A DNA stretch of 56,658 bases. It comes from a virus. Taxonomy: Duplodnaviria; Caudoviricetes. Below, in pieces: positions 1 to 56,658 of the stretch. Below the pieces are notes generated by a model. That model was given only the letters and a program-made list of their open reading frames with translations. It was not told the DNA's origin and ran no database searches. The position numbers and the translations under genes were made by a program. Position 1 is the first letter of the stretch. The number at the start of each line of letters is the position of its first letter. Where the stretch lies: positions 1 to 56,658 of IMG/VR virus record IMGVR_UViG_3300009156_000033. The stretch is one strand, 5' to 3'.

Positions 1-814
1 CGTCGTAGCTGATGCCGAAGTTACCGACCGCCGTGCTCATGCCGTACTTGAACAGTTCGCCGCCGCGGACGAAGTCGGTGAAGCGATACTTCTCCGTCAG
101 CGCCGGGTTGCCCTGCTCAAGCTGCCACGCCACGATCGGGTCGGTGATGAGCTTCATCATGCCCGCAGGCACGAACTTCGAGCGGAAGTAACCGTTGTAC
201 TGGAGCGGCGCCCACTGCCGTTGCAGGTAGGGGATCGTCAACTGGCTCGTCGGCACGTTGTCCGCCGATCCGAGGTCGATCTCGGTGCAATCCACGTTGA
301 ACGTGTCGCCGTCGATGGCCACGCTCGCGTTCGCGTCGCCCGCGATGTAGATGAAGTCCGCCTTCTGGAGCGAGTTGCGCCGAAAGAAGTCGCTCTTGTA
401 CATCTTCACGATGTCCTTGAGCCCTTCGACGATGCTCGACACCTGCTGCTCCGCGAGCGCCCGCGTGTTAATCTGGTCGAAGCACAGCGGCATCGTCTTG
501 ATGCGCTGCCTGCTGTAGGTGTAGCTCTTGCGGGTCGAACCCCAGCTCACAACCTTGCTCGCCGGATCGCACGCGTTATCCACGCACGTCTCGTCCTCGA
601 AGTTCACTTCCTCCCAGCACCCGGTCAGGTCCGGTGCGCCGACGTGCACCCGGTCCCATGTGTGCGACGTGCCGGTGCGCGGTTCCCATTGTTCCATCGT
701 CAACTGGCCAACCCACGCGTCGTCGGTGGGATACCAGTCCCGCTCAACGCGGGCATCCCAATGTGGCGTCCTATCAAACAAATAGTCATAAAAAGCTGCG
801 CAGTTCCAAGCCAT
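1..814 (-). CDS. Major capsid protein, N-terminal part (runs off window start)
   Basis: Open minus-strand frame from ATG at 814 (GAGG SD upstream): MAWNCAAFYDYLFDRTPHWD...GNFGISYD with no stop to position 1. It lies downstream of the scaffold-like gene and continues logically into 56194-56658. Missed by the ORF track because it has no stop in the window. Capsid identity is inferred from size and position. Confidence 0.7.
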   Translation of the reverse strand, partial: MAWNCAAFYDYLFDRTPHWDARVERDWYPTDDAWVGQLTMEQWEPRTGTSHTWDRVHVGAPDLTGCWEEVNFEDETCVDNACDPASKVVSWGSTRKSYTYSRQRIKTMPLCFDQINTRALAEQQVSSIVEGLKDIVKMYKSDFFRRNSLQKADFIYIAGDANASVAIDGDTFNVDCTEIDLGSADNVPTSQLTIPYLQRQWAPLQYNGYFRSKFVPAGMMKLITDPIVAWQLEQGNPALTEKYRFTDFVRGGELFKYGMSTAVGNFGISYD

Positions 815-1010
815 ATTGCCTCAAGCGGTTACGCGTGTGACGCGAACGTGTCGCGAAGTCACGCAAGGTATCGTTTGTGGGATGCCGTCTCCGCACCGTT
901 CGGTGCTTTAGCGGCTCAGGAAGAACCGCAGGCTTGGAAGTGTATCGGCGTTCCGTCCGTCTCGCCGACCGGGAGAGCTGCTTGGTCGGGCTTGCCGCCG
1001 CTTACGGCGA
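815..1010 (-). promoter_or_regulatory. Structured 5' leader of the capsid gene
   Basis: ~190 nt non-coding with several hairpins (833-864, 893-906, 965-989); a TTGACT lies upstream inside the end of the GIY-YIG gene. Confidence 0.4.
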
Positions 1011-1682
1011 CGGGGCTAAGGAAGCACCGTCTTGAGTAGAAGTCAAACGCTGACGCAGGCAACGCGCTTTGGCGGCGATGCTCATACGCCGGCGTACCTC
1101 GTCGGGTTTGGGGCGACCCGTAAGCGCTGCCGCTATTTTGGCCTTGTGCGCTGCGCTGAACTTCTTGCCGAGTTTCGCCGCGCGGCACTTAGCGATGTGC
1201 TCAGGTGACAGCTTCGTGCCTTTAAGATGCTTGCCTGCGGAAGCGCTCATTCGGGCGCGGGTTTCCGCTGACTTCTGCACGCCTTTGTGCAGACGGCTGA
1301 TTGCAGCGCGTCGCTCATCGGTGTAGCTCGCTTTAAGCGATGCGGACAGCTTTGCTCTCGCTTCCGGGGGCCACTCTTGCGCTCCGCCATCGCCTCCAGC
1401 GGTCGCGTTAACGACCTTCCACCCGAGGGCACGGTACCAGCGGATATACTCGCGCTCCCAGTACTCCCACTCGTCGAAGGGCACTTCCTTGAGCACTTCG
1501 AGCGCGGGTTCCATGCCCAGCTCGGCAAGCTGCCGCCACCAATGCGCCTTGTAATTGCGCTCACGCGGGAGCTTTCGCCGGTGCTCCCACAGGCGCGTGG
1601 GCGGGTCGTCCGCCTTACCGATGTACACGTGCGTGTCGCCGGGGCGCGGGTCGGTGAGGGCGTAGATGAAGGTCGTGGCGAT
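1002..1682 (-). CDS. GIY-YIG homing endonuclease with NUMOD3-like repeats
   Basis: FIYAL...VYIGKA, catalytic R (TRLWEH), E (EREYI) and N (VVNATAGGDG), followed by basic repeats such as KSAETRARMS and LSPEHIAK. No ATG; an in-frame ATC lies at 1682. Confidence 0.85.
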   Translation of the reverse strand: MATTFIYALTDPRPGDTHVYIGKADDPPTRLWEHRRKLPRERNYKAHWWRQLAELGMEPALEVLKEVPFDEWEYWEREYIRWYRALGWKVVNATAGGDGGAQEWPPEARAKLSASLKASYTDERRAAISRLHKGVQKSAETRARMSASAGKHLKGTKLSPEHIAKCRAAKLGKKFSAAHKAKIAAALTGRPKPDEVRRRMSIAAKARCLRQRLTSTQDGASLAPSP

Positions 1683-1688
1683 GCGCTG

Positions 1689-1717
1689 ATTGAAGCAGAA
1701 CGGCGCGAGGAAATCAA
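1689..1717 (-). promoter_or_regulatory. Sigma70-like promoter of the GIY-YIG gene
   Basis: TTGATT-17nt-TTCAAT; the -35 contains the TGA stop of the upstream gene. Confidence 0.5.
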
Positions 1718-2433
1718 GCCTGCACCGGCTTGGCGAACACGGTTTGCGTCTTGACGTATTCGTTGATGATGGACGGGTGCGGGGCGCGGAGGAAGGGCCA
1801 CTTGAGAGCTTCGGCGTTGAGCTTCTCGTCGCCGTCCTGGCGGGTCGTGGTGATGGCCGGCCATGCGTTCCACCAGCGCCCCTTGTAGATGACGTCGAAC
1901 TCCTCCTCGATCCAGAGTGGGTCGGGTTCGTCGTCCTCGACGAGGTTGGCGCGTTTGCGCTGGTGCAGGAAGCGGGCGGCACCGGCGCGTTTCCACGCGA
2001 GCGGCATACCCATGTGCCCGCCCCATGCGGAGCCGACGAGTTCTTCGGGCCGGGCAAGGAACTCGCGCAGGATAGCGTCAAAGTCCACGTTGCCGACCAG
2101 CACGTCGGTGTCGAGCGTGACGAGCAGGTCCCACGCGCCGTCGTTAAGGGCGTAAGCCATCGCGGCCGTAAGCGAGCAGGCGGCGTAGGCCCAGCGCCGC
2201 GCTTCGTAGGGCTTGGTGTAGGCCACGCCGCTGTTAACGATCGGGACGCGTAAGGGCAACGGCGACCACTTCGGCTCCGACCACGTGCCGCACGCGAGGA
2301 AGTAGCGTTCGGGACGGAAGTAGTATTCGACGCGGTCCATCGTCGCTTGGAGCGTCGGCCCGCGCTCGGTCGCCTCCTGCTCGGTGTTCCAGCAGGTCAT
2401 CGTGAAGGCCCAGATGCGTAGCGGCTCAGGCAT
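1714..2433 (-). CDS. Putative GT-A fold glycosyltransferase
   Basis: Hydrophobic strand plus DXD (LLVTLDTDVLV); start MPEPLRIWAF overlaps the upstream stop. Confidence 0.5.
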   Translation of the reverse strand: MPEPLRIWAFTMTCWNTEQEATERGPTLQATMDRVEYYFRPERYFLACGTWSEPKWSPLPLRVPIVNSGVAYTKPYEARRWAYAACSLTAAMAYALNDGAWDLLVTLDTDVLVGNVDFDAILREFLARPEELVGSAWGGHMGMPLAWKRAGAARFLHQRKRANLVEDDEPDPLWIEEEFDVIYKGRWWNAWPAITTTRQDGDEKLNAEALKWPFLRAPHPSIINEYVKTQTVFAKPVQA

Positions 2434-3295
2434 GGACGAGTTGATGGATGGTGAGCAGGTCGCGAAACGTCTGCTCGATCTCGGGCAGGCGGTCGAGCAC
2501 TTCGGAGTAGCCGATGGACAGGACGCAGTTGCCCTTGGGCACGCTGCCGCTTTGGCCGTCGTCGCGAACGAGCGCCACGTAGGGCATCGTGCTCGCGGCG
2601 GCAAGGTGCAGCGGCATCGTGTCGCAGGTAATCATGCCCGCAGCGATGTCCATGAGGGCGAGCTGGTCATGGGCACGCTCCGCACGCGCCTTGTTGAGGT
2701 TGACGACTTCGGCGGCGAACACGTCGAGCAGTTCGGTGATGAGACGGCGAACACGGTTGCGCACCGGGCTCGTCCACGAGTCGAGGTTGACGAGGAGGAG
2801 CGGACGACGACCGCGAACGTAACGGCGCAGGAGGGTCGCCTCACGCTTCGCGCTCCGATTGTCGAACGTGAGCGGCAACGTTGCGTAGTGACGCAGGAAC
2901 CCGGTGCGCTGCCACATGGTCAGCGAGTAGCTCGCGAGCGAGTCGGGATGCGGCGGCGACCAGCCATGGCCGTGTAACTGCGTCACGACAACGAAGGGGG
3001 ACAGCTTACTGGCGATGGCGGCGGCCTCGCGCACGCTGCGCCAGTCAATGTCCAAGAGGGTCGGCGCGATGTAGCTGGCACCTTCGAGGACGGTGCCGAA
3101 CTCGCGCGTGCTGACGACCTTGGTGGGCGTGCCGGTGTACTCGGCCCACGCCTGCCACGCGGGCATCAGGAGGATGAGGTCGCCGGTCCGGCCAAGCTGC
3201 ACGAACGCAGGCGGGTCGTTGAGGAGGTCGAGGTTCGACGGGACGCCGCTCGCGCCTTGAATCCACATCTCGTCCGGTTGCGGGACGCAAAGCAC
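2426..3295 (-). CDS. Putative GT-B (GT9/heptosyltransferase-like) glycosyltransferase
   Basis: N-terminal QLGRTGDLIL and C-terminal MITCDTMPLHLAAA, resembling the GT9 xGDxx and DSgpmHlAaA motifs. Confidence 0.65.
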   Translation of the reverse strand: MLCVPQPDEMWIQGASGVPSNLDLLNDPPAFVQLGRTGDLILLMPAWQAWAEYTGTPTKVVSTREFGTVLEGASYIAPTLLDIDWRSVREAAAIASKLSPFVVVTQLHGHGWSPPHPDSLASYSLTMWQRTGFLRHYATLPLTFDNRSAKREATLLRRYVRGRRPLLLVNLDSWTSPVRNRVRRLITELLDVFAAEVVNLNKARAERAHDQLALMDIAAGMITCDTMPLHLAAASTMPYVALVRDDGQSGSVPKGNCVLSIGYSEVLDRLPEIEQTFRDLLTIHQLVHA

Positions 3296-3298
3296 GCC

Positions 3299-4585
3299 TT
3301 ACGTCTCCATCTGGTAAGCGGCCATGTCGTCAGCGAGCGACGTGGGCTCGCCCACGGGTGCGGCGTCGGCCTTGGGCTTGGGCTTGCCCGGCGCGGAACC
3401 GCGAAGCTCCTCGATCTCGGCGTGTGCTTCCTTCAGTTCGGCCTGCGCCGCGAGCAGTTGCTTGCGCGTGATGCCGAATAGCGCGGCACGCTGCCGGACG
3501 CTGGCCTGCAAGCCGACCTTCTCGGCCATCGTCATGTTGCCGTTGGCGGCGAACATCCGGTCCACCGTGGCGTAGCTCTTGGTTAGCACGTCGCGCGTCT
3601 CGGCGTCGTCGGCGTCGATGCCCAGTTCCTTGAAGTACTTCGCCTGAAGGTCTTGGTTCGCACCGCGCCACATGCGCTCGCCTGCTTCGCGTTCCTGCGC
3701 CGTTCGAGCCTGCGTCTCCTTCTCCTGCTCGGCGCCGCGGGTGCGGTAGTCGGCGATGGCCTCGCGCATGTCGTCCTGCGCGGTGTGCAGCGCGTGGTAG
3801 TGGTTCATCACGAGCTGGGCGGAGTCGCCGAACCAGCGTTTCGCCGCCGCGTACGCCTTGCCCGTGGGCAGGTTGTAGAGCTCGATGAAGTCGTTCTCCG
3901 TGGCAGGGCGCACGCGGGTCTCGCCCGTCTCGTCCACGCCTTCGATGTATTCGAGCTGTTTGACGTCGTTGAAGGCGCGGGCTTCGGAGCGCTTGAACGG
4001 CGCGAGGTGCTTCGTCTTGAACTCGTCGCTCTCCTCGTAGGCTTTGAGGCGCAGGCGTCCTTCGTATTCGTCGATGCGCTTCTGCGCAGCGGCAAGCTGT
4101 TCGGCGAGCGGGCCGGTGTCCTTGCGTGCCGTCGAGGCGACGCCGTCCAGTTCGGCGACACGCGCCTCAAGCTCCGCGGCCCGCGCCTGCTCAGCCTTGA
4201 GCGTCTTCTTGTTCGCCTCGTAGGCGTGCTTGAGTTCGCGGTTCGTGCGGAACACGGGCTCGGGCGGGGCGTCGGCGGGTGCGGGCGTAGGCTTGTCCTT
4301 GTCCGCAGGCGCGGGTGGGGCATCGTCGGCCTTCGCGCTTGCCTTGTCCTTGGCCGGGGGCACGCCGGGCGGCTGCTTGTCAGGAACCTCCGGCGCGTTC
4401 TCCACGGCGTCAGGAATGCGGTCCTCATCCTCGAAGAAGTTGCTGCGTTCGCCGGCGCGTGGCGGCACCGCTGCCGGGGCAGGCGTGGGAGTAGCGCCCG
4501 CCGCCGGCTTTGGCGCGGGTGTCGGCGGTGCTGCGGGAGAAGGCTTGGGTGCTGCGGTTGGCGGTGCTGGCGGTGCTGCGGGCAT
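3299..4585 (-). CDS. Putative capsid scaffolding protein
   Basis: Pro/Ala-rich N-terminus and long coiled-coil, upstream of the capsid gene. Confidence 0.55.
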   Translation of the reverse strand: MPAAPPAPPTAAPKPSPAAPPTPAPKPAAGATPTPAPAAVPPRAGERSNFFEDEDRIPDAVENAPEVPDKQPPGVPPAKDKASAKADDAPPAPADKDKPTPAPADAPPEPVFRTNRELKHAYEANKKTLKAEQARAAELEARVAELDGVASTARKDTGPLAEQLAAAQKRIDEYEGRLRLKAYEESDEFKTKHLAPFKRSEARAFNDVKQLEYIEGVDETGETRVRPATENDFIELYNLPTGKAYAAAKRWFGDSAQLVMNHYHALHTAQDDMREAIADYRTRGAEQEKETQARTAQEREAGERMWRGANQDLQAKYFKELGIDADDAETRDVLTKSYATVDRMFAANGNMTMAEKVGLQASVRQRAALFGITRKQLLAAQAELKEAHAEIEELRGSAPGKPKPKADAAPVGEPTSLADDMAAYQMET

Positions 4586-4588
4586 AGG

Positions 4589-4873
4589 TCAGTCTTTCTT
4601 CGCGTTACGAGCCGCCACCTTGGCCTCGACGTTGTAGTCGAGCTGCGGCGGTCGCGACACGTTTATCGCTTCGACGGGTTCGGCGCAATTCATAAACGTC
4701 TGCAAGAACTTCTTCGCGCCCGCGAGCTGCTCGGCGGTGGCACCGTCCAGCGCCATCTTCGCGAAGCTGTACGCGGCCGCTTCGTGGAAGTTACGCTGCC
4801 GGACCTCGTCGCGCCATGTCCGCGCAAGTGCCTCGTCCTGGCGGAATAGCTCGGTGGGTTGCAGGGCGAGCAT
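4589..4873 (-). CDS. Hypothetical protein
   Basis: 94-aa ORF tightly packed in the operon. Confidence 0.6.
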   Translation of the reverse strand: MLALQPTELFRQDEALARTWRDEVRQRNFHEAAAYSFAKMALDGATAEQLAGAKKFLQTFMNCAEPVEAINVSRPPQLDYNVEAKVAARNAKKD

Positions 4874-4874
4874 G

Positions 4875-5024
4875 TCAGTACTTCGCGTTGCGCTTAGCGC
4901 GGCGTGCGTCGGCGCGGGCGAACTCGCGGCTGACGTTGGCGGGCGGGCATTTCTTGCGCATCTTCGACGGGTTGTGAGCGCATCCGGCCATGTAGCCGGC
5001 CATCTTTTTACTTGTGCTGGGCAT
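4875..5024 (-). CDS. Small basic phage protein (MPSxSKK..MA.xAHNP type)
   Basis: MPSTSKKMAGYMAGCAHNPSKMRKKCPPANVSREFARADARRAKRNAKY fills the gap exactly; resembles a common small protein of phage head modules. Confidence 0.6.
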   Translation of the reverse strand: MPSTSKKMAGYMAGCAHNPSKMRKKCPPANVSREFARADARRAKRNAKY

Positions 5025-5029
5025 AAGCG

Positions 5030-8000
5030 TTATGGGGCTGGGGGTTGCGACAGGCGCTCAGCTTCCTGCACGCGCACGCTCTTGAGCAGGCGCCGGCGCA
5101 GGCGCTCGTCGGGTTCGCGAATCCGCTGCTTGGCTGCGTTCTTGATCGTGTCCGAGTCGATGCCGTATTGAGCGGCGTCCTGCATGAGCTTGTCAAGCGT
5201 CACGCCGTCGCCCTTTTCGAGCGCGTCGAGTATCTGATTGACGAGGCGGGTGCGGTTCTTCTTCGCGATCTCGTTCACACGGCTCAGGAAGGCGCGGTCC
5301 ACTTCGCCGACCGCCATCGCGAGCGGCTTCGCGCCCAAAGCGAGCTTGGCCTTGTCCGCCGCCGTTGGCTTGTAGAGCGGGCGTCCCTGGTCGTCGGTCA
5401 TCCAGCCTTCGCGATTGCCGATGGCTTCGAGCATCTTGCCCCAGTAGGCGGCGGTCGGCGCGAGCTTCGCACCCCACTTGGCGACGTCGTTCAGGTCGCG
5501 GTCCTCGCCCTGCATCGCCGGACCGATGACGGTGTCCCACAACTTCCACGCATCGGACAGCGCCGGGCCCATCCAGTCGGACGCCGTCTTGGGCAGTTGC
5601 GGCGTCACGGCCGGGCCAACATCGACGCCGGCGTAGCCGGGCAGGCCGCGCGACGCCCTCGGCGCCTTGCGATTGAGCCAGTCCTCCAGCGCCCACAGTG
5701 CGCCGATGGCGCCGAGGAACGGCAACGAGCGCAGGAAGTAGATGAAGGCGCGCGGACCGCCCATCGCGAGGAACGCCGTGAGATAACGCACCCACTCGGT
5801 GCCGCGCAGCGATGCGACGAACTCCATCTCCTTGACGAGGTACGCCTTGAACTGGCCGATGAGCCGACCCGGCGGCGTGCGCAGGATGCGGGGCAGCGAC
5901 GCGAGCGTGTAGGTGAATTGGCCGGCGCGAACCGCGTTGCGTGCGAAGGCTTCGGCCTCCTCGCCGCGCAGGGCAAGCTCGCCCTCGGCGTAGCGATAGA
6001 ACGCCGCGAACGCCTCGGGCCGGTTCAGGCGCTCGGCGAACTGGAACATGGCGAGCGGGTGGTACCATGGCACTTCGCTGTGCCCGGCTTCGAGGAACGC
6101 CTGCGCGGTCGCTCCGACGAGGTCGGCGTTGCGGTGCCAGATGTCGCGGAACTCGGGCGAGTGCGCGAACCGTTTGCCCGCGATCCAGTAGCGTGCCCCG
6201 GTCTTCGTCCATGTATGTTGGATGCCGCCGAGCCGGTTGATGAGCGCCGTCGTCGGGCGCCAACCGAGCTTGAGCATCGCTATAATGGTGCGGACGTTGC
6301 CCACGCCGCGGCTGAAGGCGAAGGGCTTCGTGCCGAACGGCGCGAGGATGTAGTCAGCGATCTGGTCGGAGAGCGAGTAGCGCCCGCGCACGTCGTCGAT
6401 GAGCGCTTCGACCTGCTTCTGCGTGTTCGGTGCCAAGTTGGCAAGGTCGATGCGGGCCTGCTTCAGCACCGGGTCGAGCGCGAGCTTCTTGCGCACGCTG
6501 TAGGCGTAGGCGGGCAGCGCGTCGAAGATGTCGTCCTCGCCCTTGAGGATGTTGCGCCGGTGCTGCATCGGTCCGGCGAACTTCGACGCTGGCTTGATGA
6601 CGACCACGGGCGAGCCTTCGGCGCGGAGCATACGCTGGATTTCGCGCACGTCGGTCCCGAGCGCTGCGGCGGCTCGCTGCGCCATGCGGAAGTATTGACC
6701 GCGCGTGAGCTTCGTCGGGAAAGCGGCGCTGGACGCGAACTCGTCGGTGATGGTGAGGCGCGTGACGCTCGGGTTCTCGCGGGCGTAGCGGAGCGCCTTC
6801 TCCTTCGCGGCGACGCGGGTTTCGGCGATGGCGACTGTCGTGCCGTCCGGCGTCACGACCCGGTAGGAGCCGCGCTCGATGTTCGTGATGTAATCGTCGA
6901 TGCCCCAGTGCTCAAGCTCCTCAAGCTCGCGCAAGGCTTGGCGGACGGCGTCCTGTCCCGGTCCGCGCAGGCGGTGGGCGCGGAACGCGTCGGCCTCGTC
7001 CATGCCGCCGAGGATGTCGTGCACCGCTGCGGCGCGTGCCTCGGGCAACGACTCGATGAGGTCGCGCTGCTTGGCGTCGATAATGGCGCGGCGCACCTCG
7101 TCGAAGTAACGACGTATCTCCTGCGCAACGGCGCGCTCGTGCTCAGGCAGTGCATTGAGCGCCGAGTCGTCCCCCGCCATGTTGGCGCGGAGCGCCGTCG
7201 TGATGCGCACGCGTGCTTCGCGGTTAAGCCCACGGCGCAGCGTTCGGAAGTGGTCGGTGTCGCGCGTCACCTGCCCTTGGTAAGCAAGCTCGGCTTCGAC
7301 GAGGCGCGTCACAAGCGGCCCGGCGACGGGGTCGTTGCGGAACTCGAACTCGGGCGACGCGATCCAGTCGCGACCCGGCATCACGTCCTGGCGGCGTATA
7401 GCATCGACGATGTCCGCTTCGCCGCCGAGTTCGACGTCGGCTTCAGGCGGACCGCCGGGCGGTGGCGTGGGCACATCGGGCGACGGCGGGACGGGGGTGC
7501 CTTCGCGGTTCAGGCGACGCTGACGGCGCACGTCCTCGACGGTGGGCATCTCCGATTGTTCGCCCAAGCCCTGCGCTTCAGACCGGCGCGAGAAGAACGA
7601 ACGCACCCCGCTCGGTCCGCCACCCGTCGCACCTTGGTTGGCGTCCGACACCTTCTGGACGGTGTTCGGGTCGCTGACGCCGCGTCGCGGCACGGCACGG
7701 AACCGAGCCTGTAGCAACTCCTGCATACGCTCGGCGGCGGCCTGCACCTGCGAGGCGTCGAACCGCGCCACCATGCGGTTGCCGGTCTTGACGAACTCTC
7801 CGACGATGTTGCGCAGGTCGCGGTCCAGAAACACGCGCCCGCCCGTCGAACGCGCCGCCGGGACGCTGATGATGTAGCCCTGCTGACCGCGTCCCATGCG
7901 GTGAATGCCCTTGGCCTCGACGACGTAGTCGCTGCCGTGCGAGGCGAGGAAGCTCGCCACGGCGCGCCCGCTGACGAGGTCGAAGCGCGGGTCGTGGGCG

Positions 8001-11000
8001 AGATTGGCCGGCGTCCAGTTGCGAGGCATGAGCAGGCCTGTGACGACGTCGCCGGACTGCGACTTGAACCGGACCATCTTGCCTTGGCCGCCAGTCGCGG
8101 TGAAGCCTTGGATGGGGTTGCCCGTGACGAAGTAGCGATTGGCGCGCTGGCCGGCGCGACCCGCGGTCAGGTCGGCGGGGCCCTTGTCGCTGTAATCGAG
8201 CGCCCATTTGCCATGCGCGAGGTCGGCGCCGGTGAGGTGAATTGTGCCCTCGGGCGCATTGACGCCGAAGCGCAGGCGGAACGCGGACGGCGCGACGTTC
8301 ATGCCTTTGGGGAACGTGACGTCGGTCAGCATCCCCTCGTAGGAGTCGCCGGTCTCGGTGTTGGACAGTTCGACGACGTCGCCGGTGCGCGAAAGGATGT
8401 CGGCGAGGCGATCTTGGGTGCCGTGCCAGCGGGCGCGCATCTCACGCAGGCTCATGCGCTGGAGTTCGAGCTTGGTGCGGTCTGCGTCCGTCGCCTTCGA
8501 CAACTTGTCGGCGAGGTCCGCCTCGCGCTTGTCGAAGGACGCTTCGGTGCGCTCCACGAACTTGCGCCAATCCTCGTTCACCTTCGCCTTCGACCCAAGC
8601 CGCCGCTTGAAGTCCGCCTCGATCTCTGCGCCCGTTGGCACGTGCCGGTTGTCGGCGATCTCCCATTGCTGCACGCGCAGGCCAGCGGTGAAGATGTTCG
8701 ACGGGTCGGTGCCTGCGGCGAGTTCCTCGTCGCTCCGTAGCTGCGCGTTCCAATCATCGTGCACGACGATCTCAAGGTCGTAGTCGCCGGTGCTCTTAAG
8801 CTGCTCGATAAGCTGGCGGTAGGCGGGCAGGATTTCGGCGTAGGCGGCCGCCTGATCGGCGTCGGGCAGGAGCGCTTGGCGCCCAGTGAACTTGCGCGCG
8901 ATGTCCTGCTTGACCTCAATGGAGCCGTCCGGGTTGTAGTCGATGCCGAGCCCGAGCAGGCGTTGCACTTCGGGGTTGGCGCCGAGGTACTCGCTCACGA
9001 CGAGGTCGCCGTAGCGGTTGTAGATGTCCTCGGCGTCGATCTTCACGGTGCCGGCGGCTTCGGCGGTCGTGTTCGCGTTGAGCGACTTCATCTTGCGCGA
9101 CGCCATCGCGGCGGGACGCAGCTCGGCCTGCAACGGCAGCACCATGTAGGTGTACTTGGCGCCGTACTTCGAGCCGTCCGGGTTGGTGCCCTCGGACACC
9201 ATGCCGGTGCGTTTGATGCGCCCGAGCGTTTGGACGAAGACGTTGATATCAGCGGCGGCTTGCCCGATTTGCATGTGTCGCGGGCGCTTGTCGCGGAACT
9301 TCACGCTCGCGTGCGCCGACAAGCCCGTCGAGCCGCTCGCGTTGAGCAGCATTCCCTCCACGTCGCCATTGTTAAACCCGTTGACGACGCGGTTCTTGTT
9401 CGCGCGCGGGAACACTCGGTAGATGCCCTCGCCGGTCTCGAAGTTGCGGTACTCGATGCCGCTGGTGCGACCCGTCAGCTCCGACATGCGCACGCCGGCC
9501 TTGGCGAGCTTCTGCACGATGTAGTCGATCGGGCTGATGGGGAAGCGCGACTCGACGGCGTCGGCGAGCGACTGTATCTGGCGGTAGTAGTCGCCCAAGC
9601 CGAACTCGTCCGGGTCAACCTTGTAGATGCGCGTGTCGCCGTTGGGCAGCTTCTCCGTGACGCGCAGGGTGCGTTCGAGGGCGAACTTGAGCAGTTCGTT
9701 CCACCGTAGCTTGATCTCCTGCCCGGGCCGTATGCCATTGTCGGCGACGTAGTGGTCGAGAAACGACTCCATCGTGTTGCTGACCGAGACGAGCGGCTTC
9801 TCGCCCTTCTTCACTGCGGCGATGGCGTCGGCGACGATGTGGTCGGCCTTCGCGGCGAGCAAGAGCTGGCTGATTTGGTTGTGCACGACGGAGGCGAAGT
9901 CCGTCATGTCGATCTGTGTCTGCGTCTGCGCCGTGGAGCCTTGCACGCGCGTCTTCATCGCGGCGCTGAACCGCACGATTTCGCCGAGCACGTCCGTCAC
10001 CGCGTCAATGTCCTCAACGAGCTTGGCCGGGTCGGCGATGGGCGGTTGCTTGACCTCGAAGCTGACGCCGGTGAAGTCGCGTTCGCGCCGGATGTACTGA
10101 CCTGCCTTGGCGAGCGCTTCGCTAACGGCCTGCTGGAGAGCGACGCCGCCGCGCTTCATCGCATCGACGACCTGCGCGAAGGATTGCGCCGACCGCCCAA
10201 GCGCAGTGCGGAAGTACACGGGCATGTTCTCCGGGCGCTTCGCGAACGTGGCGCTCATGTAAAGGACGCCGCCTTGACCGGGGAGCGTGCCCGCGCGTCG
10301 CAGGAGGCCGGGCACGGCGATGGTCGTGCGGTTCGCGCCACTCCCACGCTGCACCTGTCCGCCGCTGATGAACGCTGCCTGCATGGAGTCGGTCGCGTTC
10401 CCGGCCGCTTCGTGCGCCTCGTCTAAGATGACGATGGTCGGGTTGGCTTCGGCGATCCGCTCAAGGAACTCCTGCCGCGCATTGCGCATGTTGACCTGCG
10501 AGTAGGTCGCGAAGATGGCGTTGTAACCTGCGGCGGCGAGACCGCGCTCAGTCACCTCCTGCATGGCGCGGGCTTGGACGCCCGGACCGGGCGCTCGGTG
10601 CACGACGCGCCCCTGCGCATCGACGATGCTCGCCTTGCCCGGGTCGCCGAAGATGAGCGGGCGCACCTCCGTGTGGATGTCGAGCAGGTCGCCGTACATG
10701 TCCGTGAACAGCTTCGGGTCCTTCGTGAAGAACACGGGCACCTTGCCGTTGAGGATGGCGTAGCGAATGAGCGCCGCACCCTGCCGCCCTTTGCCGATGC
10801 CGGTTTCGTCGCCGATGATGAGCGCTTCGCCGCCGGTCTCGATCTGGTCGATAGCGAGCGCGACGCCGTCGATCTGTTCGGCTGCCATGACGTTGCGCAG
10901 CTCGTCCACCTCCATGTTGAGGCGATCGGCGACGAACTCGTCGATGGGACCGACGCGGGCGACGAGCTTGTCGAGCGCAGCGTGCACGCCGCCAGCGATG

Positions 11001-13699
11001 TTCTTGGGGATGAGCGTCCCGAACGGCGGCGCGTCGGATCGCGGGACGTAGGGGACTTGGAACTCCGTGCCCGCTACAGCAGGCGGCTTAGGTACGCTTC
11101 CAGGCTGAGCTGCTCCGCCAGCGCCCGCGCCTCCGGTTGGGGCAGCAGCGGGGGGTTGCGCAGGTGGGACCACGCCACCTTCCACTGGTGCAGCGGGCTT
11201 CCCTCCACCGCTGGGTTGAGGAGCAGCAATTTCGGCGTTCGTGGGTTCGTCAGAAGGTCGCTCGGGAGGAAATTGAGCGCTTCCTGGGGCAGGTCGCGGT
11301 CCAGGCGCAGGTTGGCGTGGGCCACCTCCCCCTCCGACGACTCCGCCACCAGCCGCTCCAGCAGGTCGGCTTGCAGGCGCAGGAAGTCCTCCTGCTTGGA
11401 CGGCGGGCGCTGGCCTTGGCGCAGCAGGGTCAGGAAGTCCGGGCTCTCTTGCACCGGGCACCACACTTGATCGGCGTCGGTCAATCTCACTGCGTATCCT
11501 TTCGGCTTCCCGCCAAACGTCGCTCCACGAATCGTAACGCGCAACCTCTTTCGGGGCGAGTTCGCCGCCGATGGGAAGCTGTCGGCGACCTGCGACCACG
11601 ATAACACGGACCGGCCACTTCGCGCCCTGCTTGGCGTAGAGGTCGCCGGCCACCTCGAAGTTGGCGACGACGTTGTAGTGACCGTAAACGTAGTTCTCGA
11701 ACACCCACTGTGCGCCCTTGCCACCCGGGCCTTCTTCGCGGCGAGCGCCCATGATGATGGAGCCAACGCCGTCGTCCTGCAACGCGTCGAGGGCGCGGAG
11801 CGCGATGATGTGTTCGAGGCGCGTGATGCCGTAGCCGCCGAAGTTGACGTTCGGGATCGAGCCGAACGGCGGGTTGAGCTGGACGAACGGGTAAGACGTG
11901 CCGGGCGTGTAGGTAGTGGCGTCGTGCGGCGTGACGGTGCCGACGCCGAAGCGTTGGAGGGACGCTTGGCGCTTCGGGTCGAGTTCGTTGCCGTGGCCGC
12001 CGGCGACGTTCGAGCCGATGAGCAACATGCCATTGCCGGCGGTGGCGTCGTAAACCGGCGCGTCAGGCGTGATGCCGGCGGCGTAGGAGAGCGCGTAACT
12101 AAGCGGCGCAGGCGTCGAGTAGGCTTGGAGTTCGACGCTGGTGCTGGTGCGGGCGCTGAGCGTCGGCTGACGATTGTAGAGGTCGATGAGCTGCGTGAAC
12201 TTGCCGAGCGGGGCGAGTGCCGGGTTGACGGCGATGGCGTGGGCTTGGGCGACGACCTCGGACTCGACGGCCTCCTGCACGTCCTTGATAGGGCGGCCCT
12301 GGTCGGCGGCCAGCTTGCGCAGGGCGGCGGACTTGGCCTGCGGAGTGTCGGCGGAGGCGATGATGTCGGCGATGGGCGACTGTGCGGCGGGCGGCACTGA
12401 AGCGGGTGCCGCCGGAGCGGTTGGCGGATCGTGCCGATACATCGGCTTGCCCGACAGTGGGTCGTCGCGATAATGCTTGAATCCAAGGCGCTCGTAGAAG
12501 CGGTTCAGCGCGGGCTGCATCGCAGGCGACTCCGCAACAGCGGTCAGGAACACAGGCTTACCGGCAGCGTTCGCCTGTTCGATTACTTCGCGCATCTTAG
12601 CCGTGCCAATACCACGACCTCGCGCTTCTGGCGGCACACTCAAGCCAGACACCTTGAAACCGTCGGGGTGCTCGGTGACGACGATGCGAGCTTCGGGCGC
12701 AGGCGCAGCGGGCGGCGCCGGCGCGGGCGCGCCGGGTTGCTCGACGGGCGGCGCGGGCACAGGAGCAGGCGGCACAGGCGCGGGCGGGGCGGACAAGAGC
12801 GCCGTTGGCCCTCGCGGCGCAGGCGGACGCGGTCTCGGGCGAGGTTCAAGCACGGTTGGCTCGGGCGACGGCGGTGTTGGGCCACGGTCCGTCAACTGCG
12901 CCGGTGGCTCAGGCGTGATGTCGCGGGCGGCGTTGAAGCGGGCTTCGGCACGTGCGGCGACCGACTCGCGCCACGCGTCTAACAGGCTCGGCACGCGCCC
13001 AGTAGCCCGCGCGGTTCCCGCGAGCACGCCGCCGGTCTGCAAAGCATCACCAACCGCGTTGTAGTACGCCAGCGGGTCGGGTTCGCTACCAAAGCGGGAA
13101 TGCTTTACCACGTTCTCAACAACATCAGGCACCTGCGGCAGCGTCGTGGCGAAGATAGCAGGCAGCGCAACTTCCGGCGCTACCGTAGCCGCCCCCGCAA
13201 TCGCCGCACCCGCAGGCGACGTGAGCGCATTAACGCCGCGCACCGCACTTTCTCGCAATCCGATGCTGACCGGCGCCTGCGCACGCTGGACGCTCTCAAG
13301 CAAACGTGGGCGCGCGGCGTTGGCTTCCCACTGTGCTAATTGCTCCGGCGTCATGTCGTTCGTGACGGTGGGTGGACCCAACGGTCCAAGGGCGAACAAG
13401 CGATTGAAGCGATCAAGCAAACCGGGACCGGGCGGCGGACCGCCAGAGAGCTGCTCGGCGGTGATGGGCGGGAGCGGTGGCAGACCCGGCTCCTCGGCAA
13501 CGGTGGTACCAGGCAGCGGTAGCGCCGGGTGCGACACGTACTCGTCTTGGTACCGGGCGGGGACGTCGGCAACGGAGCGCGAAGGGCGTGGGGACGGTAG
13601 CGGAATCAGCGGTTCGACCGCCGACCGCATCTCGGCTTCGGTCGCGTCATCGGGGAACTCGACGGGGCCGACGCCGTCCACTTGGATGAGCTTGGGCAT
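5030..13699 (-). CDS. Giant polyvalent (DarB-like) virion/ejection protein: GNAT + N6-adenine MTase + Strawberry-notch SF2 helicase + C-terminal helical domain
   Basis: Start MPKLIQVDGVGPVEFPDDATEAEM right after the upstream stop (2889 aa). GNAT: VPPEARGRGIG...FYERLGF. MTase: YSTPAPL, DATAGNG, NPPF. Helicase: GDETGIGKGRQ, ATYSQ, LDEAH, SATFAKRP, ELTGR, GSTGLSAHA, QTLGRIKRTG. Confidence 0.85.
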   Translation of the reverse strand: MPKLIQVDGVGPVEFPDDATEAEMRSAVEPLIPLPSPRPSRSVADVPARYQDEYVSHPALPLPGTTVAEEPGLPPLPPITAEQLSGGPPPGPGLLDRFNRLFALGPLGPPTVTNDMTPEQLAQWEANAARPRLLESVQRAQAPVSIGLRESAVRGVNALTSPAGAAIAGAATVAPEVALPAIFATTLPQVPDVVENVVKHSRFGSEPDPLAYYNAVGDALQTGGVLAGTARATGRVPSLLDAWRESVAARAEARFNAARDITPEPPAQLTDRGPTPPSPEPTVLEPRPRPRPPAPRGPTALLSAPPAPVPPAPVPAPPVEQPGAPAPAPPAAPAPEARIVVTEHPDGFKVSGLSVPPEARGRGIGTAKMREVIEQANAAGKPVFLTAVAESPAMQPALNRFYERLGFKHYRDDPLSGKPMYRHDPPTAPAAPASVPPAAQSPIADIIASADTPQAKSAALRKLAADQGRPIKDVQEAVESEVVAQAHAIAVNPALAPLGKFTQLIDLYNRQPTLSARTSTSVELQAYSTPAPLSYALSYAAGITPDAPVYDATAGNGMLLIGSNVAGGHGNELDPKRQASLQRFGVGTVTPHDATTYTPGTSYPFVQLNPPFGSIPNVNFGGYGITRLEHIIALRALDALQDDGVGSIIMGARREEGPGGKGAQWVFENYVYGHYNVVANFEVAGDLYAKQGAKWPVRVIVVAGRRQLPIGGELAPKEVARYDSWSDVWREAERIRSEIDRRRSSVVPGAREPGLPDPAAPRPAPAVQAGGLPAPASRPAGAAGGGVVGGGGGPRQPAPGPRPAPGSAQFPPERPSDEPTNAEIAAPQPSGGGKPAAPVEGGVVPPAQPPAAAPTGGAGAGGAAQPGSVPKPPAVAGTEFQVPYVPRSDAPPFGTLIPKNIAGGVHAALDKLVARVGPIDEFVADRLNMEVDELRNVMAAEQIDGVALAIDQIETGGEALIIGDETGIGKGRQGAALIRYAILNGKVPVFFTKDPKLFTDMYGDLLDIHTEVRPLIFGDPGKASIVDAQGRVVHRAPGPGVQARAMQEVTERGLAAAGYNAIFATYSQVNMRNARQEFLERIAEANPTIVILDEAHEAAGNATDSMQAAFISGGQVQRGSGANRTTIAVPGLLRRAGTLPGQGGVLYMSATFAKRPENMPVYFRTALGRSAQSFAQVVDAMKRGGVALQQAVSEALAKAGQYIRRERDFTGVSFEVKQPPIADPAKLVEDIDAVTDVLGEIVRFSAAMKTRVQGSTAQTQTQIDMTDFASVVHNQISQLLLAAKADHIVADAIAAVKKGEKPLVSVSNTMESFLDHYVADNGIRPGQEIKLRWNELLKFALERTLRVTEKLPNGDTRIYKVDPDEFGLGDYYRQIQSLADAVESRFPISPIDYIVQKLAKAGVRMSELTGRTSGIEYRNFETGEGIYRVFPRANKNRVVNGFNNGDVEGMLLNASGSTGLSAHASVKFRDKRPRHMQIGQAAADINVFVQTLGRIKRTGMVSEGTNPDGSKYGAKYTYMVLPLQAELRPAAMASRKMKSLNANTTAEAAGTVKIDAEDIYNRYGDLVVSEYLGANPEVQRLLGLGIDYNPDGSIEVKQDIARKFTGRQALLPDADQAAAYAEILPAYRQLIEQLKSTGDYDLEIVVHDDWNAQLRSDEELAAGTDPSNIFTAGLRVQQWEIADNRHVPTGAEIEADFKRRLGSKAKVNEDWRKFVERTEASFDKREADLADKLSKATDADRTKLELQRMSLREMRARWHGTQDRLADILSRTGDVVELSNTETGDSYEGMLTDVTFPKGMNVAPSAFRLRFGVNAPEGTIHLTGADLAHGKWALDYSDKGPADLTAGRAGQRANRYFVTGNPIQGFTATGGQGKMVRFKSQSGDVVTGLLMPRNWTPANLAHDPRFDLVSGRAVASFLASHGSDYVVEAKGIHRMGRGQQGYIISVPAARSTGGRVFLDRDLRNIVGEFVKTGNRMVARFDASQVQAAAERMQELLQARFRAVPRRGVSDPNTVQKVSDANQGATGGGPSGVRSFFSRRSEAQGLGEQSEMPTVEDVRRQRRLNREGTPVPPSPDVPTPPPGGPPEADVELGGEADIVDAIRRQDVMPGRDWIASPEFEFRNDPVAGPLVTRLVEAELAYQGQVTRDTDHFRTLRRGLNREARVRITTALRANMAGDDSALNALPEHERAVAQEIRRYFDEVRRAIIDAKQRDLIESLPEARAAAVHDILGGMDEADAFRAHRLRGPGQDAVRQALRELEELEHWGIDDYITNIERGSYRVVTPDGTTVAIAETRVAAKEKALRYARENPSVTRLTITDEFASSAAFPTKLTRGQYFRMAQRAAAALGTDVREIQRMLRAEGSPVVVIKPASKFAGPMQHRRNILKGEDDIFDALPAYAYSVRKKLALDPVLKQARIDLANLAPNTQKQVEALIDDVRGRYSLSDQIADYILAPFGTKPFAFSRGVGNVRTIIAMLKLGWRPTTALINRLGGIQHTWTKTGARYWIAGKRFAHSPEFRDIWHRNADLVGATAQAFLEAGHSEVPWYHPLAMFQFAERLNRPEAFAAFYRYAEGELALRGEEAEAFARNAVRAGQFTYTLASLPRILRTPPGRLIGQFKAYLVKEMEFVASLRGTEWVRYLTAFLAMGGPRAFIYFLRSLPFLGAIGALWALEDWLNRKAPRASRGLPGYAGVDVGPAVTPQLPKTASDWMGPALSDAWKLWDTVIGPAMQGEDRDLNDVAKWGAKLAPTAAYWGKMLEAIGNREGWMTDDQGRPLYKPTAADKAKLALGAKPLAMAVGEVDRAFLSRVNEIAKKNRTRLVNQILDALEKGDGVTLDKLMQDAAQYGIDSDTIKNAAKQRIREPDERLRRRLLKSVRVQEAERLSQPPAP

Positions 13700-13700
13700 G

Positions 13701-14516
13701 TCATTTGGCCGACGGCGTCCACTTGAGGTTGCCGTCCGCGTCGCGGCTGAAGCGACCGACGATGGCGTTGGTGTTCGCGGGCGCGTTCGTCGAGACGGTC
13801 GGCGCAGGCACCAAGGCGCGGTCGCCCATGAGCGTGCTGCGACCACGCCGCACTGCTTCGAGCTGCTGGAGCAGTTCACCGTAACGGGCGTGCTTCGGAT
13901 GGTTCGGGTTGCGGGCAGCGGCGAGCATGTCGATGCTGTCGAGTTCGGCAAGGATGCCCCGCTCCATCGCATTGTAGCCCGGCATACGCTGTGCCTCGGT
14001 GAGCGGCTTCTCGACGTAGTCGGGGATGTAGTGCTGCGTCTTGGGGCCGGAGCGCCCGAACAGGCCGACGCGCTGCTTGGTCGCCGGGTCGATGGCTTCG
14101 ACGAGGGTCGTGTCCAAAGCTGACATGGGCGCCGCGAACTCCTTCTCGGCGAGCGCCGCGCGGCGGTTCTCAACGGCGATTCGCGCCTTGTCGTAATCGA
14201 GCAGGCGCGACTCCTGCGCCGTTTGGTTGGCTTCCTGCGCCGTCTGATGCGCGACCTGCTGCTGGAACTGGGCGGCCTGCTGCCCGAGCCGCTGAAGGTC
14301 GAGCAAGCGCGACTGCTCAAACTGGCGCTGGCGCTCCGCCTGCTCAGCTTCGCGTTGCGCCAACTGCGCCTGTCGCTCGAACCGGGCTTCGGCGAGTGCT
14401 GCGGCGCGCTGGTTCTGGTCGGCGACGGCGATACCAGCGCGTGCGCCCGCTTCGAGCGCCTGCGTGAAGAACGCCGGACTCACGTTGAGCCAAGGAGGGA
14501 TGTCGCCAAGGGCCAT
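13701..14516 (-). CDS. Putative internal virion/ejection protein
   Basis: Gln/Ala-rich coiled coil, directly upstream of the giant protein. Confidence 0.55.
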   Translation of the reverse strand: MALGDIPPWLNVSPAFFTQALEAGARAGIAVADQNQRAAALAEARFERQAQLAQREAEQAERQRQFEQSRLLDLQRLGQQAAQFQQQVAHQTAQEANQTAQESRLLDYDKARIAVENRRAALAEKEFAAPMSALDTTLVEAIDPATKQRVGLFGRSGPKTQHYIPDYVEKPLTEAQRMPGYNAMERGILAELDSIDMLAAARNPNHPKHARYGELLQQLEAVRRGRSTLMGDRALVPAPTVSTNAPANTNAIVGRFSRDADGNLKWTPSAK

Positions 14517-14519
14517 GCG

Positions 14520-15422
14520 TCAAAAGTCCCATTCGGGGAAGTCGGGGTACTGCGGCGGTGCGTCGTTAAACCCAACGCCTGCGCCGACACCTCCAACGGT
14601 GCCCGCGCCAGGGTTCCAGTCGAACCAGTCGTTCCAGTAGTCGGTCTCGATCTGGCCGGCGCCGCCCAAGAGCGGGCCTTGATCGCCCCACAACCCAAGC
14701 TCCGGGCCTTGCGGCGACCACAGATCGCGAGGGCTGGCTCCGGGCGTCGTGCCCCACGTGATGTTGTTGCCCGTAAACGGCGGGACGTAAGGCTGACCGC
14801 CCCGCACGGCCTCGGGCTGGAACGGCGCCCAAGGCGAGTCGAACAAGCCGGTGCCCGGCGCGTTGAAGTTGCGCGGCGCACCTCCGCCGCCGCCCCCGCC
14901 AAACTGCATCCCGCCGCCGGTGCGCCCCGACAACCGCGCCATGTAAAGGTCGAACAAGCGTTGGGCTTCGCGTGCCGCGAGCGTCGGGTCAGGCGCTGCG
15001 CCAAGGGTCGCGTTGCGGTTGGCCACTTCGAGCTGCGTCTCGGGCTGCACCGTCAACGTGCGCGACAGGGTCGGCAAGGCGCTCAGGAGCGTGCTCGCGC
15101 CCTGCCTGCGCTGTGCTTCGGCGGTGAGACCGAGCTGGCGCAAGCCCTGCGCCCCGCTGAACGGCGACAGCGGCACGCCATGCCCGATGCCGAACTGCGC
15201 CGCCGTGTTCTGGAGCATCGCGATAGTTTGCGGGTCGAGTTCGCCCGCGAGGTCGCTCGCGATGTTCTGCGACAACGCGCCGACGTTGCCGCTCAAGCCC
15301 GGGAACACGCCTGCGACGTCGTTGTACACGGGAGGCAGGCCAATCGCGCCGGGCACAAGGCCGTAGATGCCCTGTCCGGTGCGCCCGGGCGCGTTCAGGT
15401 TGAAAGGTGGCGTGGTTGGCAT
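14520..15422 (-). CDS. Putative internal virion/ejection protein
   Basis: Gly/Ala/Gln-rich; position between the tail genes and the giant protein. Confidence 0.5.
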   Translation of the reverse strand: MPTTPPFNLNAPGRTGQGIYGLVPGAIGLPPVYNDVAGVFPGLSGNVGALSQNIASDLAGELDPQTIAMLQNTAAQFGIGHGVPLSPFSGAQGLRQLGLTAEAQRRQGASTLLSALPTLSRTLTVQPETQLEVANRNATLGAAPDPTLAAREAQRLFDLYMARLSGRTGGGMQFGGGGGGGAPRNFNAPGTGLFDSPWAPFQPEAVRGGQPYVPPFTGNNITWGTTPGASPRDLWSPQGPELGLWGDQGPLLGGAGQIETDYWNDWFDWNPGAGTVGGVGAGVGFNDAPPQYPDFPEWDF

Positions 15423-15427
15423 AGGCG

Positions 15428-16429
15428 TTAGACGACGCAGCCGACGCCGAGGCGACGTGGGGTCGCGGTGCCGAACGGCTCGATGCTCACCGGGATGAGG
15501 TCCTCGGGCAGGTGCAGGCGCAGTTCGCGGTTGAGCTCGCGCACGGCCTTGGCCTGGAGCACCTCGGCGTTGGTGTCGTCGCCTGCGTCCTCGGCGCGTA
15601 TGGCGAGCATCATTTGCTTGAGCGCGACCCAGTTGTCGATGAGCACCTCGTCCTCGTCGAGTTCGACGGCGACGAAGCGGAGCTTGACGAGCGCCTCGAC
15701 GCTGGTGAGGCCATTGCAGGCGCCGGCGGTCCGCATCCCGCGCAGCCCCTTGATGGTCGAGTGCAGGAAGGACGGCGACCGCTCGCTCGGCTGATAGTAG
15801 GCCATGTCCTCCATGACGTCGTTGGTCGCGTCGTAGGCATAGAGGCGCACCGGACCCATCGTGGCGTCCTTGAGAACGCGCGTTACCTCGCGGACGAGGA
15901 ACGGCGTGCCGACGTAGGGCTTAGCGAGCGTGAGCACGACGCCGGGGAGCCACGTGCCGTCGCTGCGCTTGGTGAAGATTTCCTGCCCGTTGGCGTCGAT
16001 GCCGAAAATGGTGACGGTCTTGCCCACGTCGGCGTTGTAGGCGAGGAAGGCGCGAATGTAGCGCGGCTCGCCGCACTTGAGGTTCGCCTGCACAGGTACT
16101 TGGCCGTCGTGAACGATCATAACATTGCCGCAACGCGACGCCGCACATCGGTAATCAGGCCCGCTCATAGGTAGCCACTGCGCCCAGTACCCAGTGTTGA
16201 CGATTTGGCGACCGCAGAAGTTCGTTGCGAGCACCTGCTCCACCGCACGCTGCCACACGATCGAGCTACACCGGACACAGGTACGCAGCTTCTTAACCGT
16301 GTTCCAAAAGCCGCCGCGAACCATCAGCCGCTCCGTCGCCTCGTTCACCAGCGCGAGGAACTCGGGCTTATCGACGCAGACGCCGACGACCTCGTTGGCG
16401 CGCTTCAATTTCAACTCGCCCAGTGTCAT
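15428..16429 (-). CDS. Putative head-tail adaptor / tail tubular protein
   Basis: MTLGELK...LVNEATERL N-terminus typical of adaptor proteins; ATGA overlap with the upstream gene. Confidence 0.5.
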   Translation of the reverse strand: MTLGELKLKRANEVVGVCVDKPEFLALVNEATERLMVRGGFWNTVKKLRTCVRCSSIVWQRAVEQVLATNFCGRQIVNTGYWAQWLPMSGPDYRCAASRCGNVMIVHDGQVPVQANLKCGEPRYIRAFLAYNADVGKTVTIFGIDANGQEIFTKRSDGTWLPGVVLTLAKPYVGTPFLVREVTRVLKDATMGPVRLYAYDATNDVMEDMAYYQPSERSPSFLHSTIKGLRGMRTAGACNGLTSVEALVKLRFVAVELDEDEVLIDNWVALKQMMLAIRAEDAGDDTNAEVLQAKAVRELNRELRLHLPEDLIPVSIEPFGTATPRRLGVGCVV

Positions 16430-16977
16430 ACGGCAACGTCCCAAATGCGAGCCGTAGGTTTCACGATATACACGCCGATTGCGTCAGGCGCACCAGGCAC
16501 GGCGTCGTCGAACACGGACAGCGTGCCGAGTGGTGCGGCGATGGTCGTTCCGACGCCCAGCGGCCACTTGTCGCTGAAGGCGGTGTCGCGCTCCCAGAAC
16601 GGGCCTGTGGATTGCGAGACGGTGCCCGCTTCACCGCCGTCGTAGGTTTCGAGCTGGGTGAGCGTGCCGACGAAGATGCGGCGTTCGTAGGTCGGCGTGC
16701 CGTTCGGCCAGTGTTCCTTCGTCCATTGGCCCACGACGATGTTCCACTCGAAGTAACCGAGCGACTGTCCGGTGGACGCGTCGGTCTTGTTCCACGTCAT
16801 CGTGCGCTGCTCGACGGTGGGTTGGTTCGGCGACTTGATCGTGAGCGAGAACTCACCGGGGAAGAACACTTCGAGCGCGGCGGCGATGTCGTCGGCGAAC
16901 TGCTGCTGTGACGCGGGGCAGTAGCCCGGAGGGAACGGCGATACCTCGGTGCGCAGGATGATGTCGTCTGTGGCCAC
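16426..16977 (-). CDS. Virion structural protein (putative)
   Basis: GTG start 7 nt after TTGCTG-17-GACAAG; lies in the tail module. Confidence 0.55.
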   Translation of the reverse strand: MATDDIILRTEVSPFPPGYCPASQQQFADDIAAALEVFFPGEFSLTIKSPNQPTVEQRTMTWNKTDASTGQSLGYFEWNIVVGQWTKEHWPNGTPTYERRIFVGTLTQLETYDGGEAGTVSQSTGPFWERDTAFSDKWPLGVGTTIAAPLGTLSVFDDAVPGAPDAIGVYIVKPTARIWDVAV

Positions 16978-17021
16978 GTAAGCACTTGTCGCACCGTCGC
17001 ACCGCGACAGCAAGCGCTAAC

Positions 17022-17251
17022 TTGACGCGACGTGTCCCCCCGCCGCGAATCTTGTGTCCCGACTTCGTCGGGCCACCGCGCGGCGGAACGAGCACACCGG
17101 ACTCGCGAACTCGCAATGAACCATGAGGCGGTTCGCGCTTGACGGGGTCGCGTGGCGCGTGCGAGAAGGGGGAGCACACCGGACGAAGCACTCAGCAATG
17201 AGGCGCGTTCGCTACGGCGCCGCAGGTTTAGCGATGAGCCTGCGGCGTTTT
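17022..17251 (+). ncRNA. Candidate tandem small RNAs antisense to the structural operon
   Basis: Two units, each after a TTGACG, share GAGCACACCGGAC (17090-17102, 17172-17184) and ATGAGGCG; they end in a plus-strand terminator. Confidence 0.4.
17218..17251 (+). terminator. Rho-independent terminator
   Basis: CGCCGCAGG-loop-CCTGCGGCG followed by TTTTGCTTT. Confidence 0.6.
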
Positions 17252-17254
17252 GCT

Positions 17255-18262
17255 TTAGGGCGGCGTGTACGCCTCAAGCTCGAAGGACGCCGGCCCGATG
17301 CAGGTCGGATCGCTGGACACGTCGAAGGTGTAAACGCCGACGGGCGACGTGCCTTGTGGGCCAGCGGGGCCGTTAGCGAGGTAAACGGACAAGTCGGGGC
17401 ACAGGATGTTGAAGCGCCACTTGGCGAGGCCGACGCTGTATTGGATGCCGGCGCTGTCGCCGTCGTGGTAGCCGACGCAGGGGAGTCCGGGCGGGATGGC
17501 GGCGCTGAACTCGTCGAGGTTGCCGTCCCACACGTAGGTCCAGTCGGCTTGGTTGAAATCTTTGACGCGAAGGCGGCAGTCCATCGGGTCGTTGCACCAA
17601 TCGGCGGTGTCGCAGGAGGTGACTGTGAGGGTGAACAGCTTGACGCAGGTCGTGCTGGTGGACGGGGATGTGGCGCGAACGACGAAGCCGAAGCTGGCGG
17701 AGACGGTGGGCGTGCCGGAGATGACGCCGCCACTGGACAAGTGCAGGCCGTCGGGCAGCGAGCCGGAGATGCGCGTCCAAGTGACGGGAGCGGTTGCGCC
17801 GGTCTGCGTCAGGACGACGGAGTAGGGGACGCCGACGGTGCCTTCGGGCAACGGCGAGGGGTTCGCGATAGTGCAGGCGGGACGACGGGCGTGAAGCTGG
17901 TTGTATTGGTCGCCTATACAACCAGCGAGCTTAACGGCGGCGGCGTCGGCGATGCTCTGCGCTGCGGCGTTGAACTGCGCCTGCGTGAAGCCGTCGGGCA
18001 GGTAGCGGACCTCGATCGAGCCGTCGCAGCAGGTGAACCGGAGCGGGGAGATGCCGGGTGGCGGCGCGAACGGGATCGCGCCCTCGGGCACTACCACCGG
18101 GAAAGGATAGCTGCCTTGGTCACAGGAAAATCCGCTCGGGCACTGTAGCAAGAACCCGGTTTGAGCGCTCAAAAACGTCACGCCTTGTCCATAAAACGGC
18201 GGCGACGGAACCGCACAACAATCTGGAGACGGTTCGCATGTCACAGCTTGGGGCAAGCTCAT
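17255..18262 (-). CDS. Cys-rich virion protein with putative Ig (He_PIG-like) domain
   Basis: LPEGTVGVPYS...WTRISGSLPDGLHLSSGGVISGTPT is the characteristic putative-Ig repeat. Confidence 0.75.
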   Translation of the reverse strand: MSLPQAVTCEPSPDCCAVPSPPFYGQGVTFLSAQTGFLLQCPSGFSCDQGSYPFPVVVPEGAIPFAPPPGISPLRFTCCDGSIEVRYLPDGFTQAQFNAAAQSIADAAAVKLAGCIGDQYNQLHARRPACTIANPSPLPEGTVGVPYSVVLTQTGATAPVTWTRISGSLPDGLHLSSGGVISGTPTVSASFGFVVRATSPSTSTTCVKLFTLTVTSCDTADWCNDPMDCRLRVKDFNQADWTYVWDGNLDEFSAAIPPGLPCVGYHDGDSAGIQYSVGLAKWRFNILCPDLSVYLANGPAGPQGTSPVGVYTFDVSSDPTCIGPASFELEAYTPP

Positions 18263-18789
18263 GGTCGTCTTCTCAATTTACGTTGCGTGCGCTCGCACGA
18301 TTTGCATTCGCTTCGTGCGCCATCCCACACCTGTGGACGCTTATTAAACTCGCTCAACGCCTTCACTATCCCGCAACGACCACAACGACGCAATTGCAAA
18401 GAGCCTGTGTCGCGTAATCGTCGTTGCTTATGATGTAGCAGGACGTGCTCCGCATGGTTTTCGAGGATCACCAAATTGCTCGTCGCGTTGTTGCTTTCGT
18501 CGCCGTCGATGTGATGGACGATGGCTGCGGGCGGGAGCGATCTCCCAAGTACGCGTTCCGCAATCTTACGATGCTCTAAAACGGTCGTCTTCACGCCTGT
18601 GTAAAGCTGCACGTAACCCTCGCTCGTCAATCTACGCCCGCCCTTCCAGTTGACGGTATTAGGGCCGTGTGCCCGCTTCCGATAATTACGGCTTGCGCAG
18701 GCGCGACAACAAAACTTGGGGTTTTCGTGTTGCGACGTGGCTGTCTTACCACAGTTCTCGCATACAAACGGTCGGGGTATCCTCGCCAT
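18259..18789 (-). CDS. HNH homing endonuclease
   Basis: NWKGGR...GYV...EHR...IVHHIDGDESNNATSNL...H; flanking Zn fingers; GGAGG SD; lower GC than neighbours. Confidence 0.9.
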   Translation of the reverse strand: MARIPRPFVCENCGKTATSQHENPKFCCRACASRNYRKRAHGPNTVNWKGGRRLTSEGYVQLYTGVKTTVLEHRKIAERVLGRSLPPAAIVHHIDGDESNNATSNLVILENHAEHVLLHHKQRRLRDTGSLQLRRCGRCGIVKALSEFNKRPQVWDGARSECKSCERTQRKLRRRP

Positions 18790-18893
18790 AGTCGCCTCCA
18801 AAAACCGACCCTCGCAACGCGGGCTTTAGGGGATTCGTGACATCGCCGAAACCGTTGTCGCGAAGGTCGGAAAGTTGGAACGACGATGTCACG
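18790..18893 (-). ncRNA. Pseudoknot or two-state RNA leader of the HNH gene
   Basis: Interleaved helices 18881-18892/18837-18848 (12 bp) and 18857-18870/18805-18818 (14 bp) with G-U pairs on the minus strand; promoter TTGACG-17-TTCGAT immediately upstream. Confidence 0.55.
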
Positions 18894-18923
18894 CAGACAT
18901 CGAACCACGCTGCGAGGCGAACG

Positions 18924-20951
18924 TCAAACGGTTTCGAGGAGCGAACACGCAGGCTTCGCAAACTTCGGCATGGGCACGACGGAGGCGAGCAGGTTCGCGC
19001 CGAAGAAGCGGGCGTGGCCGGTGAACACGAAGCGGAGCTGGAATCGCTTGCCGTCGCGCAGCGGGCGATCGTTGATGCCGTCGCAGTCGCCACCGGAGGG
19101 CTTGCCGAAGCCGAGCGGGTCGCGAATCTGCGGCGGGACGGTGCGTACTCGCGAACAGCCGGTGATGGGATCGACGGAGCACGCGACACGGTCGGCGCAG
19201 ACGGCGAAGCGTGTCCAGCGCGTCCAGCATGGGTACTCGTCGGAGCGATAGAGGACTTCCACGTCCACGCGGCCACGCACATCGTAGAGGAACATCTCGC
19301 CGTCTTCGAGGCGTTTGACGATGGGTTTGCGCGGGTCGGAATCGTGGAAGTCGAGCGCGGCGGTCTCCAGCGACCACGTTATTGGGGTCGTATCGTCGTC
19401 GTCGATGGCCGCGCCGTTGTCCGTTGCGGAGGACGGCAGCACTTCCCACAACTCGATGCGCTCGCCGCCGTAGAGGACGAAGGCGAAGGCGCGTTCGACG
19501 CCGTTGAAGTTGCCCTTGACGAACTGGAGGACCTCGATGGCGCTGTTGACGCTGTCCCACACGGACGGGAGCTTGCCGCGAATCGAGCTGAGGACGTCGA
19601 AGTCGAGCGCTGCCCAACCGCGATGCCCAACGCCGTGCTGGGTGAAGAAGGGCGACAGCGACATGAGCAGGCGATTGTCGAACACGACGGCGGTGGAGTA
19701 GCCGAGCAGGGCCGGGTCGTCGAGGGGCATGGTCGCGTTGAGCTCGCGCGACAGTGGCACGTTGCCCCAGGTGGCAAACTCGCGCCGGCCGAGGATGAGG
19801 GACCGGACGCCGTCGCGGGAGCGATAGAAGACGTCGCCGTTCGCCAGCACCGTCGAATACTGCGACAAGCCGCCGGACTCGACCTGCGACACGGTGAGGA
19901 TCGGGTTCGTCACCGTCGCCCAATCCGCCGTCAGCGTCGGCGCGTTACAGGAGAAGATGACCTGCGGCGTGAAGATTTGGACCGGGCCTTGGCCGAGCGA
20001 CGCGTCGAGGGTCGGCGTGCCGATAATCGCGGTGATGTCGCCGACCGCGCCGGGCACGTAGAAGACCTTGTTCGTGGCGAGGTACGTGTTCTCCGTCACA
20101 TGGAGGACGGCGTCGCGGAATTGGAAGGCGGCGGTGCCGGACGCGCCGCCAACGGCGTCCCCGGCTAGGAAGGTGCGCCCGTCAGGACCGGCCTGCCACA
20201 CGCGCCCGAGCCAGTAGGTGCCCATGCGGGCGATCGGGAGCTCCGGGTTCGGACCGACGAGCACGCTGCGACGCGACGTGGCGCCGTCGAAGAACAACGG
20301 GACGCTCTGGCCGTCGTTGACGATCATCCACTTCTCGGCCTGCCACATCCACGCCTGCGTGCGCGACGCCGGGTTGACGTCCCAAAAGGTGAGGACGGCA
20401 CCGGCGGCGACAAGGTTGCCTGCAACGTCGTCCACGTTCTCGACGGTGAGGACCGTCGGAGAATCCACCGACACAACGACGTAGTTAGCGCTGCCGATTT
20501 TGATTTCATAGCCTGCGGCGATGTTGACCGTGGTGAGGACGGTGATGGTGACGTTCGCGCCTTGGGCGGGGACGGCGAACCCGACCTGCACGATGGTGCT
20601 TTGCGTGATGGTGACTTCGCGAACCGCGACGTTCTTGCCCGCTCCAGGCGTGAACTGGAACAGGCGCCCGCCGATGGAGGCAAGGAGCGACCCGGTGCCC
20701 GCGTCGCTGCGATAGTAACCGGAGCCTTGGAAGCGCCCGCCCTGTTGCCGGGCTTGGAGCACGGCATCGCCGCCCCAGTCGAGCGTCATCTTGCGATTGG
20801 TTTGGCGCGGCGAAGCGAAGCCACCGCGGACCGTCGCGTTCGTGGCATAAGCGAGCGTTGTGCGCGGCAGGAGCGCGGGCAGTGCGCCGCTGTTGAAGCC
20901 GTCGGGGAAGCCGCCGAGCGAGTCGAACAGGTATGGCGGCTTGTCGGCCAT
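18924..20951 (-). CDS. Tail tubular B / P22 gp10-like stabilisation (nozzle) protein
   Basis: 675 aa, beta-rich, position in a short-tail module; assignment by size and position. Confidence 0.55.
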   Translation of the reverse strand: MADKPPYLFDSLGGFPDGFNSGALPALLPRTTLAYATNATVRGGFASPRQTNRKMTLDWGGDAVLQARQQGGRFQGSGYYRSDAGTGSLLASIGGRLFQFTPGAGKNVAVREVTITQSTIVQVGFAVPAQGANVTITVLTTVNIAAGYEIKIGSANYVVVSVDSPTVLTVENVDDVAGNLVAAGAVLTFWDVNPASRTQAWMWQAEKWMIVNDGQSVPLFFDGATSRRSVLVGPNPELPIARMGTYWLGRVWQAGPDGRTFLAGDAVGGASGTAAFQFRDAVLHVTENTYLATNKVFYVPGAVGDITAIIGTPTLDASLGQGPVQIFTPQVIFSCNAPTLTADWATVTNPILTVSQVESGGLSQYSTVLANGDVFYRSRDGVRSLILGRREFATWGNVPLSRELNATMPLDDPALLGYSTAVVFDNRLLMSLSPFFTQHGVGHRGWAALDFDVLSSIRGKLPSVWDSVNSAIEVLQFVKGNFNGVERAFAFVLYGGERIELWEVLPSSATDNGAAIDDDDTTPITWSLETAALDFHDSDPRKPIVKRLEDGEMFLYDVRGRVDVEVLYRSDEYPCWTRWTRFAVCADRVACSVDPITGCSRVRTVPPQIRDPLGFGKPSGGDCDGINDRPLRDGKRFQLRFVFTGHARFFGANLLASVVPMPKFAKPACSLLETV

Positions 20952-20954
20952 GAG

Positions 20955-21248
20955 TTAGACGAGCGTGTCCATCACCTCAAGGGTCCGCAGCCACGCCGCT
21001 CGCGTCTTGAAGTAAATCTCCATCGTGGTGCTGCCGCCGCGTGCGTCGACGAGGTAGATGTCCATGCCGTAGAGCGACGTGTCGTCCTTGTAGGCGTACA
21101 GGCCGCGAAAGTCGAGCTGGTTGAAGCAGAAGAACAGCACGCCGGAGATGTAGATGCGCACGCGCCCGTTGTAGATGCGGGCCGTGTACTCCTGCGGGAC
21201 GGGCGTGCCGTTGCGCGCCGTCGCGAGGCTGGGAGCGGTGCGTGTCAT
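20955..21248 (-). CDS. Hypothetical protein
   Basis: 97-aa ORF (MTRTAPSLA...) coupled by ATGA overlap. Confidence 0.6.
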   Translation of the reverse strand: MTRTAPSLATARNGTPVPQEYTARIYNGRVRIYISGVLFFCFNQLDFRGLYAYKDDTSLYGMDIYLVDARGGSTTMEIYFKTRAAWLRTLEVMDTLV

Positions 21249-22078
21249 GCGTGGAGATACACTGCGACGATTTCCGCCTCGGCGATGTCGATTGAGCCCG
21301 CGGTGGGCTCCACGTCGATCTGCGCCATCATTTCGATGATGTCGGTCGCGACGGCGGTGACGTACTGGACGGGCGGGAAGGTGACGAAGTGCGCCGTGTA
21401 GGTCTTGGTTGTGATGATGTCCGTCGAGAAGCCCGCCGTCGAGTTGGTGACGTCCGCCGGCGCGTTGTTCTGCCGGTGGAGCTTGAGGTTGACGGCGCGA
21501 ACGGCGGCGAACGTGGCACCCGTATAATCGACGCGGGCGCGGGCGTAGAGCATCCATGTGCCGGCGGTCGTCAGCGTGATTTGCTGTGCGCCGGACGTCG
21601 CGAACGTGACGAGCGCGTAGCCAGCGTCCTGAATCTGGTAATTGCCGCCGGCCGCGTTGGCGTACTTGGAGATGGCGTCGATGGCGGGCAGGGATGGTGC
21701 GGCGGGCTGCCAGCCGCTCGGCGTCACGATTGCGCCCGCGGCGATGATGTTGCCGGCGTTGACGTTCGCCTCCCAAGCCGGGTAAACGACCTGCACATGG
21801 GTCGAATCGACGATGGCGCTGACGAGGAAGAACAGGCCGCCCGGGATGAACAACGGCTCGCCCACGGCCATCCACGACGTATCGGCGACCTCGACGGTGA
21901 CGGGCGTGGCGCCGTCGGCGGGCGGGATGGTGAAGTCGTCAGTCGTGACGGTGAAGGCGCTGACGCCGTTGGTACCGTCGGTGCCGTCGGTGCCAGCGGG
22001 CCCTTCGACGCCCGGGACGTTGACGGTCTCGGTCTCGGGACACGGACACGGCGAGCAGCAGTCGGTCAAGCCAATCAT
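21245..22078 (-). CDS. Virion structural protein with short collagen-like stretch
   Basis: CCSPCPCP N-terminus and GVEGPAGTDGTDGTNG; first gene of the leftward structural operon. Confidence 0.6.
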   Translation of the reverse strand: MIGLTDCCSPCPCPETETVNVPGVEGPAGTDGTDGTNGVSAFTVTTDDFTIPPADGATPVTVEVADTSWMAVGEPLFIPGGLFFLVSAIVDSTHVQVVYPAWEANVNAGNIIAAGAIVTPSGWQPAAPSLPAIDAISKYANAAGGNYQIQDAGYALVTFATSGAQQITLTTAGTWMLYARARVDYTGATFAAVRAVNLKLHRQNNAPADVTNSTAGFSTDIITTKTYTAHFVTFPPVQYVTAVATDIIEMMAQIDVEPTAGSIDIAEAEIVAVYLHA

Positions 22079-22111
22079 AGGGCGCCTTTCGTTGGCCCGG
22101 ACGTTCCGGGG

Positions 22112-22141
22112 TTGTCACACTCAATAAGCCCTTGGTAGGTT
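22112..22141 (+). promoter_or_regulatory. Promoter of terL, predicted leaderless
   Basis: TTGTCA-18-TAGGTT (extended TG) 7 nt before ATG 22149; overlaps a divergent TTGACG at 22144-22149. Confidence 0.55.
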
Positions 22142-22148
22142 CGCGTCA

Positions 22149-23924
22149 ATGGCTCAAGCGCAATCGTTCGAGAAGTACGGCCTGCACTGGAAGCGCGGCA
22201 CGCCGTTGTGGGACTTGGAGCGTTACATGATAAAGCAGGGGCGCGACCTGTTCACGCACTACCGGGAGCTGCACCGGGCGCTGTGGCCGGATCACAGCGA
22301 GCACAAGTGGACGGAGCTTGTGCTGCGCGAGTTCACCGACTGCATCGAGAAGCGCGGGCGCGGGATGGTGGGGTTGATCGGACCGGCGAGCACGGGCAAG
22401 ACCTACAACGCGGCGAAGTTCGCGCTGGCGCACTACTACGTGTATCCCGAGGAGACGACGGTGCTGCTGACGACGACGACGGTGCAGAAGCTGGACCTGA
22501 ACATATTCGCGGAAGTGAAGTCGATGCACGCGGCGGCGAAGGAGCGGCACCCGGAGCTGCCGGGGCGGGTGCTGGACTACAAGCGGAGCATCACGACGGA
22601 GGGCGAGGAGGGCGAGGGGCGCGACTTCCGCAACGGCATCATCGGCATCGCGTGCTACAAGGGGACGCAGTGGATCGGGATTGGACCGTTCGTGGGCATC
22701 AAGAACAAGTGGGTGTTCCTGATCGCGGACGAGGCGAGCCTGTGCGACATCAGCTATCTGCGTGCGACCTCGAACTTGGACAAGAACGAGCGGTTCTTCT
22801 TCGTGCCCATCGGCAACCCGGTCAACGGCGAGCATACGCCGCTGGGGCAGTCGTGCGAGCCGGTCGCCGGGTGGGCGAGCGTGAAGGACATCACGGCGAC
22901 GACGGTATGGGACACGAAGTATCCGAAGGGCCGGTGCATCAACTTCGTCGGGACGGACTCGCCGAACTTCAACGACGAGGGCGTGCGGTACCCGTTCCTG
23001 ATCGACCAGGAGCGCATCGACTCGACGCTCAAGTTCTACGGGCCGCACAGCGAGGAGTTCGCGGCCATGTGCATAGGGGTGATGCGCCCCGGCGAAGACT
23101 CGCAGCGCGTGCTCACCAAGCAACTGTGCGACATCCACAAGGCGTTCGAGAAAGCGCGTTGGAAGGGCGTAGCGCGGACGAAGGTGTATGCGATCGACGC
23201 GGCGTACGGGGGCGATCGCTGCGTAGGAGGGTGGATCGAGTTTGGCGAGGACGACGACGGACGGCAGATTGTGCGGGTCGATACGCCGCACGTCATCAAG
23301 GTCGGCATGAAACGGGGCGCGGAGCCCGAGGACGAGATCGCGGTGCATGTTCGGGACGAGTGCCTCGAACTTGGCATCCCGGTCGAGAACGTGTTCTACG
23401 ACTCGACGGGGCGCGGGACGCTTGGGGCGGCGTTCGCGCGGGTGTATGGCGCGACGATTCCGGTGCCGGTCGAGTTCGGCGGTCGGCCGACGCAGCGCCC
23501 GGTGCGCCTCGACCTCTACGTTGTGGACAGGAACGGCGAACGGCGGCTCAAGCGCTGCGACGAGGAGTACGGCAAGCGGGTGAGCGAGTTCTGGTTCGCG
23601 GTCCGGTGGCTCGTCGAGAGCGAGCAGCTTCGCGAACTGCCTGAGAGCGTCGCACGCGAGTTCTTTATGAGGGAGTGGGGGTTCGTGGCCGGCAACAAGC
23701 GCGACGTCGAGCCGAAGGACAAGACGAAGCAGCGCATCGGCAGGTCGCCGGACGAGGCGGACTGGCTCGCAACGGCCGTGGAAGGCGCACGGCAGCGCGG
23801 GCTTCAGATCGCCAAGCTGGGCGCCGACAAGTTCGTCGAGGGCGGCGGAAAGAGCTGGCTCAGCGACCTGAACGAGCGCCACAGGAAGCTGATCCAATCC
23901 ATGCGCTTGAAGACTGCAGCTTGA
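22149..23924 (+). CDS. terL: Terminase large subunit
   Basis: Walker A GPASTGKT, Walker B LIADEAS, coupling motif IGNP, nuclease motifs AIDAAYGGDRC, YDSTGRG, SPDEAD. Confidence 0.9.
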   Translation: MAQAQSFEKYGLHWKRGTPLWDLERYMIKQGRDLFTHYRELHRALWPDHSEHKWTELVLREFTDCIEKRGRGMVGLIGPASTGKTYNAAKFALAHYYVYPEETTVLLTTTTVQKLDLNIFAEVKSMHAAAKERHPELPGRVLDYKRSITTEGEEGEGRDFRNGIIGIACYKGTQWIGIGPFVGIKNKWVFLIADEASLCDISYLRATSNLDKNERFFFVPIGNPVNGEHTPLGQSCEPVAGWASVKDITATTVWDTKYPKGRCINFVGTDSPNFNDEGVRYPFLIDQERIDSTLKFYGPHSEEFAAMCIGVMRPGEDSQRVLTKQLCDIHKAFEKARWKGVARTKVYAIDAAYGGDRCVGGWIEFGEDDDGRQIVRVDTPHVIKVGMKRGAEPEDEIAVHVRDECLELGIPVENVFYDSTGRGTLGAAFARVYGATIPVPVEFGGRPTQRPVRLDLYVVDRNGERRLKRCDEEYGKRVSEFWFAVRWLVESEQLRELPESVAREFFMREWGFVAGNKRDVEPKDKTKQRIGRSPDEADWLATAVEGARQRGLQIAKLGADKFVEGGGKSWLSDLNERHRKLIQSMRLKTAA

Positions 23925-24062
23925 CCTTGGTGGGCGAACGCGCATACTCGCATCACGCTTGCGTGTAGCGTGAAGAACAAACCTCTTTGCCCGTCGCTGT
24001 GTGATTGCGGCCTTCTCCCGGTTGGCCGACACGACTTTTGCACGACGGCGGGCTTCCTACTT

Positions 24063-24599
24063 ATGTCCATGCGCTCTTACACCATCGAAAGCACAATCAC
24101 ACAATTCTGGTCGTGCCGTGTCGTCGTCCAACGAAACTATGAAACGCCTTGTTGGGAGTGGACAAAAAGCCGGAACCGCTGTGGTTACGGTCGCGTCTGT
24201 CGGCAATGCGTTCCGGGATTCAACTTAGTTCATCGCCTTGCGTGGAGATTAGCCTATGGCGACTTCGACCCAGCGCTAAAAATCCTGCACCGCTGCGACA
24301 ACCCGCCTTGCTTCCGCCCATCGCACTTGTTTAAGGGGACGCAGGAAGACAACGGAATCGACGCGGCTGCGAAGGGGAGAGCGGCGTTCGCTAAGATCGC
24401 TCCACAAGACGTTCTGGAAGTGCGCAGGCTCTACCAACTCGGCGAAATTACCCAACGCGAGCTTGGTTTACTGTTCGATTTGGCAGAGACGCAGGTGTGG
24501 GCGATTGTCAACGGGCGCTGCTGGAAAGGGCTTCTTACGGCCTACGACAAGCGTTGCATCGAGGCTCGCAAAGGAAAGCACTGGAAGACGGCTGCTTGA
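24063..24599 (+). CDS. HNH homing endonuclease with C-terminal HTH
   Basis: CWEW...GYG...VHRLAW...LHRCDNPPCFRPSHLFKGTQEDN; alternative GTG start at 23970. Confidence 0.9.
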   Translation: MSMRSYTIESTITQFWSCRVVVQRNYETPCWEWTKSRNRCGYGRVCRQCVPGFNLVHRLAWRLAYGDFDPALKILHRCDNPPCFRPSHLFKGTQEDNGIDAAAKGRAAFAKIAPQDVLEVRRLYQLGEITQRELGLLFDLAETQVWAIVNGRCWKGLLTAYDKRCIEARKGKHWKTAA

Positions 24600-24629
24600 C
24601 TCCGTCCGCGAAAGGGGCGACAAGGCGAC

Positions 24630-25286
24630 ATGGCACTTCGCACTCTGACGACGGTACCGCCCGGTGGGTGGCGCTTGGAGCAGACGCTTCCCGACGGCAC
24701 CGTTAAGAAGTGGCAGAGCATGGGCCTCGTGTGGGAGTTCGCCGAAGGCATCGCGGACTTTCGCAAGGGCAACGGTCTGCCGAATGCGACGGCGAAGGAG
24801 GTTGTGTATGAAATCGAGGAGCAGACGTGTGCACGGCTGCACGACGACCCGAACTGGTGCATAAAAAAAAAGACCAGCGAACTGCGTCCAGCCGCCCGCC
24901 TGTTCGCAAGTGCAAGAGCTGCGGCGGGAGACGGGCGTAGAATCCTCATCGACTGGCTTGGAGCAGGCGCAGTCCCGGTCCCCATCGCCGTGGCGCAGGC
25001 TCGTGCGAACGTGTGCTTCACTTGTCCGCAGAATCGCGAAGGCCATCGGTGGCTCAGGCTGACGGCGGACGCGGTGCGGGCGATTGCGGAGCAGATGAAC
25101 GCGAAGGATGAGCTCAAGCTGCGCGTGGAGGGCGAGGAGAAGCTGCACGCGTGCGCGGTGTGCGCCTGTCCGCTGCCGCTCAAGGTGCACGTGCCGCTGG
25201 CGACGATACTGGCGCACACGGACGCGGACACGCTCGCCGCATTCCCCAGCTACTGCTGGTTAACGACGGAACGACAACAACTATGA
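24630..25286 (+). CDS. Cys-rich hypothetical protein with probable -1 frameshift isoform
   Basis: PPGGW motif, CFTCPQN and CAVCACPL; A9G run at 24863-24872. Confidence 0.7.
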   Translation: MALRTLTTVPPGGWRLEQTLPDGTVKKWQSMGLVWEFAEGIADFRKGNGLPNATAKEVVYEIEEQTCARLHDDPNWCIKKKTSELRPAARLFASARAAAGDGRRILIDWLGAGAVPVPIAVAQARANVCFTCPQNREGHRWLRLTADAVRAIAEQMNAKDELKLRVEGEEKLHACAVCACPLPLKVHVPLATILAHTDADTLAAFPSYCWLTTERQQL

Positions 25287-26317
25287 CGACACCCTTACTC
25301 GTGGTGCTGCCGGTGCACGGCGGCGACGTGGACAACGCCGAAGCGTTGCTGCGCTGGATTGCGGAACTGGGCAACGTGCAGACGCACTCGCTGCTGGTCG
25401 CGGCGGACAACGCGCTGCCCGTCGATAGGGCGAAGGCGCTGGGGGACATGGGCAGGCCGCACTTCCACAGCGTCACCATCATCAGCGTGCCGACGGGCGC
25501 GAAGGGGTGGCCGCTCGCCGCCAATTTGATGTTCAGAGCGGTGGCGCGGCAGATCATGGCGAGCTTCAAGCTGCCGTTCCTGTGGTGCGAGGCGGACGCC
25601 GTGCCGCTCAAGGCGAGCTGGCTCGATGACATCGCCGAAGCCTATCGGCTGTGTCCGAAGCCGTTCATGGGCGCGTTGCTCGACAACGACGTGGCGCTGG
25701 AGAATTTGCCGAGGCGGTACATGGCAGGGGTCGGCGTCTATCCGCAGGACACGTTCGGCGTGCTGAACGACCTGTGGAAGGACGCGAAGTTCACCGGACC
25801 GAGCAAGCCGGGCATGCACCCGAACGCCGTGACGTCGGGGGTCGGCGCATGGGACATGACCGGGGCGCACATTGTCGTGCCGCGAGCGAAGAACACGCCG
25901 CTCATTTCGCACTTCTGGGGGACGAGCTACTCGGGCGGCGGCGTCCCCATCTATCGTGCGTCGCGCACCGAGGCCGACCCGCCGAACACGGTGTTGCTCG
26001 ACGCGATACCCAAGGACGCGGTGCTGCGGCACCGGATCAAGGACGTGGCCGGGTTCGTGGATATGTGGCGCGTGCGCCTGGAGGCGGCGAAGCCGGAGCT
26101 GGCGACGCCGGGCGGCGTGGTGCCGCTCGCGGGGCACCTGCCCGAGACGCAACCTGGCCCTGCCAATGCGAACTGGCGCGGCGGAAGCAGCCCGGAAGCG
26201 GACAAGGAACGGCGTCGCGCAAAGGCGGAGGAATCCAAGGCGTACCTCGCCGAGTCCAGGCGCATCGCGGCGGAGCGACGCTCCGGCGCAAAGCAGGCTG
26301 AACCTGCCAGCGTATGA
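25283..26317 (+). CDS. Putative GT-A glycosyltransferase-like protein
   Basis: LLVVLPVH start strand and FLWCEADAVPL (ExD) motif; ATGA coupling on both sides. Confidence 0.45.
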   Translation: MTTPLLVVLPVHGGDVDNAEALLRWIAELGNVQTHSLLVAADNALPVDRAKALGDMGRPHFHSVTIISVPTGAKGWPLAANLMFRAVARQIMASFKLPFLWCEADAVPLKASWLDDIAEAYRLCPKPFMGALLDNDVALENLPRRYMAGVGVYPQDTFGVLNDLWKDAKFTGPSKPGMHPNAVTSGVGAWDMTGAHIVVPRAKNTPLISHFWGTSYSGGGVPIYRASRTEADPPNTVLLDAIPKDAVLRHRIKDVAGFVDMWRVRLEAAKPELATPGGVVPLAGHLPETQPGPANANWRGGSSPEADKERRRAKAEESKAYLAESRRIAAERRSGAKQAEPASV

Positions 26318-27024
26318 GCAGGAACGTTAAACGTTCGGCGCACGAGCGAGCGCTTCACCTAGCTAGCTATCATCGGTGCATGGCTGCCATGACGCCGGAG
26401 CAACGAGCTGCGGACAAGGCGAAGAAGTACGCCTACCAACGAGCCTATGTGGAACGCAATCGCGAGATGGTTCGCAAGAAGTACAAGGACAACTATGCAA
26501 GACAACGCGAGCTTAAGAAGGCGAAGGCTGCGGAGGCTCGGCAACGGATGCGAGACAATCCTGAGTTGCGAGCGCGTTACAACGCCGCTGTAAAAGCTCG
26601 CCTCAGTGCCAACGGAGGGGCCAAACGCCGAGCCGCAAGCCTTCAACAACGCCTATGGCGAGCGAAGAACGCAGAGCGCGTGAAGGCGAAGCAAGCAGCA
26701 TACTACAGGAAGCACCGCGAGCGTTACTACGTTGCGGTACGTGCGCGGAAAGCGTTAAAGAAAGCCGCCGCTGTCAACCTGCGGGGGATGCGTGCCTTCG
26801 TCAAAGCTATCAAATCGAAGCCGTTTGCGACTTGCTACTATTGCCAAGCACGAACGCCCACTGCAGACGTTCATTTCGATCACATCGTGGCGTTGTCGAA
26901 AGGCGGGGCACACTCAGTTGAGAACCTATGCGTGTCATGCTCAGCGTGCAACTTAAGCAAGGGCGCAAAGCCACTCGCTGAATGGACCCGCGAAGCCGTC
27001 ACGCAACAGTTGCTACCTCTATGA
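26314..27024 (+). CDS. HNH endonuclease
   Basis: Basic helical N-terminus; CYYC...HFDHIVALSKGGAHSVENLCVSCSACNLSKG. Confidence 0.9.
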   Translation: MSRNVKRSAHERALHLASYHRCMAAMTPEQRAADKAKKYAYQRAYVERNREMVRKKYKDNYARQRELKKAKAAEARQRMRDNPELRARYNAAVKARLSANGGAKRRAASLQQRLWRAKNAERVKAKQAAYYRKHRERYYVAVRARKALKKAAAVNLRGMRAFVKAIKSKPFATCYYCQARTPTADVHFDHIVALSKGGAHSVENLCVSCSACNLSKGAKPLAEWTREAVTQQLLPL

Positions 27025-29342
27025 GCGCTACGCCCCTGAAGGTCATGGAAATAATCGAGGACCTCAAACTCGCCGACGAACTGCGAGCGCCCAATCGCGC
27101 GCTGATTCTGCGACAGATGAACGGAGAGGCTCCGTTTACCTCCGCACAGATGGCCGAGAACAAAATTGACGTGTCGTTCAATACCAAAACCGGCACCAAC
27201 CTGCTCGCTCAGGCCAATCGCCAGTGGTCCAACGCGTTTCTAAAAACGGCGCACTACTTCCATGTGGACCTCGAAGATGCGCCCGTGGACAGGGCGCTGG
27301 ACTGGGAGCAAATCGTCACGAAGGAAGCAAACCGCCCGTTGAAGCGGAGCCGCGCCTACTATCAACTCGTACGCGAAACCGGAGCGGGCGTCATGCTTAC
27401 CGGCGTCGGCTCAAAGATGTGGGCTCCGTTCGACGATTCGTGGTGCCCGTACTTTGTGCCCATCGAGGATTTGCTCATACCCACGGATACGACGGTGTCG
27501 ATGGACATGAGCCACTTCGCGGTACGTCGAAGCATGAGTTACTGGGAGCTGTACTCGAAGACGTTCGCGAAGAAGGACAACATCGACCCTGGGTGGAACA
27601 AAAAAGTCGTGCGCGACATGCTGGCGTCGATCAAGGACAAAACGCAAAGCGACGTGCACTGGGATTGGCAAAATGCGCCAGAGAAAATGGCAGAGCTGTT
27701 CAAGCAGGACGCAACGTACTGGCAGTCGGACGCCGTGCCCAAGATTCGCTTGTGGGATTTTTATTCGCAGGACAACACCAGCGGCAAGTGGAACATGCAA
27801 ATCGTGCCTGACTCGAATTGGACGGCGACGTACGGGACGACGAGTGAGCCGGTCAGCTTCGTTTACGATAGCAAGAAGCCAGTCGCCGACGAGCTATCGA
27901 AGTTGATGCACATCCAGTTCGGCGACGGCAACGTTAAGAGTCCCTTCTTCTATCACAGCGTGCGGTCGCTGGCGTGGCTCCTATTCGACCTGTGCCAGGT
28001 GCAGGACATGACGTTGTGCAGGTTCATCGGGAAGGTGTTCGAGGACATGATGCTGCTCATGCGGGTGCAGGACCCGGCGGACAAGGCGACCGTGGACAAG
28101 GTGCACTTCGGGCTGCGGTACGGGCTGCTGCCCGAGGGCATCGGGTTCGTGACGCGCGAGCAGCGTTACCAGTTCGACCCGGCGCTGACGCAGATGCTCC
28201 TGTCGCAGTTGCGGCAGCACATGGGCGAGAGCGCGTCGAGCTACACGCAGGACATTGATAGCGGGACGGAGAAGGAACGGACGAAGTTCGAGGTGCAGGC
28301 GCTCTTGGCGCAGACGTCGGCGCTGCTCAGTTCGCTGCTCAACAACGCCTACATACAGGCGGAGTTCGAGTATCGCGAGATTGCGCGCCGGCTGTGCGAT
28401 CCCAAGAGCCGCAACAAGGACGCGAAGGCGTTCCGCAAGCGCTGCCTTGAGCAGGGCGTGCCCGAGAAGTGGCTCGACGTCGAGCGCTGGGAGATACACG
28501 CGGAGCAGGTGCTCGGCGGCGGCAGCAAGCAGCTTGAGATTGCGACCAGCGAGAAGCTCATGGGCGCTCGCCAGTTCATGGAGCCGTCGGCGCAGACGCG
28601 GGTGTTGCATAACTACGTGCTGGCGCTGACGGACGACGCGGGCATGGCAACGGCGCTGGCACCCATCAAGCCGACGAAGGTGACGGACACGGTGTTTGAC
28701 GCGGCGCTGGCGTGGGGGACGCTGATGACCGGCGTGCCGATGCCGGTGAAGGAGGGCGACTCGCACCGCGAAGTCGTCGAGACGCTCCTGCGCATGATGG
28801 CGATGAAGGTGCAGCAGATCATGCAGTCGGGCGGGGTCGGCACGCCGCAGGACGTGATCGGACTGATGAACGCGGCGCAGTATGTGTCGCAGCACATCGC
28901 GTTGCTCGCTCAGGACGAGAGCGAGAAGCAGCGGGTGAAGCAGTACGGCGACGTGCTCGGCAAGCTCGGCAACGAGGTCAAGGCGATGGCGCAGCGCCAG
29001 GCCGAAGCAGCGGCGCAACAAAACGGGCATCAGGACCCGGAGACGCAGGCGAAGGTCGCGGCGATCGCCATGACGACGCAGGCCAAGGTGCAGGCGAAGC
29101 AGATGACCGACTCGCAGAAGCTCGCGCACAAGGAGCAAGCGTTCCGGCAGAAGCAACAGCATGAGATGGAGAAGACGCGCGCCGACATGTTCGTGACGGG
29201 CATGGAAGGCGTGACGGAGGCCGGCGCGGAGGCGAGTCGGTCGCGGGCCGAGGTGCGCGCGATCGAGAAGAAGGCCGACGCCGAAGCCGAAGCGGTCAAG
29301 AAGAAGGCCGCGGCAGCGCCGAAGAAGTCGGGCGGCGACTGA
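27021..29342 (+). CDS. Portal protein (P22-like, long helical C-terminus)
   Basis: 773 aa in the terL operon; RTKFEVQA motif and Gln/Ala/Lys-rich C-terminal helix. Confidence 0.7.
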   Translation: MSATPLKVMEIIEDLKLADELRAPNRALILRQMNGEAPFTSAQMAENKIDVSFNTKTGTNLLAQANRQWSNAFLKTAHYFHVDLEDAPVDRALDWEQIVTKEANRPLKRSRAYYQLVRETGAGVMLTGVGSKMWAPFDDSWCPYFVPIEDLLIPTDTTVSMDMSHFAVRRSMSYWELYSKTFAKKDNIDPGWNKKVVRDMLASIKDKTQSDVHWDWQNAPEKMAELFKQDATYWQSDAVPKIRLWDFYSQDNTSGKWNMQIVPDSNWTATYGTTSEPVSFVYDSKKPVADELSKLMHIQFGDGNVKSPFFYHSVRSLAWLLFDLCQVQDMTLCRFIGKVFEDMMLLMRVQDPADKATVDKVHFGLRYGLLPEGIGFVTREQRYQFDPALTQMLLSQLRQHMGESASSYTQDIDSGTEKERTKFEVQALLAQTSALLSSLLNNAYIQAEFEYREIARRLCDPKSRNKDAKAFRKRCLEQGVPEKWLDVERWEIHAEQVLGGGSKQLEIATSEKLMGARQFMEPSAQTRVLHNYVLALTDDAGMATALAPIKPTKVTDTVFDAALAWGTLMTGVPMPVKEGDSHREVVETLLRMMAMKVQQIMQSGGVGTPQDVIGLMNAAQYVSQHIALLAQDESEKQRVKQYGDVLGKLGNEVKAMAQRQAEAAAQQNGHQDPETQAKVAAIAMTTQAKVQAKQMTDSQKLAHKEQAFRQKQQHEMEKTRADMFVTGMEGVTEAGAEASRSRAEVRAIEKKADAEAEAVKKKAAAAPKKSGGD

Positions 29343-29489
29343 CAAAGGCGCACCGCTCGCGAATCCACAGCTCGTCGCACGGCCCGCGCCCGCGCTCCGA
29401 GCTTGACGGTAAGATTGCGGCGTGCCATTGTCGCGCCCGAACCTGTTTGGAGCGCTTACGCTCCGGCATACAACGACGAAAGGCACCCA

Positions 29490-29759
29490 ATGGCAAAGAA
29501 GCAAGGCGAACTCCCCGGCGTGGAGCGCAAGGTAATCAAGGCGGTCGAGAACGCAGCGGACGACTACGTGGACGTGCGCGACAAGCGAATGACACTGACG
29601 ACGAAGGAAGTTGAGAAGCGAGCGGTGCTCATCGCCGCGATGGAGGAGCACGGCATCACCAGCTACCGTTACGACGACCGCGTCATCACCCTTGAGGCGA
29701 AGGCGAAGGTCAGCGTCAAGAACGCCCACGACGGCGATGGGGAAAATGACAATGAATGA
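29490..29759 (+). CDS. Hypothetical protein
   Basis: MAKKQGELPGVE...; GAAAGG SD; TTGACG-17-CATTGT upstream at 29403. Confidence 0.65.
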   Translation: MAKKQGELPGVERKVIKAVENAADDYVDVRDKRMTLTTKEVEKRAVLIAAMEEHGITSYRYDDRVITLEAKAKVSVKNAHDGDGENDNE

Positions 29760-30342
29760 CGCCCACGACCCGCCCGGCGTGCCCACCCACGCCGACCCAT
29801 TCAGCGTCGAGCAAATCGAACTCGTCACCCGCGAGTGGCGTGCCAAGTGTGCCCGCCTCGCTTCGGAACGCGACGCGTTCCGGGACGCCCTCTGCAACAT
29901 TCGCGAGTGCGCCCCGAACCATTGGTCCCTCCCGTTCGAGGACGCCCCTATGCCGCTCACCGAGTACATCGACCTTATGCTCGACGCCGCCTACCCGCCC
30001 GACGCTCGTCGCACCGAACTCGCCAAGCACGCCCGCTCTGGCGTGCTTGGCACGCCGACGCCCAGCGCCGACCAACTCGCCCGCATCGCCGCTGACATCG
30101 AAACCGCCAACCGCGAGTGGCACGCCGCTGCTTCGGAGCGCGAGACGCTCCGGACCGCCGTCCAGCGCCTTCGCGGCGCCCTCTACTCCGTCCGCTCCGC
30201 CGCCGACATGCGCCGTTACGTCGTCATCGACTCCGTCGTCGCCCAGGCCCTCCGCGACACAGCCCACCTCCGCGTCCACACCGACGCCTCGGAGCCCAAC
30301 GCTCCCGTTCGCGGCGCCTCCGCCGAGGAGCCCACGCCATGA
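29752..30342 (+). CDS. Hypothetical protein
   Basis: Coupled ORF with coiled-coil segments. Confidence 0.5.
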   Translation: MNDAHDPPGVPTHADPFSVEQIELVTREWRAKCARLASERDAFRDALCNIRECAPNHWSLPFEDAPMPLTEYIDLMLDAAYPPDARRTELAKHARSGVLGTPTPSADQLARIAADIETANREWHAAASERETLRTAVQRLRGALYSVRSAADMRRYVVIDSVVAQALRDTAHLRVHTDASEPNAPVRGASAEEPTP

Positions 30343-30815
30343 TCCACATAACCAAGTCCCCAACCGCCGACACACGCACCTGCGACTTCGCCAACACGAC
30401 CAAGGAAACGCTGCTGGAGTCGTCACGCCAGCACATCGGCGACATCGTCAAGGCGCTCGCGTTCTTTCAAAGCTACATAACGCAGGCCGCAGGCGAGCAC
30501 GACTACGACAAGCTCACCGCGATTGACTGGTTCCACGCCGACTTCATCACTGGGTTCAAGCAGACGGGGTGGTACGACAACCATCGCCGAATCCACCGGC
30601 ACCACATTGACAAGCCTGATGGCGTGCCGAAGGACGTGAACTTGCTCGACGTGTTGGAGCACATTGCGGACTGCGTCATGGCAGGCATGGGTCGGAGCGG
30701 AAGCGTTTACGAACTCAAGTTGCCGGACGAACTCCTCCAGCGAGCGTTTCGCAACACTGTCGAGTTGCTCAAATCTCAAGTCGTCGTCGCCGATACGCTT
30801 CGCGGCGCCTCCGCC
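30308..30815 (+). repeat. 17-bp direct repeat flanking the HD gene
   Basis: TTCGCGGCGCCTCCGCC at 30308-30324 and 30799-30815. Confidence 0.8.
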
Positions 30816-30833
30816 CACGACCCCGCTCCTTGA
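30339..30833 (+). CDS. HD-superfamily hydrolase (DUF5662-like)
   Basis: H...HDYDK...H...HRHH...LLDVLEHIADCVMAG pattern. Confidence 0.6.
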   Translation: MIHITKSPTADTRTCDFANTTKETLLESSRQHIGDIVKALAFFQSYITQAAGEHDYDKLTAIDWFHADFITGFKQTGWYDNHRRIHRHHIDKPDGVPKDVNLLDVLEHIADCVMAGMGRSGSVYELKLPDELLQRAFRNTVELLKSQVVVADTLRGASAHDPAP

Positions 30834-30919
30834 CTCGCACCGGAGCGCCCCCCTAACCCCGTCCCAGCGCAGAACCGCCGTCTATTACGAGAGGCTCCTG
30901 ACGGGCAGGCGGCGGCGTG

Positions 30920-31062
30920 GGGGGTGACGGTGCGGTGACGGTCGGCGAGCAAAAAAGAATCCGGAATCCTTTTTTCGCGGTCGTGGCAGGAGGGCGCGAC
31001 GGGCGGCGCGACGGCGGCCCTAGTCGTAGGCCAGGTCGTAGGCGCGACGGGTCGGACCGCGA
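30920..31062. repeat. Repeat-rich non-coding convergence region (possible terminus or pac site)
   Basis: GGCGCGACGG x3 (30993, 31005, 31041), GTCGTAGGC x2, GGTGACGGT x2, imperfect A6/T6 inverted repeat at 30949-30978. Confidence 0.6.
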
Positions 31063-31122
31063 CGCAGACAGCAAAGAGCCCGGCGAGCGTGAGCTGGCCG
31101 GGCGTGTTAGGTAGTAGGTGCG

Positions 31123-31359
31123 CTAGTCGCGGGGCGGATCACAGAGCGCGTCGTTGAGCGCGTCGCGTACTTGGCGAGTAGTTTGCGCGATAGCGTCGGA
31201 CGACCAATTAGGCCACCCGCTTAAGGTACGCTCCGCTCGATACAACGCAGCGCGTAGCTTGTCGCGCTCGGCGCGCAGGGCGTCGCGCTCGGCGATCAAG
31301 CGATTGCACTCTGCGTAAAGCGCCGTTGCTGGCGTGTGCTTCGCGTCAGTCGGTTTCAT
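31123..31359 (-). CDS. Hypothetical early protein
   Basis: GGAGG SD; ATGA coupling. Confidence 0.6.
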   Translation of the reverse strand: MKPTDAKHTPATALYAECNRLIAERDALRAERDKLRAALYRAERTLSGWPNWSSDAIAQTTRQVRDALNDALCDPPRD

Positions 31360-31568
31360 CGGGCACCTCCGTTGTAGTCGCGCCAGCATCCCACCGAGCA
31401 GAACGGTTTCGCGTCAACGTAGCGCCGTCGCTGAACCGAGTCGCCTTCCCAGTAGTAGCGAAACTTCGCGGTCTGCCCGCACCAAGCGCACTCGCATTTG
31501 TCCGTGACGCGCTCGCGCATGAGTGATGCGCGGCCAAACGGATCGCGGTTGATTGACACAGCGTTCAC
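31356..31568 (-). CDS. Small Zn-finger protein
   Basis: CAWCG...FCSVGC; GGAGG SD. Confidence 0.65.
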   Translation of the reverse strand: MNAVSINRDPFGRASLMRERVTDKCECAWCGQTAKFRYYWEGDSVQRRRYVDAKPFCSVGCWRDYNGGAR

Positions 31569-31849
31569 TTCGCACCTCCGCCGTTGACGGTTGCGGTTGC
31601 GGTCGGCACGCGGATGAACAGCGTGCGCTCGTAGCTTTGTTCACGCCGAAACGGATCGGACAAGTCGCCCTCGTCACTGTGAACAAGCACGCGATTGTCA
31701 CCGCGATACCGGCAGAACAGCGGATTGAAATTGCCGATTTGTTCGCCGCGCAACGTGCGCTTGATAGTTTCGCGTACTGTATAGGGCGCACTACTGTCAA
31801 ACAGCGAATGCCCTGCCGCGACTTCGCGGACTTCGATTGTGTATTTCAT
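31565..31849 (-). CDS. Hypothetical early protein
   Basis: Coupled ORF. Confidence 0.6.
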   Translation of the reverse strand: MKYTIEVREVAAGHSLFDSSAPYTVRETIKRTLRGEQIGNFNPLFCRYRGDNRVLVHSDEGDLSDPFRREQSYERTLFIRVPTATATVNGGGAK

Positions 31850-32103
31850 ACGCGCGTGTCGTTAGGGGTTGCGGTTGCGCTCGGCGCTGCGAGATGCGGG
31901 CAGAGTATCGCGCCTACGCTCGGCTCAGGGTGCGACCCGCGAAACAAGTTTGCCCGCACTCGCGTTTCGTTCCCACACACAGCGCACTTGTACACATATA
32001 CAGTACGGTACGGCGATTGAGAGTCGCGGACACGTTCGCTTCGTAGCGGGCGTCGTAGGTCAATAGTAGCACCGCACAGTTGCGGCGCGTTGTTAGTGTT
32101 CAT
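31846..32103 (-). CDS. Small Zn-ribbon protein
   Basis: GGAGGA SD before ATG 32103; CAVCG; promoter TTGACG-17-TAGATT at 32252-32224. Confidence 0.6.
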   Translation of the reverse strand: MNTNNAPQLCGATIDLRRPLRSERVRDSQSPYRTVYVYKCAVCGNETRVRANLFRGSHPEPSVGAILCPHLAAPSATATPNDTRV

Positions 32104-32248
32104 ACTGTCCTCCGAACGGCGCAACGCATCGCGCTGAACACGACTCGCTGTGATGCGAGCCGACACGATGCGCGCGCCGAAATGTTTGTCGTGAGTTGCG
32201 TGAGTGTTCAGGTTCACGCGCACAATCTAGCACACGTCGAGCGTAGCG

Positions 32249-32566
32249 TCAAGCGCCGTTCGTTGGCGCTATCGGGCTCGCCGCACTCGCCTTACTTCGC
32301 CGCGTCGCGTTCCTCGCCTCTACTGGCTTCGGCTTCCCTTGTCCGCGTATCGCCATGCCTATCTCTTGGAGGTCCGCCCAAGCACGCATGAGTGCGGCTT
32401 GAACGTGAACCGGCGTTTCCTTGTCAGTGGCGGCGGCGTAAGCGCGATCCTGAAGGTCAAGGGTCTGAGTTAGGCGAGAAAGGCGGTGTTTACCGGCGCG
32501 AGGGCCGTTGGGCTTATCGCTCCGATAGCGGGCGGGAGAGGCTACGCACTCGGCAGTTGCGCTCAT
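32249..32566 (-). CDS. Hypothetical helical protein (weak small-terminase candidate)
   Basis: Helical core plus basic tail; TTGACG-18-TACCGT 7 nt before the ATG. Confidence 0.5.
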   Translation of the reverse strand: MSATAECVASPARYRSDKPNGPRAGKHRLSRLTQTLDLQDRAYAAATDKETPVHVQAALMRAWADLQEIGMAIRGQGKPKPVEARNATRRSKASAASPIAPTNGA

Positions 32567-32599
32567 GGGCGAGACGGTAAGCCAGTGGCGCGAGGGGCG

Positions 32600-32770
32600 T
32601 CAAGGGCGCTTGCTGGGCCGGCGTTGTTTGGCGGCGAGGACGGCCCAGCGCAAGGGGGCAGTGAGGACGGCGAGGAGGGCACCCAAGAGCCACAAGGCGA
32701 GGAGGAAGGCGGCGAACAGGGCGAACAGGCAGGCGACGGCGCCGATGATGAGGAGGGCGAGGTGGAACAT
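32600..32770 (-). CDS. Small membrane protein
   Basis: MFHLALLIIGAVACLFALFAAFLLALWLLGALLAVL...; 56 aa, below the ORF-track cutoff. Confidence 0.55.
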   Translation of the reverse strand: MFHLALLIIGAVACLFALFAAFLLALWLLGALLAVLTAPLRWAVLAAKQRRPSKRP

Positions 32771-32782
32771 GGCGCGGCGTGT

Positions 32783-32926
32783 TCAGCCAGGCAGACCGAG
32801 CCAAAGCCAGATGTAGATGGGGACGATGGACAGGACGAGGCCGCCGACGATGTAGAGGAGGCCGAAGCCGATGACGTAGGCGAAGGCGCCGACGAAGGCG
32901 CGGGCGGTGTAGGAGATGGGTTTCAT
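32783..32926 (-). CDS. Small membrane protein
   Basis: MKPISYTARAFVGAFAYVIGFGLLYIVGGLVLSIVPIYIWLWLGLPG; ATGA overlap. Confidence 0.55.
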   Translation of the reverse strand: MKPISYTARAFVGAFAYVIGFGLLYIVGGLVLSIVPIYIWLWLGLPG

Positions 32927-33255
32927 GGCGATGGGTTGGTAGCGCGGGCGATGGCGGCGCGGGCGGCGTTGTAAGCGGCCTGCTGGTGATCTGTGCGTCC
33001 TTTGCCCTTGTCGGGGAAGCCGGCAGGCGTGACGCAGTGCCGCAGCACTGCAACCAAGGCGGCGAGCAAGTCAGGGGCAGCGGCGCAGAGGCGGGCGTTA
33101 GCATCGCGTTCGCAGGGGCTTGTACGATGTTCGTTGCGGTCCATGAGGGCGATGCGGACCGCGGTCTCGTCGTTGAGGGCGTCGAGCGATGCACCTTGGT
33201 AAACGGAGCCGTAGGCGAACACCCAAGGGCCCGGCGTTGGTTGGATGTCGTTCAC
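32923..33255 (-). CDS. Conserved phage early protein (TPGPW...ANARL.AAAPDLL family)
   Basis: Recognisable motif pair TPGPW and DANARLCAAAPDLL. Confidence 0.75.
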   Translation of the reverse strand: MNDIQPTPGPWVFAYGSVYQGASLDALNDETAVRIALMDRNEHRTSPCERDANARLCAAAPDLLAALVAVLRHCVTPAGFPDKGKGRTDHQQAAYNAARAAIARATNPSP

Positions 33256-33491
33256 AGCGCCCCCTTTCGGCGTGTGGAGCACGCCGGGGCGGGAGCGGGA
33301 TCGTCACTGAGGACGGTGATCTGGCCCACGCGGTTGCCGTTCGCGTCCATGAGCGGGAACACGGTGCCCGCGTCGTTGGCGTTGATGGTTTCGATATTGA
33401 CGAGGCGACGGCGCAAGATGCGGGCGGCTTCCCAGCCCGGATTGCCCTCGAACGCAGCGTTGTCCATGTCCATCTCGATGAGCAGCTTCAC
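33252..33491 (-). CDS. Conserved phage early protein (DNAAF...D.NGN.VG family)
   Basis: MDNAAFE...EAARIL...LMDANGNRVG. Confidence 0.7.
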   Translation of the reverse strand: MKLLIEMDMDNAAFEGNPGWEAARILRRRLVNIETINANDAGTVFPLMDANGNRVGQITVLSDDPAPAPACSTRRKGAL

Positions 33492-33757
33492 AGCGCCCCC
33501 TTGTCCGGCGTGCTGGGGCACGCCAAGGCGTTCGCTTCGCTGGACGGTCCTAGGACGAGCCGGTAAGACTGGACGGCGATTGGGGAGCCGTTGGCGTGTC
33601 TGACGCGTCCTAGGGCAACGTAGGCGGTTTGCGGGCTATTCCCGGCGACGATTGAGGGCGTGATGGCCTGGATAATGGCGCTTTCGGCATCAGGGGCGTC
33701 GAAGGAGCGCCAGCCTTGCGGGTCGGTGGCGTCGATTTGGACGAGGTAAGTGTTCAC
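33488..33757 (-). CDS. Hypothetical early protein
   Basis: AAGGAGG SD; GTGA coupling. Confidence 0.6.
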   Translation of the reverse strand: MNTYLVQIDATDPQGWRSFDAPDAESAIIQAITPSIVAGNSPQTAYVALGRVRHANGSPIAVQSYRLVLGPSSEANALACPSTPDKGAL

Positions 33758-34044
33758 GGCGCCACCTCCTTCGCCGGGGCGGGCGTTGCGTCTTGCATCG
33801 CCTTTCGGATGAGCATGGCGACGCCTGCCAGCAGTTGTGCTTGGCGTTCAACCCAGCGGGGAGGATCATCGGCGCACAAGTCGGCGGCAATTGTGTCGCA
33901 GTCGTTTTGTGCGATTTCGAGCGCCTCAAGCAACTTATCCCGTTGGTCAAGGGCGGTGTGGATTTGCTCGGCTGGCGATTCGCCTGGCGCGATGCGTTCA
34001 AGGTCGGCGTATAAGCCGGGACCGATTTCGACGTGTATGTTCAT
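33754..34044 (-). CDS. Hypothetical early protein
   Basis: First full gene of the leftward early operon. Confidence 0.6.
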   Translation of the reverse strand: MNIHVEIGPGLYADLERIAPGESPAEQIHTALDQRDKLLEALEIAQNDCDTIAADLCADDPPRWVERQAQLLAGVAMLIRKAMQDATPAPAKEVAP

Positions 34045-34166
34045 ATCGTTGCGTCAGTTAGCGCCGCCGTCCCCCACGTGTAGAGACCGAAGCAAGGCGC
34101 TCCGGCACGCAAAGGACGGCGGCAAAGGGTGTTGTTTCGTTGATGCGTCTCTAATCGCATGTCCGC

Positions 34167-34233
34167 ATCATAAGCGTAGCGTCACGCTTTTGCAAGCGAA
34201 ATCTTGACGCCACGCTCGCTGGTGTCGTAACGT
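34167..34233. promoter_or_regulatory. Divergent promoters with inverted operator pair
   Basis: Minus strand: TTGCAA-17-TATGAT. Plus strand: TTGACG-18-TAACGT. TGACGCYACGCT at 34173-34184 (-) and 34205-34216 (+). Confidence 0.7.
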
Positions 34234-34240
34234 GTGCGCC

Positions 34241-34414
34241 ATGAAGAAGAACCAAGCAGCGGCGGCGTTAGGCAAGCTGGGCGGTCGAGCACGAGCCAAG
34301 GCGCTCGGAAAGGACGGTTGCCGCGAGGCGGCCCGGAGAGCGGGCATGGTTCGCGGCGCCCAAATGCGAGCTGAAGCTGCGCAGCGGCGAGCCGCAGCAC
34401 AGGATAGGCGTTAA
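34241..34414 (+). CDS. Small basic protein (AAALGKLGGRARA / KGG-like family)
   Basis: MKKNQAAAALGKLGGRARAKAL...; leaderless position. Confidence 0.65.
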   Translation: MKKNQAAAALGKLGGRARAKALGKDGCREAARRAGMVRGAQMRAEAAQRRAAAQDRR

Positions 34415-34616
34415 ACTCCGGGCGCTGTGACGCGTTTTGACCCCCTGTCCGCTGTCCTGACCCTCGCCAGCGCCCAAACGCGCCTCCTCATGGGTAACGG
34501 ACAGCGAAAAAGGGCATTCCAACGCGCGGTCAGACTGGCCCGCAATCGCTCCACGTTGCGATATGAGCGACTTTCCCCCCTTGCCGGTGCCCAAGTGCGT
34601 GCTACCCTCCCGCCGT

Positions 34617-34739
34617 ATGAGGCTGAGCCTTCCAGCGAACGCCCACGGTCGGCGCCAGGATTCCACATGGAACCCGGCGGCGCTTGTGGTGTGGCTCATC
34701 GTCGAGAACGACCGGCTCCGTGGCTGGGTGCGTGCGTAA
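34617..34739 (+). CDS. Possible 40-aa peptide
   Basis: TTGCCG-16-TACCCT 8 nt before the ATG; MRLSLPANAHGRRQDSTWNPAALVVWLIVENDRLRGWVRA. Confidence 0.35.
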   Translation: MRLSLPANAHGRRQDSTWNPAALVVWLIVENDRLRGWVRA

Positions 34740-34818
34740 GTGGGACGCGACGATTACGCCCATGTCGCAACCGTGCATTCTCCTCCTCCAACTCGGGACA
34801 TTGATTCATCCCCGTCGT

Positions 34819-34920
34819 CTTGCGCCTTGCATCTCTCTATAGATGCAATGCAAGGTGCAAGAGAACGCGACTTTTTGCACGCCACTTGCACGAAAAAGCG
34901 TGCAATGCAAGGTGCAAGAG
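34819..34920. repeat. Iteron-like putative replication origin
   Basis: TGCAATGCAAGGTGCAAGAG at 34844-34863 and 34901-34920; inverted CTTGCGCCTTGCAT and TTGCAC copies; abuts the helicase 3' end. Confidence 0.7.
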
Positions 34921-34935
34921 CAGCGTCGGTGCGCT

Positions 34936-36021
34936 TTACACTTCGTCGTCGCGACGCGTGAAAACATTGGCCTTTTTGTCGAACTTGAGCGCACGCTGCT
35001 TCTTGGCCCGCTCGATGGAACGGTAGATAGTGACCTCGTTGACAGATGTGCCCACTTTTGCTTTCACGGCGACGAACAGGTCGTTGAGGCTCATTTTGTA
35101 GCCGTCGCAGGCGTCGGCGATGAGCGTATTGGGTATCTTCACGTTCTGCCCCTTGTTGCTCTTGACCTGCTTGACCCACTCCTCGATGTCGAAGTCGTCG
35201 TCGCGCTCGTAAATGTGGGTGTCCTCGTCGAATTTGAGCGCAAAGGCGTCGAATTCTTTGCCGTCAGAACACTTGCCGCAGGCGAGAATGATCGTCTCAT
35301 AGCTGTTCGGCGATGCGACGGCGACGTTGATCTGGCTACGGGCCCAAGCGGTTATGGCCTTTGAGTTGCGCGAATAGCTGCCCTTTTCCATGCCGAGGAG
35401 CTTCACGGCGCCGGCGCGGCCTGTGAGCGCGTGGTGGATGACGAGAGGGATCGACTGGGTATTGCCTCGCTTGGTTAGCATCGACAGCTCATGGAGCGAT
35501 TTGAACATGTCTGCGTCCTTGTTCAGGTCGCCGACGGAGTAATTTTGGAGACTGTCCCACACGACGACGTTCCACGGGCGCGTCTTGATAGCGTCGGCCA
35601 CGAAGTCCCGGTTGGTGGCGTTGTCGAGGAATACGAGTCCGTCGCCGTCGTGTTCAAGGGTGTGCACGACACATTGATCGACGACCTTTTGCCACAGCGC
35701 CTCATCGCCTACCCACCTGCGGAAGTACTCGAGGTCGGTTTGCAGGCGCCGGTTGCTGTTCTCGACCTGCATGAACAGCCAAGTGAGGTTGGTCCCTTGC
35801 ATGGGCAGGCCGACGAAATCCCGGCCGACGATACCGGTGATCGCCATTTGCATTATGAGCCGCGTCTTGCCGGCGCCTGGCGGACCAACGAAACACGTGT
35901 TCTGACCCTTGGCGAGTACGTGGTCGCCGAGGATGTTATCGGACGCGTCGAAGCGCATCCCGAGGATTTCGTCGAAGTGCCTTAGCGAAAGTGGGGCGCG
36001 GGGCGTCGGTGCATCGGCCAT
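34936..36021 (-). CDS. RecA-family RepA/AAA_25-type replicative helicase with putative C-terminal HTH
   Basis: Walker A GPPGAGKT, QVENS, Walker B VVWDSL, VIHH; TTGACG-16-CAGAAT 7 nt before ATG 36021. Confidence 0.8.
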   Translation of the reverse strand: MADAPTPRAPLSLRHFDEILGMRFDASDNILGDHVLAKGQNTCFVGPPGAGKTRLIMQMAITGIVGRDFVGLPMQGTNLTWLFMQVENSNRRLQTDLEYFRRWVGDEALWQKVVDQCVVHTLEHDGDGLVFLDNATNRDFVADAIKTRPWNVVVWDSLQNYSVGDLNKDADMFKSLHELSMLTKRGNTQSIPLVIHHALTGRAGAVKLLGMEKGSYSRNSKAITAWARSQINVAVASPNSYETIILACGKCSDGKEFDAFALKFDEDTHIYERDDDFDIEEWVKQVKSNKGQNVKIPNTLIADACDGYKMSLNDLFVAVKAKVGTSVNEVTIYRSIERAKKQRALKFDKKANVFTRRDDEV

Positions 36022-36028
36022 GGGCGGC

Positions 36029-36095
36029 ATTCTGCGCTCGTTACGAACGCCGTCAATAAAAAATTGTTGACACGTTTTTGCGCCGGGCGTAGTGT
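36029..36095. promoter_or_regulatory. Back-to-back divergent promoters
   Basis: Minus strand TTGACG-16-CAGAAT and plus strand TTGACA-17-TAGTGT, separated by an AT tract. Confidence 0.7.
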
Positions 36096-36103
36096 CGCGC
36101 AAC

Positions 36104-36340
36104 ATGAACGTTCGTCCCTCCGAAAAGTTCGTGCTGCTTGTCGAACGCGTGCACGGTTCCGTGAACGCCGCAGCCGAAGCATGGAAGATCAATCCCACGA
36201 TACTTTACCGCTTCCTGTCCAAGAAGGACAATGGCGGCCTGAGCCTCGACACTGCGGCGCAAATATCGCACAAGAGCGGCTTGTCGCTCGACGAGTTGTT
36301 CGTGATTGAGCCTGAGGTAGAGAAAGCGGGCAAGCGATGA
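36104..36340 (+). CDS. Cro/CI-like HTH regulator
   Basis: SVNAAAEAWKINPTILYRFL...LSLDTAAQIS...LSLDELF. Confidence 0.75.
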   Translation: MNVRPSEKFVLLVERVHGSVNAAAEAWKINPTILYRFLSKKDNGGLSLDTAAQISHKSGLSLDELFVIEPEVEKAGKR

Positions 36341-36780
36341 GCGACACCGACACCCGCTCCAAATTGGAGCACCTGTTCAAGCGGCTCGTCGACCCGACCG
36401 TGCCCGACCTCGACGCGCTCGCCGACTTTGTCTGGTTCCGCAAACTTGCGCTGGGAGCTGAGGACGTGGCTGGAGCGCTAGGGATGCCGGCGCCTGCGAC
36501 GCCTGCGCCCACAAAGGACGGCCCACGGATGCCGTTCGGCGAGCACAAGGGCAAGCTGCTGGCCGAGGTGCCAGCGACGTACTTCGCGTGGCTTGTGACG
36601 CGGGAGCTGCGTGAGCCGTTGTTCGGACACGTTAAGACCGAAGCAGCGCGGCGCGGTGTGAAGATGCCCGCTGGCGCAACGGCGGCAAAGCCGAACCGCA
36701 ACGCCGGCCACCTGCGGCAGGAGGCGAAAGCGCACGACGCCACGGCCGCCGAGACGAACCAAGAGCAGCCGCCCTTTTGA
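36337..36780 (+). CDS. DUF3820/ExoX C-terminal-like domain protein
   Basis: MPFGEHKGKLLAEVPATYFAWL motif. Confidence 0.7.
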   Translation: MSDTDTRSKLEHLFKRLVDPTVPDLDALADFVWFRKLALGAEDVAGALGMPAPATPAPTKDGPRMPFGEHKGKLLAEVPATYFAWLVTRELREPLFGHVKTEAARRGVKMPAGATAAKPNRNAGHLRQEAKAHDATAAETNQEQPPF

Positions 36781-36783
36781 CCT

Positions 36784-37068
36784 ATGACGGAGACCGAAAA
36801 GCTGAAGCACTGCGCTGGTTGCCACGGACGACTTTTACAATTACGGCGGCAATTCCGGGTCGGCGACGGGGCGTTGCTGGTCGTTGCCGGACATGAAGCT
36901 CATCATGCGCAAGGAAGTGTCCATTGACCAGCGGCCGCCGTGGACGCAGAAGGCGCGCGAGTTTCCGCAGTGCTACCACCGTCCGCGCTTCGTTTACGTG
37001 AAGCCGGATCAAACCTACACTCCGCGACCGCAGTTCAGAGATCGAGCCGCTGGGAGGACATGCCATGA
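36784..37068 (+). pseudogene. Frameshifted Cys-rich phage gene
   Basis: MTETEKLKHCAGCH continues as DDFYNYGGN...CWSL...PPWTQK...CYHRPRFVYV only after a +1 shift at ~36826; 3' end approximate. Confidence 0.55.
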
Positions 37069-37304
37069 CCCCGCTCACCATCAACGAGCTTGTCGCTATC
37101 GAGCGTGCTCGCGTCGCCGTTCAGCGCATCGTCGCGGAGGTGCCGGAATCCCTCGAAGGCGCCCATCTCGTGCACTCGCTTTGCTGCCTGCTGCAAGTCT
37201 TCGCGGACGAGCGGACGGGGCAACTGGGCGCCGTAGGCATCGCAGCCGCAGCGATCGCCGAACTCGTCGAGCGTGAGCGGGGGGAGAGGAGCGTCGTCGC
37301 TTGA
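37065..37304 (+). CDS. Hypothetical protein
   Basis: GGGAGG SD. Confidence 0.55.
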   Translation: MTPLTINELVAIERARVAVQRIVAEVPESLEGAHLVHSLCCLLQVFADERTGQLGAVGIAAAAIAELVERERGERSVVA

Positions 37305-38284
37305 GCACGCCCACAATCATTCGCCTGTCGCCGAACTCGCTCGGCCACTACAACGTGTGTCGGCGCTTCCACTGGTACTACAAAATACGGGACCGGCGCC
37401 TCGTCCGTACCTCGCCGGGTCGCGCCAACGGCACTGCGATGCACGCTGGGATGCTGGCGCTGAACCAGGGCAAGAGCGTCGCCGAGCAGGAAGCAGCGAT
37501 CGACGCGGCGTTCGCGGCATCGCCCACGCCCGTTGACGACTACCGTCAGGCGAGCTTCGCGAAGGACGGGCTCGCGGCGTTCCGCGCTGAGTTCGGCTCG
37601 ACGTTCGCCGACTGGACGATTGAGGAGACTGAGGCGCAAGGCGAGGTGGAGCTGGGGCGCATTCACTGGGGGGTGTACTCGCCGCGCAATCCGGCGTCTG
37701 ATTTCCTGTTCGTGAAGCGCAGCGTCGCCGAACCTGAGCACGAAGCCGTAGTCATGTTTGAGTTCCGCCGCGACCTCGTCGCCGTGTCGCCCGAGGGCCA
37801 GCGCTTCGTGTTCGACTACAAGACGGCATCGCGCAACGAGCAGGTCGAGTACGAAGCCGCGAAGGTGTCCGGTGCGCTCAAAGCCTACGCCCGCACCTAC
37901 CAGATGCAGCACGGCAAGCCCGTCCACGGCGCGTACCTTATCCGGCTCATTATGCGCAAGCCGAGCCGCACCGGGGTCGCGTTCGAGTTCCCCAAGGACG
38001 GGCCCATTTATTTCAGCGACGCGGTCCTCGACGAGTGGCAGCGGCAGACGCTCCGCATCGCCCGGGAGATACTTGAGCGCGACCCGAACGACCCGGACGA
38101 CTGGCCGCTGTCGAGTACGGACAAGGGCGCGTGTCGGTTCCAGTGGGGCGCGTGCGACTACCTGGGCGTGTGCCAGCTACCACCAGCGGACCGCTTGCTG
38201 AAGCTGAGCACGGACGAGTTTGAAGACGCGGAGGCGGCGAAACAACGTGAACGCGCCGGCGATGGCGCAACGCAGGAAACATGA
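37301..38284 (+). CDS. PD-(D/E)XK (Cas4/RecB-like) exonuclease
   Basis: SPNSL..Y..CRR, GTAMH, E...DLV...DYKT, Y, C-terminal C....GACDYLGVC Fe-S-type cysteines. Confidence 0.8.
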   Translation: MSTPTIIRLSPNSLGHYNVCRRFHWYYKIRDRRLVRTSPGRANGTAMHAGMLALNQGKSVAEQEAAIDAAFAASPTPVDDYRQASFAKDGLAAFRAEFGSTFADWTIEETEAQGEVELGRIHWGVYSPRNPASDFLFVKRSVAEPEHEAVVMFEFRRDLVAVSPEGQRFVFDYKTASRNEQVEYEAAKVSGALKAYARTYQMQHGKPVHGAYLIRLIMRKPSRTGVAFEFPKDGPIYFSDAVLDEWQRQTLRIAREILERDPNDPDDWPLSSTDKGACRFQWGACDYLGVCQLPPADRLLKLSTDEFEDAEAAKQRERAGDGATQET

Positions 38285-38658
38285 CGACGACGATCGAGGA
38301 AGCGACGCAACGGCTAATCGACACCGCTACAAGCTCGGCGAAAGCAGCGAACGACCTGCTCACGAAGGCGCTCGACAAGGTGGACGCCCTGACGCAGGAC
38401 CGCGACCAGCTCATGCGCACGCTGCACGAGACTGCGGCCCACGCGACCGTGCTCATGCGCCAGCGCGACGAACTCGCGGCGTGCCTGCGGGAGGTGCTAA
38501 ACGCGATGGGGACGGGCACAATCGTCATCGCGCCAGGCAAGCTGCTCGGCAATGCGTTCCAGTACATGACGCTGGCGAACCGCTGCCAAGCCGCCCTGCT
38601 CCGCCTCGAAGTGCGCGAGCGCCTCGACGACAAGCTCCAAGCGGAGGCGAAGCCGTGA
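38281..38658 (+). CDS. Hypothetical coiled-coil protein
   Basis: Coupled ORF. Confidence 0.6.
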   Translation: MTTTIEEATQRLIDTATSSAKAANDLLTKALDKVDALTQDRDQLMRTLHETAAHATVLMRQRDELAACLREVLNAMGTGTIVIAPGKLLGNAFQYMTLANRCQAALLRLEVRERLDDKLQAEAKP

Positions 38659-39449
38659 GCGATCCCGTCGCCATCCCGACCGGGCTCGTCCCGCCGTCCC
38701 GTCGCAATCCGCAGATGGCGCTGTTCTACTCGGCGCCGAAGGTGGGCAAGACGACGGCCGCGGCGGCGTTGCCCGACTCGCTCATCCTTGAGCTTGAGCC
38801 TAGTGGCGCGGACTTTGTCGCCGCGCGCAAGCTCGACGTCTCCAGCATGGGCCAGCTCGTCGCGGTGCTCGCGAAGCTCACCGCATTGCGCGAAGCCGGC
38901 ACGCCAGCCTGTCGCCGCCTCGTTGTGGACACCGTGGATGCTCTCGAACAACTGTGCAAAACGTCGGCGCTCGCCAAGTACAAGGCCAGCGTGCTCGGCA
39001 AGAACTTCCAGGGCACTGACCTGTTCGAGCTCGACCAAGGCGGCGGCTACGGTCGGCTGCGCGACGAGATGGGCGAAGTGCTTTGGCTGCTCGTCAAAGC
39101 GAGCGAGGAGGTCATCCTGCTCGCCCATGTCCGCGACAAGTACATCGAGCGCAAGGGCGCCATAGACGTCTCGACGCAGGACGTGGACCTGACGGGCAAG
39201 GTCCGCGCCATCGTGTGCGGGCGCTGTTCGACCATTGGCTACATGCGCCGCGACTTTACCGACACGCTCTATGTAAACTTTCGGACGGGCGACAGCGTCA
39301 ACTGCGGCTCGCGCTGCGCTCACCTGACGGGTAAAGAGATCGTGCTCGGCGAACGGGTCAACGGCGAGCTTGTGTTCCGGTGGGAACGTATTTACTTACC
39401 CGACGACGCCAACCCTTTGCCTGCGCCGAAGCAGGCACCGCAGCCATGA
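38655..39449 (+). CDS. Sak4-like AAA_24 ATPase (single-strand annealing recombinase)
   Basis: YSAPKVGKTT, LVVDTV, GGGYG, LLAH; next to the exonuclease. Confidence 0.8.
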   Translation: MSDPVAIPTGLVPPSRRNPQMALFYSAPKVGKTTAAAALPDSLILELEPSGADFVAARKLDVSSMGQLVAVLAKLTALREAGTPACRRLVVDTVDALEQLCKTSALAKYKASVLGKNFQGTDLFELDQGGGYGRLRDEMGEVLWLLVKASEEVILLAHVRDKYIERKGAIDVSTQDVDLTGKVRAIVCGRCSTIGYMRRDFTDTLYVNFRTGDSVNCGSRCAHLTGKEIVLGERVNGELVFRWERIYLPDDANPLPAPKQAPQP

Positions 39450-39700
39450 GCGACTTCGCCACCAAAATCTTTCGTTCGTTGATGGCGCCTGACGCGCTCG
39501 CACGCTTTGAGGGCAACGAGAAGAACTACGCCGAAGACTGCGCCAAGTTCGCGGCGATGACGGACGAGCAACTCGCTGAGACCGTCATGCAATACCTGCA
39601 CCATTGCTCGCCGCCGAAGTGGTCGCGTGGCGAACCCGTTTACGACGCCGTCATTTGGCACAACCTGATTCCCGAGATGGTCCGCCGATTGCGCGACTAG
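39446..39700 (+). CDS. Hypothetical protein
   Basis: Coupled ORF. Confidence 0.55.
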   Translation: MSDFATKIFRSLMAPDALARFEGNEKNYAEDCAKFAAMTDEQLAETVMQYLHHCSPPKWSRGEPVYDAVIWHNLIPEMVRRLRD

Positions 39701-39774
39701 CTCGGCTCCGACAACCGGCGCACAGCGCCACAACCGCCCGGCGACGGGCACAACCAAAGAAAGCACGACGACCT

Positions 39775-40236
39775 ATGGGCATGTTATCGAACAAATACTG
39801 GACGAACGCCGAAGTGAACAAGCGCGTGATTGCGAAGTCGATCAAGCGCTGCGAACTGGGCGATGTTCGTGAAATGGACCGCACCGCAGACGCCAACGGC
39901 GAACCAGCCAAAGGGCCAAAGAGCAAGGTGCTGGTGAACCTGACGCTCGCCGAAGCTGCGAAGACAACCGACGGCGACGATCTCCGCGCCGGGTTCCCCA
40001 CCGTCATCACCATCAACGAGTGGGAAGGGCGCGAGGACGAGGCGAAGGCGAAGATCAAGGAACTGGCCATCGCCGTCCTGGGCATGGACCGCAAGACGAA
40101 GGACAACGTCGCTGCGGCCGTGGACAACGCCGGCGGCTGGGCAGCGCTCAAGGGGCGCCCGCTCCTCGTCGAGTTCGACGTTAAGAACGGCTATCAGGAG
40201 ACCCGTTCGTTCAACCGCATCCCGGCGACCACTTGA
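39775..40236 (+). CDS. Putative ssDNA-binding protein
   Basis: Beta-rich 153 aa downstream of the Sak4-like gene, the usual SSB position. Confidence 0.4.
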   Translation: MGMLSNKYWTNAEVNKRVIAKSIKRCELGDVREMDRTADANGEPAKGPKSKVLVNLTLAEAAKTTDGDDLRAGFPTVITINEWEGREDEAKAKIKELAIAVLGMDRKTKDNVAAAVDNAGGWAALKGRPLLVEFDVKNGYQETRSFNRIPATT

Positions 40237-40239
40237 CCT

Positions 40240-40530
40240 ATGAGCATCCAACATTACAGCAGCCCGGAGGAGGAGGCCGCCCAACGTCGTATGCTTGACG
40301 AGTTCCTCGGCAAAGCCGAACGGCAATGGCCGCAGGGTCGTGTAGCAGGCGACGATGACGGAGAGACGGCGTTTGCAATCGCCGCCGACCCAATTCACAA
40401 GTTCGTGCGCGTACAGTTCACGAAGCCGATGGCGTGGATTGGACTCGACGTAAAGTCAGCGCGTCACATGGCTGATTTGCTCACGAAGAAAGCCGACGAA
40501 CTGGAGCATATCGTTTCAAACCCCGCTTGA
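40240..40530 (+). CDS. Hypothetical protein
   Basis: P.GR...DDDGE.AFAI...F.KP..WIGL pattern common in phage proteins. Confidence 0.6.
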   Translation: MSIQHYSSPEEEAAQRRMLDEFLGKAERQWPQGRVAGDDDGETAFAIAADPIHKFVRVQFTKPMAWIGLDVKSARHMADLLTKKADELEHIVSNPA

Positions 40531-40533
40531 TCT

Positions 40534-40782
40534 ATGCCACGCACAAGTAAAGCGCTCGCCGTCCTCGACGACGAAGTGAGCGCCCTCAAAGCCAAGCACG
40601 CCGCGCTCATTGCCGAGCAAGCGGCTGTCGAAGACGCCATCGAACGCGTCAAGCGTATGCGCGTTGCGATGCAAACGCTGCCCAAGCGCAGCGGCCGCGC
40701 CAAGGGCAAGCGCCCAGCGACCGACGAACAGGCAACGACCCCCGAACTGCTCGCGAAGGCGCGAGCGATGCAAGGTGCATGA
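40534..40782 (+). CDS. Hypothetical coiled-coil protein
   Basis: Packed ORF. Confidence 0.55.
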   Translation: MPRTSKALAVLDDEVSALKAKHAALIAEQAAVEDAIERVKRMRVAMQTLPKRSGRAKGKRPATDEQATTPELLAKARAMQGA

Positions 40783-41675
40783 GCACGACCGTCATCTATC
40801 ACCGCGCCGACTTCGACGGCATCTTTTGTCGCGAGATCGCCCGCAAGTTCCTGCCCGGCGCAACGCTGGTCGGGTGGGACTACGGCGACCCGGTTCCGCC
40901 GATGCCCCCGGCGGGCGACGGCGAAGTTGCGCTCTACATGCTCGACATCAGCGTGGACGGACTCATGGACTACCCTGGCCTAACGTGGATCGACCACCAC
41001 AAGAGCGCGATGGAGAAGTTCCCGGGGAGCATCGCGGGCTACCGTATCGACGGCGTTGCGGCGTGCAGGCTCGCGTGGCAGTGGTTCAGCGGCTTCGTGA
41101 ACAAGTTCGGTAACGACACACCAACGAAGGAAGACTACGTAGAGCGTCGCGTTACCGAACCGTGGGCCGTCCGCCTCGCTGGCGAGTACGACATTTGGGA
41201 CAAGCGCGATCTGAACGCTGAACTGTTCCAGCACGGACTGCGGAGCGAGGAACTATTCTCGCCGATGTGGGACCAGTTGTTGAGCGACCACGGCGACGGC
41301 ACAGTCACACGTCTGCTCAACCAAGGTCGCGCCTTGCAATACGCCAAGACGCAGGAGAACGCGTCCATCATCAAGTCGAGCGGCTTCACCGTCGATTTCG
41401 AGGGCCTGTGCTTCCTCGCTTGCAACGCCGCCCGCTACAACTCGCACTTGTTCACTGCGGGCATCCTGCCTGAACACGACGCGTTGCTCGGCTTCAACTA
41501 CGATGGCAAAGGCCGTTGGCGCGTGTCGCTCTACCATGCGCCGGGCAAGGAGCATCACGACCTGTCGCTGATCGCGGTAAAGCATGGTGGTGGCGGGCAC
41601 CGGGGCGCTTGTGGCTTTCGTGCCACGTCGCTGCCTTTCCTAACCACGCCGCCCGCAACGGCGCCCGCCGCATGA
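40779..41675 (+). CDS. DHH/DHHA1 phosphoesterase
   Basis: YHRADFDG, LDIS, WIDHH, GGGGHRGACGF. Confidence 0.9.
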   Translation: MSTTVIYHRADFDGIFCREIARKFLPGATLVGWDYGDPVPPMPPAGDGEVALYMLDISVDGLMDYPGLTWIDHHKSAMEKFPGSIAGYRIDGVAACRLAWQWFSGFVNKFGNDTPTKEDYVERRVTEPWAVRLAGEYDIWDKRDLNAELFQHGLRSEELFSPMWDQLLSDHGDGTVTRLLNQGRALQYAKTQENASIIKSSGFTVDFEGLCFLACNAARYNSHLFTAGILPEHDALLGFNYDGKGRWRVSLYHAPGKEHHDLSLIAVKHGGGGHRGACGFRATSLPFLTTPPATAPAA

Positions 41676-41682
41676 ACTTGAC

Positions 41683-41771
41683 GAGCGCGCGGCGCAACGA
41701 AGCGCACTTGGGCCGAACCGTTACGGGTTACGCTAGCCCAAGGTCGGTGGTACGATCCACCGCCGCGCTCA
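41683..41771 (+). ncRNA. tRNA-like cloverleaf with expanded anticodon arm
   Basis: Acceptor GAGCGCG/CGCGCTC+A, D arm GCGC/GCGC, CTTGGGC/GCCCAAG arm enclosing 22 nt, T-like arm GGTGG-TACGAT-CCACC. Confidence 0.55.
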
Positions 41772-41887
41772 CTCATTCCCCCGCCCCTATCAACCGGCGA
41801 GCGTCAGCGTCGGAAAAGTCGCGTTGCGCAGGCGAGGCGGGGCCTCGGACTCATTAATCGCCTAAACGCGGCGGCTGACGCGCTTCT

Positions 41888-42091
41888 ATGAAGACCGGCC
41901 AACAACGCAAGGGCGACCCGGACAACCCGCCGTGCTGGTGCGGAGTAAAAAATCCGTACTACGAACCCCTGCCTCGTCGCTGTGGCGGTTCTGGCGTCAT
42001 CGAATGCCTGTGCGGTGGCGACTTCTGCGTTTGCCATTGGCACGGCGAAGCTGAGTGCCTTGGTTGCCCTGACTGCGAAGACGATGACTGA
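41888..42091 (+). CDS. Small Cys-rich Zn-binding protein
   Basis: CWCG, CGGSG, CLCGGDFCVC, CLGCPDC. Confidence 0.65.
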   Translation: MKTGQQRKGDPDNPPCWCGVKNPYYEPLPRRCGGSGVIECLCGGDFCVCHWHGEAECLGCPDCEDDD

Positions 42092-42278
42092 CTTTATGGA
42101 CACACGAACTGGAATGATCCTGCCACTGGAGCATGTGCCAGCGGGCCAGAAACAACACTTCGTCGAAGTGAAGCGCGACCTAACCTTGCGCGAGAAAGCC
42201 GAGGCGCAGATTCGGCTATACGCGCCTTGTGCTTGCGGGAGCGGTAAGAAGTTCAAGTTCTGCTGTCGTCGGCCATGA
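42084..42278 (+). CDS. SEC-C motif protein
   Basis: PCACGSGKKFKFCC. Confidence 0.8.
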   Translation: MTDFMDTRTGMILPLEHVPAGQKQHFVEVKRDLTLREKAEAQIRLYAPCACGSGKKFKFCCRRP

Positions 42279-42490
42279 ACGCGCCACGCAACCAACAGTG
42301 GGTGCAGGAGATGTGCGAGCTTGTGAAGAACAAGATGCCCGAGGGTTATTGCTTCGTCGTGTTTGGCTTCCCGGTGGATCGCGACGGACGCTGCTACTAC
42401 GCTTCCGACGCGACTCGCGAAAGCGCTATCAACGCGCTCCGAATATGGCTGGCGCACGCTGACGGCCAGTTCCTTAAGCACATGCCATGA
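42275..42490 (+). CDS. Hypothetical protein
   Basis: ATGA-coupled. Confidence 0.6.
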   Translation: MNAPRNQQWVQEMCELVKNKMPEGYCFVVFGFPVDRDGRCYYASDATRESAINALRIWLAHADGQFLKHMP

Positions 42491-42693
42491 GCCTCCCCGA
42501 CCGCCGTCCCCGCCTCACCTGCTACCACTGGGAATGCGGCAACGCCACGTTTACGACCGTCGCGCACGACATGGACGAAGCCTTCGAGCGTGCGAGTCGC
42601 GAAGCTGAGGCGCTCGGTCTCGGCGACTGCCCGCTCAAGTGCACAGACTACTACGAACACGACCCGGCGGGAGGCGATGGGCCGGAAGACTGA
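42487..42693 (+). CDS. Hypothetical protein
   Basis: ATGA-coupled. Confidence 0.55.
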   Translation: MSLPDRRPRLTCYHWECGNATFTTVAHDMDEAFERASREAEALGLGDCPLKCTDYYEHDPAGGDGPED

Positions 42694-42901
42694 ACGTGTG
42701 GCGTGCCCGAACGCAATTCGAGAACCGTGGGTTGGTCGCCGATTTATGAGCCGTTACGCTAATCGCGGCAAGTGGGAGTGGGAGGTGCTCACGGAGCCTA
42801 CCTTGAGCCAGAACGTCGAGTTCTTGTGGGCGCGTCCTGTTCGTCGTGTGCCCTCGAGTACGCGTCCGTGGCGTGTTGCCCGCGGCTCAAAAAACGATTG
42901 A
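42677..42901 (+). CDS. Hypothetical protein
   Basis: GGGAGG SD before ATG 42677. Confidence 0.45.
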   Translation: MGRKTERVACPNAIREPWVGRRFMSRYANRGKWEWEVLTEPTLSQNVEFLWARPVRRVPSSTRPWRVARGSKND

Positions 42902-42930
42902 TGTGTGATTGACGCAATCGAAAGGAAACG

Positions 42931-43176
42931 ATGAAATCCAAAGCAAAGCCTGTGCGTAAAGAGCGGGGCGGCAGTTCGCGTGGAGCGCGTGGTTCTGCGG
43001 CGCTTGGATGGTCATACAGCCACTACCGCGCATCGCTCTACCTCGATGGTGAAAGGTTCGCAATCGTGACACCTGACGGACGCAATGCGCTCTCAAAGAA
43101 GGACGCCGCGCTCCTGCTCGAAGCCCTGAACCGGAAGCCGCAGAACGACAAAGCTGAGAGATCGGCGCGCAAATAA
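42931..43176 (+). CDS. Cassette hypothetical protein
   Basis: GAAAGGA SD; its N-terminus reads through the first attC half site and it stops inside the next attC. Confidence 0.65.
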   Translation: MKSKAKPVRKERGGSSRGARGSAALGWSYSHYRASLYLDGERFAIVTPDGRNALSKKDAALLLEALNRKPQNDKAERSARK

Positions 43177-43253
43177 TCCAATGACTTTCGCCACGCAAAC
43201 GAGCACTGGAACTGAGACGGCCCGCGCCGATTCTCTCCAGCGTCTTGTTCGGC
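43140..43253 (-). repeat. attC: attC site
   Basis: Minus strand: R'' GCCGAAC-5nt-L'' GCTGGAGA ... L' TCTCAGC-6nt-R' GTTCTGC, with an extrahelical G. Confidence 0.85.
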
Positions 43254-43759
43254 GTCCCATCCGCTTCACAGTCGAGGACGCAAATAACTGCGGCTGGTGC
43301 TTCAACTGTGGGCCAGGCGCGCTGTGCGCGGTGCTCAATCTGACCCCCGCTGAAATCCGGCCACTGATGGGCGACTTCGAGACCAAGGGATACACGAACC
43401 CGACGCTGATGCTCGAAGTGCTGAACCGCGCTGGCGCGAAATATCGGCAAGTGTATAGGAGCGACGACCCGAAAGGGCGGATTCCGAAAATCCAACACGG
43501 CCTGATGCGCGTGCAATGGGGCGGCCCGTGGACGAAACCCGGCGTGCCGATGCGTGTGCGATACCGGCACACACACTGGGTCGCGCTGCGAAACGACAAC
43601 ACGGAAGTCTTCGACGTGAACGCCACCTGCGTCGGTGGCTGGATGGAAGCGACGGAGTGGGAATGGCAACTCATACCGTGGCTCATCAAGGAGGGCGTGC
43701 CGAAAGGTGACGGAACTTGGTGGCCGACGCATGCGCTCGAAGTGACGCCGAACGACTGA
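43181..43759 (+). CDS. Cassette-borne C39/papain-like peptidase
   Basis: NCGPGALCAVL...HWVAL...VFDVN gives a Cys-His-Asp triad. Confidence 0.65.
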   Translation: MTFATQTSTGTETARADSLQRLVRRPIRFTVEDANNCGWCFNCGPGALCAVLNLTPAEIRPLMGDFETKGYTNPTLMLEVLNRAGAKYRQVYRSDDPKGRIPKIQHGLMRVQWGGPWTKPGVPMRVRYRHTHWVALRNDNTEVFDVNATCVGGWMEATEWEWQLIPWLIKEGVPKGDGTWWPTHALEVTPND

Positions 43760-43881
43760 GATCAGAGACGGAGGCGAACAATGTATAACCCTCAAAAGAC
43801 TGTCTGTTTCAAGTGTCACAAGAATCCGTGCGAGTGCCCGGCCAAGAGAGAGCCTACGTTCTCTGCATCGAATGGTTCGGC
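43747..43881 (-). repeat. attC: attC site
   Basis: Minus strand: GCCGAAC-CATTC-GATGCAGA ... TCTGATC-TCAGTC-GTTCGGC. Confidence 0.8.
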
Positions 43882-44050
43882 GGATACGTTGCTTGTTATC
43901 CAGACCTGTGATGGTCACAGTTATAGAGGAAAATCGACGCGCGAGGTAGCACTGAGGATTGCACAATTCATTTTGGCTGCGCCAGAGAAAGCGACTAATC
44001 AACGCCCCAGCGATGAGGAGGAAAACACCGCGGCGGTTGGTTGGGGTTGA
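43781..44050 (+). CDS. Cassette hypothetical protein (possibly frameshifted near the 3' end)
   Basis: GGAGG SD inside the attC; another frame continues to PNEKLTDSRE* in the next attC half site. Confidence 0.5.
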   Translation: MYNPQKTVCFKCHKNPCECPAKREPTFSASNGSADTLLVIQTCDGHSYRGKSTREVALRIAQFILAAPEKATNQRPSDEEENTAAVGWG

Positions 44051-44135
44051 TTTCCCGGCTGAAAACCGTGTCAAGCAGCATCATCGCGCAGCCTGATCCG
44101 CCCAACGAAAAGCTGACCGACAGCCGCGAATAACC

Positions 44136-44297
44136 ATGACGCCAGTATTTCACAGCGAGCTTCCGACAACAAGCCTTCGCGGTGCGGGTTGGCGTGTTGT
44201 AGGCGAGCGTGGTGGCGGTTCATGGAGCCGCGAGAGCCGCCCGCGAGTGGACACGCACCCGCTTCAGACAAAGATGTTGTGGGAGGTGACGACGTGA
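44136..44297 (+). pseudogene. Truncated C-terminal fragment of an XF1762/Mom-like GNAT gene
   Basis: SLRGAGWRVVGERGGGSWSRESRPRVDTHPLQTKMLWE resembles that family's C-terminus (recalled from memory); GTGA overlap with the next gene. Confidence 0.5.
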
Positions 44298-45760
44298 ACG
44301 CGGACGCCGTAGTACCCAACCACCCGCCGTCCATTGACCCCGGCGCGATCCGTCTCGCCGTCGTAGCTGAAGCCCCGGCCGTCGAGGAATGCTCGTGGCG
44401 TATCTGCTCCCAAGGCCACGGTTACGGTGGCGAGCACTGGGAGAACCGCCAGATCGTCACGCGCGATCGCTGCCCTGCCTGCGGCTCGACCCAGTGGACC
44501 GAGCGCCCGACGCCCTTGGTCGGCCAGAGCGGACGCCTCCTGAACGACCTCCTCAAGGACGCCGGTCTGCCGCGTGAGCGCGTCTGGGTCGGCAACGTCT
44601 CGCGTCGTCCGCTTGCCGAAGCCGAAAAGACGCTCGACCAGAACCGCGGCGGCTTGGCCCGCCTCGCCTACGACCTGTCGCAGTTTAAGCCCAACTGCGT
44701 CCTCGCGCTGGGTGGCCTTGCGCTCAAGGCGTTCTTGGGCGACCACCGCTTCGGCGACTCCATCACCAACTGGCGCGGCAGCGTGTTTGAGGGCGTACTC
44801 GATGGCGTCACCTACAAGGTCGTTGGGGCAATGCACCCAGCGGCCATCTTGCGCGAGCCGAGCCAGCTTGCCCTTCTGCGCTTCGACGTTGCCCGGAGCG
44901 TGGCCGAGGCGGCTTCCAGCACGCTGGACACCCCCCGGCGCGTTGTGGACGCGCCAAACGACGCCTACGCGGTTGTGGAGGCCCTCCAGCGGATCCGGGC
45001 ACGCCGCGAACCCGTTGGCTTCGATATTGAGGGAGGGTGCGAAACGGGCGTCACCGTCCTGTCGTTCGCCGACACCCCACTGCACGCCTTGAGCGTGCCG
45101 TTTCGGCGCATGGATTGGTCGCGGGTGTGGGGCGACCAGGGCGAGGACACCATCTGGTACGCCGTCCGCCTCCTGTGCGAGGACGAGGCGGTGCCCAAGG
45201 TTATGCACAACGCTGGGTACGAGACGTTCGCCCTGCGCTGGCTGCACGGCATCCGGATCCAAGGCGTCGAGGACTCGATGCTGGCTTTCCACGCCGTTTG
45301 GCCCGAGCTGGACAAGGCCCTGGACGTGGTCGCGTCGCTGCTCACCCGTCAGCCGTACTGGGGTACGACGAAGGACTGGCGCACCGACGAGGACCGCGAC
45401 ACCTACAACGCCATCGACTCCTGCGTCTGCCTCGAAGCGTTCCAAGCTATCCAACGCCTTGAGGAGTGGACGCCCGCCGTGGCGGCATACTACCGGCACT
45501 GCCGCGACCTGCTCGAGCCGTGCGGCGAGATGTCCTTCGCCGGCATCCCCTACGACGCTGCGGCGCGCGACACCCTCGTTGCCAAGCTCAAGGCCGAGGT
45601 GTATGCGTTGACCGGCGAACTGGACACGCTCGCGGGCATCGCACCGCCGACGTTCGCCGAGGTTGCCGAAGCCGTCTGCATGAAGATACGCCTGCCAAAG
45701 GTCGGGGACTGGGCCGACATCCTGACGTATGCCCGCCCAACGATGCGCGAGACGCTATGA
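44294..45760 (+). CDS. DNA polymerase N-terminal part: family-4-like uracil-DNA glycosylase + 3'-5' exonuclease
   Basis: VAEAPAVEE...PLVGQSGRLL, VGNV, LALGGLAL, MHPAAILR; ExoI FDIEG, ExoII MHNAGYE, ExoIII YNAIDS; GGAGGT SD before GTG 44294. Confidence 0.85.
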   Translation: MNADAVVPNHPPSIDPGAIRLAVVAEAPAVEECSWRICSQGHGYGGEHWENRQIVTRDRCPACGSTQWTERPTPLVGQSGRLLNDLLKDAGLPRERVWVGNVSRRPLAEAEKTLDQNRGGLARLAYDLSQFKPNCVLALGGLALKAFLGDHRFGDSITNWRGSVFEGVLDGVTYKVVGAMHPAAILREPSQLALLRFDVARSVAEAASSTLDTPRRVVDAPNDAYAVVEALQRIRARREPVGFDIEGGCETGVTVLSFADTPLHALSVPFRRMDWSRVWGDQGEDTIWYAVRLLCEDEAVPKVMHNAGYETFALRWLHGIRIQGVEDSMLAFHAVWPELDKALDVVASLLTRQPYWGTTKDWRTDEDRDTYNAIDSCVCLEAFQAIQRLEEWTPAVAAYYRHCRDLLEPCGEMSFAGIPYDAAARDTLVAKLKAEVYALTGELDTLAGIAPPTFAEVAEAVCMKIRLPKVGDWADILTYARPTMRETL

Positions 45761-47292
45761 AGCAGCCCACCCTCAATTTCGACGAGTCGCCCAGCCCGGT
45801 GGCCCGGGAGCGATGTGAGCGGGAGCCCGTGCAAGGACGCTCATCGGCGCATGGTTCCGCCGGCACAAACGCCTTGCACAGCGGCGACTCGTCGATTGAC
45901 CCGGACTGGGAGGTGCAGGATGACGACGACCCGGACGACGGCGATCCGGCGCCCGAACCGAGCGACCCGACGGACGACTCCGCGAAGCCCAAGCGCACCA
46001 AGAAAGCGCCCAAGCCCCCGCCCGACCCCGCCGGCCCCCGCTCCATCGCCGCCCGCATCGTCTCGCTCGCGCAACAAGGTATCCTCACCGACACCGAACG
46101 CGGCGAACTCGATACCCTCCTCGATCGCCACATCAACAGCGGCTCGACCAAGCAGCTCCGCGAGTGGCTTTACGAACGCTGGGCCCTGCCGAAGCGCTAC
46201 ATCAAGGAGGGCTCGCGCAACACGACCAAGCTCTCCGTCGCCGTAGACGCCCTGCTTGCCACGTACCGCCAAACCCGCGATCGCCGCCTTGAGCTCCTGC
46301 TGCAACTCAGCGATCGCAAGACGCAGCTCGAATCGCTCGGCTGCAAGCTCGACAAGGACGGGCGCATACGCTTCTCCCTGAACATCGCCGGCACCAAGGT
46401 CGGGCGCATGGCCTGCAACGCCTCGCAAACCGGCTCCGGATTCAACCTACAAACCGTCACCCGCGCCCACCGCCACCTGTTCGGCGCCGACCCGGGCCAC
46501 GACTTCTACCAGATTGATCTCAAGACGGCCGACGGCTGGACCATTGGCGCGGAGTGCGCCGCCCTCGGCGATACCCGGATGCTCGACGACATGCGCGCCG
46601 GCTTCAAGCCTGCCAACGCCGTCGTCCTATTGCTCGAGCACGGCGTAGCGGTCAATTCTTGGCCCATGGAGCGCTGTCTTGAGGCCCAGCGCGGCATCGA
46701 CAAGGGTGCGTGGCAATACCTCGCCTGCAAAAAGGGCATCTGGGGCACGGCTTACGGCCTCGGCGACGTCGCACTGAGCGAGAAGATCCTTGAGGAAGCG
46801 TGGAAGGAGGCCGGCGAGCTGGTCCGCGTCACGGCCGCCGACTGCAAGCGCCTACAGGCCGCCGTCCACGCCCGCTATCCCGGCATCAAGCGGCGCTGGG
46901 AACGCATTAAGATGCTGCTTGCCCGAGACGGCAAGCTGGAGGCGTGCGGCGGCCAAGTCCGCGACTTCTTCGGCCCAAAAACCGACCACGGCACGCACAA
47001 GGAAGCCTATGCCTACTCGCCTGCGGCCAACACCGCATGGGCCAATGGCCTCGCCCTGCTCGCCATCTGGCGCGACCCGGCCAACATCGCCCCGGACGGC
47101 ACACGCATCTTCCGCCCGCTCCTCCAGGTTCACGACAGCGTCCTCGGCCAAGCCCCGGTCGAGCGCCGTGCGTGGGTGGAGGAACGCATACCGACGTGGT
47201 ACGCGAACCCGCTGACGGTCGCCGGCACGACCTTCGTCATCCCCTACGAAGCGTGCCGCGGGACGAACTGGGGCGACGTGAAGGCGATATGA
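45757..47292 (+). CDS. polA: DNA polymerase family A, polymerase part
   Basis: INSGSTKQL, GTKVGRMA, NLQT, motif A IDLKTAD, motif B KKGIWGTAYG, motif C LQVHDS. Confidence 0.85.
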   Translation: MKQPTLNFDESPSPVARERCEREPVQGRSSAHGSAGTNALHSGDSSIDPDWEVQDDDDPDDGDPAPEPSDPTDDSAKPKRTKKAPKPPPDPAGPRSIAARIVSLAQQGILTDTERGELDTLLDRHINSGSTKQLREWLYERWALPKRYIKEGSRNTTKLSVAVDALLATYRQTRDRRLELLLQLSDRKTQLESLGCKLDKDGRIRFSLNIAGTKVGRMACNASQTGSGFNLQTVTRAHRHLFGADPGHDFYQIDLKTADGWTIGAECAALGDTRMLDDMRAGFKPANAVVLLLEHGVAVNSWPMERCLEAQRGIDKGAWQYLACKKGIWGTAYGLGDVALSEKILEEAWKEAGELVRVTAADCKRLQAAVHARYPGIKRRWERIKMLLARDGKLEACGGQVRDFFGPKTDHGTHKEAYAYSPAANTAWANGLALLAIWRDPANIAPDGTRIFRPLLQVHDSVLGQAPVERRAWVEERIPTWYANPLTVAGTTFVIPYEACRGTNWGDVKAI

Positions 47293-47483
47293 CCAACGAA
47301 CAATGGGCGAACGACCCAGACGCACAACTCGACGCGTGGTACGAAGCGCAAGGCGCAAGCGTCCCGCTTGAGGAGGACCACTGCGCCGACTGCGGCCTGC
47401 TGTTCCGCCCGACGCGCCCCACGACCCTGTGCCCGGAGTGCGCGGCGCGGCGTGCCGAGGAGTGGGAGAACTGGGCATCGTGA
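47289..47483 (+). CDS. Small Zn-finger protein
   Basis: CADCG...LCPEC. Confidence 0.6.
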   Translation: MTNEQWANDPDAQLDAWYEAQGASVPLEEDHCADCGLLFRPTRPTTLCPECAARRAEEWENWAS

Positions 47484-47686
47484 ACGCCATCTCCATCACC
47501 TCCAGTTGGCGCGTCTTTCCCGGTTACGTGCGCCGCCCCGACGGCACCTATGCCCGCACCGTTGAGATCGTCAATCATCACGGCGGACGCTCGCGCAGCC
47601 ACGAAACGCTCGTGCGCGACGCCAAGGGCAGGCTGCTGCGGGTCGAGCACAGCGCACGCGCTCGCACGAAGCGCAAGGAAGCATGA
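47480..47686 (+). CDS. Hypothetical protein
   Basis: GTGA-coupled. Confidence 0.5.
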   Translation: MNAISITSSWRVFPGYVRRPDGTYARTVEIVNHHGGRSRSHETLVRDAKGRLLRVEHSARARTKRKEA

Positions 47687-48426
47687 GTGACCCCGTCCAC
47701 ATCATCAGCCTTGGCGCAGGTGTGCAGTCCTCAACGATGGCGCTCATGGCCGCTGCGGGCGAGATAATGCCGATGCCAGTGGCGGCGGTGTTTGCGGACA
47801 CGGGCGATGAGCCGGACGAGGTTTACGTGTGGCTTGCGAAGCTGGAGAAACTGCTGCCCTTCCCGACGCACCGCGTCATGTCGCATCACGGCACGCTGCT
47901 GGCGAACCTGTTCAAGGGCGACCACTCGCAAATACCCGCGTTCCGACCCGGCGAGATTGGCAAGCGCCAATGCACCGAACACTGGAAGCGCCGCCCGATT
48001 CGCCGCGAGATGAAGCGCATCGCGAACGGCACGCCGGTCGTCCAATGGATCGGCATAAGTGTGGACGAGATCAGCCGCGCTAAAGACAGTGACGTGCAGT
48101 GGCTCGTTAACCGGCACCCACTCCTAGAAGCGCGAATGCACCGCCGTAACTGCGTTGCGTGGCTTCGCCGTCGCGGTCTGCACGCGCCCAAGTCCGCGTG
48201 CTTTTACTGCCCCTACCACACCGACGCACAGTGGCGTGGCTTCAAGAGCGACGGGCAATCCGCCACGTGGAGGCGCATCATCGCCGTGGACAAGCTCCTC
48301 AACGCTCGTGGCGAGTACCTCCACTCGTCCTGTCAACATATTGCCGACGTGGACTTCTCCACCGAGGAAGAACGCGGCCAGCTCAACATGTTCAACAACG
48401 AGTGCGAAGGCATGTGCGGCGTATGA
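47683..48426 (+). CDS. PAPS-reductase-like (PP-loop adenine nucleotide alpha hydrolase) protein
   Basis: ISLGAGVQSS, FADTGDE, RQCT, WIGISVDE, KSACFYCPY, ECEGMCGV. Confidence 0.8.
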   Translation: MSDPVHIISLGAGVQSSTMALMAAAGEIMPMPVAAVFADTGDEPDEVYVWLAKLEKLLPFPTHRVMSHHGTLLANLFKGDHSQIPAFRPGEIGKRQCTEHWKRRPIRREMKRIANGTPVVQWIGISVDEISRAKDSDVQWLVNRHPLLEARMHRRNCVAWLRRRGLHAPKSACFYCPYHTDAQWRGFKSDGQSATWRRIIAVDKLLNARGEYLHSSCQHIADVDFSTEEERGQLNMFNNECEGMCGV

Positions 48427-48508
48427 CAACAAGCCTGCGCGTCGAGCACAGCAGGCGGGCGCGCACGAAGCTCACGGCGGCGACGGCCCCAAGTCCAGCA
48501 CCCGCGCC

Positions 48509-49228
48509 ATGACGCCATACTACCGCGACGCGCAATGCACCATTTACCATGGTGACGCTCGCGAAGTCGTGCCGCGATTGCCGTACTGCGAAGCCGTCGT
48601 CACCGACCCGGTGTGGCCCAACTGCGTCGTGCCGCTTTATGGCTCCGACGACCCGTTCGCGATGTTCAGCATCACGTTGCACGTCCTGCCGCAATTACCC
48701 AAGCGACTCGCAGTCCACTTGGGCTGCGACTCCGACCCGCGCTTCCTGATGGCGGTACCCAAGACGCTACCGTTCTTCCGCGTCGTGTGGTTGCGCCTCG
48801 CCGTGCCGGGCTTCAAGGGACGCCTATTGCAAGGCTCCGACGTGGCGTACCTGTTCGGTGAGCCGCCTGTGTCGCGTAAGGGTGCGCATCTTATCGGCGG
48901 CGAATGCACCGACTCCTTCGGGCTTGGGCGCGAGTCCGACCATCCGTGCCCGCGCAAACTCAAGCACGCCAGCTGGCTTGTGACGCGCTGGACTGATGAC
49001 GGCGACACAATTCTCGACCCGTTCATGGGCAGCGGCACGACGCTAGTTGCGGCGAAGCTGTGCAACCGCAAGTGCGTTGGCGTCGAAGTCGAGGAGCAAT
49101 TCTGCGAGATGGCCGCGTTACGTCTGCGGCAGGAAGTGCTCGACCTACGTCAAGGCGACGGCCCAACATCCACGACACGCGGCCACAGCGCCCCTCCCGC
49201 CACGCACGGGTCGATGTTGAAGCTGTAG
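48509..49228 (+). CDS. N4/N6 DNA methyltransferase (beta class)
   Basis: IYHGDA, motif IV variant TDPVW, HPCPRK, LDPFMGSGTT. Confidence 0.8.
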   Translation: MTPYYRDAQCTIYHGDAREVVPRLPYCEAVVTDPVWPNCVVPLYGSDDPFAMFSITLHVLPQLPKRLAVHLGCDSDPRFLMAVPKTLPFFRVVWLRLAVPGFKGRLLQGSDVAYLFGEPPVSRKGAHLIGGECTDSFGLGRESDHPCPRKLKHASWLVTRWTDDGDTILDPFMGSGTTLVAAKLCNRKCVGVEVEEQFCEMAALRLRQEVLDLRQGDGPTSTTRGHSAPPATHGSMLKL

Positions 49229-49500
49229 TACTCGTCGTGCAGCGCGCCACGCGTTGACTTCCGCCAGGGAGCGCTCCAGTTCACGCCGTCGCTCGTCACC
49301 TGCACGTCGTACTCACGGTTGGGCTCAAGCTCAAAGCTCACGTACAGCATCAAGCCGCCGCTCGTGGGATGCGGGAAATAAACGAGGCCGTGAAGTGGAT
49401 CGTGCGGCGTGTAGGCGCGTGGCTTCGGCTGCGCCCACAGGCCAAAGGCGATGGCCGCCATTGCGACGGCCACCGCGATGATGGTTGTGGAGCGCTTCAC
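49150..49500 (-). CDS. Secreted/membrane-anchored small protein
   Basis: MKRSTTIIAVAVAMAAIAFGLWAQ signal-like N-terminus. Confidence 0.6.
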   Translation of the reverse strand: MKRSTTIIAVAVAMAAIAFGLWAQPKPRAYTPHDPLHGLVYFPHPTSGGLMLYVSFELEPNREYDVQVTSDGVNWSAPWRKSTRGALHDEYYSFNIDPCVAGGALWPRVVDVGPSP

Positions 49501-49790
49501 GGCGTCGGGGCGGGCGCTTCCTCGGTCGCTGCATCCAGCGCCGCCAGTGCGTCCTTGACGCCCAAAATGCGCGTCGAAAGCCCGTTCACGGCCGCCTCCG
49601 ACTTGTCCAGCAACGCCTGGTCTTCCGGCGTCACCGTCCCAGCGCTGTTCTGTAGCTGCTCGATCAACGCCTTCAATCGCGACACGTCGCCGGACACGCC
49701 GGCCACGCTCGTCACGATTGAATCTACACTGCTGCCGATGGCGACAAACGCCGCATCGACCTTCGCTTCATAGTCACTGATTGCACTCAT
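49497..49790 (-). CDS. Hypothetical coiled-coil protein (lysis-module associated)
   Basis: MSAISDYEAKVDAAF...LQNSAGTVTPEDQALL. Confidence 0.65.
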   Translation of the reverse strand: MSAISDYEAKVDAAFVAIGSSVDSIVTSVAGVSGDVSRLKALIEQLQNSAGTVTPEDQALLDKSEAAVNGLSTRILGVKDALAALDAATEEAPAPTP

Positions 49791-49822
49791 GCACTTCGCT
49801 TTCATTGAGCCCTTGCGGGCGG

Positions 49823-50038
49823 TTAGGTTTGCGCGTCTAACGCCGCGAGTGCCCGCGCTAGGCGAGCCAGCTGCGACCTCAGAGCGTTCAGTCTGCCGAG
49901 CACGTCGTCACCACGAAGCAGCGCCATCAATTCGACGTGCCGCGCCTCGTTCGAGCGCTCGGTTTGCGCAAGGATTGTCTGCACGCCCTCAAGGAGGTGC
50001 GCCAGCCGGTTATCCTGCGGGTCATGGTCTTTAGCCAT
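49823..50038 (-). CDS. Hypothetical protein
   Basis: MAKDHDPQ...ALDAQT. Confidence 0.5.
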   Translation of the reverse strand: MAKDHDPQDNRLAHLLEGVQTILAQTERSNEARHVELMALLRGDDVLGRLNALRSQLARLARALAALDAQT

Positions 50039-50085
50039 GGCACAACGTAGGGGCAAACACCGTAGCGGGCAATGGGGGATTCGCC

Positions 50086-50295
50086 CTATTTCGCGGCAGC
50101 AAGCGCGTCGAGAATTGCGCGAACATGGTTGCCGGTTGCGCCGCAGTATCCCGCGTACACGTCCGGCACGTTTATGTCCCAACGCTTGATACACTGCCAC
50201 ACCGCCTCGAACTCAGGCGTTTCGAGCATCTCGGGTGTTGGGTCGGGCCACGGACGCTTTACCGTCGGCTCGTGGATGTGCGTAAGCTGCGTCAT
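50086..50295 (-). CDS. Hypothetical protein
   Basis: PDPTPEMLETPEFEAVWQCIKRWDINVP...GATGNHVRAIL. Confidence 0.6.
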   Translation of the reverse strand: MTQLTHIHEPTVKRPWPDPTPEMLETPEFEAVWQCIKRWDINVPDVYAGYCGATGNHVRAILDALAAAK

Positions 50296-50624
50296 TTCGC
50301 GGCGGCGAGAATCTGCGCCAACAGGTGCAGCATGTAGACGGCGTTGGTGGACGAGGACGATTCGGACAGGCCGGCCAGGGTCATGCCCTGCGTTTTGTCC
50401 GTGGTTGTGGCACGCAACTTGGTGAGATCGGATTGCGCGTCGAACAGCGTATAGACCTTGATGCGTGTCTCGCGCTTCGTGCCGTCCTGCGCCGTCTCGA
50501 CCTGTTGCGAACTGAACATGGCGCACCCGCTGGCGAGCATGATGAGCCACGCCACCAGCGCGGCGGCGAGCAAGTAGATGGCCGTCGTGAGCCAGTAGGC
50601 GAGGCGTTGGCGGGTGGTGAGCAT
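50292..50624 (-). CDS. Lipoprotein, possible spanin
   Basis: TM segment ending in lipobox LASGC; follows the holin-like gene. Confidence 0.55.
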   Translation of the reverse strand: MLTTRQRLAYWLTTAIYLLAAALVAWLIMLASGCAMFSSQQVETAQDGTKRETRIKVYTLFDAQSDLTKLRATTTDKTQGMTLAGLSESSSSTNAVYMLHLLAQILAAAK

Positions 50625-50932
50625 CAGTCGCCGGGGGTAGGCGCGATGCGCTTCGTGACGGTTTGGTTGACGATCTCCCGTATCCCCACGCCTAGCGTCC
50701 CCAACGCCGCGCAGTCCACCCAGCTTAGGTGCAGCCCAACGAGCGCATTCGTGCCAAGCCCAACCAGCAGCCCCACCAGCGGCGCCATGCTCGGCAGCGC
50801 CCACGTCGGCACCTTTGGCACAAGCCAGCGCACCGCCTGGATGATGAGCGGGGTGATGAAGGCGACCGCATACGCCCATAGCTGTGCCTTGGTCTGGGGC
50901 GCCGGGTCGATGATTTGTGCGAGGGTTGTCAT
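50624..50932 (-). CDS. Holin-like membrane protein
   Basis: 102 aa, three hydrophobic segments, charged C-terminus. Confidence 0.6.
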   Translation of the reverse strand: MTTLAQIIDPAPQTKAQLWAYAVAFITPLIIQAVRWLVPKVPTWALPSMAPLVGLLVGLGTNALVGLHLSWVDCAALGTLGVGIREIVNQTVTKRIAPTPGD

Positions 50933-50963
50933 GGTGTCAGGCTACGCCGTCGCGGCGCAGCGG

Positions 50964-51365
50964 TCAACGCCTAAGCAGCGCCAGCACCAGCGTCACGACG
51001 AGCCCGGACAGCCCCAGCGCCACGACGACCATCTGGCCCACCGTCCAGCGCCTCGACGCCGTCCTGTCGCGCTCCGCCACGTCCAGCCTGTCGCTGAACG
51101 CCTTCACCACGTCCTCCAGCTTCTCGCGATTGACGAACTCACGCGCCTGCGATTCCATCTTGCGCGTCAGGTCATTGTGCGACGTGTTGTACACCCGCTG
51201 TGCCTCCTCCGCCTTCCCGATGGCGCGTTCGTTCGACGTGAACGCCGCCGCCGTCAGCTTCTCCATCGCCTCGAACCGCTCCGCGTAGCGCCGGTCGCGC
51301 TCGTCCATGAGCGCCTCAAAGCTCTTGATCCAGCGCTCGAAGTAGGCTGTCTGCTCGTCGTTCAC
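50964..51365 (-). CDS. Coiled-coil protein with C-terminal TM
   Basis: Hydrophobic C-terminus; lysis region. Confidence 0.6.
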   Translation of the reverse strand: MNDEQTAYFERWIKSFEALMDERDRRYAERFEAMEKLTAAAFTSNERAIGKAEEAQRVYNTSHNDLTRKMESQAREFVNREKLEDVVKAFSDRLDVAERDRTASRRWTVGQMVVVALGLSGLVVTLVLALLRR

Positions 51366-51628
51366 GGGTGCACTGCCTTGAAGATGACCGGCACGATGAC
51401 CTGCATCGCAATTACGATGCCGATGCCCACGGCGACGTGCTTTTCCAATGCCAGCAGCCTGTCATGGAGGCCGTCGCACTCCTTCTGCCAGTCGTTGTGG
51501 AGGCGTTGGCGCGTTCCTTTCTCGCTCTCGATGTCCGCGATGATGCGCCCAAGCTGAAGGTCGATGCGTGTCTGCTGCTCCGTCACAAGCTTCTCAAGCA
51601 CCGCCACCCGAACCTCGACGTTGTCCAT
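51362..51628 (-). CDS. Coiled-coil protein with C-terminal TM (XhlA/holin-like)
   Basis: AAAGGGG SD; RVAVLEK...RLLALEK+TM. Confidence 0.55.
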   Translation of the reverse strand: MDNVEVRVAVLEKLVTEQQTRIDLQLGRIIADIESEKGTRQRLHNDWQKECDGLHDRLLALEKHVAVGIGIVIAMQVIVPVIFKAVHP

Positions 51629-51739
51629 GTTCCCCTTTCGTTGAGTGTGACAGCGCTGCGCATGACGCGCTGAAGGTGCGCCACAAAGGGCAAGAACGCA
51701 AGGGATTTGAGGGTGGCTGGCCCGTCGAGCGAGCACTCG

Positions 51740-52852
51740 TTAAGGGCGATACACGATTTCGGACCAACCGCTACATAGCAGTCCGCTCCTGCACGACTTA
51801 ACCCTGTAACGGGTGGTCTTGTTTCTTGCGCGAGTGTCAACCCAGTGCATCGTGCCCGCTGGCACGACGGCCACTTGAGCGAAGGGGTCGCTCTCGATGG
51901 CTTTCTCCACGACGGCGCTTGCCGTCACTTCGGCGTTCCAGCCCAAGTCGCGCCGGTTCCCCTGAAGCTGTTGCAGGCGCAGGTTGGTCGGAGCACTGGG
52001 CGGTTGCGGGGTGGGCGGCGCAGTCACGGCTTGAATGCTGATCCGGTCCAGTTGCACGCCTGCCTCGCGCCCACGAATGACAAGCGTATGCACACCAGCC
52101 GCCAGCGCCCAGCGTTTCACCGGGAACTCCGGGCTGTCGAACGTCCCACCCCCGCGCCACGCCGCCGTGCGGGTCTGGAACCCACTCGTCACCGGCACGT
52201 CCCAGATCATCGCCGGGTCGGTTGGCTCGTCGTCCACGTTGACGAACAGCGAATTGGCGGACTCAGTCGGCGCGTTCAGAAACACGTCCACGGTGCAGCT
52301 TGCGGCGTTGGTGAGCGTGAACTTGTAGGCGGCGCGTCCGCCGTCGGCAACGCCGGTCTGCGCGTCCTGCTGCACCATCGTGCCGTTCACGTAGAACGGC
52401 GCTGTGATCGCCCCGCTCTCAGCCTCGAAGGTGAGCCCGCTCGTCGGCGGCGTGATCGGAGGCGTGTAGGTGATCGTGTTGCTCGCCGGGCCGTCCCCCG
52501 CCGAGTTGTAGGCCGTCACGTAGAATCGCACCGTCGCACTGTTGGTCAGGGTCAGCGTGGTGGTCGTGCCCGTTACGTTCGCCACCAGCGAGAACGGCCC
52601 CGTCAAGGTCGCCTGCCATACCTTGTAGCCCAGCACATTCTCCGCTGCCGGGTTCGCGTCCCACGTCAACAGCACCGTCGCCGCGCTCAGCGTTGAGGGG
52701 AACAAGAGGACGGAAAGCGCCAAAGCCGATAGCCACAGCCGCGCTGATGCGGATGGTGGTCGAGCGCCGGGCTCTACCGGAGCCGGGCGGCCAGAAGAAC
52801 CACACCCAGCTTTCGTCAACGATTGCGATGAGCGGTCGATAGCGTTTGTCAT
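51740..52852 (-). CDS. Fibronectin type III domain protein with carbohydrate-binding-like insert and signal-like N-terminus
   Basis: LTWDANP...GYKVW...FYVTAYNSAGDGPASN; FEAESG...GVHTLVIRGREAGVQLDRI; PSAPTNL second FN3. Confidence 0.8.
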   Translation of the reverse strand: MTNAIDRSSQSLTKAGCGSSGRPAPVEPGARPPSASARLWLSALALSVLLFPSTLSAATVLLTWDANPAAENVLGYKVWQATLTGPFSLVANVTGTTTTLTLTNSATVRFYVTAYNSAGDGPASNTITYTPPITPPTSGLTFEAESGAITAPFYVNGTMVQQDAQTGVADGGRAAYKFTLTNAASCTVDVFLNAPTESANSLFVNVDDEPTDPAMIWDVPVTSGFQTRTAAWRGGGTFDSPEFPVKRWALAAGVHTLVIRGREAGVQLDRISIQAVTAPPTPQPPSAPTNLRLQQLQGNRRDLGWNAEVTASAVVEKAIESDPFAQVAVVPAGTMHWVDTRARNKTTRYRVKSCRSGLLCSGWSEIVYRP

Positions 52853-52898
52853 ATGGCGTGAACAGGTAGGCCAGCAGCCCCGCGCCGGTCATATCCGC

Positions 52899-53096
52899 CT
52901 AAACCCGTCGCAGAGCGACGCGAACCAGAATCGCGGGCGCTTGATGCTCGATGTTCGAGTGCGCGACACGCACCCAGAGTTCGCAGCCCGTGAGCCGTGA
53001 GGAGAAGCGCACCATGAGGTCGCGCTCGATGCGGTAGATGTTGGCGTCATATTGCGTTCCATTGTGCAGGGTAAAGCGGTACGGACCGACTGTCAC
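52899..53096 (-). CDS. Hypothetical protein (predicted leaderless)
   Basis: TTGACC-17-TACAAC 6 nt before GTG 53096. Confidence 0.5.
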   Translation of the reverse strand: MTVGPYRFTLHNGTQYDANIYRIERDLMVRFSSRLTGCELWVRVAHSNIEHQAPAILVRVALRRV

Positions 53097-53127
53097 GGCG
53101 ACGTTGTAGGCGTAAAGCCGCGTGCGG

Positions 53128-53247
53128 TCAACGGTAGAAGAAGCGCAGGCACCGCAAACACACCCAGCGTTCGTGACTGTGAACGAGGGAAACGCGCTCG
53201 TCGATCCGGCGCCACTTGTGCAGGCCGACAAGGCAAAGAAGGCTCAC
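53128..53247 (-). CDS. Small Zn-binding peptide (CxxGxHKW...CxxC)
   Basis: MSLLCLVGLHKWRRIDERVSLVHSHERWVCLRCLRFFYR; GTGA overlap. Confidence 0.55.
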   Translation of the reverse strand: MSLLCLVGLHKWRRIDERVSLVHSHERWVCLRCLRFFYR

Positions 53248-54101
53248 GGCACCGCCCGACCCACCGCCCGTTGCACGTTCTGGACGGCAATGTTGTACGC
53301 CGACACCTGCGCTGCCGGGATGCTGAACCCGAAGGCGTAGTAGCTGAGCGTCCGAGCCGTGTGCGCCAAGACCGCACCGGAAATGTTGATGGCATGAACC
53401 ATGTTGGCTTCGCCGCCTATCGTGCCGGTGTCATGGACCGCGTCCGTCACGATGACTGCGGCGTTCCGGTACGTGACGGCGTTGTTCGTCGCCGTGCGCG
53501 TGCTCAGGCACATGCCGGTGCCGTTCGAGTCCGCCGCACTGGTGACGTTCGCGCCCATGAACACGTAGGTCTGCCCGCCGTTCGAGATCGCCAAGCCCCA
53601 GGTGCCCGTCACACCCCCTGCGCCCATGATGTCGTTGGCCGCGTTGCTGCCCGTTCGCACATAGGCCGCCTGATGCACGCTGTTGCTGCTGGTGAAGCTG
53701 TTCATCGTGAACCCGGGGCTCTTCGAGCAGCGCAGGTATTTCGTGCTGCCATCGCCAGTCAATCCCGTCGCCTCCGTGTAGTCCGCCGCAGCGAACGCAA
53801 TCAGGTCGTCGTTGATGACGCCGCCACCGGACCAGTCCACGATGATCGGGCACGTCATCGCGTTGGTGTTGTCGCCGAGGTAGAGGTTAGCTCGCCCGAT
53901 GCGCGTCCTTAGCCCCCAGCGCTTGATTGCGTGCATGAACTTCGTGCCGATGAAGTAGCTGCCGCCGCTGATGGTGCCGCCGCTGGTGACGATGTTGGTG
54001 TTCCAGTTGCGGGCCTCCCAGTCCCAGCCGTTGTTGCCCATCATCGCGCCGTGGGCGTGGACGCTCAACAAAGCGAGCAGTGCTGCGAACAGGCGAATCA
54101 T
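53244..54101 (-). CDS. Fibre/lectin-like virion protein with signal peptide
   Basis: MIRLFAALLALLSVHAHGA; GLTGDGSTKYL beta-sandwich motif. Confidence 0.65.
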   Translation of the reverse strand: MIRLFAALLALLSVHAHGAMMGNNGWDWEARNWNTNIVTSGGTISGGSYFIGTKFMHAIKRWGLRTRIGRANLYLGDNTNAMTCPIIVDWSGGGVINDDLIAFAAADYTEATGLTGDGSTKYLRCSKSPGFTMNSFTSSNSVHQAAYVRTGSNAANDIMGAGGVTGTWGLAISNGGQTYVFMGANVTSAADSNGTGMCLSTRTATNNAVTYRNAAVIVTDAVHDTGTIGGEANMVHAINISGAVLAHTARTLSYYAFGFSIPAAQVSAYNIAVQNVQRAVGRAVP

Positions 54102-55168
54102 GGGATGAGCTTCGACTTGAGTGATTGCCAGCCGTGGAGCAAACCGTTCGATATTGGGTCGCTGATGAACTGGTAGATCGTCACCGCGCCGTTGTTGGTG
54201 TCGATGATCGGCGCGACCCCCTCGGGGAACTGGTAGAAGCCGTTCGTGAACGTGAGGAAGCATGTGCCCGTGCTCGGCTGCTGCACGACGAGCCACGCCT
54301 TCTTGAAGCTCGTGTTGGCGACGTTCGCCGGTGCGCCGATGTAAGCGTTGTTCGTGAGCTGGAGTTTGAACGTGCCGCCTTGCGTCACGAGCGCGTAGTC
54401 GAGCGACGAAACATTCGTCCCCGTCTGCGTCAGTGTGACGATGTTGGTGCCGGTCGTGTCGCCGCCGCCACTCGCCGAGATGGTCTGCGTCGCCGGGTCC
54501 CAGCTTATGCCCGTGCCGAACTTCGTCGTCGTCACCAGCCCGTTCGCGTCGGTGGCCAGCAGGTTGGTCTTGATGAACTGAAACGTGACTGACTGCGTGA
54601 TGACCAGCGTGTTGCCCTTGCCGCTGATGAAAAACGAATTGGACGCGTAGAAGTTCTGCGTGACGTTCGTCTCCGTGTTGCTCGCAACGGGCACGCCGTC
54701 CAAGAGCAGATTGCCGCCGGCGGAAATGGTCAGCCGGTTCGTGCGCGCCGACAGCCCCAAGCCGCCGCTATGCACCGCTGTTCCGTCAGTGTTAAACGTC
54801 AACGTCGCCCCGCTGTTGATTCCGACCACGAACGGGATGGCATTGCTGCCGCTCACGTTCTCGCGCAGGTAGTACGTCTGCGCTCCAGAGTCCCAGAAGC
54901 CCTCCAAGCGCGAATACGACGCCGCTGGATTGCCGCCGGCATACAGGCGCCAAGCAGGGGTCGCGCCTTCTACGTTCACGCGCGAACCAAACCCGGTGGG
55001 GCCGACCGTCAGTCGGTTATCGCTGAAGCTCCAGCGCAATGATGCGCTGCCCGCCGACACGTTGTTGGAGTTAACGATGACCTGTTGGTCGGTGGAAGTG
55101 TCGGGGAAGTTCGCCGCCCGCACCATCGCGCATAGCAGCACCAGAACGAGCGTTGCAATCAGTCGCAT
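54098..55168 (-). CDS. Tail fibre-like protein with signal peptide
   Basis: MRLIATLVLVLLCAMVRAA; Thr/Asn/Gly-rich; C-terminal LVVQQPSTG...F.FPEG.AP fibre domain. Confidence 0.65.
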   Translation of the reverse strand: MRLIATLVLVLLCAMVRAANFPDTSTDQQVIVNSNNVSAGSASLRWSFSDNRLTVGPTGFGSRVNVEGATPAWRLYAGGNPAASYSRLEGFWDSGAQTYYLRENVSGSNAIPFVVGINSGATLTFNTDGTAVHSGGLGLSARTNRLTISAGGNLLLDGVPVASNTETNVTQNFYASNSFFISGKGNTLVITQSVTFQFIKTNLLATDANGLVTTTKFGTGISWDPATQTISASGGGDTTGTNIVTLTQTGTNVSSLDYALVTQGGTFKLQLTNNAYIGAPANVANTSFKKAWLVVQQPSTGTCFLTFTNGFYQFPEGVAPIIDTNNGAVTIYQFISDPISNGLLHGWQSLKSKLIP

Positions 55169-55171
55169 AAG

Positions 55172-55531
55172 CTAGTGCCAAGCGCCGTCGAAGCCTTGGT
55201 AAATGATCTGCGTGTCTTTGTCGATGTAGAGGGCGCAACTGGTGGCGGGTGCTCCCACAGGAGGCCCGTTGCCACACGTCACGCCGCCTCCACCGCCGCC
55301 TCCGCTCGCGATGCTGTCCACCGCGCCAAGTATGAGCAGCGGCAAATCGCCCGGTTGCGTGGCGCACTTCAAGCACGCGATGTCGTCCATGAGTTCTTGT
55401 GCAGTGGGCATAGGGTCTCCATTCCCGACCGCGATTAGTGCGCCTAGCACCGCGTACCACAGGTCGCCCTGCGGCACGCAGCACCAGGGCTGTGCGGCGT
55501 CGATTGCCGTCTGCGGGTCGATGACGGCCAT
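55172..55531 (-). CDS. Cys-rich virion protein
   Basis: DPQT..DAA..WCC repeat-like units; GNGPP.GAP...LYID fibre-like tail. Confidence 0.6.
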   Translation of the reverse strand: MAVIDPQTAIDAAQPWCCVPQGDLWYAVLGALIAVGNGDPMPTAQELMDDIACLKCATQPGDLPLLILGAVDSIASGGGGGGGVTCGNGPPVGAPATSCALYIDKDTQIIYQGFDGAWH

Positions 55532-55536
55532 GTGGG

Positions 55537-55908
55537 TTACGTGATCTGCGCTGCGTTAATCTCGCATTGCAGGAACAGGAGCGCCCGCCGGAGCGCCTCA
55601 AGCGATTGGCAACGCAGGCACGCGACGATGGCGAGCAACTCGCCCACGTCGGTCGGCGCACCCGCCGTCCCGTCCAGCAAAACCGCCAGTTCCTCGGCGT
55701 TCACGGTGTTGTGGTCGATGATGAGCAGTCCGACGCTGTCCGCAATGAGTGCGTCGAAGTCGCTTGTGTAGTCCGTCCCGCCATCGTCGGCGAGCTGCAA
55801 CGCACGCAGGTAAACCGCAATCGCCATGCGGTCATTCTCGTTGATGCACGGGTTCTGGAAGCAGGCCGCGGCTTCCGCGATGCCGCTCGCTGTGCAGGTG
55901 ATTGCCAT
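55537..55908 (-). CDS. Cys-rich virion protein
   Basis: Two similar ACF/ACL halves; downstream of the capsid gene. Confidence 0.6.
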   Translation of the reverse strand: MAITCTASGIAEAAACFQNPCINENDRMAIAVYLRALQLADDGGTDYTSDFDALIADSVGLLIIDHNTVNAEELAVLLDGTAGAPTDVGELLAIVACLRCQSLEALRRALLFLQCEINAAQIT

Positions 55909-55911
55909 AGG

Positions 55912-56148
55912 TCAGGTCTCCATCGGGTATGCGTCCATGTCTTCGTTGCCGCCGCCGCCCTCGGCGTACGCCTTGTCGCTCAGCACGACTTCCACGTCGC
56001 CCGTCTCCGGGTCAACGTCCGTCACCGTGAAGGTGAGCTTCTCGCCCGGCTTGCACTGGCGATCGCCAAGAACGCTCTTGGGGACCGTAATGCTATCGGG
56101 CATGGTCGCTTCGCTCGCGGCGACCGGCGCGTCAGTAGGCATAGCCAT
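55912..56148 (-). CDS. Small acidic protein sharing the scaffold C-terminal motif
   Basis: Ends EDMDAYPMET; the scaffold ends DDMAAYQMET. Confidence 0.6.
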   Translation of the reverse strand: MAMPTDAPVAASEATMPDSITVPKSVLGDRQCKPGEKLTFTVTDVDPETGDVEVVLSDKAYAEGGGGNEDMDAYPMET

Positions 56149-56193
56149 AAGAAGGTGCCGGCGCAGAGCCCGTCGCCCCACGCCGGCGTTGAA

Positions 56194-56658
56194 TTATGTG
56201 ATCTCCTGGCAGAACGCGTTCTGGTCGAAGTTCTGCGGCGCGTACTCAGTCGGGCAAGGCGTGCAGCGCGGGCTGTTCGCGATACACCCGGGTTCGCGCA
56301 GGTGCAGGATGCCGCGGACGATCTCGGGCCGCACGAACTTGATGCCCGCCGACATATCGGTCCACCACAGCCCCTTGTTGCCGGCCGTGTTGTCGATGGT
56401 GCAAACGTCGCCTGTGCTCGGGTCGGTCGCGACGAAGCTGCGGTCGCGGTTGCCGCCAAGGAAGTACCACTTGCCGAACAGGTCGCGGTTGAAGAACGGT
56501 GCCTCGGGCGAGACGCTGCGGAGCGTCGGCACCAGCGCGTGCATCGCTTCGGGATGCCAGACGGGCGAGTACTGGATGCAGGCTTCCTCGTACGCTTGGT
56601 CGAACTGTTTCTTGACGCCGATGGTTGCCGCTGCGTTCACGTACGGGAACACCCGGAG
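56194..56658 (-). CDS. Major capsid protein, C-terminal part (runs off window end)
   Basis: Frame open to the window edge (LRVFPYVN...FCQEIT*); followed by a GC hairpin at 56156-56188. Confidence 0.7.
   Translation of the reverse strand, partial: LRVFPYVNAAATIGVKKQFDQAYEEACIQYSPVWHPEAMHALVPTLRSVSPEAPFFNRDLFGKWYFLGGNRDRSFVATDPSTGDVCTIDNTAGNKGLWWTDMSAGIKFVRPEIVRGILHLREPGCIANSPRCTPCPTEYAPQNFDQNAFCQEIT

Follow-up and report, generated by a model that had tools for sequence, protein, structure and literature searches.

Integrase-less clusters of attC sites are already known from phages, the Tetrasphaera phage TJE1 being one example (Qi et al. 2023, PMC9892861). According to the main text of that study, IntI1 recombined five of the six phage attCs tested, and methyltransferases are common cargo; the general idea of phage attC clusters recombined by an integron integrase is, on the same account, not new. 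The main text mentions divergent attC directions in one phage (P12002L) and describes no systematic inversion. In integron theory, as set out in PMC5027507, bottom-strand selectivity lets promoterless cassettes face the Pc promoter. Our comparison records, with accessions taken from the text of PMC9892861, were TJE1 (L070), a Vibrio anguillarum phage (L071), Shewanella phage M16-3 (L072) and P1 with class 1 integrons (L073, L074).

The array described here is carried by a novel rhizosphere phage. The window that was analysed, 56,658 bases long, is the whole virus record, of the linear class and about 98% complete. Searching the phage collection with it gave no match, a search of viral contigs with two polymerase parts of the window found no relative of the phage, and over the whole window there was no tRNA and, at gathering thresholds, no Rfam match. 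The array lies inside a replication operon, between the genes for a DHH phosphoesterase and a DNA polymerase. Specifically, the plus-strand replication module around it comprises an exonuclease, a Sak4-like annealing protein, the DHH phosphoesterase and a family A DNA polymerase with a UDG-like part, and a DNA methyltransferase gene is found downstream of this module. GC content is 0.58 at 43001–44000 as compared to 0.60–0.67 in the neighbouring bins.

The original prediction had described the array as integrase-less, and the 56.6-kb record indeed contains no tyrosine recombinase matching TIGR02249 or PF00589. A complete integron would have intI with attI beside the array, and intI is absent from the window. 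Two close attC sites, 493 nt apart, with no integron integrase nearby make the region a CALIN, i.e. a cluster of at least two such sites. As in TJE1-type CALINs, at least two attCs are accompanied by small accessory genes in a phage genome without an integrase; the methyltransferase cargo that the main text of PMC9892861 describes is also seen in two of our other phage contigs (L016 and L058). However, the genes of TJE1 are on the attC top strand, whereas those of the window are on the bottom strand and have start and stop codons inside the sites, and TJE1 has another attC family. In the literature searched, which included the main text of PMC9892861, we found neither systematically inverted cargo in a phage array nor a phage integron like that of L058. 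Phage CALINs are a known kind of element; inverted cargo overlapping the sites is new.

Reverse-oriented cassettes occur in chromosomal integrons, often as toxin-antitoxin pairs with their own promoters, and form a minority within arrays of the usual orientation. They resemble the cassettes of the window in having the gene on the attC bottom strand, but in the window the inversion affects the array in its entirety, which is read along with the other genes of a phage operon.

Structure and scores of the complete sites

Two complete attC sites on the minus strand had been predicted, with a 5-nt spacer beside one R box, a 6-nt spacer beside the other and an extra base in the L'' arm. Both are confirmed by their anatomy, by a rule-based scanner and by their membership of a family. 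Site A (43140–43253, 114 nt) reads on the minus strand, from 43253 to 43140, GCCGAAC, 5 nt, GCT-G-GAGAGA-A-TCGGCGCG, loop, CGCGCCGA-TCTCTC-AGC, 6 nt, GTTCTGC. Site B (43747–43881, 135 nt, read on the minus strand from 43881 to 43747) has the same layout with the R boxes GCCGAAC...GTTCGGC, and both arms are common to the two sites as direct repeats D2 and D3. One arm of site B contains GGAGG at 43770–43774, a motif the original prediction had placed in this site, and its loop holds the start of ORF3. At both sites the imperfect inverted repeat on the minus strand has AAC in R'' and GTT in R'. The full attC core consensus quoted in PMC5027507, RYYYAAC/GTTRRRY, is matched except for the base beside AAC/GTT, which departs from it in both sites (GAAC/GTTC), and for one further position in R' of site A (GTTCTGC).

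The combination of 5-nt and 6-nt spacers in sites A and B is that of aadA1, while TJE1 and Vibrio sites have 5 and 5. Two extrahelical bases are present on the L'' arm of each site, the first 8 nt past R'' and the second 6 bp further, and the attCs of aadA1 and TJE1 follow the same plan of R'', 8 nt, bulge, 6 bp and bulge. A role of extrahelical bases in attC strand choice is described by Nivina et al. (2016, PMC5027507), and the fetched phage-integron records agree with that description: their extra bases are always on the 5' arm of the cassette-coding strand, whereas the window has them on the 3' arm of that strand. Its coding (plus) strand is therefore the attC bottom strand, and the predicted reversal, with ORFs on the plus strand opposite to the usual cassette orientation, is borne out. 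The site lengths of 114 and 135 nt were accepted for attCs, 50–128 nt being the range of the known sites fetched. The usual upper bound of attC length is about 141 nt. Single-strand folding energies are unremarkable, with z-scores of −1.6 for site A and −0.5 for site B.

The rule-based scanner asks for R boxes at least 6/7 complementary with AAC/GTT, spacers of 4–7 nt and a bulged L helix. With thresholds chosen after the sites were known, it found only sites A and B in the 56,658 bases; 40 dinucleotide shuffles gave four matches in total, 37 shuffles being free of any. Three covariance models were used. R1, made from six class 1 and TJE1 sites, had as its best window match a partial one (13.7 bits) beginning at R'' of site A, and it was discarded as too narrow; with it, true Vibrio attCs also scored only 13.6–19.5 bits. 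R2 was made from 15 known attCs (TJE1, Shewanella, Vibrio and one class 1 site) and was run with filters off on both strands of the whole window. At E ≤ 10 it gave two matches only, both on the minus strand, full length and with the exact ends of A and B: 43140–43253 (14.9 bits, E 0.79) and 43747–43881 (10.9 bits, E 5.5). In the controls, held-out class 1 attCs scored 26–43 bits and three probable false matches in the P1 backbone 11–11.8 bits. The R2 scores at A and B are thus at noise level; what gives the two matches weight is only that they coincide with the ends that had been predicted.

When the two arms were profiled from 60 metagenomic sites alone, the arms of B and A came first or nearly first among the matches in the window, site B being the best window match for both arms (E 0.024 and 0.19). 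The third model, R3, was made from 10 window-type sites chosen by pairing, sites A and B among them, so the scores of 83.1 bits for A and 67 bits for B are those of training sequences. R3 finds class 1 attCs on the correct strand and with the correct ends (aadA1 37.5 bits, cmlA 37.4, estX 24); it missed four of seven class 1 sites and all three TJE1 sites, and gave one weak Vibrio match. In its alignment, changes on both sides are seen in 13 of the 15 L-helix pairs, and 89.7% of the cells pair as compared to 31–40% with slid partners, a count biased towards structure by the way these sites were selected, namely for pairing. Pairing is poor at the distal R-box positions, as it should be when the outer part of R' comes with the next cassette.

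Cassette units, half sites and reading frames

Complementary ends had been predicted for three cassettes, and they are found in all three: at 10 of 10 positions for 42992–43001 with 43137–43146, again at 10 of 10 for 43247–43256 with 43744–43753, and at 10 of 11 for 43875–43885 with 44096–44106. Cassette unit 2 (43146–43752, minus strand), delimited by the G|TT cut points of A and B, consists of site A and ORF2. The 154-nt unit at 42992–43145 could be an ORF-less cassette. Insertion of ORF-less attCs at gene junctions was ruled out, because each R'' partner lies a whole cassette away and not adjacent. Breakpoints were compared with G|TT for the ORF2 unit against the contigs L001 and L003; homology between the window and L001 runs up to GACGCCGAAC and ends directly after AAC.

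Two half sites had been predicted in addition to the complete ones, and they fare differently. The left one is a degenerate attC (42889–42998, minus strand) that keeps R'', spacer and the start of L'' at 42998–42976 and has an unpaired L' arm. It is upheld as a half site by an independent match, that of the arm-5 profile from 60 metagenomic sites to 42998–42976 on the minus strand (E 0.23, second best in the window). A possible R' box with spacer, AAC GAT TGA, can be read from the sequence at 42893–42901; the R3 score is 4.5 bits, and the site is not called complete. The right half site, C (44096–44133, minus strand), keeps the R' box, a 6-nt spacer and the L' arm, and the opposite arm at about 44179–44195 is only partly complementary. 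It shares direct repeat D6 with an arm of site A and is called neither by R3 nor by the arm profile; what identifies it is solely its likeness to the family arm and to the L001 site. With filters off, R3 found no further complete site beyond A and B in 41500–45500.

The reading frames on the plus strand run into the sites, much as the original prediction had it, with start codons in the attC loops and an upstream stop inside the site. ORF2 (43181–43759, 192 aa) starts in the loop of site A and stops at 43757–43759 in the spacer of site B (AAC GAC TGA); its start is assigned to the loop because there is no other in-frame start before the conserved part. ORF3 (43781–44050, 89 aa, with CxxC...CxC near the N-terminus) starts in the loop of site B and has its first 33 codons inside that site. 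ORF1 (42931–43176, 81 aa) begins at a position that would fall in the loop of the degenerate left site, and its TAA comes after the L' arm of site A. ORF4 (44136–44297, 53 aa) begins 2 nt past the stop with which the site C arm closes, and it extends to the beginning of the polymerase gene. In the window as well as in L003, L016 and L001, the upstream frames read AAC of the R' box as an Asn codon and stop a few codons later. ORF1, ORF3 and ORF4 have no family match in Pfam and PHROG, and BLASTP shows no likeness between ORF1 and the ORF at the equivalent position in L003. ORF1 is possibly not a gene at all. In the cassettes GC3 did not decide between the strands, and homology, Pfam and frame conservation were used instead.

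ORF2, judged by its homologues, is a real gene: seven relatives come from viral contigs and 29 from the genomes of bacteria in many phyla. Its Cys43 and His132 are invariant. Its predicted model has a pLDDT of 80.6, and the best PDB matches of the model, the C39 peptidase domains of ComA and PCAT1, are weak (E 2.5e-3, TM 0.40–0.55). The predicted fold thus bears a weak resemblance to that of a papain-like or C39-like cysteine peptidase. L001 and L003 also have ORF2 with its 5' end overlain by an attC, beside different and unrelated neighbours, and the sites upstream of it there differ from the window in arm sequence and keep the pairing. Among the 29 bacterial ORF2 loci no such site adjoins the gene, since R3 gave five weak matches at E ≤ 1 and none beside it; the idea that ORF2 is a cassette gene in bacteria was for this reason rejected. 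A classical cassette is a promoterless top-strand gene followed by its attC. ORF2 is a bottom-strand gene with the attC over its 5' end.

The attC family and the direction of its cargo

Sites A and B belong to a large soil attC family that also flanks true integron integrases. A two-arm pattern search led to at least 119 metagenome contigs. R3 was run on 59 loci, namely 55 of the 119 (all of at least 2,500 bases) plus L120, L211, L219 and L058, and found 159 sites at E ≤ 1e-3, many of them in arrays of 5 to 14 sites spaced 100–900 nt. The family consensus is GCC(G/T)AAC for R'' and GTT(C/A)GGC for R', so that the GAAC/GTTC boxes of sites A and B are the norm in the family. R3-type sites are also present in a Verrucomicrobiia MAG and a Binatia MAG. 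In viral contigs a 16-nt arm pattern gave 62 loci, which is about the chance expectation, with real sites in the minority.

Integrase genes adjoining arrays of the family were found by local tblastn with IntI1 and a Vibrio IntI. Two of them score 445.5 bits (L117) and 356.2 bits (L058) against TIGR02249, for which the cut-off is 265, and both contigs have the classical arrangement, with intI and the top strand of the array pointing away from each other. In the array next to the L117 integrase, each of the three sites has the R boxes GCCGAAC...GTTCGGC. This soil-type integron array has the attC family, R boxes and bulge positions of the window, and its sites are spaced 300–900 nt. Arrays of the L117 type differ from the window in their adjacent and divergent integrase, in their mostly top-strand cargo and in shorter loops (mostly 86–112 nt for the total site), which need not house start codons. 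Four other virus records with such arrays have no integron integrase; one of them encodes a phage integrase of the ordinary kind.

In all five phage contexts, i.e. in the window, L016, L025, L058 and L064, the phage genes run antisense to the attC top strand. Eight metagenomic arrays show the usual direction: of their 39 cassettes with gaps of 300 nt or more, 37 have the longest ORF on the top strand. Nine top-strand ORFs from seven of these arrays were searched in Pfam, and six had matches (HEAT twice, WD40, Asp/Glu racemase, TPR and 2'-5' RNA ligase). With the same gap limit, the longest ORF of the phage contigs is on the bottom strand in seven of eight cassettes; the eighth is the window's own, in which homology puts the real gene on the bottom strand too. 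Pfam-backed genes on the bottom strand are seen in L016 (PAPS reductase, with Dam just beyond the last site) and in L025 (HTH_3). In the methyltransferase-like cassette common to L058, L016 and L202, conservation is highest in the bottom-strand frame, which scores 172–185 bits versus 109–119 bits for the reverse frame. Apart from ORF2, no gene is common to the window and the other array-bearing phage contigs. The genes on either side identify these contigs as phages and the arrays as antisense to them. The array adjoins the terminase gene in L025, lies between the portal and large terminase genes in L064 and is near a ParB-like gene in L016.

L058 is an unrelated phage contig with its own integron integrase. 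DnaB, the array, intI and an SU10-type capsid gene share one strand; intI is encoded by the phage coding strand, with DnaB on one side and the structural genes on the other, and the array carries bottom-strand cargo. Complete integrons are known from temperate phages (PMC9892861), among them the Vibrio anguillarum prophages, P1 with class 1 integrons and Shewanella M16-3; like L058, they have integrase and array in one phage record. Unlike L058, they are pieces of class 1 integrons or of integrons from bacterial chromosomes, and their cargo runs in the usual direction.

Bottom-strand cargo was also seen in the metagenome contigs L205 and L208. L208 shares a gene with L058, and the window has one 61-residue match to L205.

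Origin and possible working of the array

We consider it likely that the region is a genuine CALIN in the replication operon, composed of sites of a soil attC family, with cassettes that would be moved by an integrase in trans and expressed by read-through of the operon. Recombination of the window's sites by an integrase in trans is the part of this reading that we infer. An integron integrase, supplied by the host or by a co-infecting phage of the L058 type, would bind the folded bottom strand, which here is the coding, non-template strand of the phage operon. It would cut at AA|C and excise or insert units of one attC and one gene, and the cassette genes would be expressed by read-through from the phage operon and not from an integron Pc promoter. 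In the original prediction the phage borrows an integrase from its host to shuffle genes, which is plausible. The integrase need not be the host's, though, since the unrelated phage contig L058 encodes one beside an array of the same family with inverted cargo.

The simplest account of the inversion is, in our reading, the one based on L058. There intI is on the phage coding strand; this sets the array top strand against the direction of the operon, so that the cargo which gets expressed is that of the bottom strand only. If this is true, cassettes drawn from the phage pool would function in a further phage only in the orientation that makes the bottom strand coding. A further, speculative effect might be that recombination acts on the non-template strand of an operon that is heavily transcribed. 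Several observations count against the CALIN reading as a whole: the low R2 scores, the partial R1 match, the one-position departure of the R boxes, the sites missed by R3 and its training on sites picked by pairing, the half sites at both ends of the array, which suit a decaying relic equally well, and the lack of any such site beside the ORF2 homologues of the 29 bacterial loci. In addition, a classical integron Pc could not express bottom-strand cargo.

The half sites are also where the main rival finds its first argument. The segment might have entered once, by ordinary or illegitimate recombination with a phage or an integron, and be immobile now, its hairpins persisting because they now supply the phage operon with ribosome-binding regions and with the starts and ends of genes. 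We regard such a relic as unlikely, although both outer sites are half sites and a record about 98% complete lacks an integrase. The phage's own exonuclease and Sak4-like annealing protein favour mosaic recombination, and arrays of the family occur in otherwise unrelated phages, which speaks for the same origin. However, sites A and B keep all pairing features and both bulges despite the coding overlap, and their counterparts upstream of ORF2 in L003 and L001 differ in sequence yet pair. Pairing kept in this way points to selection on structure.

A second rival takes the hairpins for mRNA elements. They lie on the mRNA strand, with stops in one arm, starts in the loop and GGAGG hidden in an arm of site B, so they might be junction elements for translational coupling or RNase processing that only look like attCs and have no relation to integrons. 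This is very improbable, in our judgement, because arrays of this very family adjoin integron integrases and diverge from them in the usual way, the bulge positions and spacers match those of known attCs, and R3 finds class 1 attCs. A role in RNA could be an additional one, but it leaves the origin of the sites unexplained. Chance palindromes in GC-rich DNA are already refuted in our view: the 8-mer GTTCGGCG is common in the window with one mismatch (250 matches) and the folding z-scores are weak, but the scanner's two sites stand against four matches in 40 shuffles, A and B share both arms (D2, D3), two independent models (R2 and the arm profiles) land on the exact ends, R3 recovers class 1 attCs, and 159 family sites are found in the searched loci.

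Returning to the mobile CALIN, a wider proposal built upon it is possible, if rather doubtful. There might be a phage-adapted branch of integrons whose integrases and cassette pool are exchanged among soil phages that are not related. Its cargo would be encoded by the bottom strand and so be read along with the phage genes, its start and stop codons would be fitted into the sites, and transcription would bare the recombining strand; the window would then be an integrase-less client of this branch. An otherwise orthodox attC family carries reversed cargo in five of five phage contexts, one of them with an integrase, and has the usual direction in bacterial-type arrays. If the sites are active, phages would own a way of trading accessory genes by integron recombination, and the cargo types seen are methyltransferases, a PAPS-reductase-like protein and a cysteine-peptidase-like protein. 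With active sites there would also be a natural means of testing what determines the orientation of cassettes. The array bears on the movement of gene cassettes between phages and soil bacteria.

The stretch of the window is present in rhizosphere metagenome runs. Contigs from four sequencing runs were compared with 41000–46000; no joint is listed among them, at a low depth that makes them uninformative on excision. They are identical to the window wherever it is covered, and some bridge site A or site B.

Other phage contigs with attC arrays of the same family

The phage contig L058 from IMG/VR carries DnaB, seven attC sites, intI and the major capsid gene on a single strand within 1031–14590. 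Its intI encodes a true integron integrase (TIGR02249 match, 356 bits), the SU10-type major capsid gene lies on the same strand as DnaB and intI, and the cassette genes are encoded by the bottom strand of attC. A conserved ORF is situated between the last attC and intI of L058; it is also found in L018/L032, in the metagenome contig L208 and in a Sorangium MAG contig (L081). In a second phage contig, L064, an attC array of the same site family as that of the window (8964–14218) is flanked by portal and large terminase genes, which is an unusual location for accessory genes.

Short units and the left end of the array

Many very short units separate consecutive attCs in L058, in the phage contig L016 and in L144 (gaps of about 100–150 nt), and these look like ORF-less cassettes. 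The 154-nt unit of the window at 42992–43145 may be an ORF-less cassette of this short type. Upstream of the array, a small ORF (42746–42901) terminates with the codons AAC GAT TGA and so has the Asn-Asp-stop ending that ORF2 (43181–43759, +) shows at attC site B. These codons fall exactly where the degenerate left site (42889–42998, −) would have its R' box and spacer. The window array may once have extended further to the left than it does now.

ORF2 family in bacteria

Homologues of ORF2 at 29 bacterial loci (L077–L105) share the motifs NCGP..AL, GYTNP, QWGGPWT and RYRHTHW, and neither Pfam nor PHROG contains a family matching them. The genomes include many Alphaproteobacteria, together with Verrucomicrobiota, Chloroflexota, Binatia, Myxococcota, Acidobacteriota and others.

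Other features of the window

A single giant ORF of 3,096 codons (5030–14320, −) has only faint PHROG matches; it may encode a giant protein that belongs to the virion or is injected. R3, the covariance model built from 10 window-type sites, gives a match (18.2 bits, E 0.049, GC 0.71) at 14249–14360 (+) in the giant-ORF region. This match, picked up in the window by neither R2 (the model from 15 known attCs) nor the rule-based scanner, is probably a false positive.

At 44189–47292, the family A DNA polymerase is encoded not by one ORF but by two, which lie in different frames and share about 300 nt. Positions 557–888 of phrog_17, the part with the exonuclease and the UDG-like region, are covered by one of them, and positions 894–1207, the polymerase part, by the other. 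The division may reflect an enzyme made in two pieces, programmed frameshifting or a mistake in the assembly.

Follow-up and report, generated by a model that had tools for sequence, protein, structure and literature searches.

The first formal description of family-A DNA polymerases (PolA) divided between two genes dates from 2023, and places the division solely at the exonuclease/polymerase boundary, as far as the account of that work goes (Czernecki et al. 2023, NAR, PMC10201439). In that system, represented by phage S-SBP1, a T7-type PolA is encoded by an exo gene and a pol gene; the split is described as having arisen via a +1 frameshift, and the new termini as solvent-exposed. Split genes associated with homing endonucleases are also known from T4-like phages, namely nrdA of Aeh1 with mobE, 39/60 of T4 with mobA, and 43A/43B of Aeromonas phages 25 and 44RR (Edgell, Gibb & Belfort 2010, PMC2988022). 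Genes for 'DNA polymerase part I/II' are reported in LUZ24-like phages, where part I is a 171-aa exonuclease and about ten ORFs precede part II (PMC3890496), and a comparable arrangement in MEP401-type OM43 phages (PMC10580990). Two insertions are described at the thumb tip of PolA: the thioredoxin-binding domain of T7 polymerase, located between helices H and H1 (review, PMC11339088), and an insertion of about 100 aa in phiKMV-like enzymes (PMC10201439).

The DNA analysed here (the window, 56,658 nt) represents a phage of about 57 kb with 64% GC from rhizosphere soil, in which a PolA is spread over two overlapping ORFs. ORF1, on the + strand, can start at TTG 44189 (longest ORF) or at GTG 44294 (gene caller) and ends at 45760; its database form, P0062, has 488 aa and uses the GTG. 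It reads ...AEVYALTGELDTLAG..., with a GELDTL motif at 45614-45631, after which 42 further codons are followed by TGA at 45758-45760. ORF2 starts with ATG at 45757, runs through an acidic, Pro-rich leader of 115 aa to a second GELDTL motif at 46102-46119, and continues with LDRHINSGSTKQL. An earlier note on this DNA had described the motif copies, stop, start and leader in the same way, and all of its sequence statements were confirmed. The features are as follows, with structural roles as predicted below.

44294..45760, + strand: N-subunit gene; family-4 UDG-like domain, 3'-5' exonuclease, initial ~50 aa of the polymerase domain (up to and including putative thumb helix H) and a 42-aa tail
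45614..45631, + strand: GELDTL copy 1; putative C-terminus of thumb helix H, aligning in register to the upstream anchor in simple PolAs
45632..45757, + strand: N-subunit tail, AGIAPPTF...RETL, 42 aa; putative first half of the thumb-tip insertion
45757..45760, + strand: ATGA stop/start overlap; ORF2 ATG at 45757-45759, ORF1 TGA at 45758-45760
45757..45996, + strand: C-subunit leader, aa 1-80; predicted disordered, acidic/Pro-rich, hypervariable in length and sequence among relatives
45997..46101, + strand: ordered head of the C-subunit, aa 81-115, ...PAGPRSIAARIVSLAQQGILTDTER; putative second half of the thumb-tip insertion
46102..46119, + strand: GELDTL copy 2; putative helix leading into thumb helix H1, in register with the downstream anchor N.NS..Q in simple PolAs
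46120..47292, + strand: rest of the polymerase domain; putative thumb H1, hairpin, H2 and helix I, palm and fingers

ORF2 lies in the -1 frame of ORF1, where it is open from 45466. By eye, no clear Shine-Dalgarno sequence was seen upstream of the ORF2 ATG, and no endonuclease gene was found at the split within the window.

We conclude, with a probability of about 0.85, that the two ORFs encode the subunits of one heterodimeric family-A polymerase with a split thumb, from which nothing is excised, spliced or bypassed. The N-subunit would comprise the proofreading exonuclease, preceded by a family-4 UDG-like domain and followed by the first ~50 polymerase residues through helix H; the C-subunit would supply the remaining thumb, the palm and the fingers, and each would retain half of the thumb-tip insertion. 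The insertion halves, together with helix H of the N-subunit packing on helix I of the C-subunit, may hold the heterodimer together. From the geometry of the overlap, the C-subunit is probably made by termination-reinitiation at the ATGA, and its first ~80 residues would be a disordered, hypervariable remnant of a linker.

Domain searches found PHROG 17 ('DNA polymerase') to span both ORFs contiguously, with ORF1 at profile positions 557-888 and ORF2 at 890-1207. ORF1 matched Pfam UDG at 38.1 bits (cut-off 24.3), and a PDB search with the N-subunit family profile gave family-4 UDGs at 5e-15 and the exonuclease region of PREX at 7e-5; the UDG domain is N-terminal to the exonuclease, which is the arrangement of UDG-PolAs. 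ORF2 matched Pfam DNA_pol_A (PF00476) at 39 bits (cut-off 34.3), and phmmer of ORF2 alone against PDB sequences gave 0 matches. H459 and D460 of the C-subunit are invariant in 41 family members, and the VHDS motif of the family profile was aligned to Klenow QVHDE (motif C HD); D254 is, in our own reading, a candidate motif A residue. The profile matched Klenow over palm and fingers only; the thumb, including GELDTL copy 1, was mapped through the simple UDG-PolA P0053. The enzyme is assigned to PolA on the DNA_pol_A match, the motif C HD and a full fold, the last being that of the fused relative P0046 and not of the window protein. The break is not of the S-SBP1 type, as the N-subunit runs ~50 residues into the polymerase domain, counted from what we take to be the Klenow boundary between exonuclease and polymerase domains. 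In a tblastn search of 50,697 phage records all matches had <60% identity; among the matches listed identities were 22-27%, and none was to N4. Fold matches in BFVD include polymerases of phage UDG-PolA size. We do not call the phage N4-like, because its 3096-aa ORF gave only a weak PHROG match, to a family of unknown function.

The split is shared by many relatives. Standalone homologues of the C-subunit numbered 42 (386-541 aa, 43-82% identity), plus one with an intein, and the split N-subunit homologues numbered 31 (308-552 aa). Their sources are many metagenomes, and in several cases both members of an N/C pair lie on the same contig of 55-60 kb. In the scan of viral contigs a single-protein query found no relative, and the loci treated below were obtained with an alignment query; the scan of genome contigs gave only two distant matches, in Chloroflexia MAGs at 25-27% identity. 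A tree built from 59 polymerase domains grouped the 41 split forms in a single clade (SH-aLRT 99), with 12 fused forms carrying the insert as its sister (support 90) and 6 simple PolAs as outgroup, a topology consistent with a single fission. Fused forms were found at 35-42% identity only, in a search of near and longer length classes. These fused relatives (P0044-51, P0098-101) hold both insertion halves in one frame, and the N-subunit tail aligns to residues 425-465 of P0046.

The tail and the head, which lie between the motif copies, are under constraint as protein. The N-subunit tail is kept in 32/32 homologues, with W473 invariant and D475 and P482 nearly invariant (P0062 numbering), and the head of the C-subunit is conserved among the long-leader forms of its family. 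Across homologous C-subunits the motif begins 7 to 144 residues from the N-terminus, and the short-head state requires 9 changes on the tree. Rough pN/pS values, with synonymous sites near saturation (pS ~0.68), were 0.47 for the tail, 0.46 for the head and 0.52 for the adjoining body; by these sequence measures the constraint on the tail and on the ~25 aa preceding copy 2 equals that on the enzyme body. GC3 is 0.81 for the tail in the ORF1 frame, 0.84 for the leader and head in the ORF2 frame and 0.85 for the gene bodies, and places the switch of coding frame at about 45757. Because of the conservation of tail and head, the pN/pS values and the GC3 in the coding frames, we read the 488-nt interval as translated protein.

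A distance of 488 nt (488 mod 3 = 2) separates the two GELDTL copies, which are hence in different frames; they share 15/18 nt, all 3 differences being at third codon positions. Joining the ORFs at the motif gives exact colinearity with the unsplit MW202489.1 (779 aa), with 14 residues between the alignment ends as the join predicts, which bears out the claim of the earlier note that the join gives a normal PolA thumb. At the DNA level the repeat is not beyond chance: the 19-nt repeat ranks only 18th of 52 direct-repeat families in 3.5 kb, and 13 windows of 18 nt reach at least 15 matches between ORF1 and ORF2. At the protein level it is more than chance, a shared 6-mer occurring in 1.7% of 5000 shuffles. 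Both copies were kept wherever homologues were scanned, in 32/32 N-subunits (all matching G.L[DSN].L[AG][GE][IL]) and in 42/42 C-subunits, where G116 and L118 do not vary and E117 hardly varies. Together with the third-position differences, this agrees with the earlier proposal that both copies are under selection as protein. A role of the DNA repeat as a recombination substrate was considered and rejected because the similarity of the copies exists at the protein level only; in relatives their identity is 8-14/18 nt.

Simple UDG-PolAs have one copy of the motif, to whose columns both window copies align; in P0053 this single motif aligns to Klenow ...HEIAG|EEFNLSSTKQ. Because the one copy matches both, the repeat appears to be an ancient duplication of ~12 residues at the end of helix H, bracketing the insertion and older than the fission. 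Both copies would have been kept since each forms a structural helix of its own subunit. Comparison of the two copies by hhalign gave 12 columns (P 0.0017, probability only 15%) without extension into the remaining tail. A resemblance of the N-subunit tail to H1/H2 of the C-subunit, as in a longer tandem duplication, was noticed by eye and in one MAFFT run; hhalign gave those 12 columns locally and nothing globally.

The AF2 model of the fused relative P0046 (mean pLDDT 94.3, pTM 0.91) had Klenow/Pol I as its best PDB match (8oo6_A, E 2e-23, TMt 0.77). It shows a long helix (399-424), four helices (435-442, 452-458, 461-475 and 482-491) and, after this insertion, H1 (501-511), a hairpin, H2 and a long helix (546-564). 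Two of the short helices are matched by the N-subunit tail. On this model the break is placed inside a clade-specific four-helix insertion of ~70 residues between thumb helices H and H1. For the C-subunit (P0001), the AF2 model gives residues 1-80 a pLDDT <50 and no secondary structure, and predicts helices at 97-106 and 112-121.

A complex prediction for the two subunits scored 0.88, versus 0.00 for the best of 3 controls, against a mark reached by 58/80 solved complexes and 2/110 mismatched pairs, the alignments being our own and not those of the calibration. Three runs shared at least 97% of contacts, with partner pLDDT of at least 91. Contacts were predicted between N residues 432-447 and C residues 176-199 and C116, with C residues 88-126 within the interface and helix H of the N-subunit set against helix I of the C-subunit. 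The score of 0.88 measures likeness, not binding, and may stem from the resemblance of the halves to solved single-chain PolA structures. The earlier note had offered, as one option, a two-subunit polymerase with a domain-swapped thumb helix. Its two-subunit part is supported by the monophyletic split clade, the constraint on tail and head, GC3, the overlap geometry and the complex model, and the thumb would be shared by the chains; 'domain-swapped' is too strong, the arrangement being a fission inside the thumb-tip insertion and not a swap.

The junction was compared among ten distinct loci. The ATGA overlap is also found in L017/L042 and L020/L021; in L016, L019 and L026 it leads into whichever ORF comes after the N-subunit gene, and it recurs in 3 distinct junction sequences. 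Judged from these sequences, the junction behaves as an ordinary gene boundary. Other genes, including HNH endonucleases and DNA methylases, lie between the subunit genes in 7/10 loci. At the L019 junction HNH_3 scored 33 bits (cut-off 24.8) beside an AP2 match; the HNH scores in L016 (24.7) and L027 (18.3) are both below that cut-off. The spacing of the GELDTL copies in relatives ranges from 350 to 1300 nt, with nucleotide identity down to 8/18. In three loci the polymerase is in three pieces, the middle piece ending ...SDAEAxGQLG and the last restarting MTxxER...GELN.

The other option of the earlier note was that the 488-nt segment is removed by recombination, splicing or ribosomal bypass. 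Removal after transcription or during translation, by a group I intron, a split intein or a bypass like that of gene 60, would yield one ordinary PolA and would explain why the join at the motif restores colinearity with simple PolAs. Phage PolA genes are reported to harbour group I introns with HNH endonucleases, and HNH endonuclease genes occur at this very junction in L019 and L016. However, the protein that the interval encodes in its two frames is conserved, GC3 is that of coding DNA and the constraint equals that of the enzyme body; fused relatives carry the interval in frame as a well-folded insertion. The variable spacing and low identity of the copies in relatives also argue against removal. 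Rfam gave 4 chance-level matches over 45000-46800 at E <= 10, none of them an intron, and neither ORF had an intein/HINT match in Pfam at E <= 0.1. The tail is 42 aa long, helical in the fused model and without an initial Cys/Ser, and the leader is disordered and variable in length, which is unlike an intein. A bypass would be expected to have a stop after the take-off site and a short non-coding gap, but 42 conserved codons follow copy 1 and the gap is 488 nt of coding sequence. Removal from the product is thus highly improbable, and a deleted DNA form was not seen in the contigs of four DNA runs. A chain joined at GELDTL would be of ~93 kDa and contain the junction peptide ...YALTGELDTLLDR, whereas the two separate subunits would be of ~54 and ~56 kDa.

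Some ribosomes might instead shift to the -1 frame at the ATGA overlap, or read through it, to give a chain of ~1000 aa with the whole insertion. The long open -1 frame of ORF2 would permit this, and the fused relatives indicate that such a chain is viable. On the other hand, no X XXY YYZ slippery heptamer was seen at the overlap by eye. Because the same overlap enters an HNH endonuclease gene in L019 and L016, and other ORFs intervene between the subunit genes in L022, L003 and L024, a fusion is not the conserved product, and we regard this explanation as very unlikely, though the sequence would be compatible with a minor fused product. With one metagenomic contig as the starting point, the split could have been an artefact of assembly or sequencing, or a recent frameshift that inactivated a gene in decay. 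Against this, 9 further distinct loci share the split, as do dozens of database proteins obtained from different samples, the split forms make up one well-supported clade, and both genes are under purifying selection. Over 45300-46500, contigs of run X1 span the region with 0 differences, those of X2 cover it in two pieces and those of X3 and X4 partially, X1 and X2 each being a possible source of this DNA; none has an indel where it covers the stretch, and no joint, indel or loose end was reported in the four runs. An artefact or a recent inactivation has a negligible chance of being the cause. The earlier note had set two things against its own reading, an assembly error and homologues with the insert in one continuous frame; the latter were found, as distant forms at 35-42% identity, and the split is not an assembly error. 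The X3 pieces end at 45611 and resume at 46089, near both motif copies; at a depth of 3, and with X4 breaking elsewhere, this is not interpretable.

We tentatively suggest, as a possibility we would not favour over its contrary, that the GELDxL codons are a recurrent hot spot of recombination or homing, at which insertions repeatedly left overlapping duplications so that each fragment kept a whole helix. The thumb-tip insertion, flanked by the 12-residue duplication, would then be the domesticated remnant of a first event, and a second round just upstream of copy 2 would have produced the three-piece polymerases, whose middle piece would end in a third, degenerate copy. The last piece of L016 is 85% and 75% identical to L026 over its first 80 residues, versus 48% and 50% to the window, and is 75-90% window-like after about residue 120; such a mosaic could reflect co-conversion tracts beside the site. 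If true, overlapping duplication of a helix would offer essential enzymes a general way to survive when mobile genes split them.

No prior description of a thumb-split UDG-PolA was found in our literature searches, and the cluster lists of PMC10201439 may already include members of the clade. The clade indicates that the polymerase domain itself is divisible, with the thumb, which grips the DNA, made up of two chains, or of three in some phages. As the break is placed where T7 polymerase binds its processivity factor, these enzymes offer a natural system for studying tolerance of thumb fission and the roles of insertions. The junction, with mosaic flanks, presents itself as a hot spot at which genes for homing endonucleases and methylases settle, and allows the part played by selfish genes in breaking up essential replication genes to be tested beyond the T4-like phages. 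In annotation, such gene pairs should be recorded as subunits of one enzyme and not as truncated or frameshifted polymerases.

Compared with the split genes described in T4-like phages (PMC2988022), the locus is alike in that an essential replication enzyme is split and its pieces must reassemble, and in that some relatives have a free-standing HNH gene right at the split, where start and stop codons overlap. An ambiguity noted there is also shared, as the endonuclease may have entered an already split gene. The 43A/43B polymerases belong to family B, unlike the enzyme reported here, whose split clade is old, is diverse, with identities among C-subunits as low as 43%, and has methylase genes at the site as well. 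Like the LUZ24 and MEP401 types, it has polymerase parts in separate genes with small unknown ORFs between them; the polymerase descriptions in PMC3890496 and PMC10580990 include no UDG domain, thumb split or flanking motif duplication. With T7 and phiKMV it shares a lineage-specific ordered thumb-tip insertion between H and H1, but the insertion is all-helical, with four short helices in the model, no homology to either was detected, and it is the place of the gene break. The closest likeness is to S-SBP1, as described in PMC10201439: a family-A phage polymerase that underwent fission into two adjacent overlapping genes, inherited by a clade, with a predicted complex that superposes on unsplit relatives. 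Unlike in S-SBP1, the break lies ~50 residues into the polymerase domain, so that the two long helices of the thumb would come from different chains, and it falls inside a dedicated thumb-tip insertion of a UDG-PolA lineage, at a gene-invaded junction, with three-piece variants in some relatives.

The polymerase of this rhizosphere-soil phage is encoded by two overlapping genes. In the N-subunit gene, ORF1, Pfam identified a family-4 UDG domain (38.1 bits against a cut-off of 24.3), and in the C-subunit gene, ORF2, a DNA_pol_A domain (39 bits against 34.3); one PHROG polymerase profile was matched by both, over the contiguous ranges 557-888 (ORF1) and 890-1207 (ORF2).

Features of the polymerase gene pair
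44189-45760, +, ORF1, TTG at 44189 (or database start GTG at 44294) to TGA at 45758-45760, family-4 UDG domain
45614-45631, +, GELDTL copy 1, in ORF1
45757-45760, +, ATGA overlap of ORF1 stop and ORF2 start
45757-47292, +, ORF2, from ATG at 45757, DNA_pol_A
46102-46119, +, GELDTL copy 2, in ORF2

A distance of 488 nt separates the two GELDTL copies, which stand in different frames and are identical at 15 of 18 nucleotides, all three differences falling at third positions. Re-reading of the sequence found the earlier note accurate throughout on coordinates, overlap and synonymous differences.

A quick IQ-TREE analysis of 59 polymerase domains grouped the 41 split forms in one clade (SH-aLRT 99), with 12 fused forms carrying the insert as its sister (support 90) and six simple forms as the outgroup. 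The distant forms included were P0053, P0054, P0058, P0059, P0061 and P0094 only; P0052, P0055-P0057 and P0060 were left out, as were P0040 (intein) and P0015 (truncated). Neither the near nor the longer length class yielded a fused form of more than 42% identity, the search of the longer class counting as weak evidence. The split thus placed on the tree appears to be old and of single origin.

The interval between the copies is conserved. In the 42-aa tail of ORF1 following copy 1, W473 is invariant family-wide and D475 and P482 are nearly so (numbering of P0062, the 488-aa database form of the N-subunit), and the ~25 residues preceding copy 2 (PAGPRSxAARIVxLAQ...) are likewise conserved. The tail had a pN/pS ratio of 0.47 (9 sequences, 36 pairs), the head preceding copy 2 one of 0.46 (7 sequences, 21 pairs) and the adjoining polymerase body one of 0.52, all rough values because pS is near saturation (about 0.68). 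GC3 was 0.81 for the tail in the ORF1 frame and 0.84 for the ORF2 leader in its own frame, with 0.85 for the gene bodies. By these measures the interval is not disposable. In some C-subunit leaders (L024, 3156-4772; proteins P0026 and P0028) a zinc-ribbon-like CxxC...CxxC segment (e.g. CQNPGC...CxxCG) replaces the acidic/Pro-rich stretch, and the leader is probably a slot for different small modules.

Removal of the 488-nt segment, which the earlier note had considered, would yield one contiguous PolA through an intron, a split intein or ribosomal bypass; we regard this as very improbable, since the interval is conserved and coding and intron and intein signals were not found. The Rfam scan of 45000-46800 was negative for introns, no HINT signal was found by Pfam in either ORF, and the tail is short and helical and the leader disordered and variable. 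Against bypass, the take-off site has no following stop codon and the copy spacing varies from 350 to 1300 nt among relatives. No DNA form with a 488-nt deletion was seen where contigs of four DNA runs cover 45300-46500. Frameshifting at the ATGA overlap, giving a fused single chain, is hardly more probable: no slippery site is visible at the overlap, and in relatives it is unrelated genes that begin there. The two-subunit polymerase, the other proposal of that note, is favoured by a split conserved in one clade and by constraint on both halves, with assembly of the chains predicted from models. The comparative data excluded an assembly error as the cause of the split. In one independent DNA run (X3), contigs end at 45611 and restart at 46089, near both motif copies; the gap would agree with population variation limited to that interval, but depth was 3 in this run and the breaks of another run fall elsewhere, so it is not interpretable.

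As DNA, the GELDTL repeat ranked 18th of 52 direct-repeat families in the 3.5 kb searched, and 13 windows of 18 nt reached at least 15 matches between ORF1 and ORF2; at this level the repeat is no more than chance. A shared protein 6-mer arose between the ORFs in 1.7% of 5000 shuffles, and the main weight for a non-chance repeat lies in the comparison of homologues. The pattern G-x-L-[DSN]-x-L-[AG]-[GE]-[IL] was kept in 32 of 32 N-subunit homologues scanned (P0062-P0093), and G-x-L-[DNS]-x-[LI]-[LM] in all 42 C-subunit homologues scanned (P0001-P0043 without the intein-bearing P0040). MW202489.1 encodes an unsplit polymerase of 779 aa; the ORF1 alignment ends at its residue 408 and that of ORF2 begins at its residue 423, and the 14 residues between are the exact number left by joining at GELDTL. 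In a MAFFT alignment, upstream sequence anchoring the N-subunit and downstream sequence the C-subunit, both copies share columns with the single motif of six simple UDG-PolAs (LQTELNTIVG in P0053), so that ~12 ancestral residues would be present twice. Comparison of the copies' regions by hhalign aligned 12 columns (P 0.0017, probability only 15%) and found no likeness beyond them. Joining at GELDTL therefore holds as a comparison, by the 14-residue fit and the shared columns, but not as a mechanism, the interval being conserved and coding.

Fused relatives have both halves of the interval contiguously in a single frame; these are proteins of 745-916 aa with 35-42% identity (P0044-P0049, P0051 and P0098-P0101) and the 571-aa P0050, which is probably N-terminally partial. 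The AF2 model of the fused relative P0046 (mean pLDDT 94.3, pTM 0.91) matches Pol I/Klenow 8oo6_A (E 2e-23, TMt 0.77) and has a long helix (399-424), four short helices (435-442, 452-458, 461-475 and 482-491) and, after the insertion, a helix (501-511), a β-hairpin, a helix (533-543) and a long helix (546-564). The single motif of P0053 aligned to Klenow ...HEIAG|EEFNLSSTKQ. By Klenow helix naming, and by the model's order of a long helix, the tip elements and a second long helix, the insertion lies between what we take to be thumb helices H and H1; split forms are broken close to where the third insertion helix begins. Split-clade N-subunits also carry a ~40-aa Cys/His insertion inside the UDG domain (window 44387-44497, ORF1 aa ~67-103; SWxxC..GHG...RDRCPxCGS), with C38, H42, C60 and C63 invariant in 28 sequences; it is absent from the fused relatives (alignment columns 38-80) and may be a zinc ribbon.

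In the model of the window C-subunit, residues 1-80 have pLDDT below 50 and no secondary structure, followed by helices 97-106, 112-121 (carrying GELDTL), 131-141 (H1), 163-173 and 176-194. Complex prediction for N 215-488 with C 88-511 scored 0.88, a level attained by 58 of 80 complexes of solved structure and by 2 of 110 mismatched pairs, and the best of three controls scored 0.00. At least 97% of contacts were common to the runs, and the pLDDT of the partner was 91 or higher. The end of helix H with copy 1 (N 432-447) contacts C 176-199 and C116, and the predicted interface includes both tail (N 449-488) and head (C 88-126). Halves of a split gene may pass this test because the pair resembles solved single-chain PolAs, and the score would show likeness to PolA, not binding. 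The window polymerase is, as modelled, a genuine and conserved predicted heterodimer.

With the duplicate pairs L017/L042, L020/L021 and L003/L018 counted once each, ten distinct loci, window included, show the genes for both subunits; in L027, L034/L037 and L035 the visible sequence is confined to what lies upstream of the polymerase core.

Genes at the junction in related phage loci
Window, L017, L020: direct ATGA overlap (3 loci)
L022: 54-aa ORF between subunit genes
L019: HNH_3+AP2 endonuclease gene fitting exactly between subunit genes
L016: HNH-like ORF (24.7 bits, cut-off 24.8) and two more ORFs
L025: small ORF and 195-aa ORF between subunit genes
L026: small ORF and N6/N4 DNA methylase between polymerase pieces
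L003: C-5 cytosine methylase (E 6e-49) between subunit genes
L024: three ORFs of no assigned family between subunit genes
L027: HNH-like ORF upstream of the core (18.3 bits, below cut-off)
L034/L037: methylase upstream of the core
L035: 253-aa ORF upstream of the core, without Pfam assignment

These arrangements suggest that the junction is a gene-insertion hot spot. The L026 methylase (2647-3531) is 45% identical (E 1e-66) to the window methyltransferase (48155-49228, +), which lies about 0.9 kb downstream of the polymerase; methylase genes of this kind sit at different places near the polymerase from one related phage to another. Directly after the window polymerase, a PAPS-reductase-family gene (47683-48426, +; PHROG 424, E 4e-39) overlaps the longest ORF containing the methyltransferase and may be part of a DNA-modification module.

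In L016, L025 and L026 the polymerase is in three pieces, and their small ORF is a homologue of the window leader and head (MKQ...PAGPRSxAARIIALA...). It ends ...SDAEAxGQLG and the last piece restarts MTxxER...GELNxLLD, which would therefore be a second overlap duplication at a second break. Nine C-subunits have short heads of this sort, a state that requires 9 changes on the tree; start calling or contig edges may account for some of them, for example P0006, which starts with L. The first 80 residues of the L016 last piece are 85% and 75% identical to L026 and 48% and 50% to the window, and from about residue 120 onward identity to the window is 75-90%, a mosaic that fits recombination or co-conversion adjoining the insertion site. 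The endonucleases could be either the cause of the original fission or invaders of an already-split gene, and Aeromonas phages 25 and 44RR pose the same ambiguity at gene 43 (review, Edgell et al. 2010, PMC2988022). The 782-aa ORF2 homologue P0040 has a ~350-aa insertion following ...NITGTE (Intein_splicing 27.9 bits, below the Pfam cut-off of 35.8), which looks like an intein placed in the palm close to motif A and would be another type of mobile element in the lineage of this polymerase.

The findings bear chiefly on polymerase architecture and on selfish-gene fragmentation of essential enzymes. Elsewhere in the window, a 3096-aa ORF (5030-14320, -) has one weak PHROG match (E 3e-6), to a family of unknown function; in size it is reminiscent of the giant virion proteins of some podophages. 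Caulobacter phage Kuura (L002, OQ067476.1, 1578-4982) is a distant cultured relative with polymerase parts on separate genes, exonuclease-like Kuura_029 (annotated hypothetical) and DNA polymerase Kuura_026, with two small ORFs between. No prior description of a thumb-split UDG-PolA was found in the literature, a search with the supplementary cluster lists of PMC10201439 outside its scope. Split PolAs as such are already in print: published descriptions cover S-SBP1-like exo/pol fission and UDG-PolAs (Czernecki et al. 2023, PMC10201439), 'DNA polymerase part I/II' in LUZ24-like phages (PMC3890496), a polymerase that is split and accompanied by a small unknown ORF in MEP401-type phages (PMC10580990) and endonuclease-associated split genes, including a family-B polymerase (Edgell et al. 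2010, PMC2988022). The T7 thioredoxin-binding domain is placed at the thumb tip between H and H1 (review, PMC11339088), the same site as the insertion of the window clade, and a different thumb-tip insertion is listed for phiKMV-like PolAs (Czernecki et al. 2023, PMC10201439). Whereas S-SBP1-like fission separates exo from pol, the window clade breaks inside the polymerase domain at the thumb-tip insertion. New features are this position, the UDG-PolA lineage, the conservation of duplicated helices where the chain is broken, polymerases in three pieces and a hot spot with documented mosaicism.
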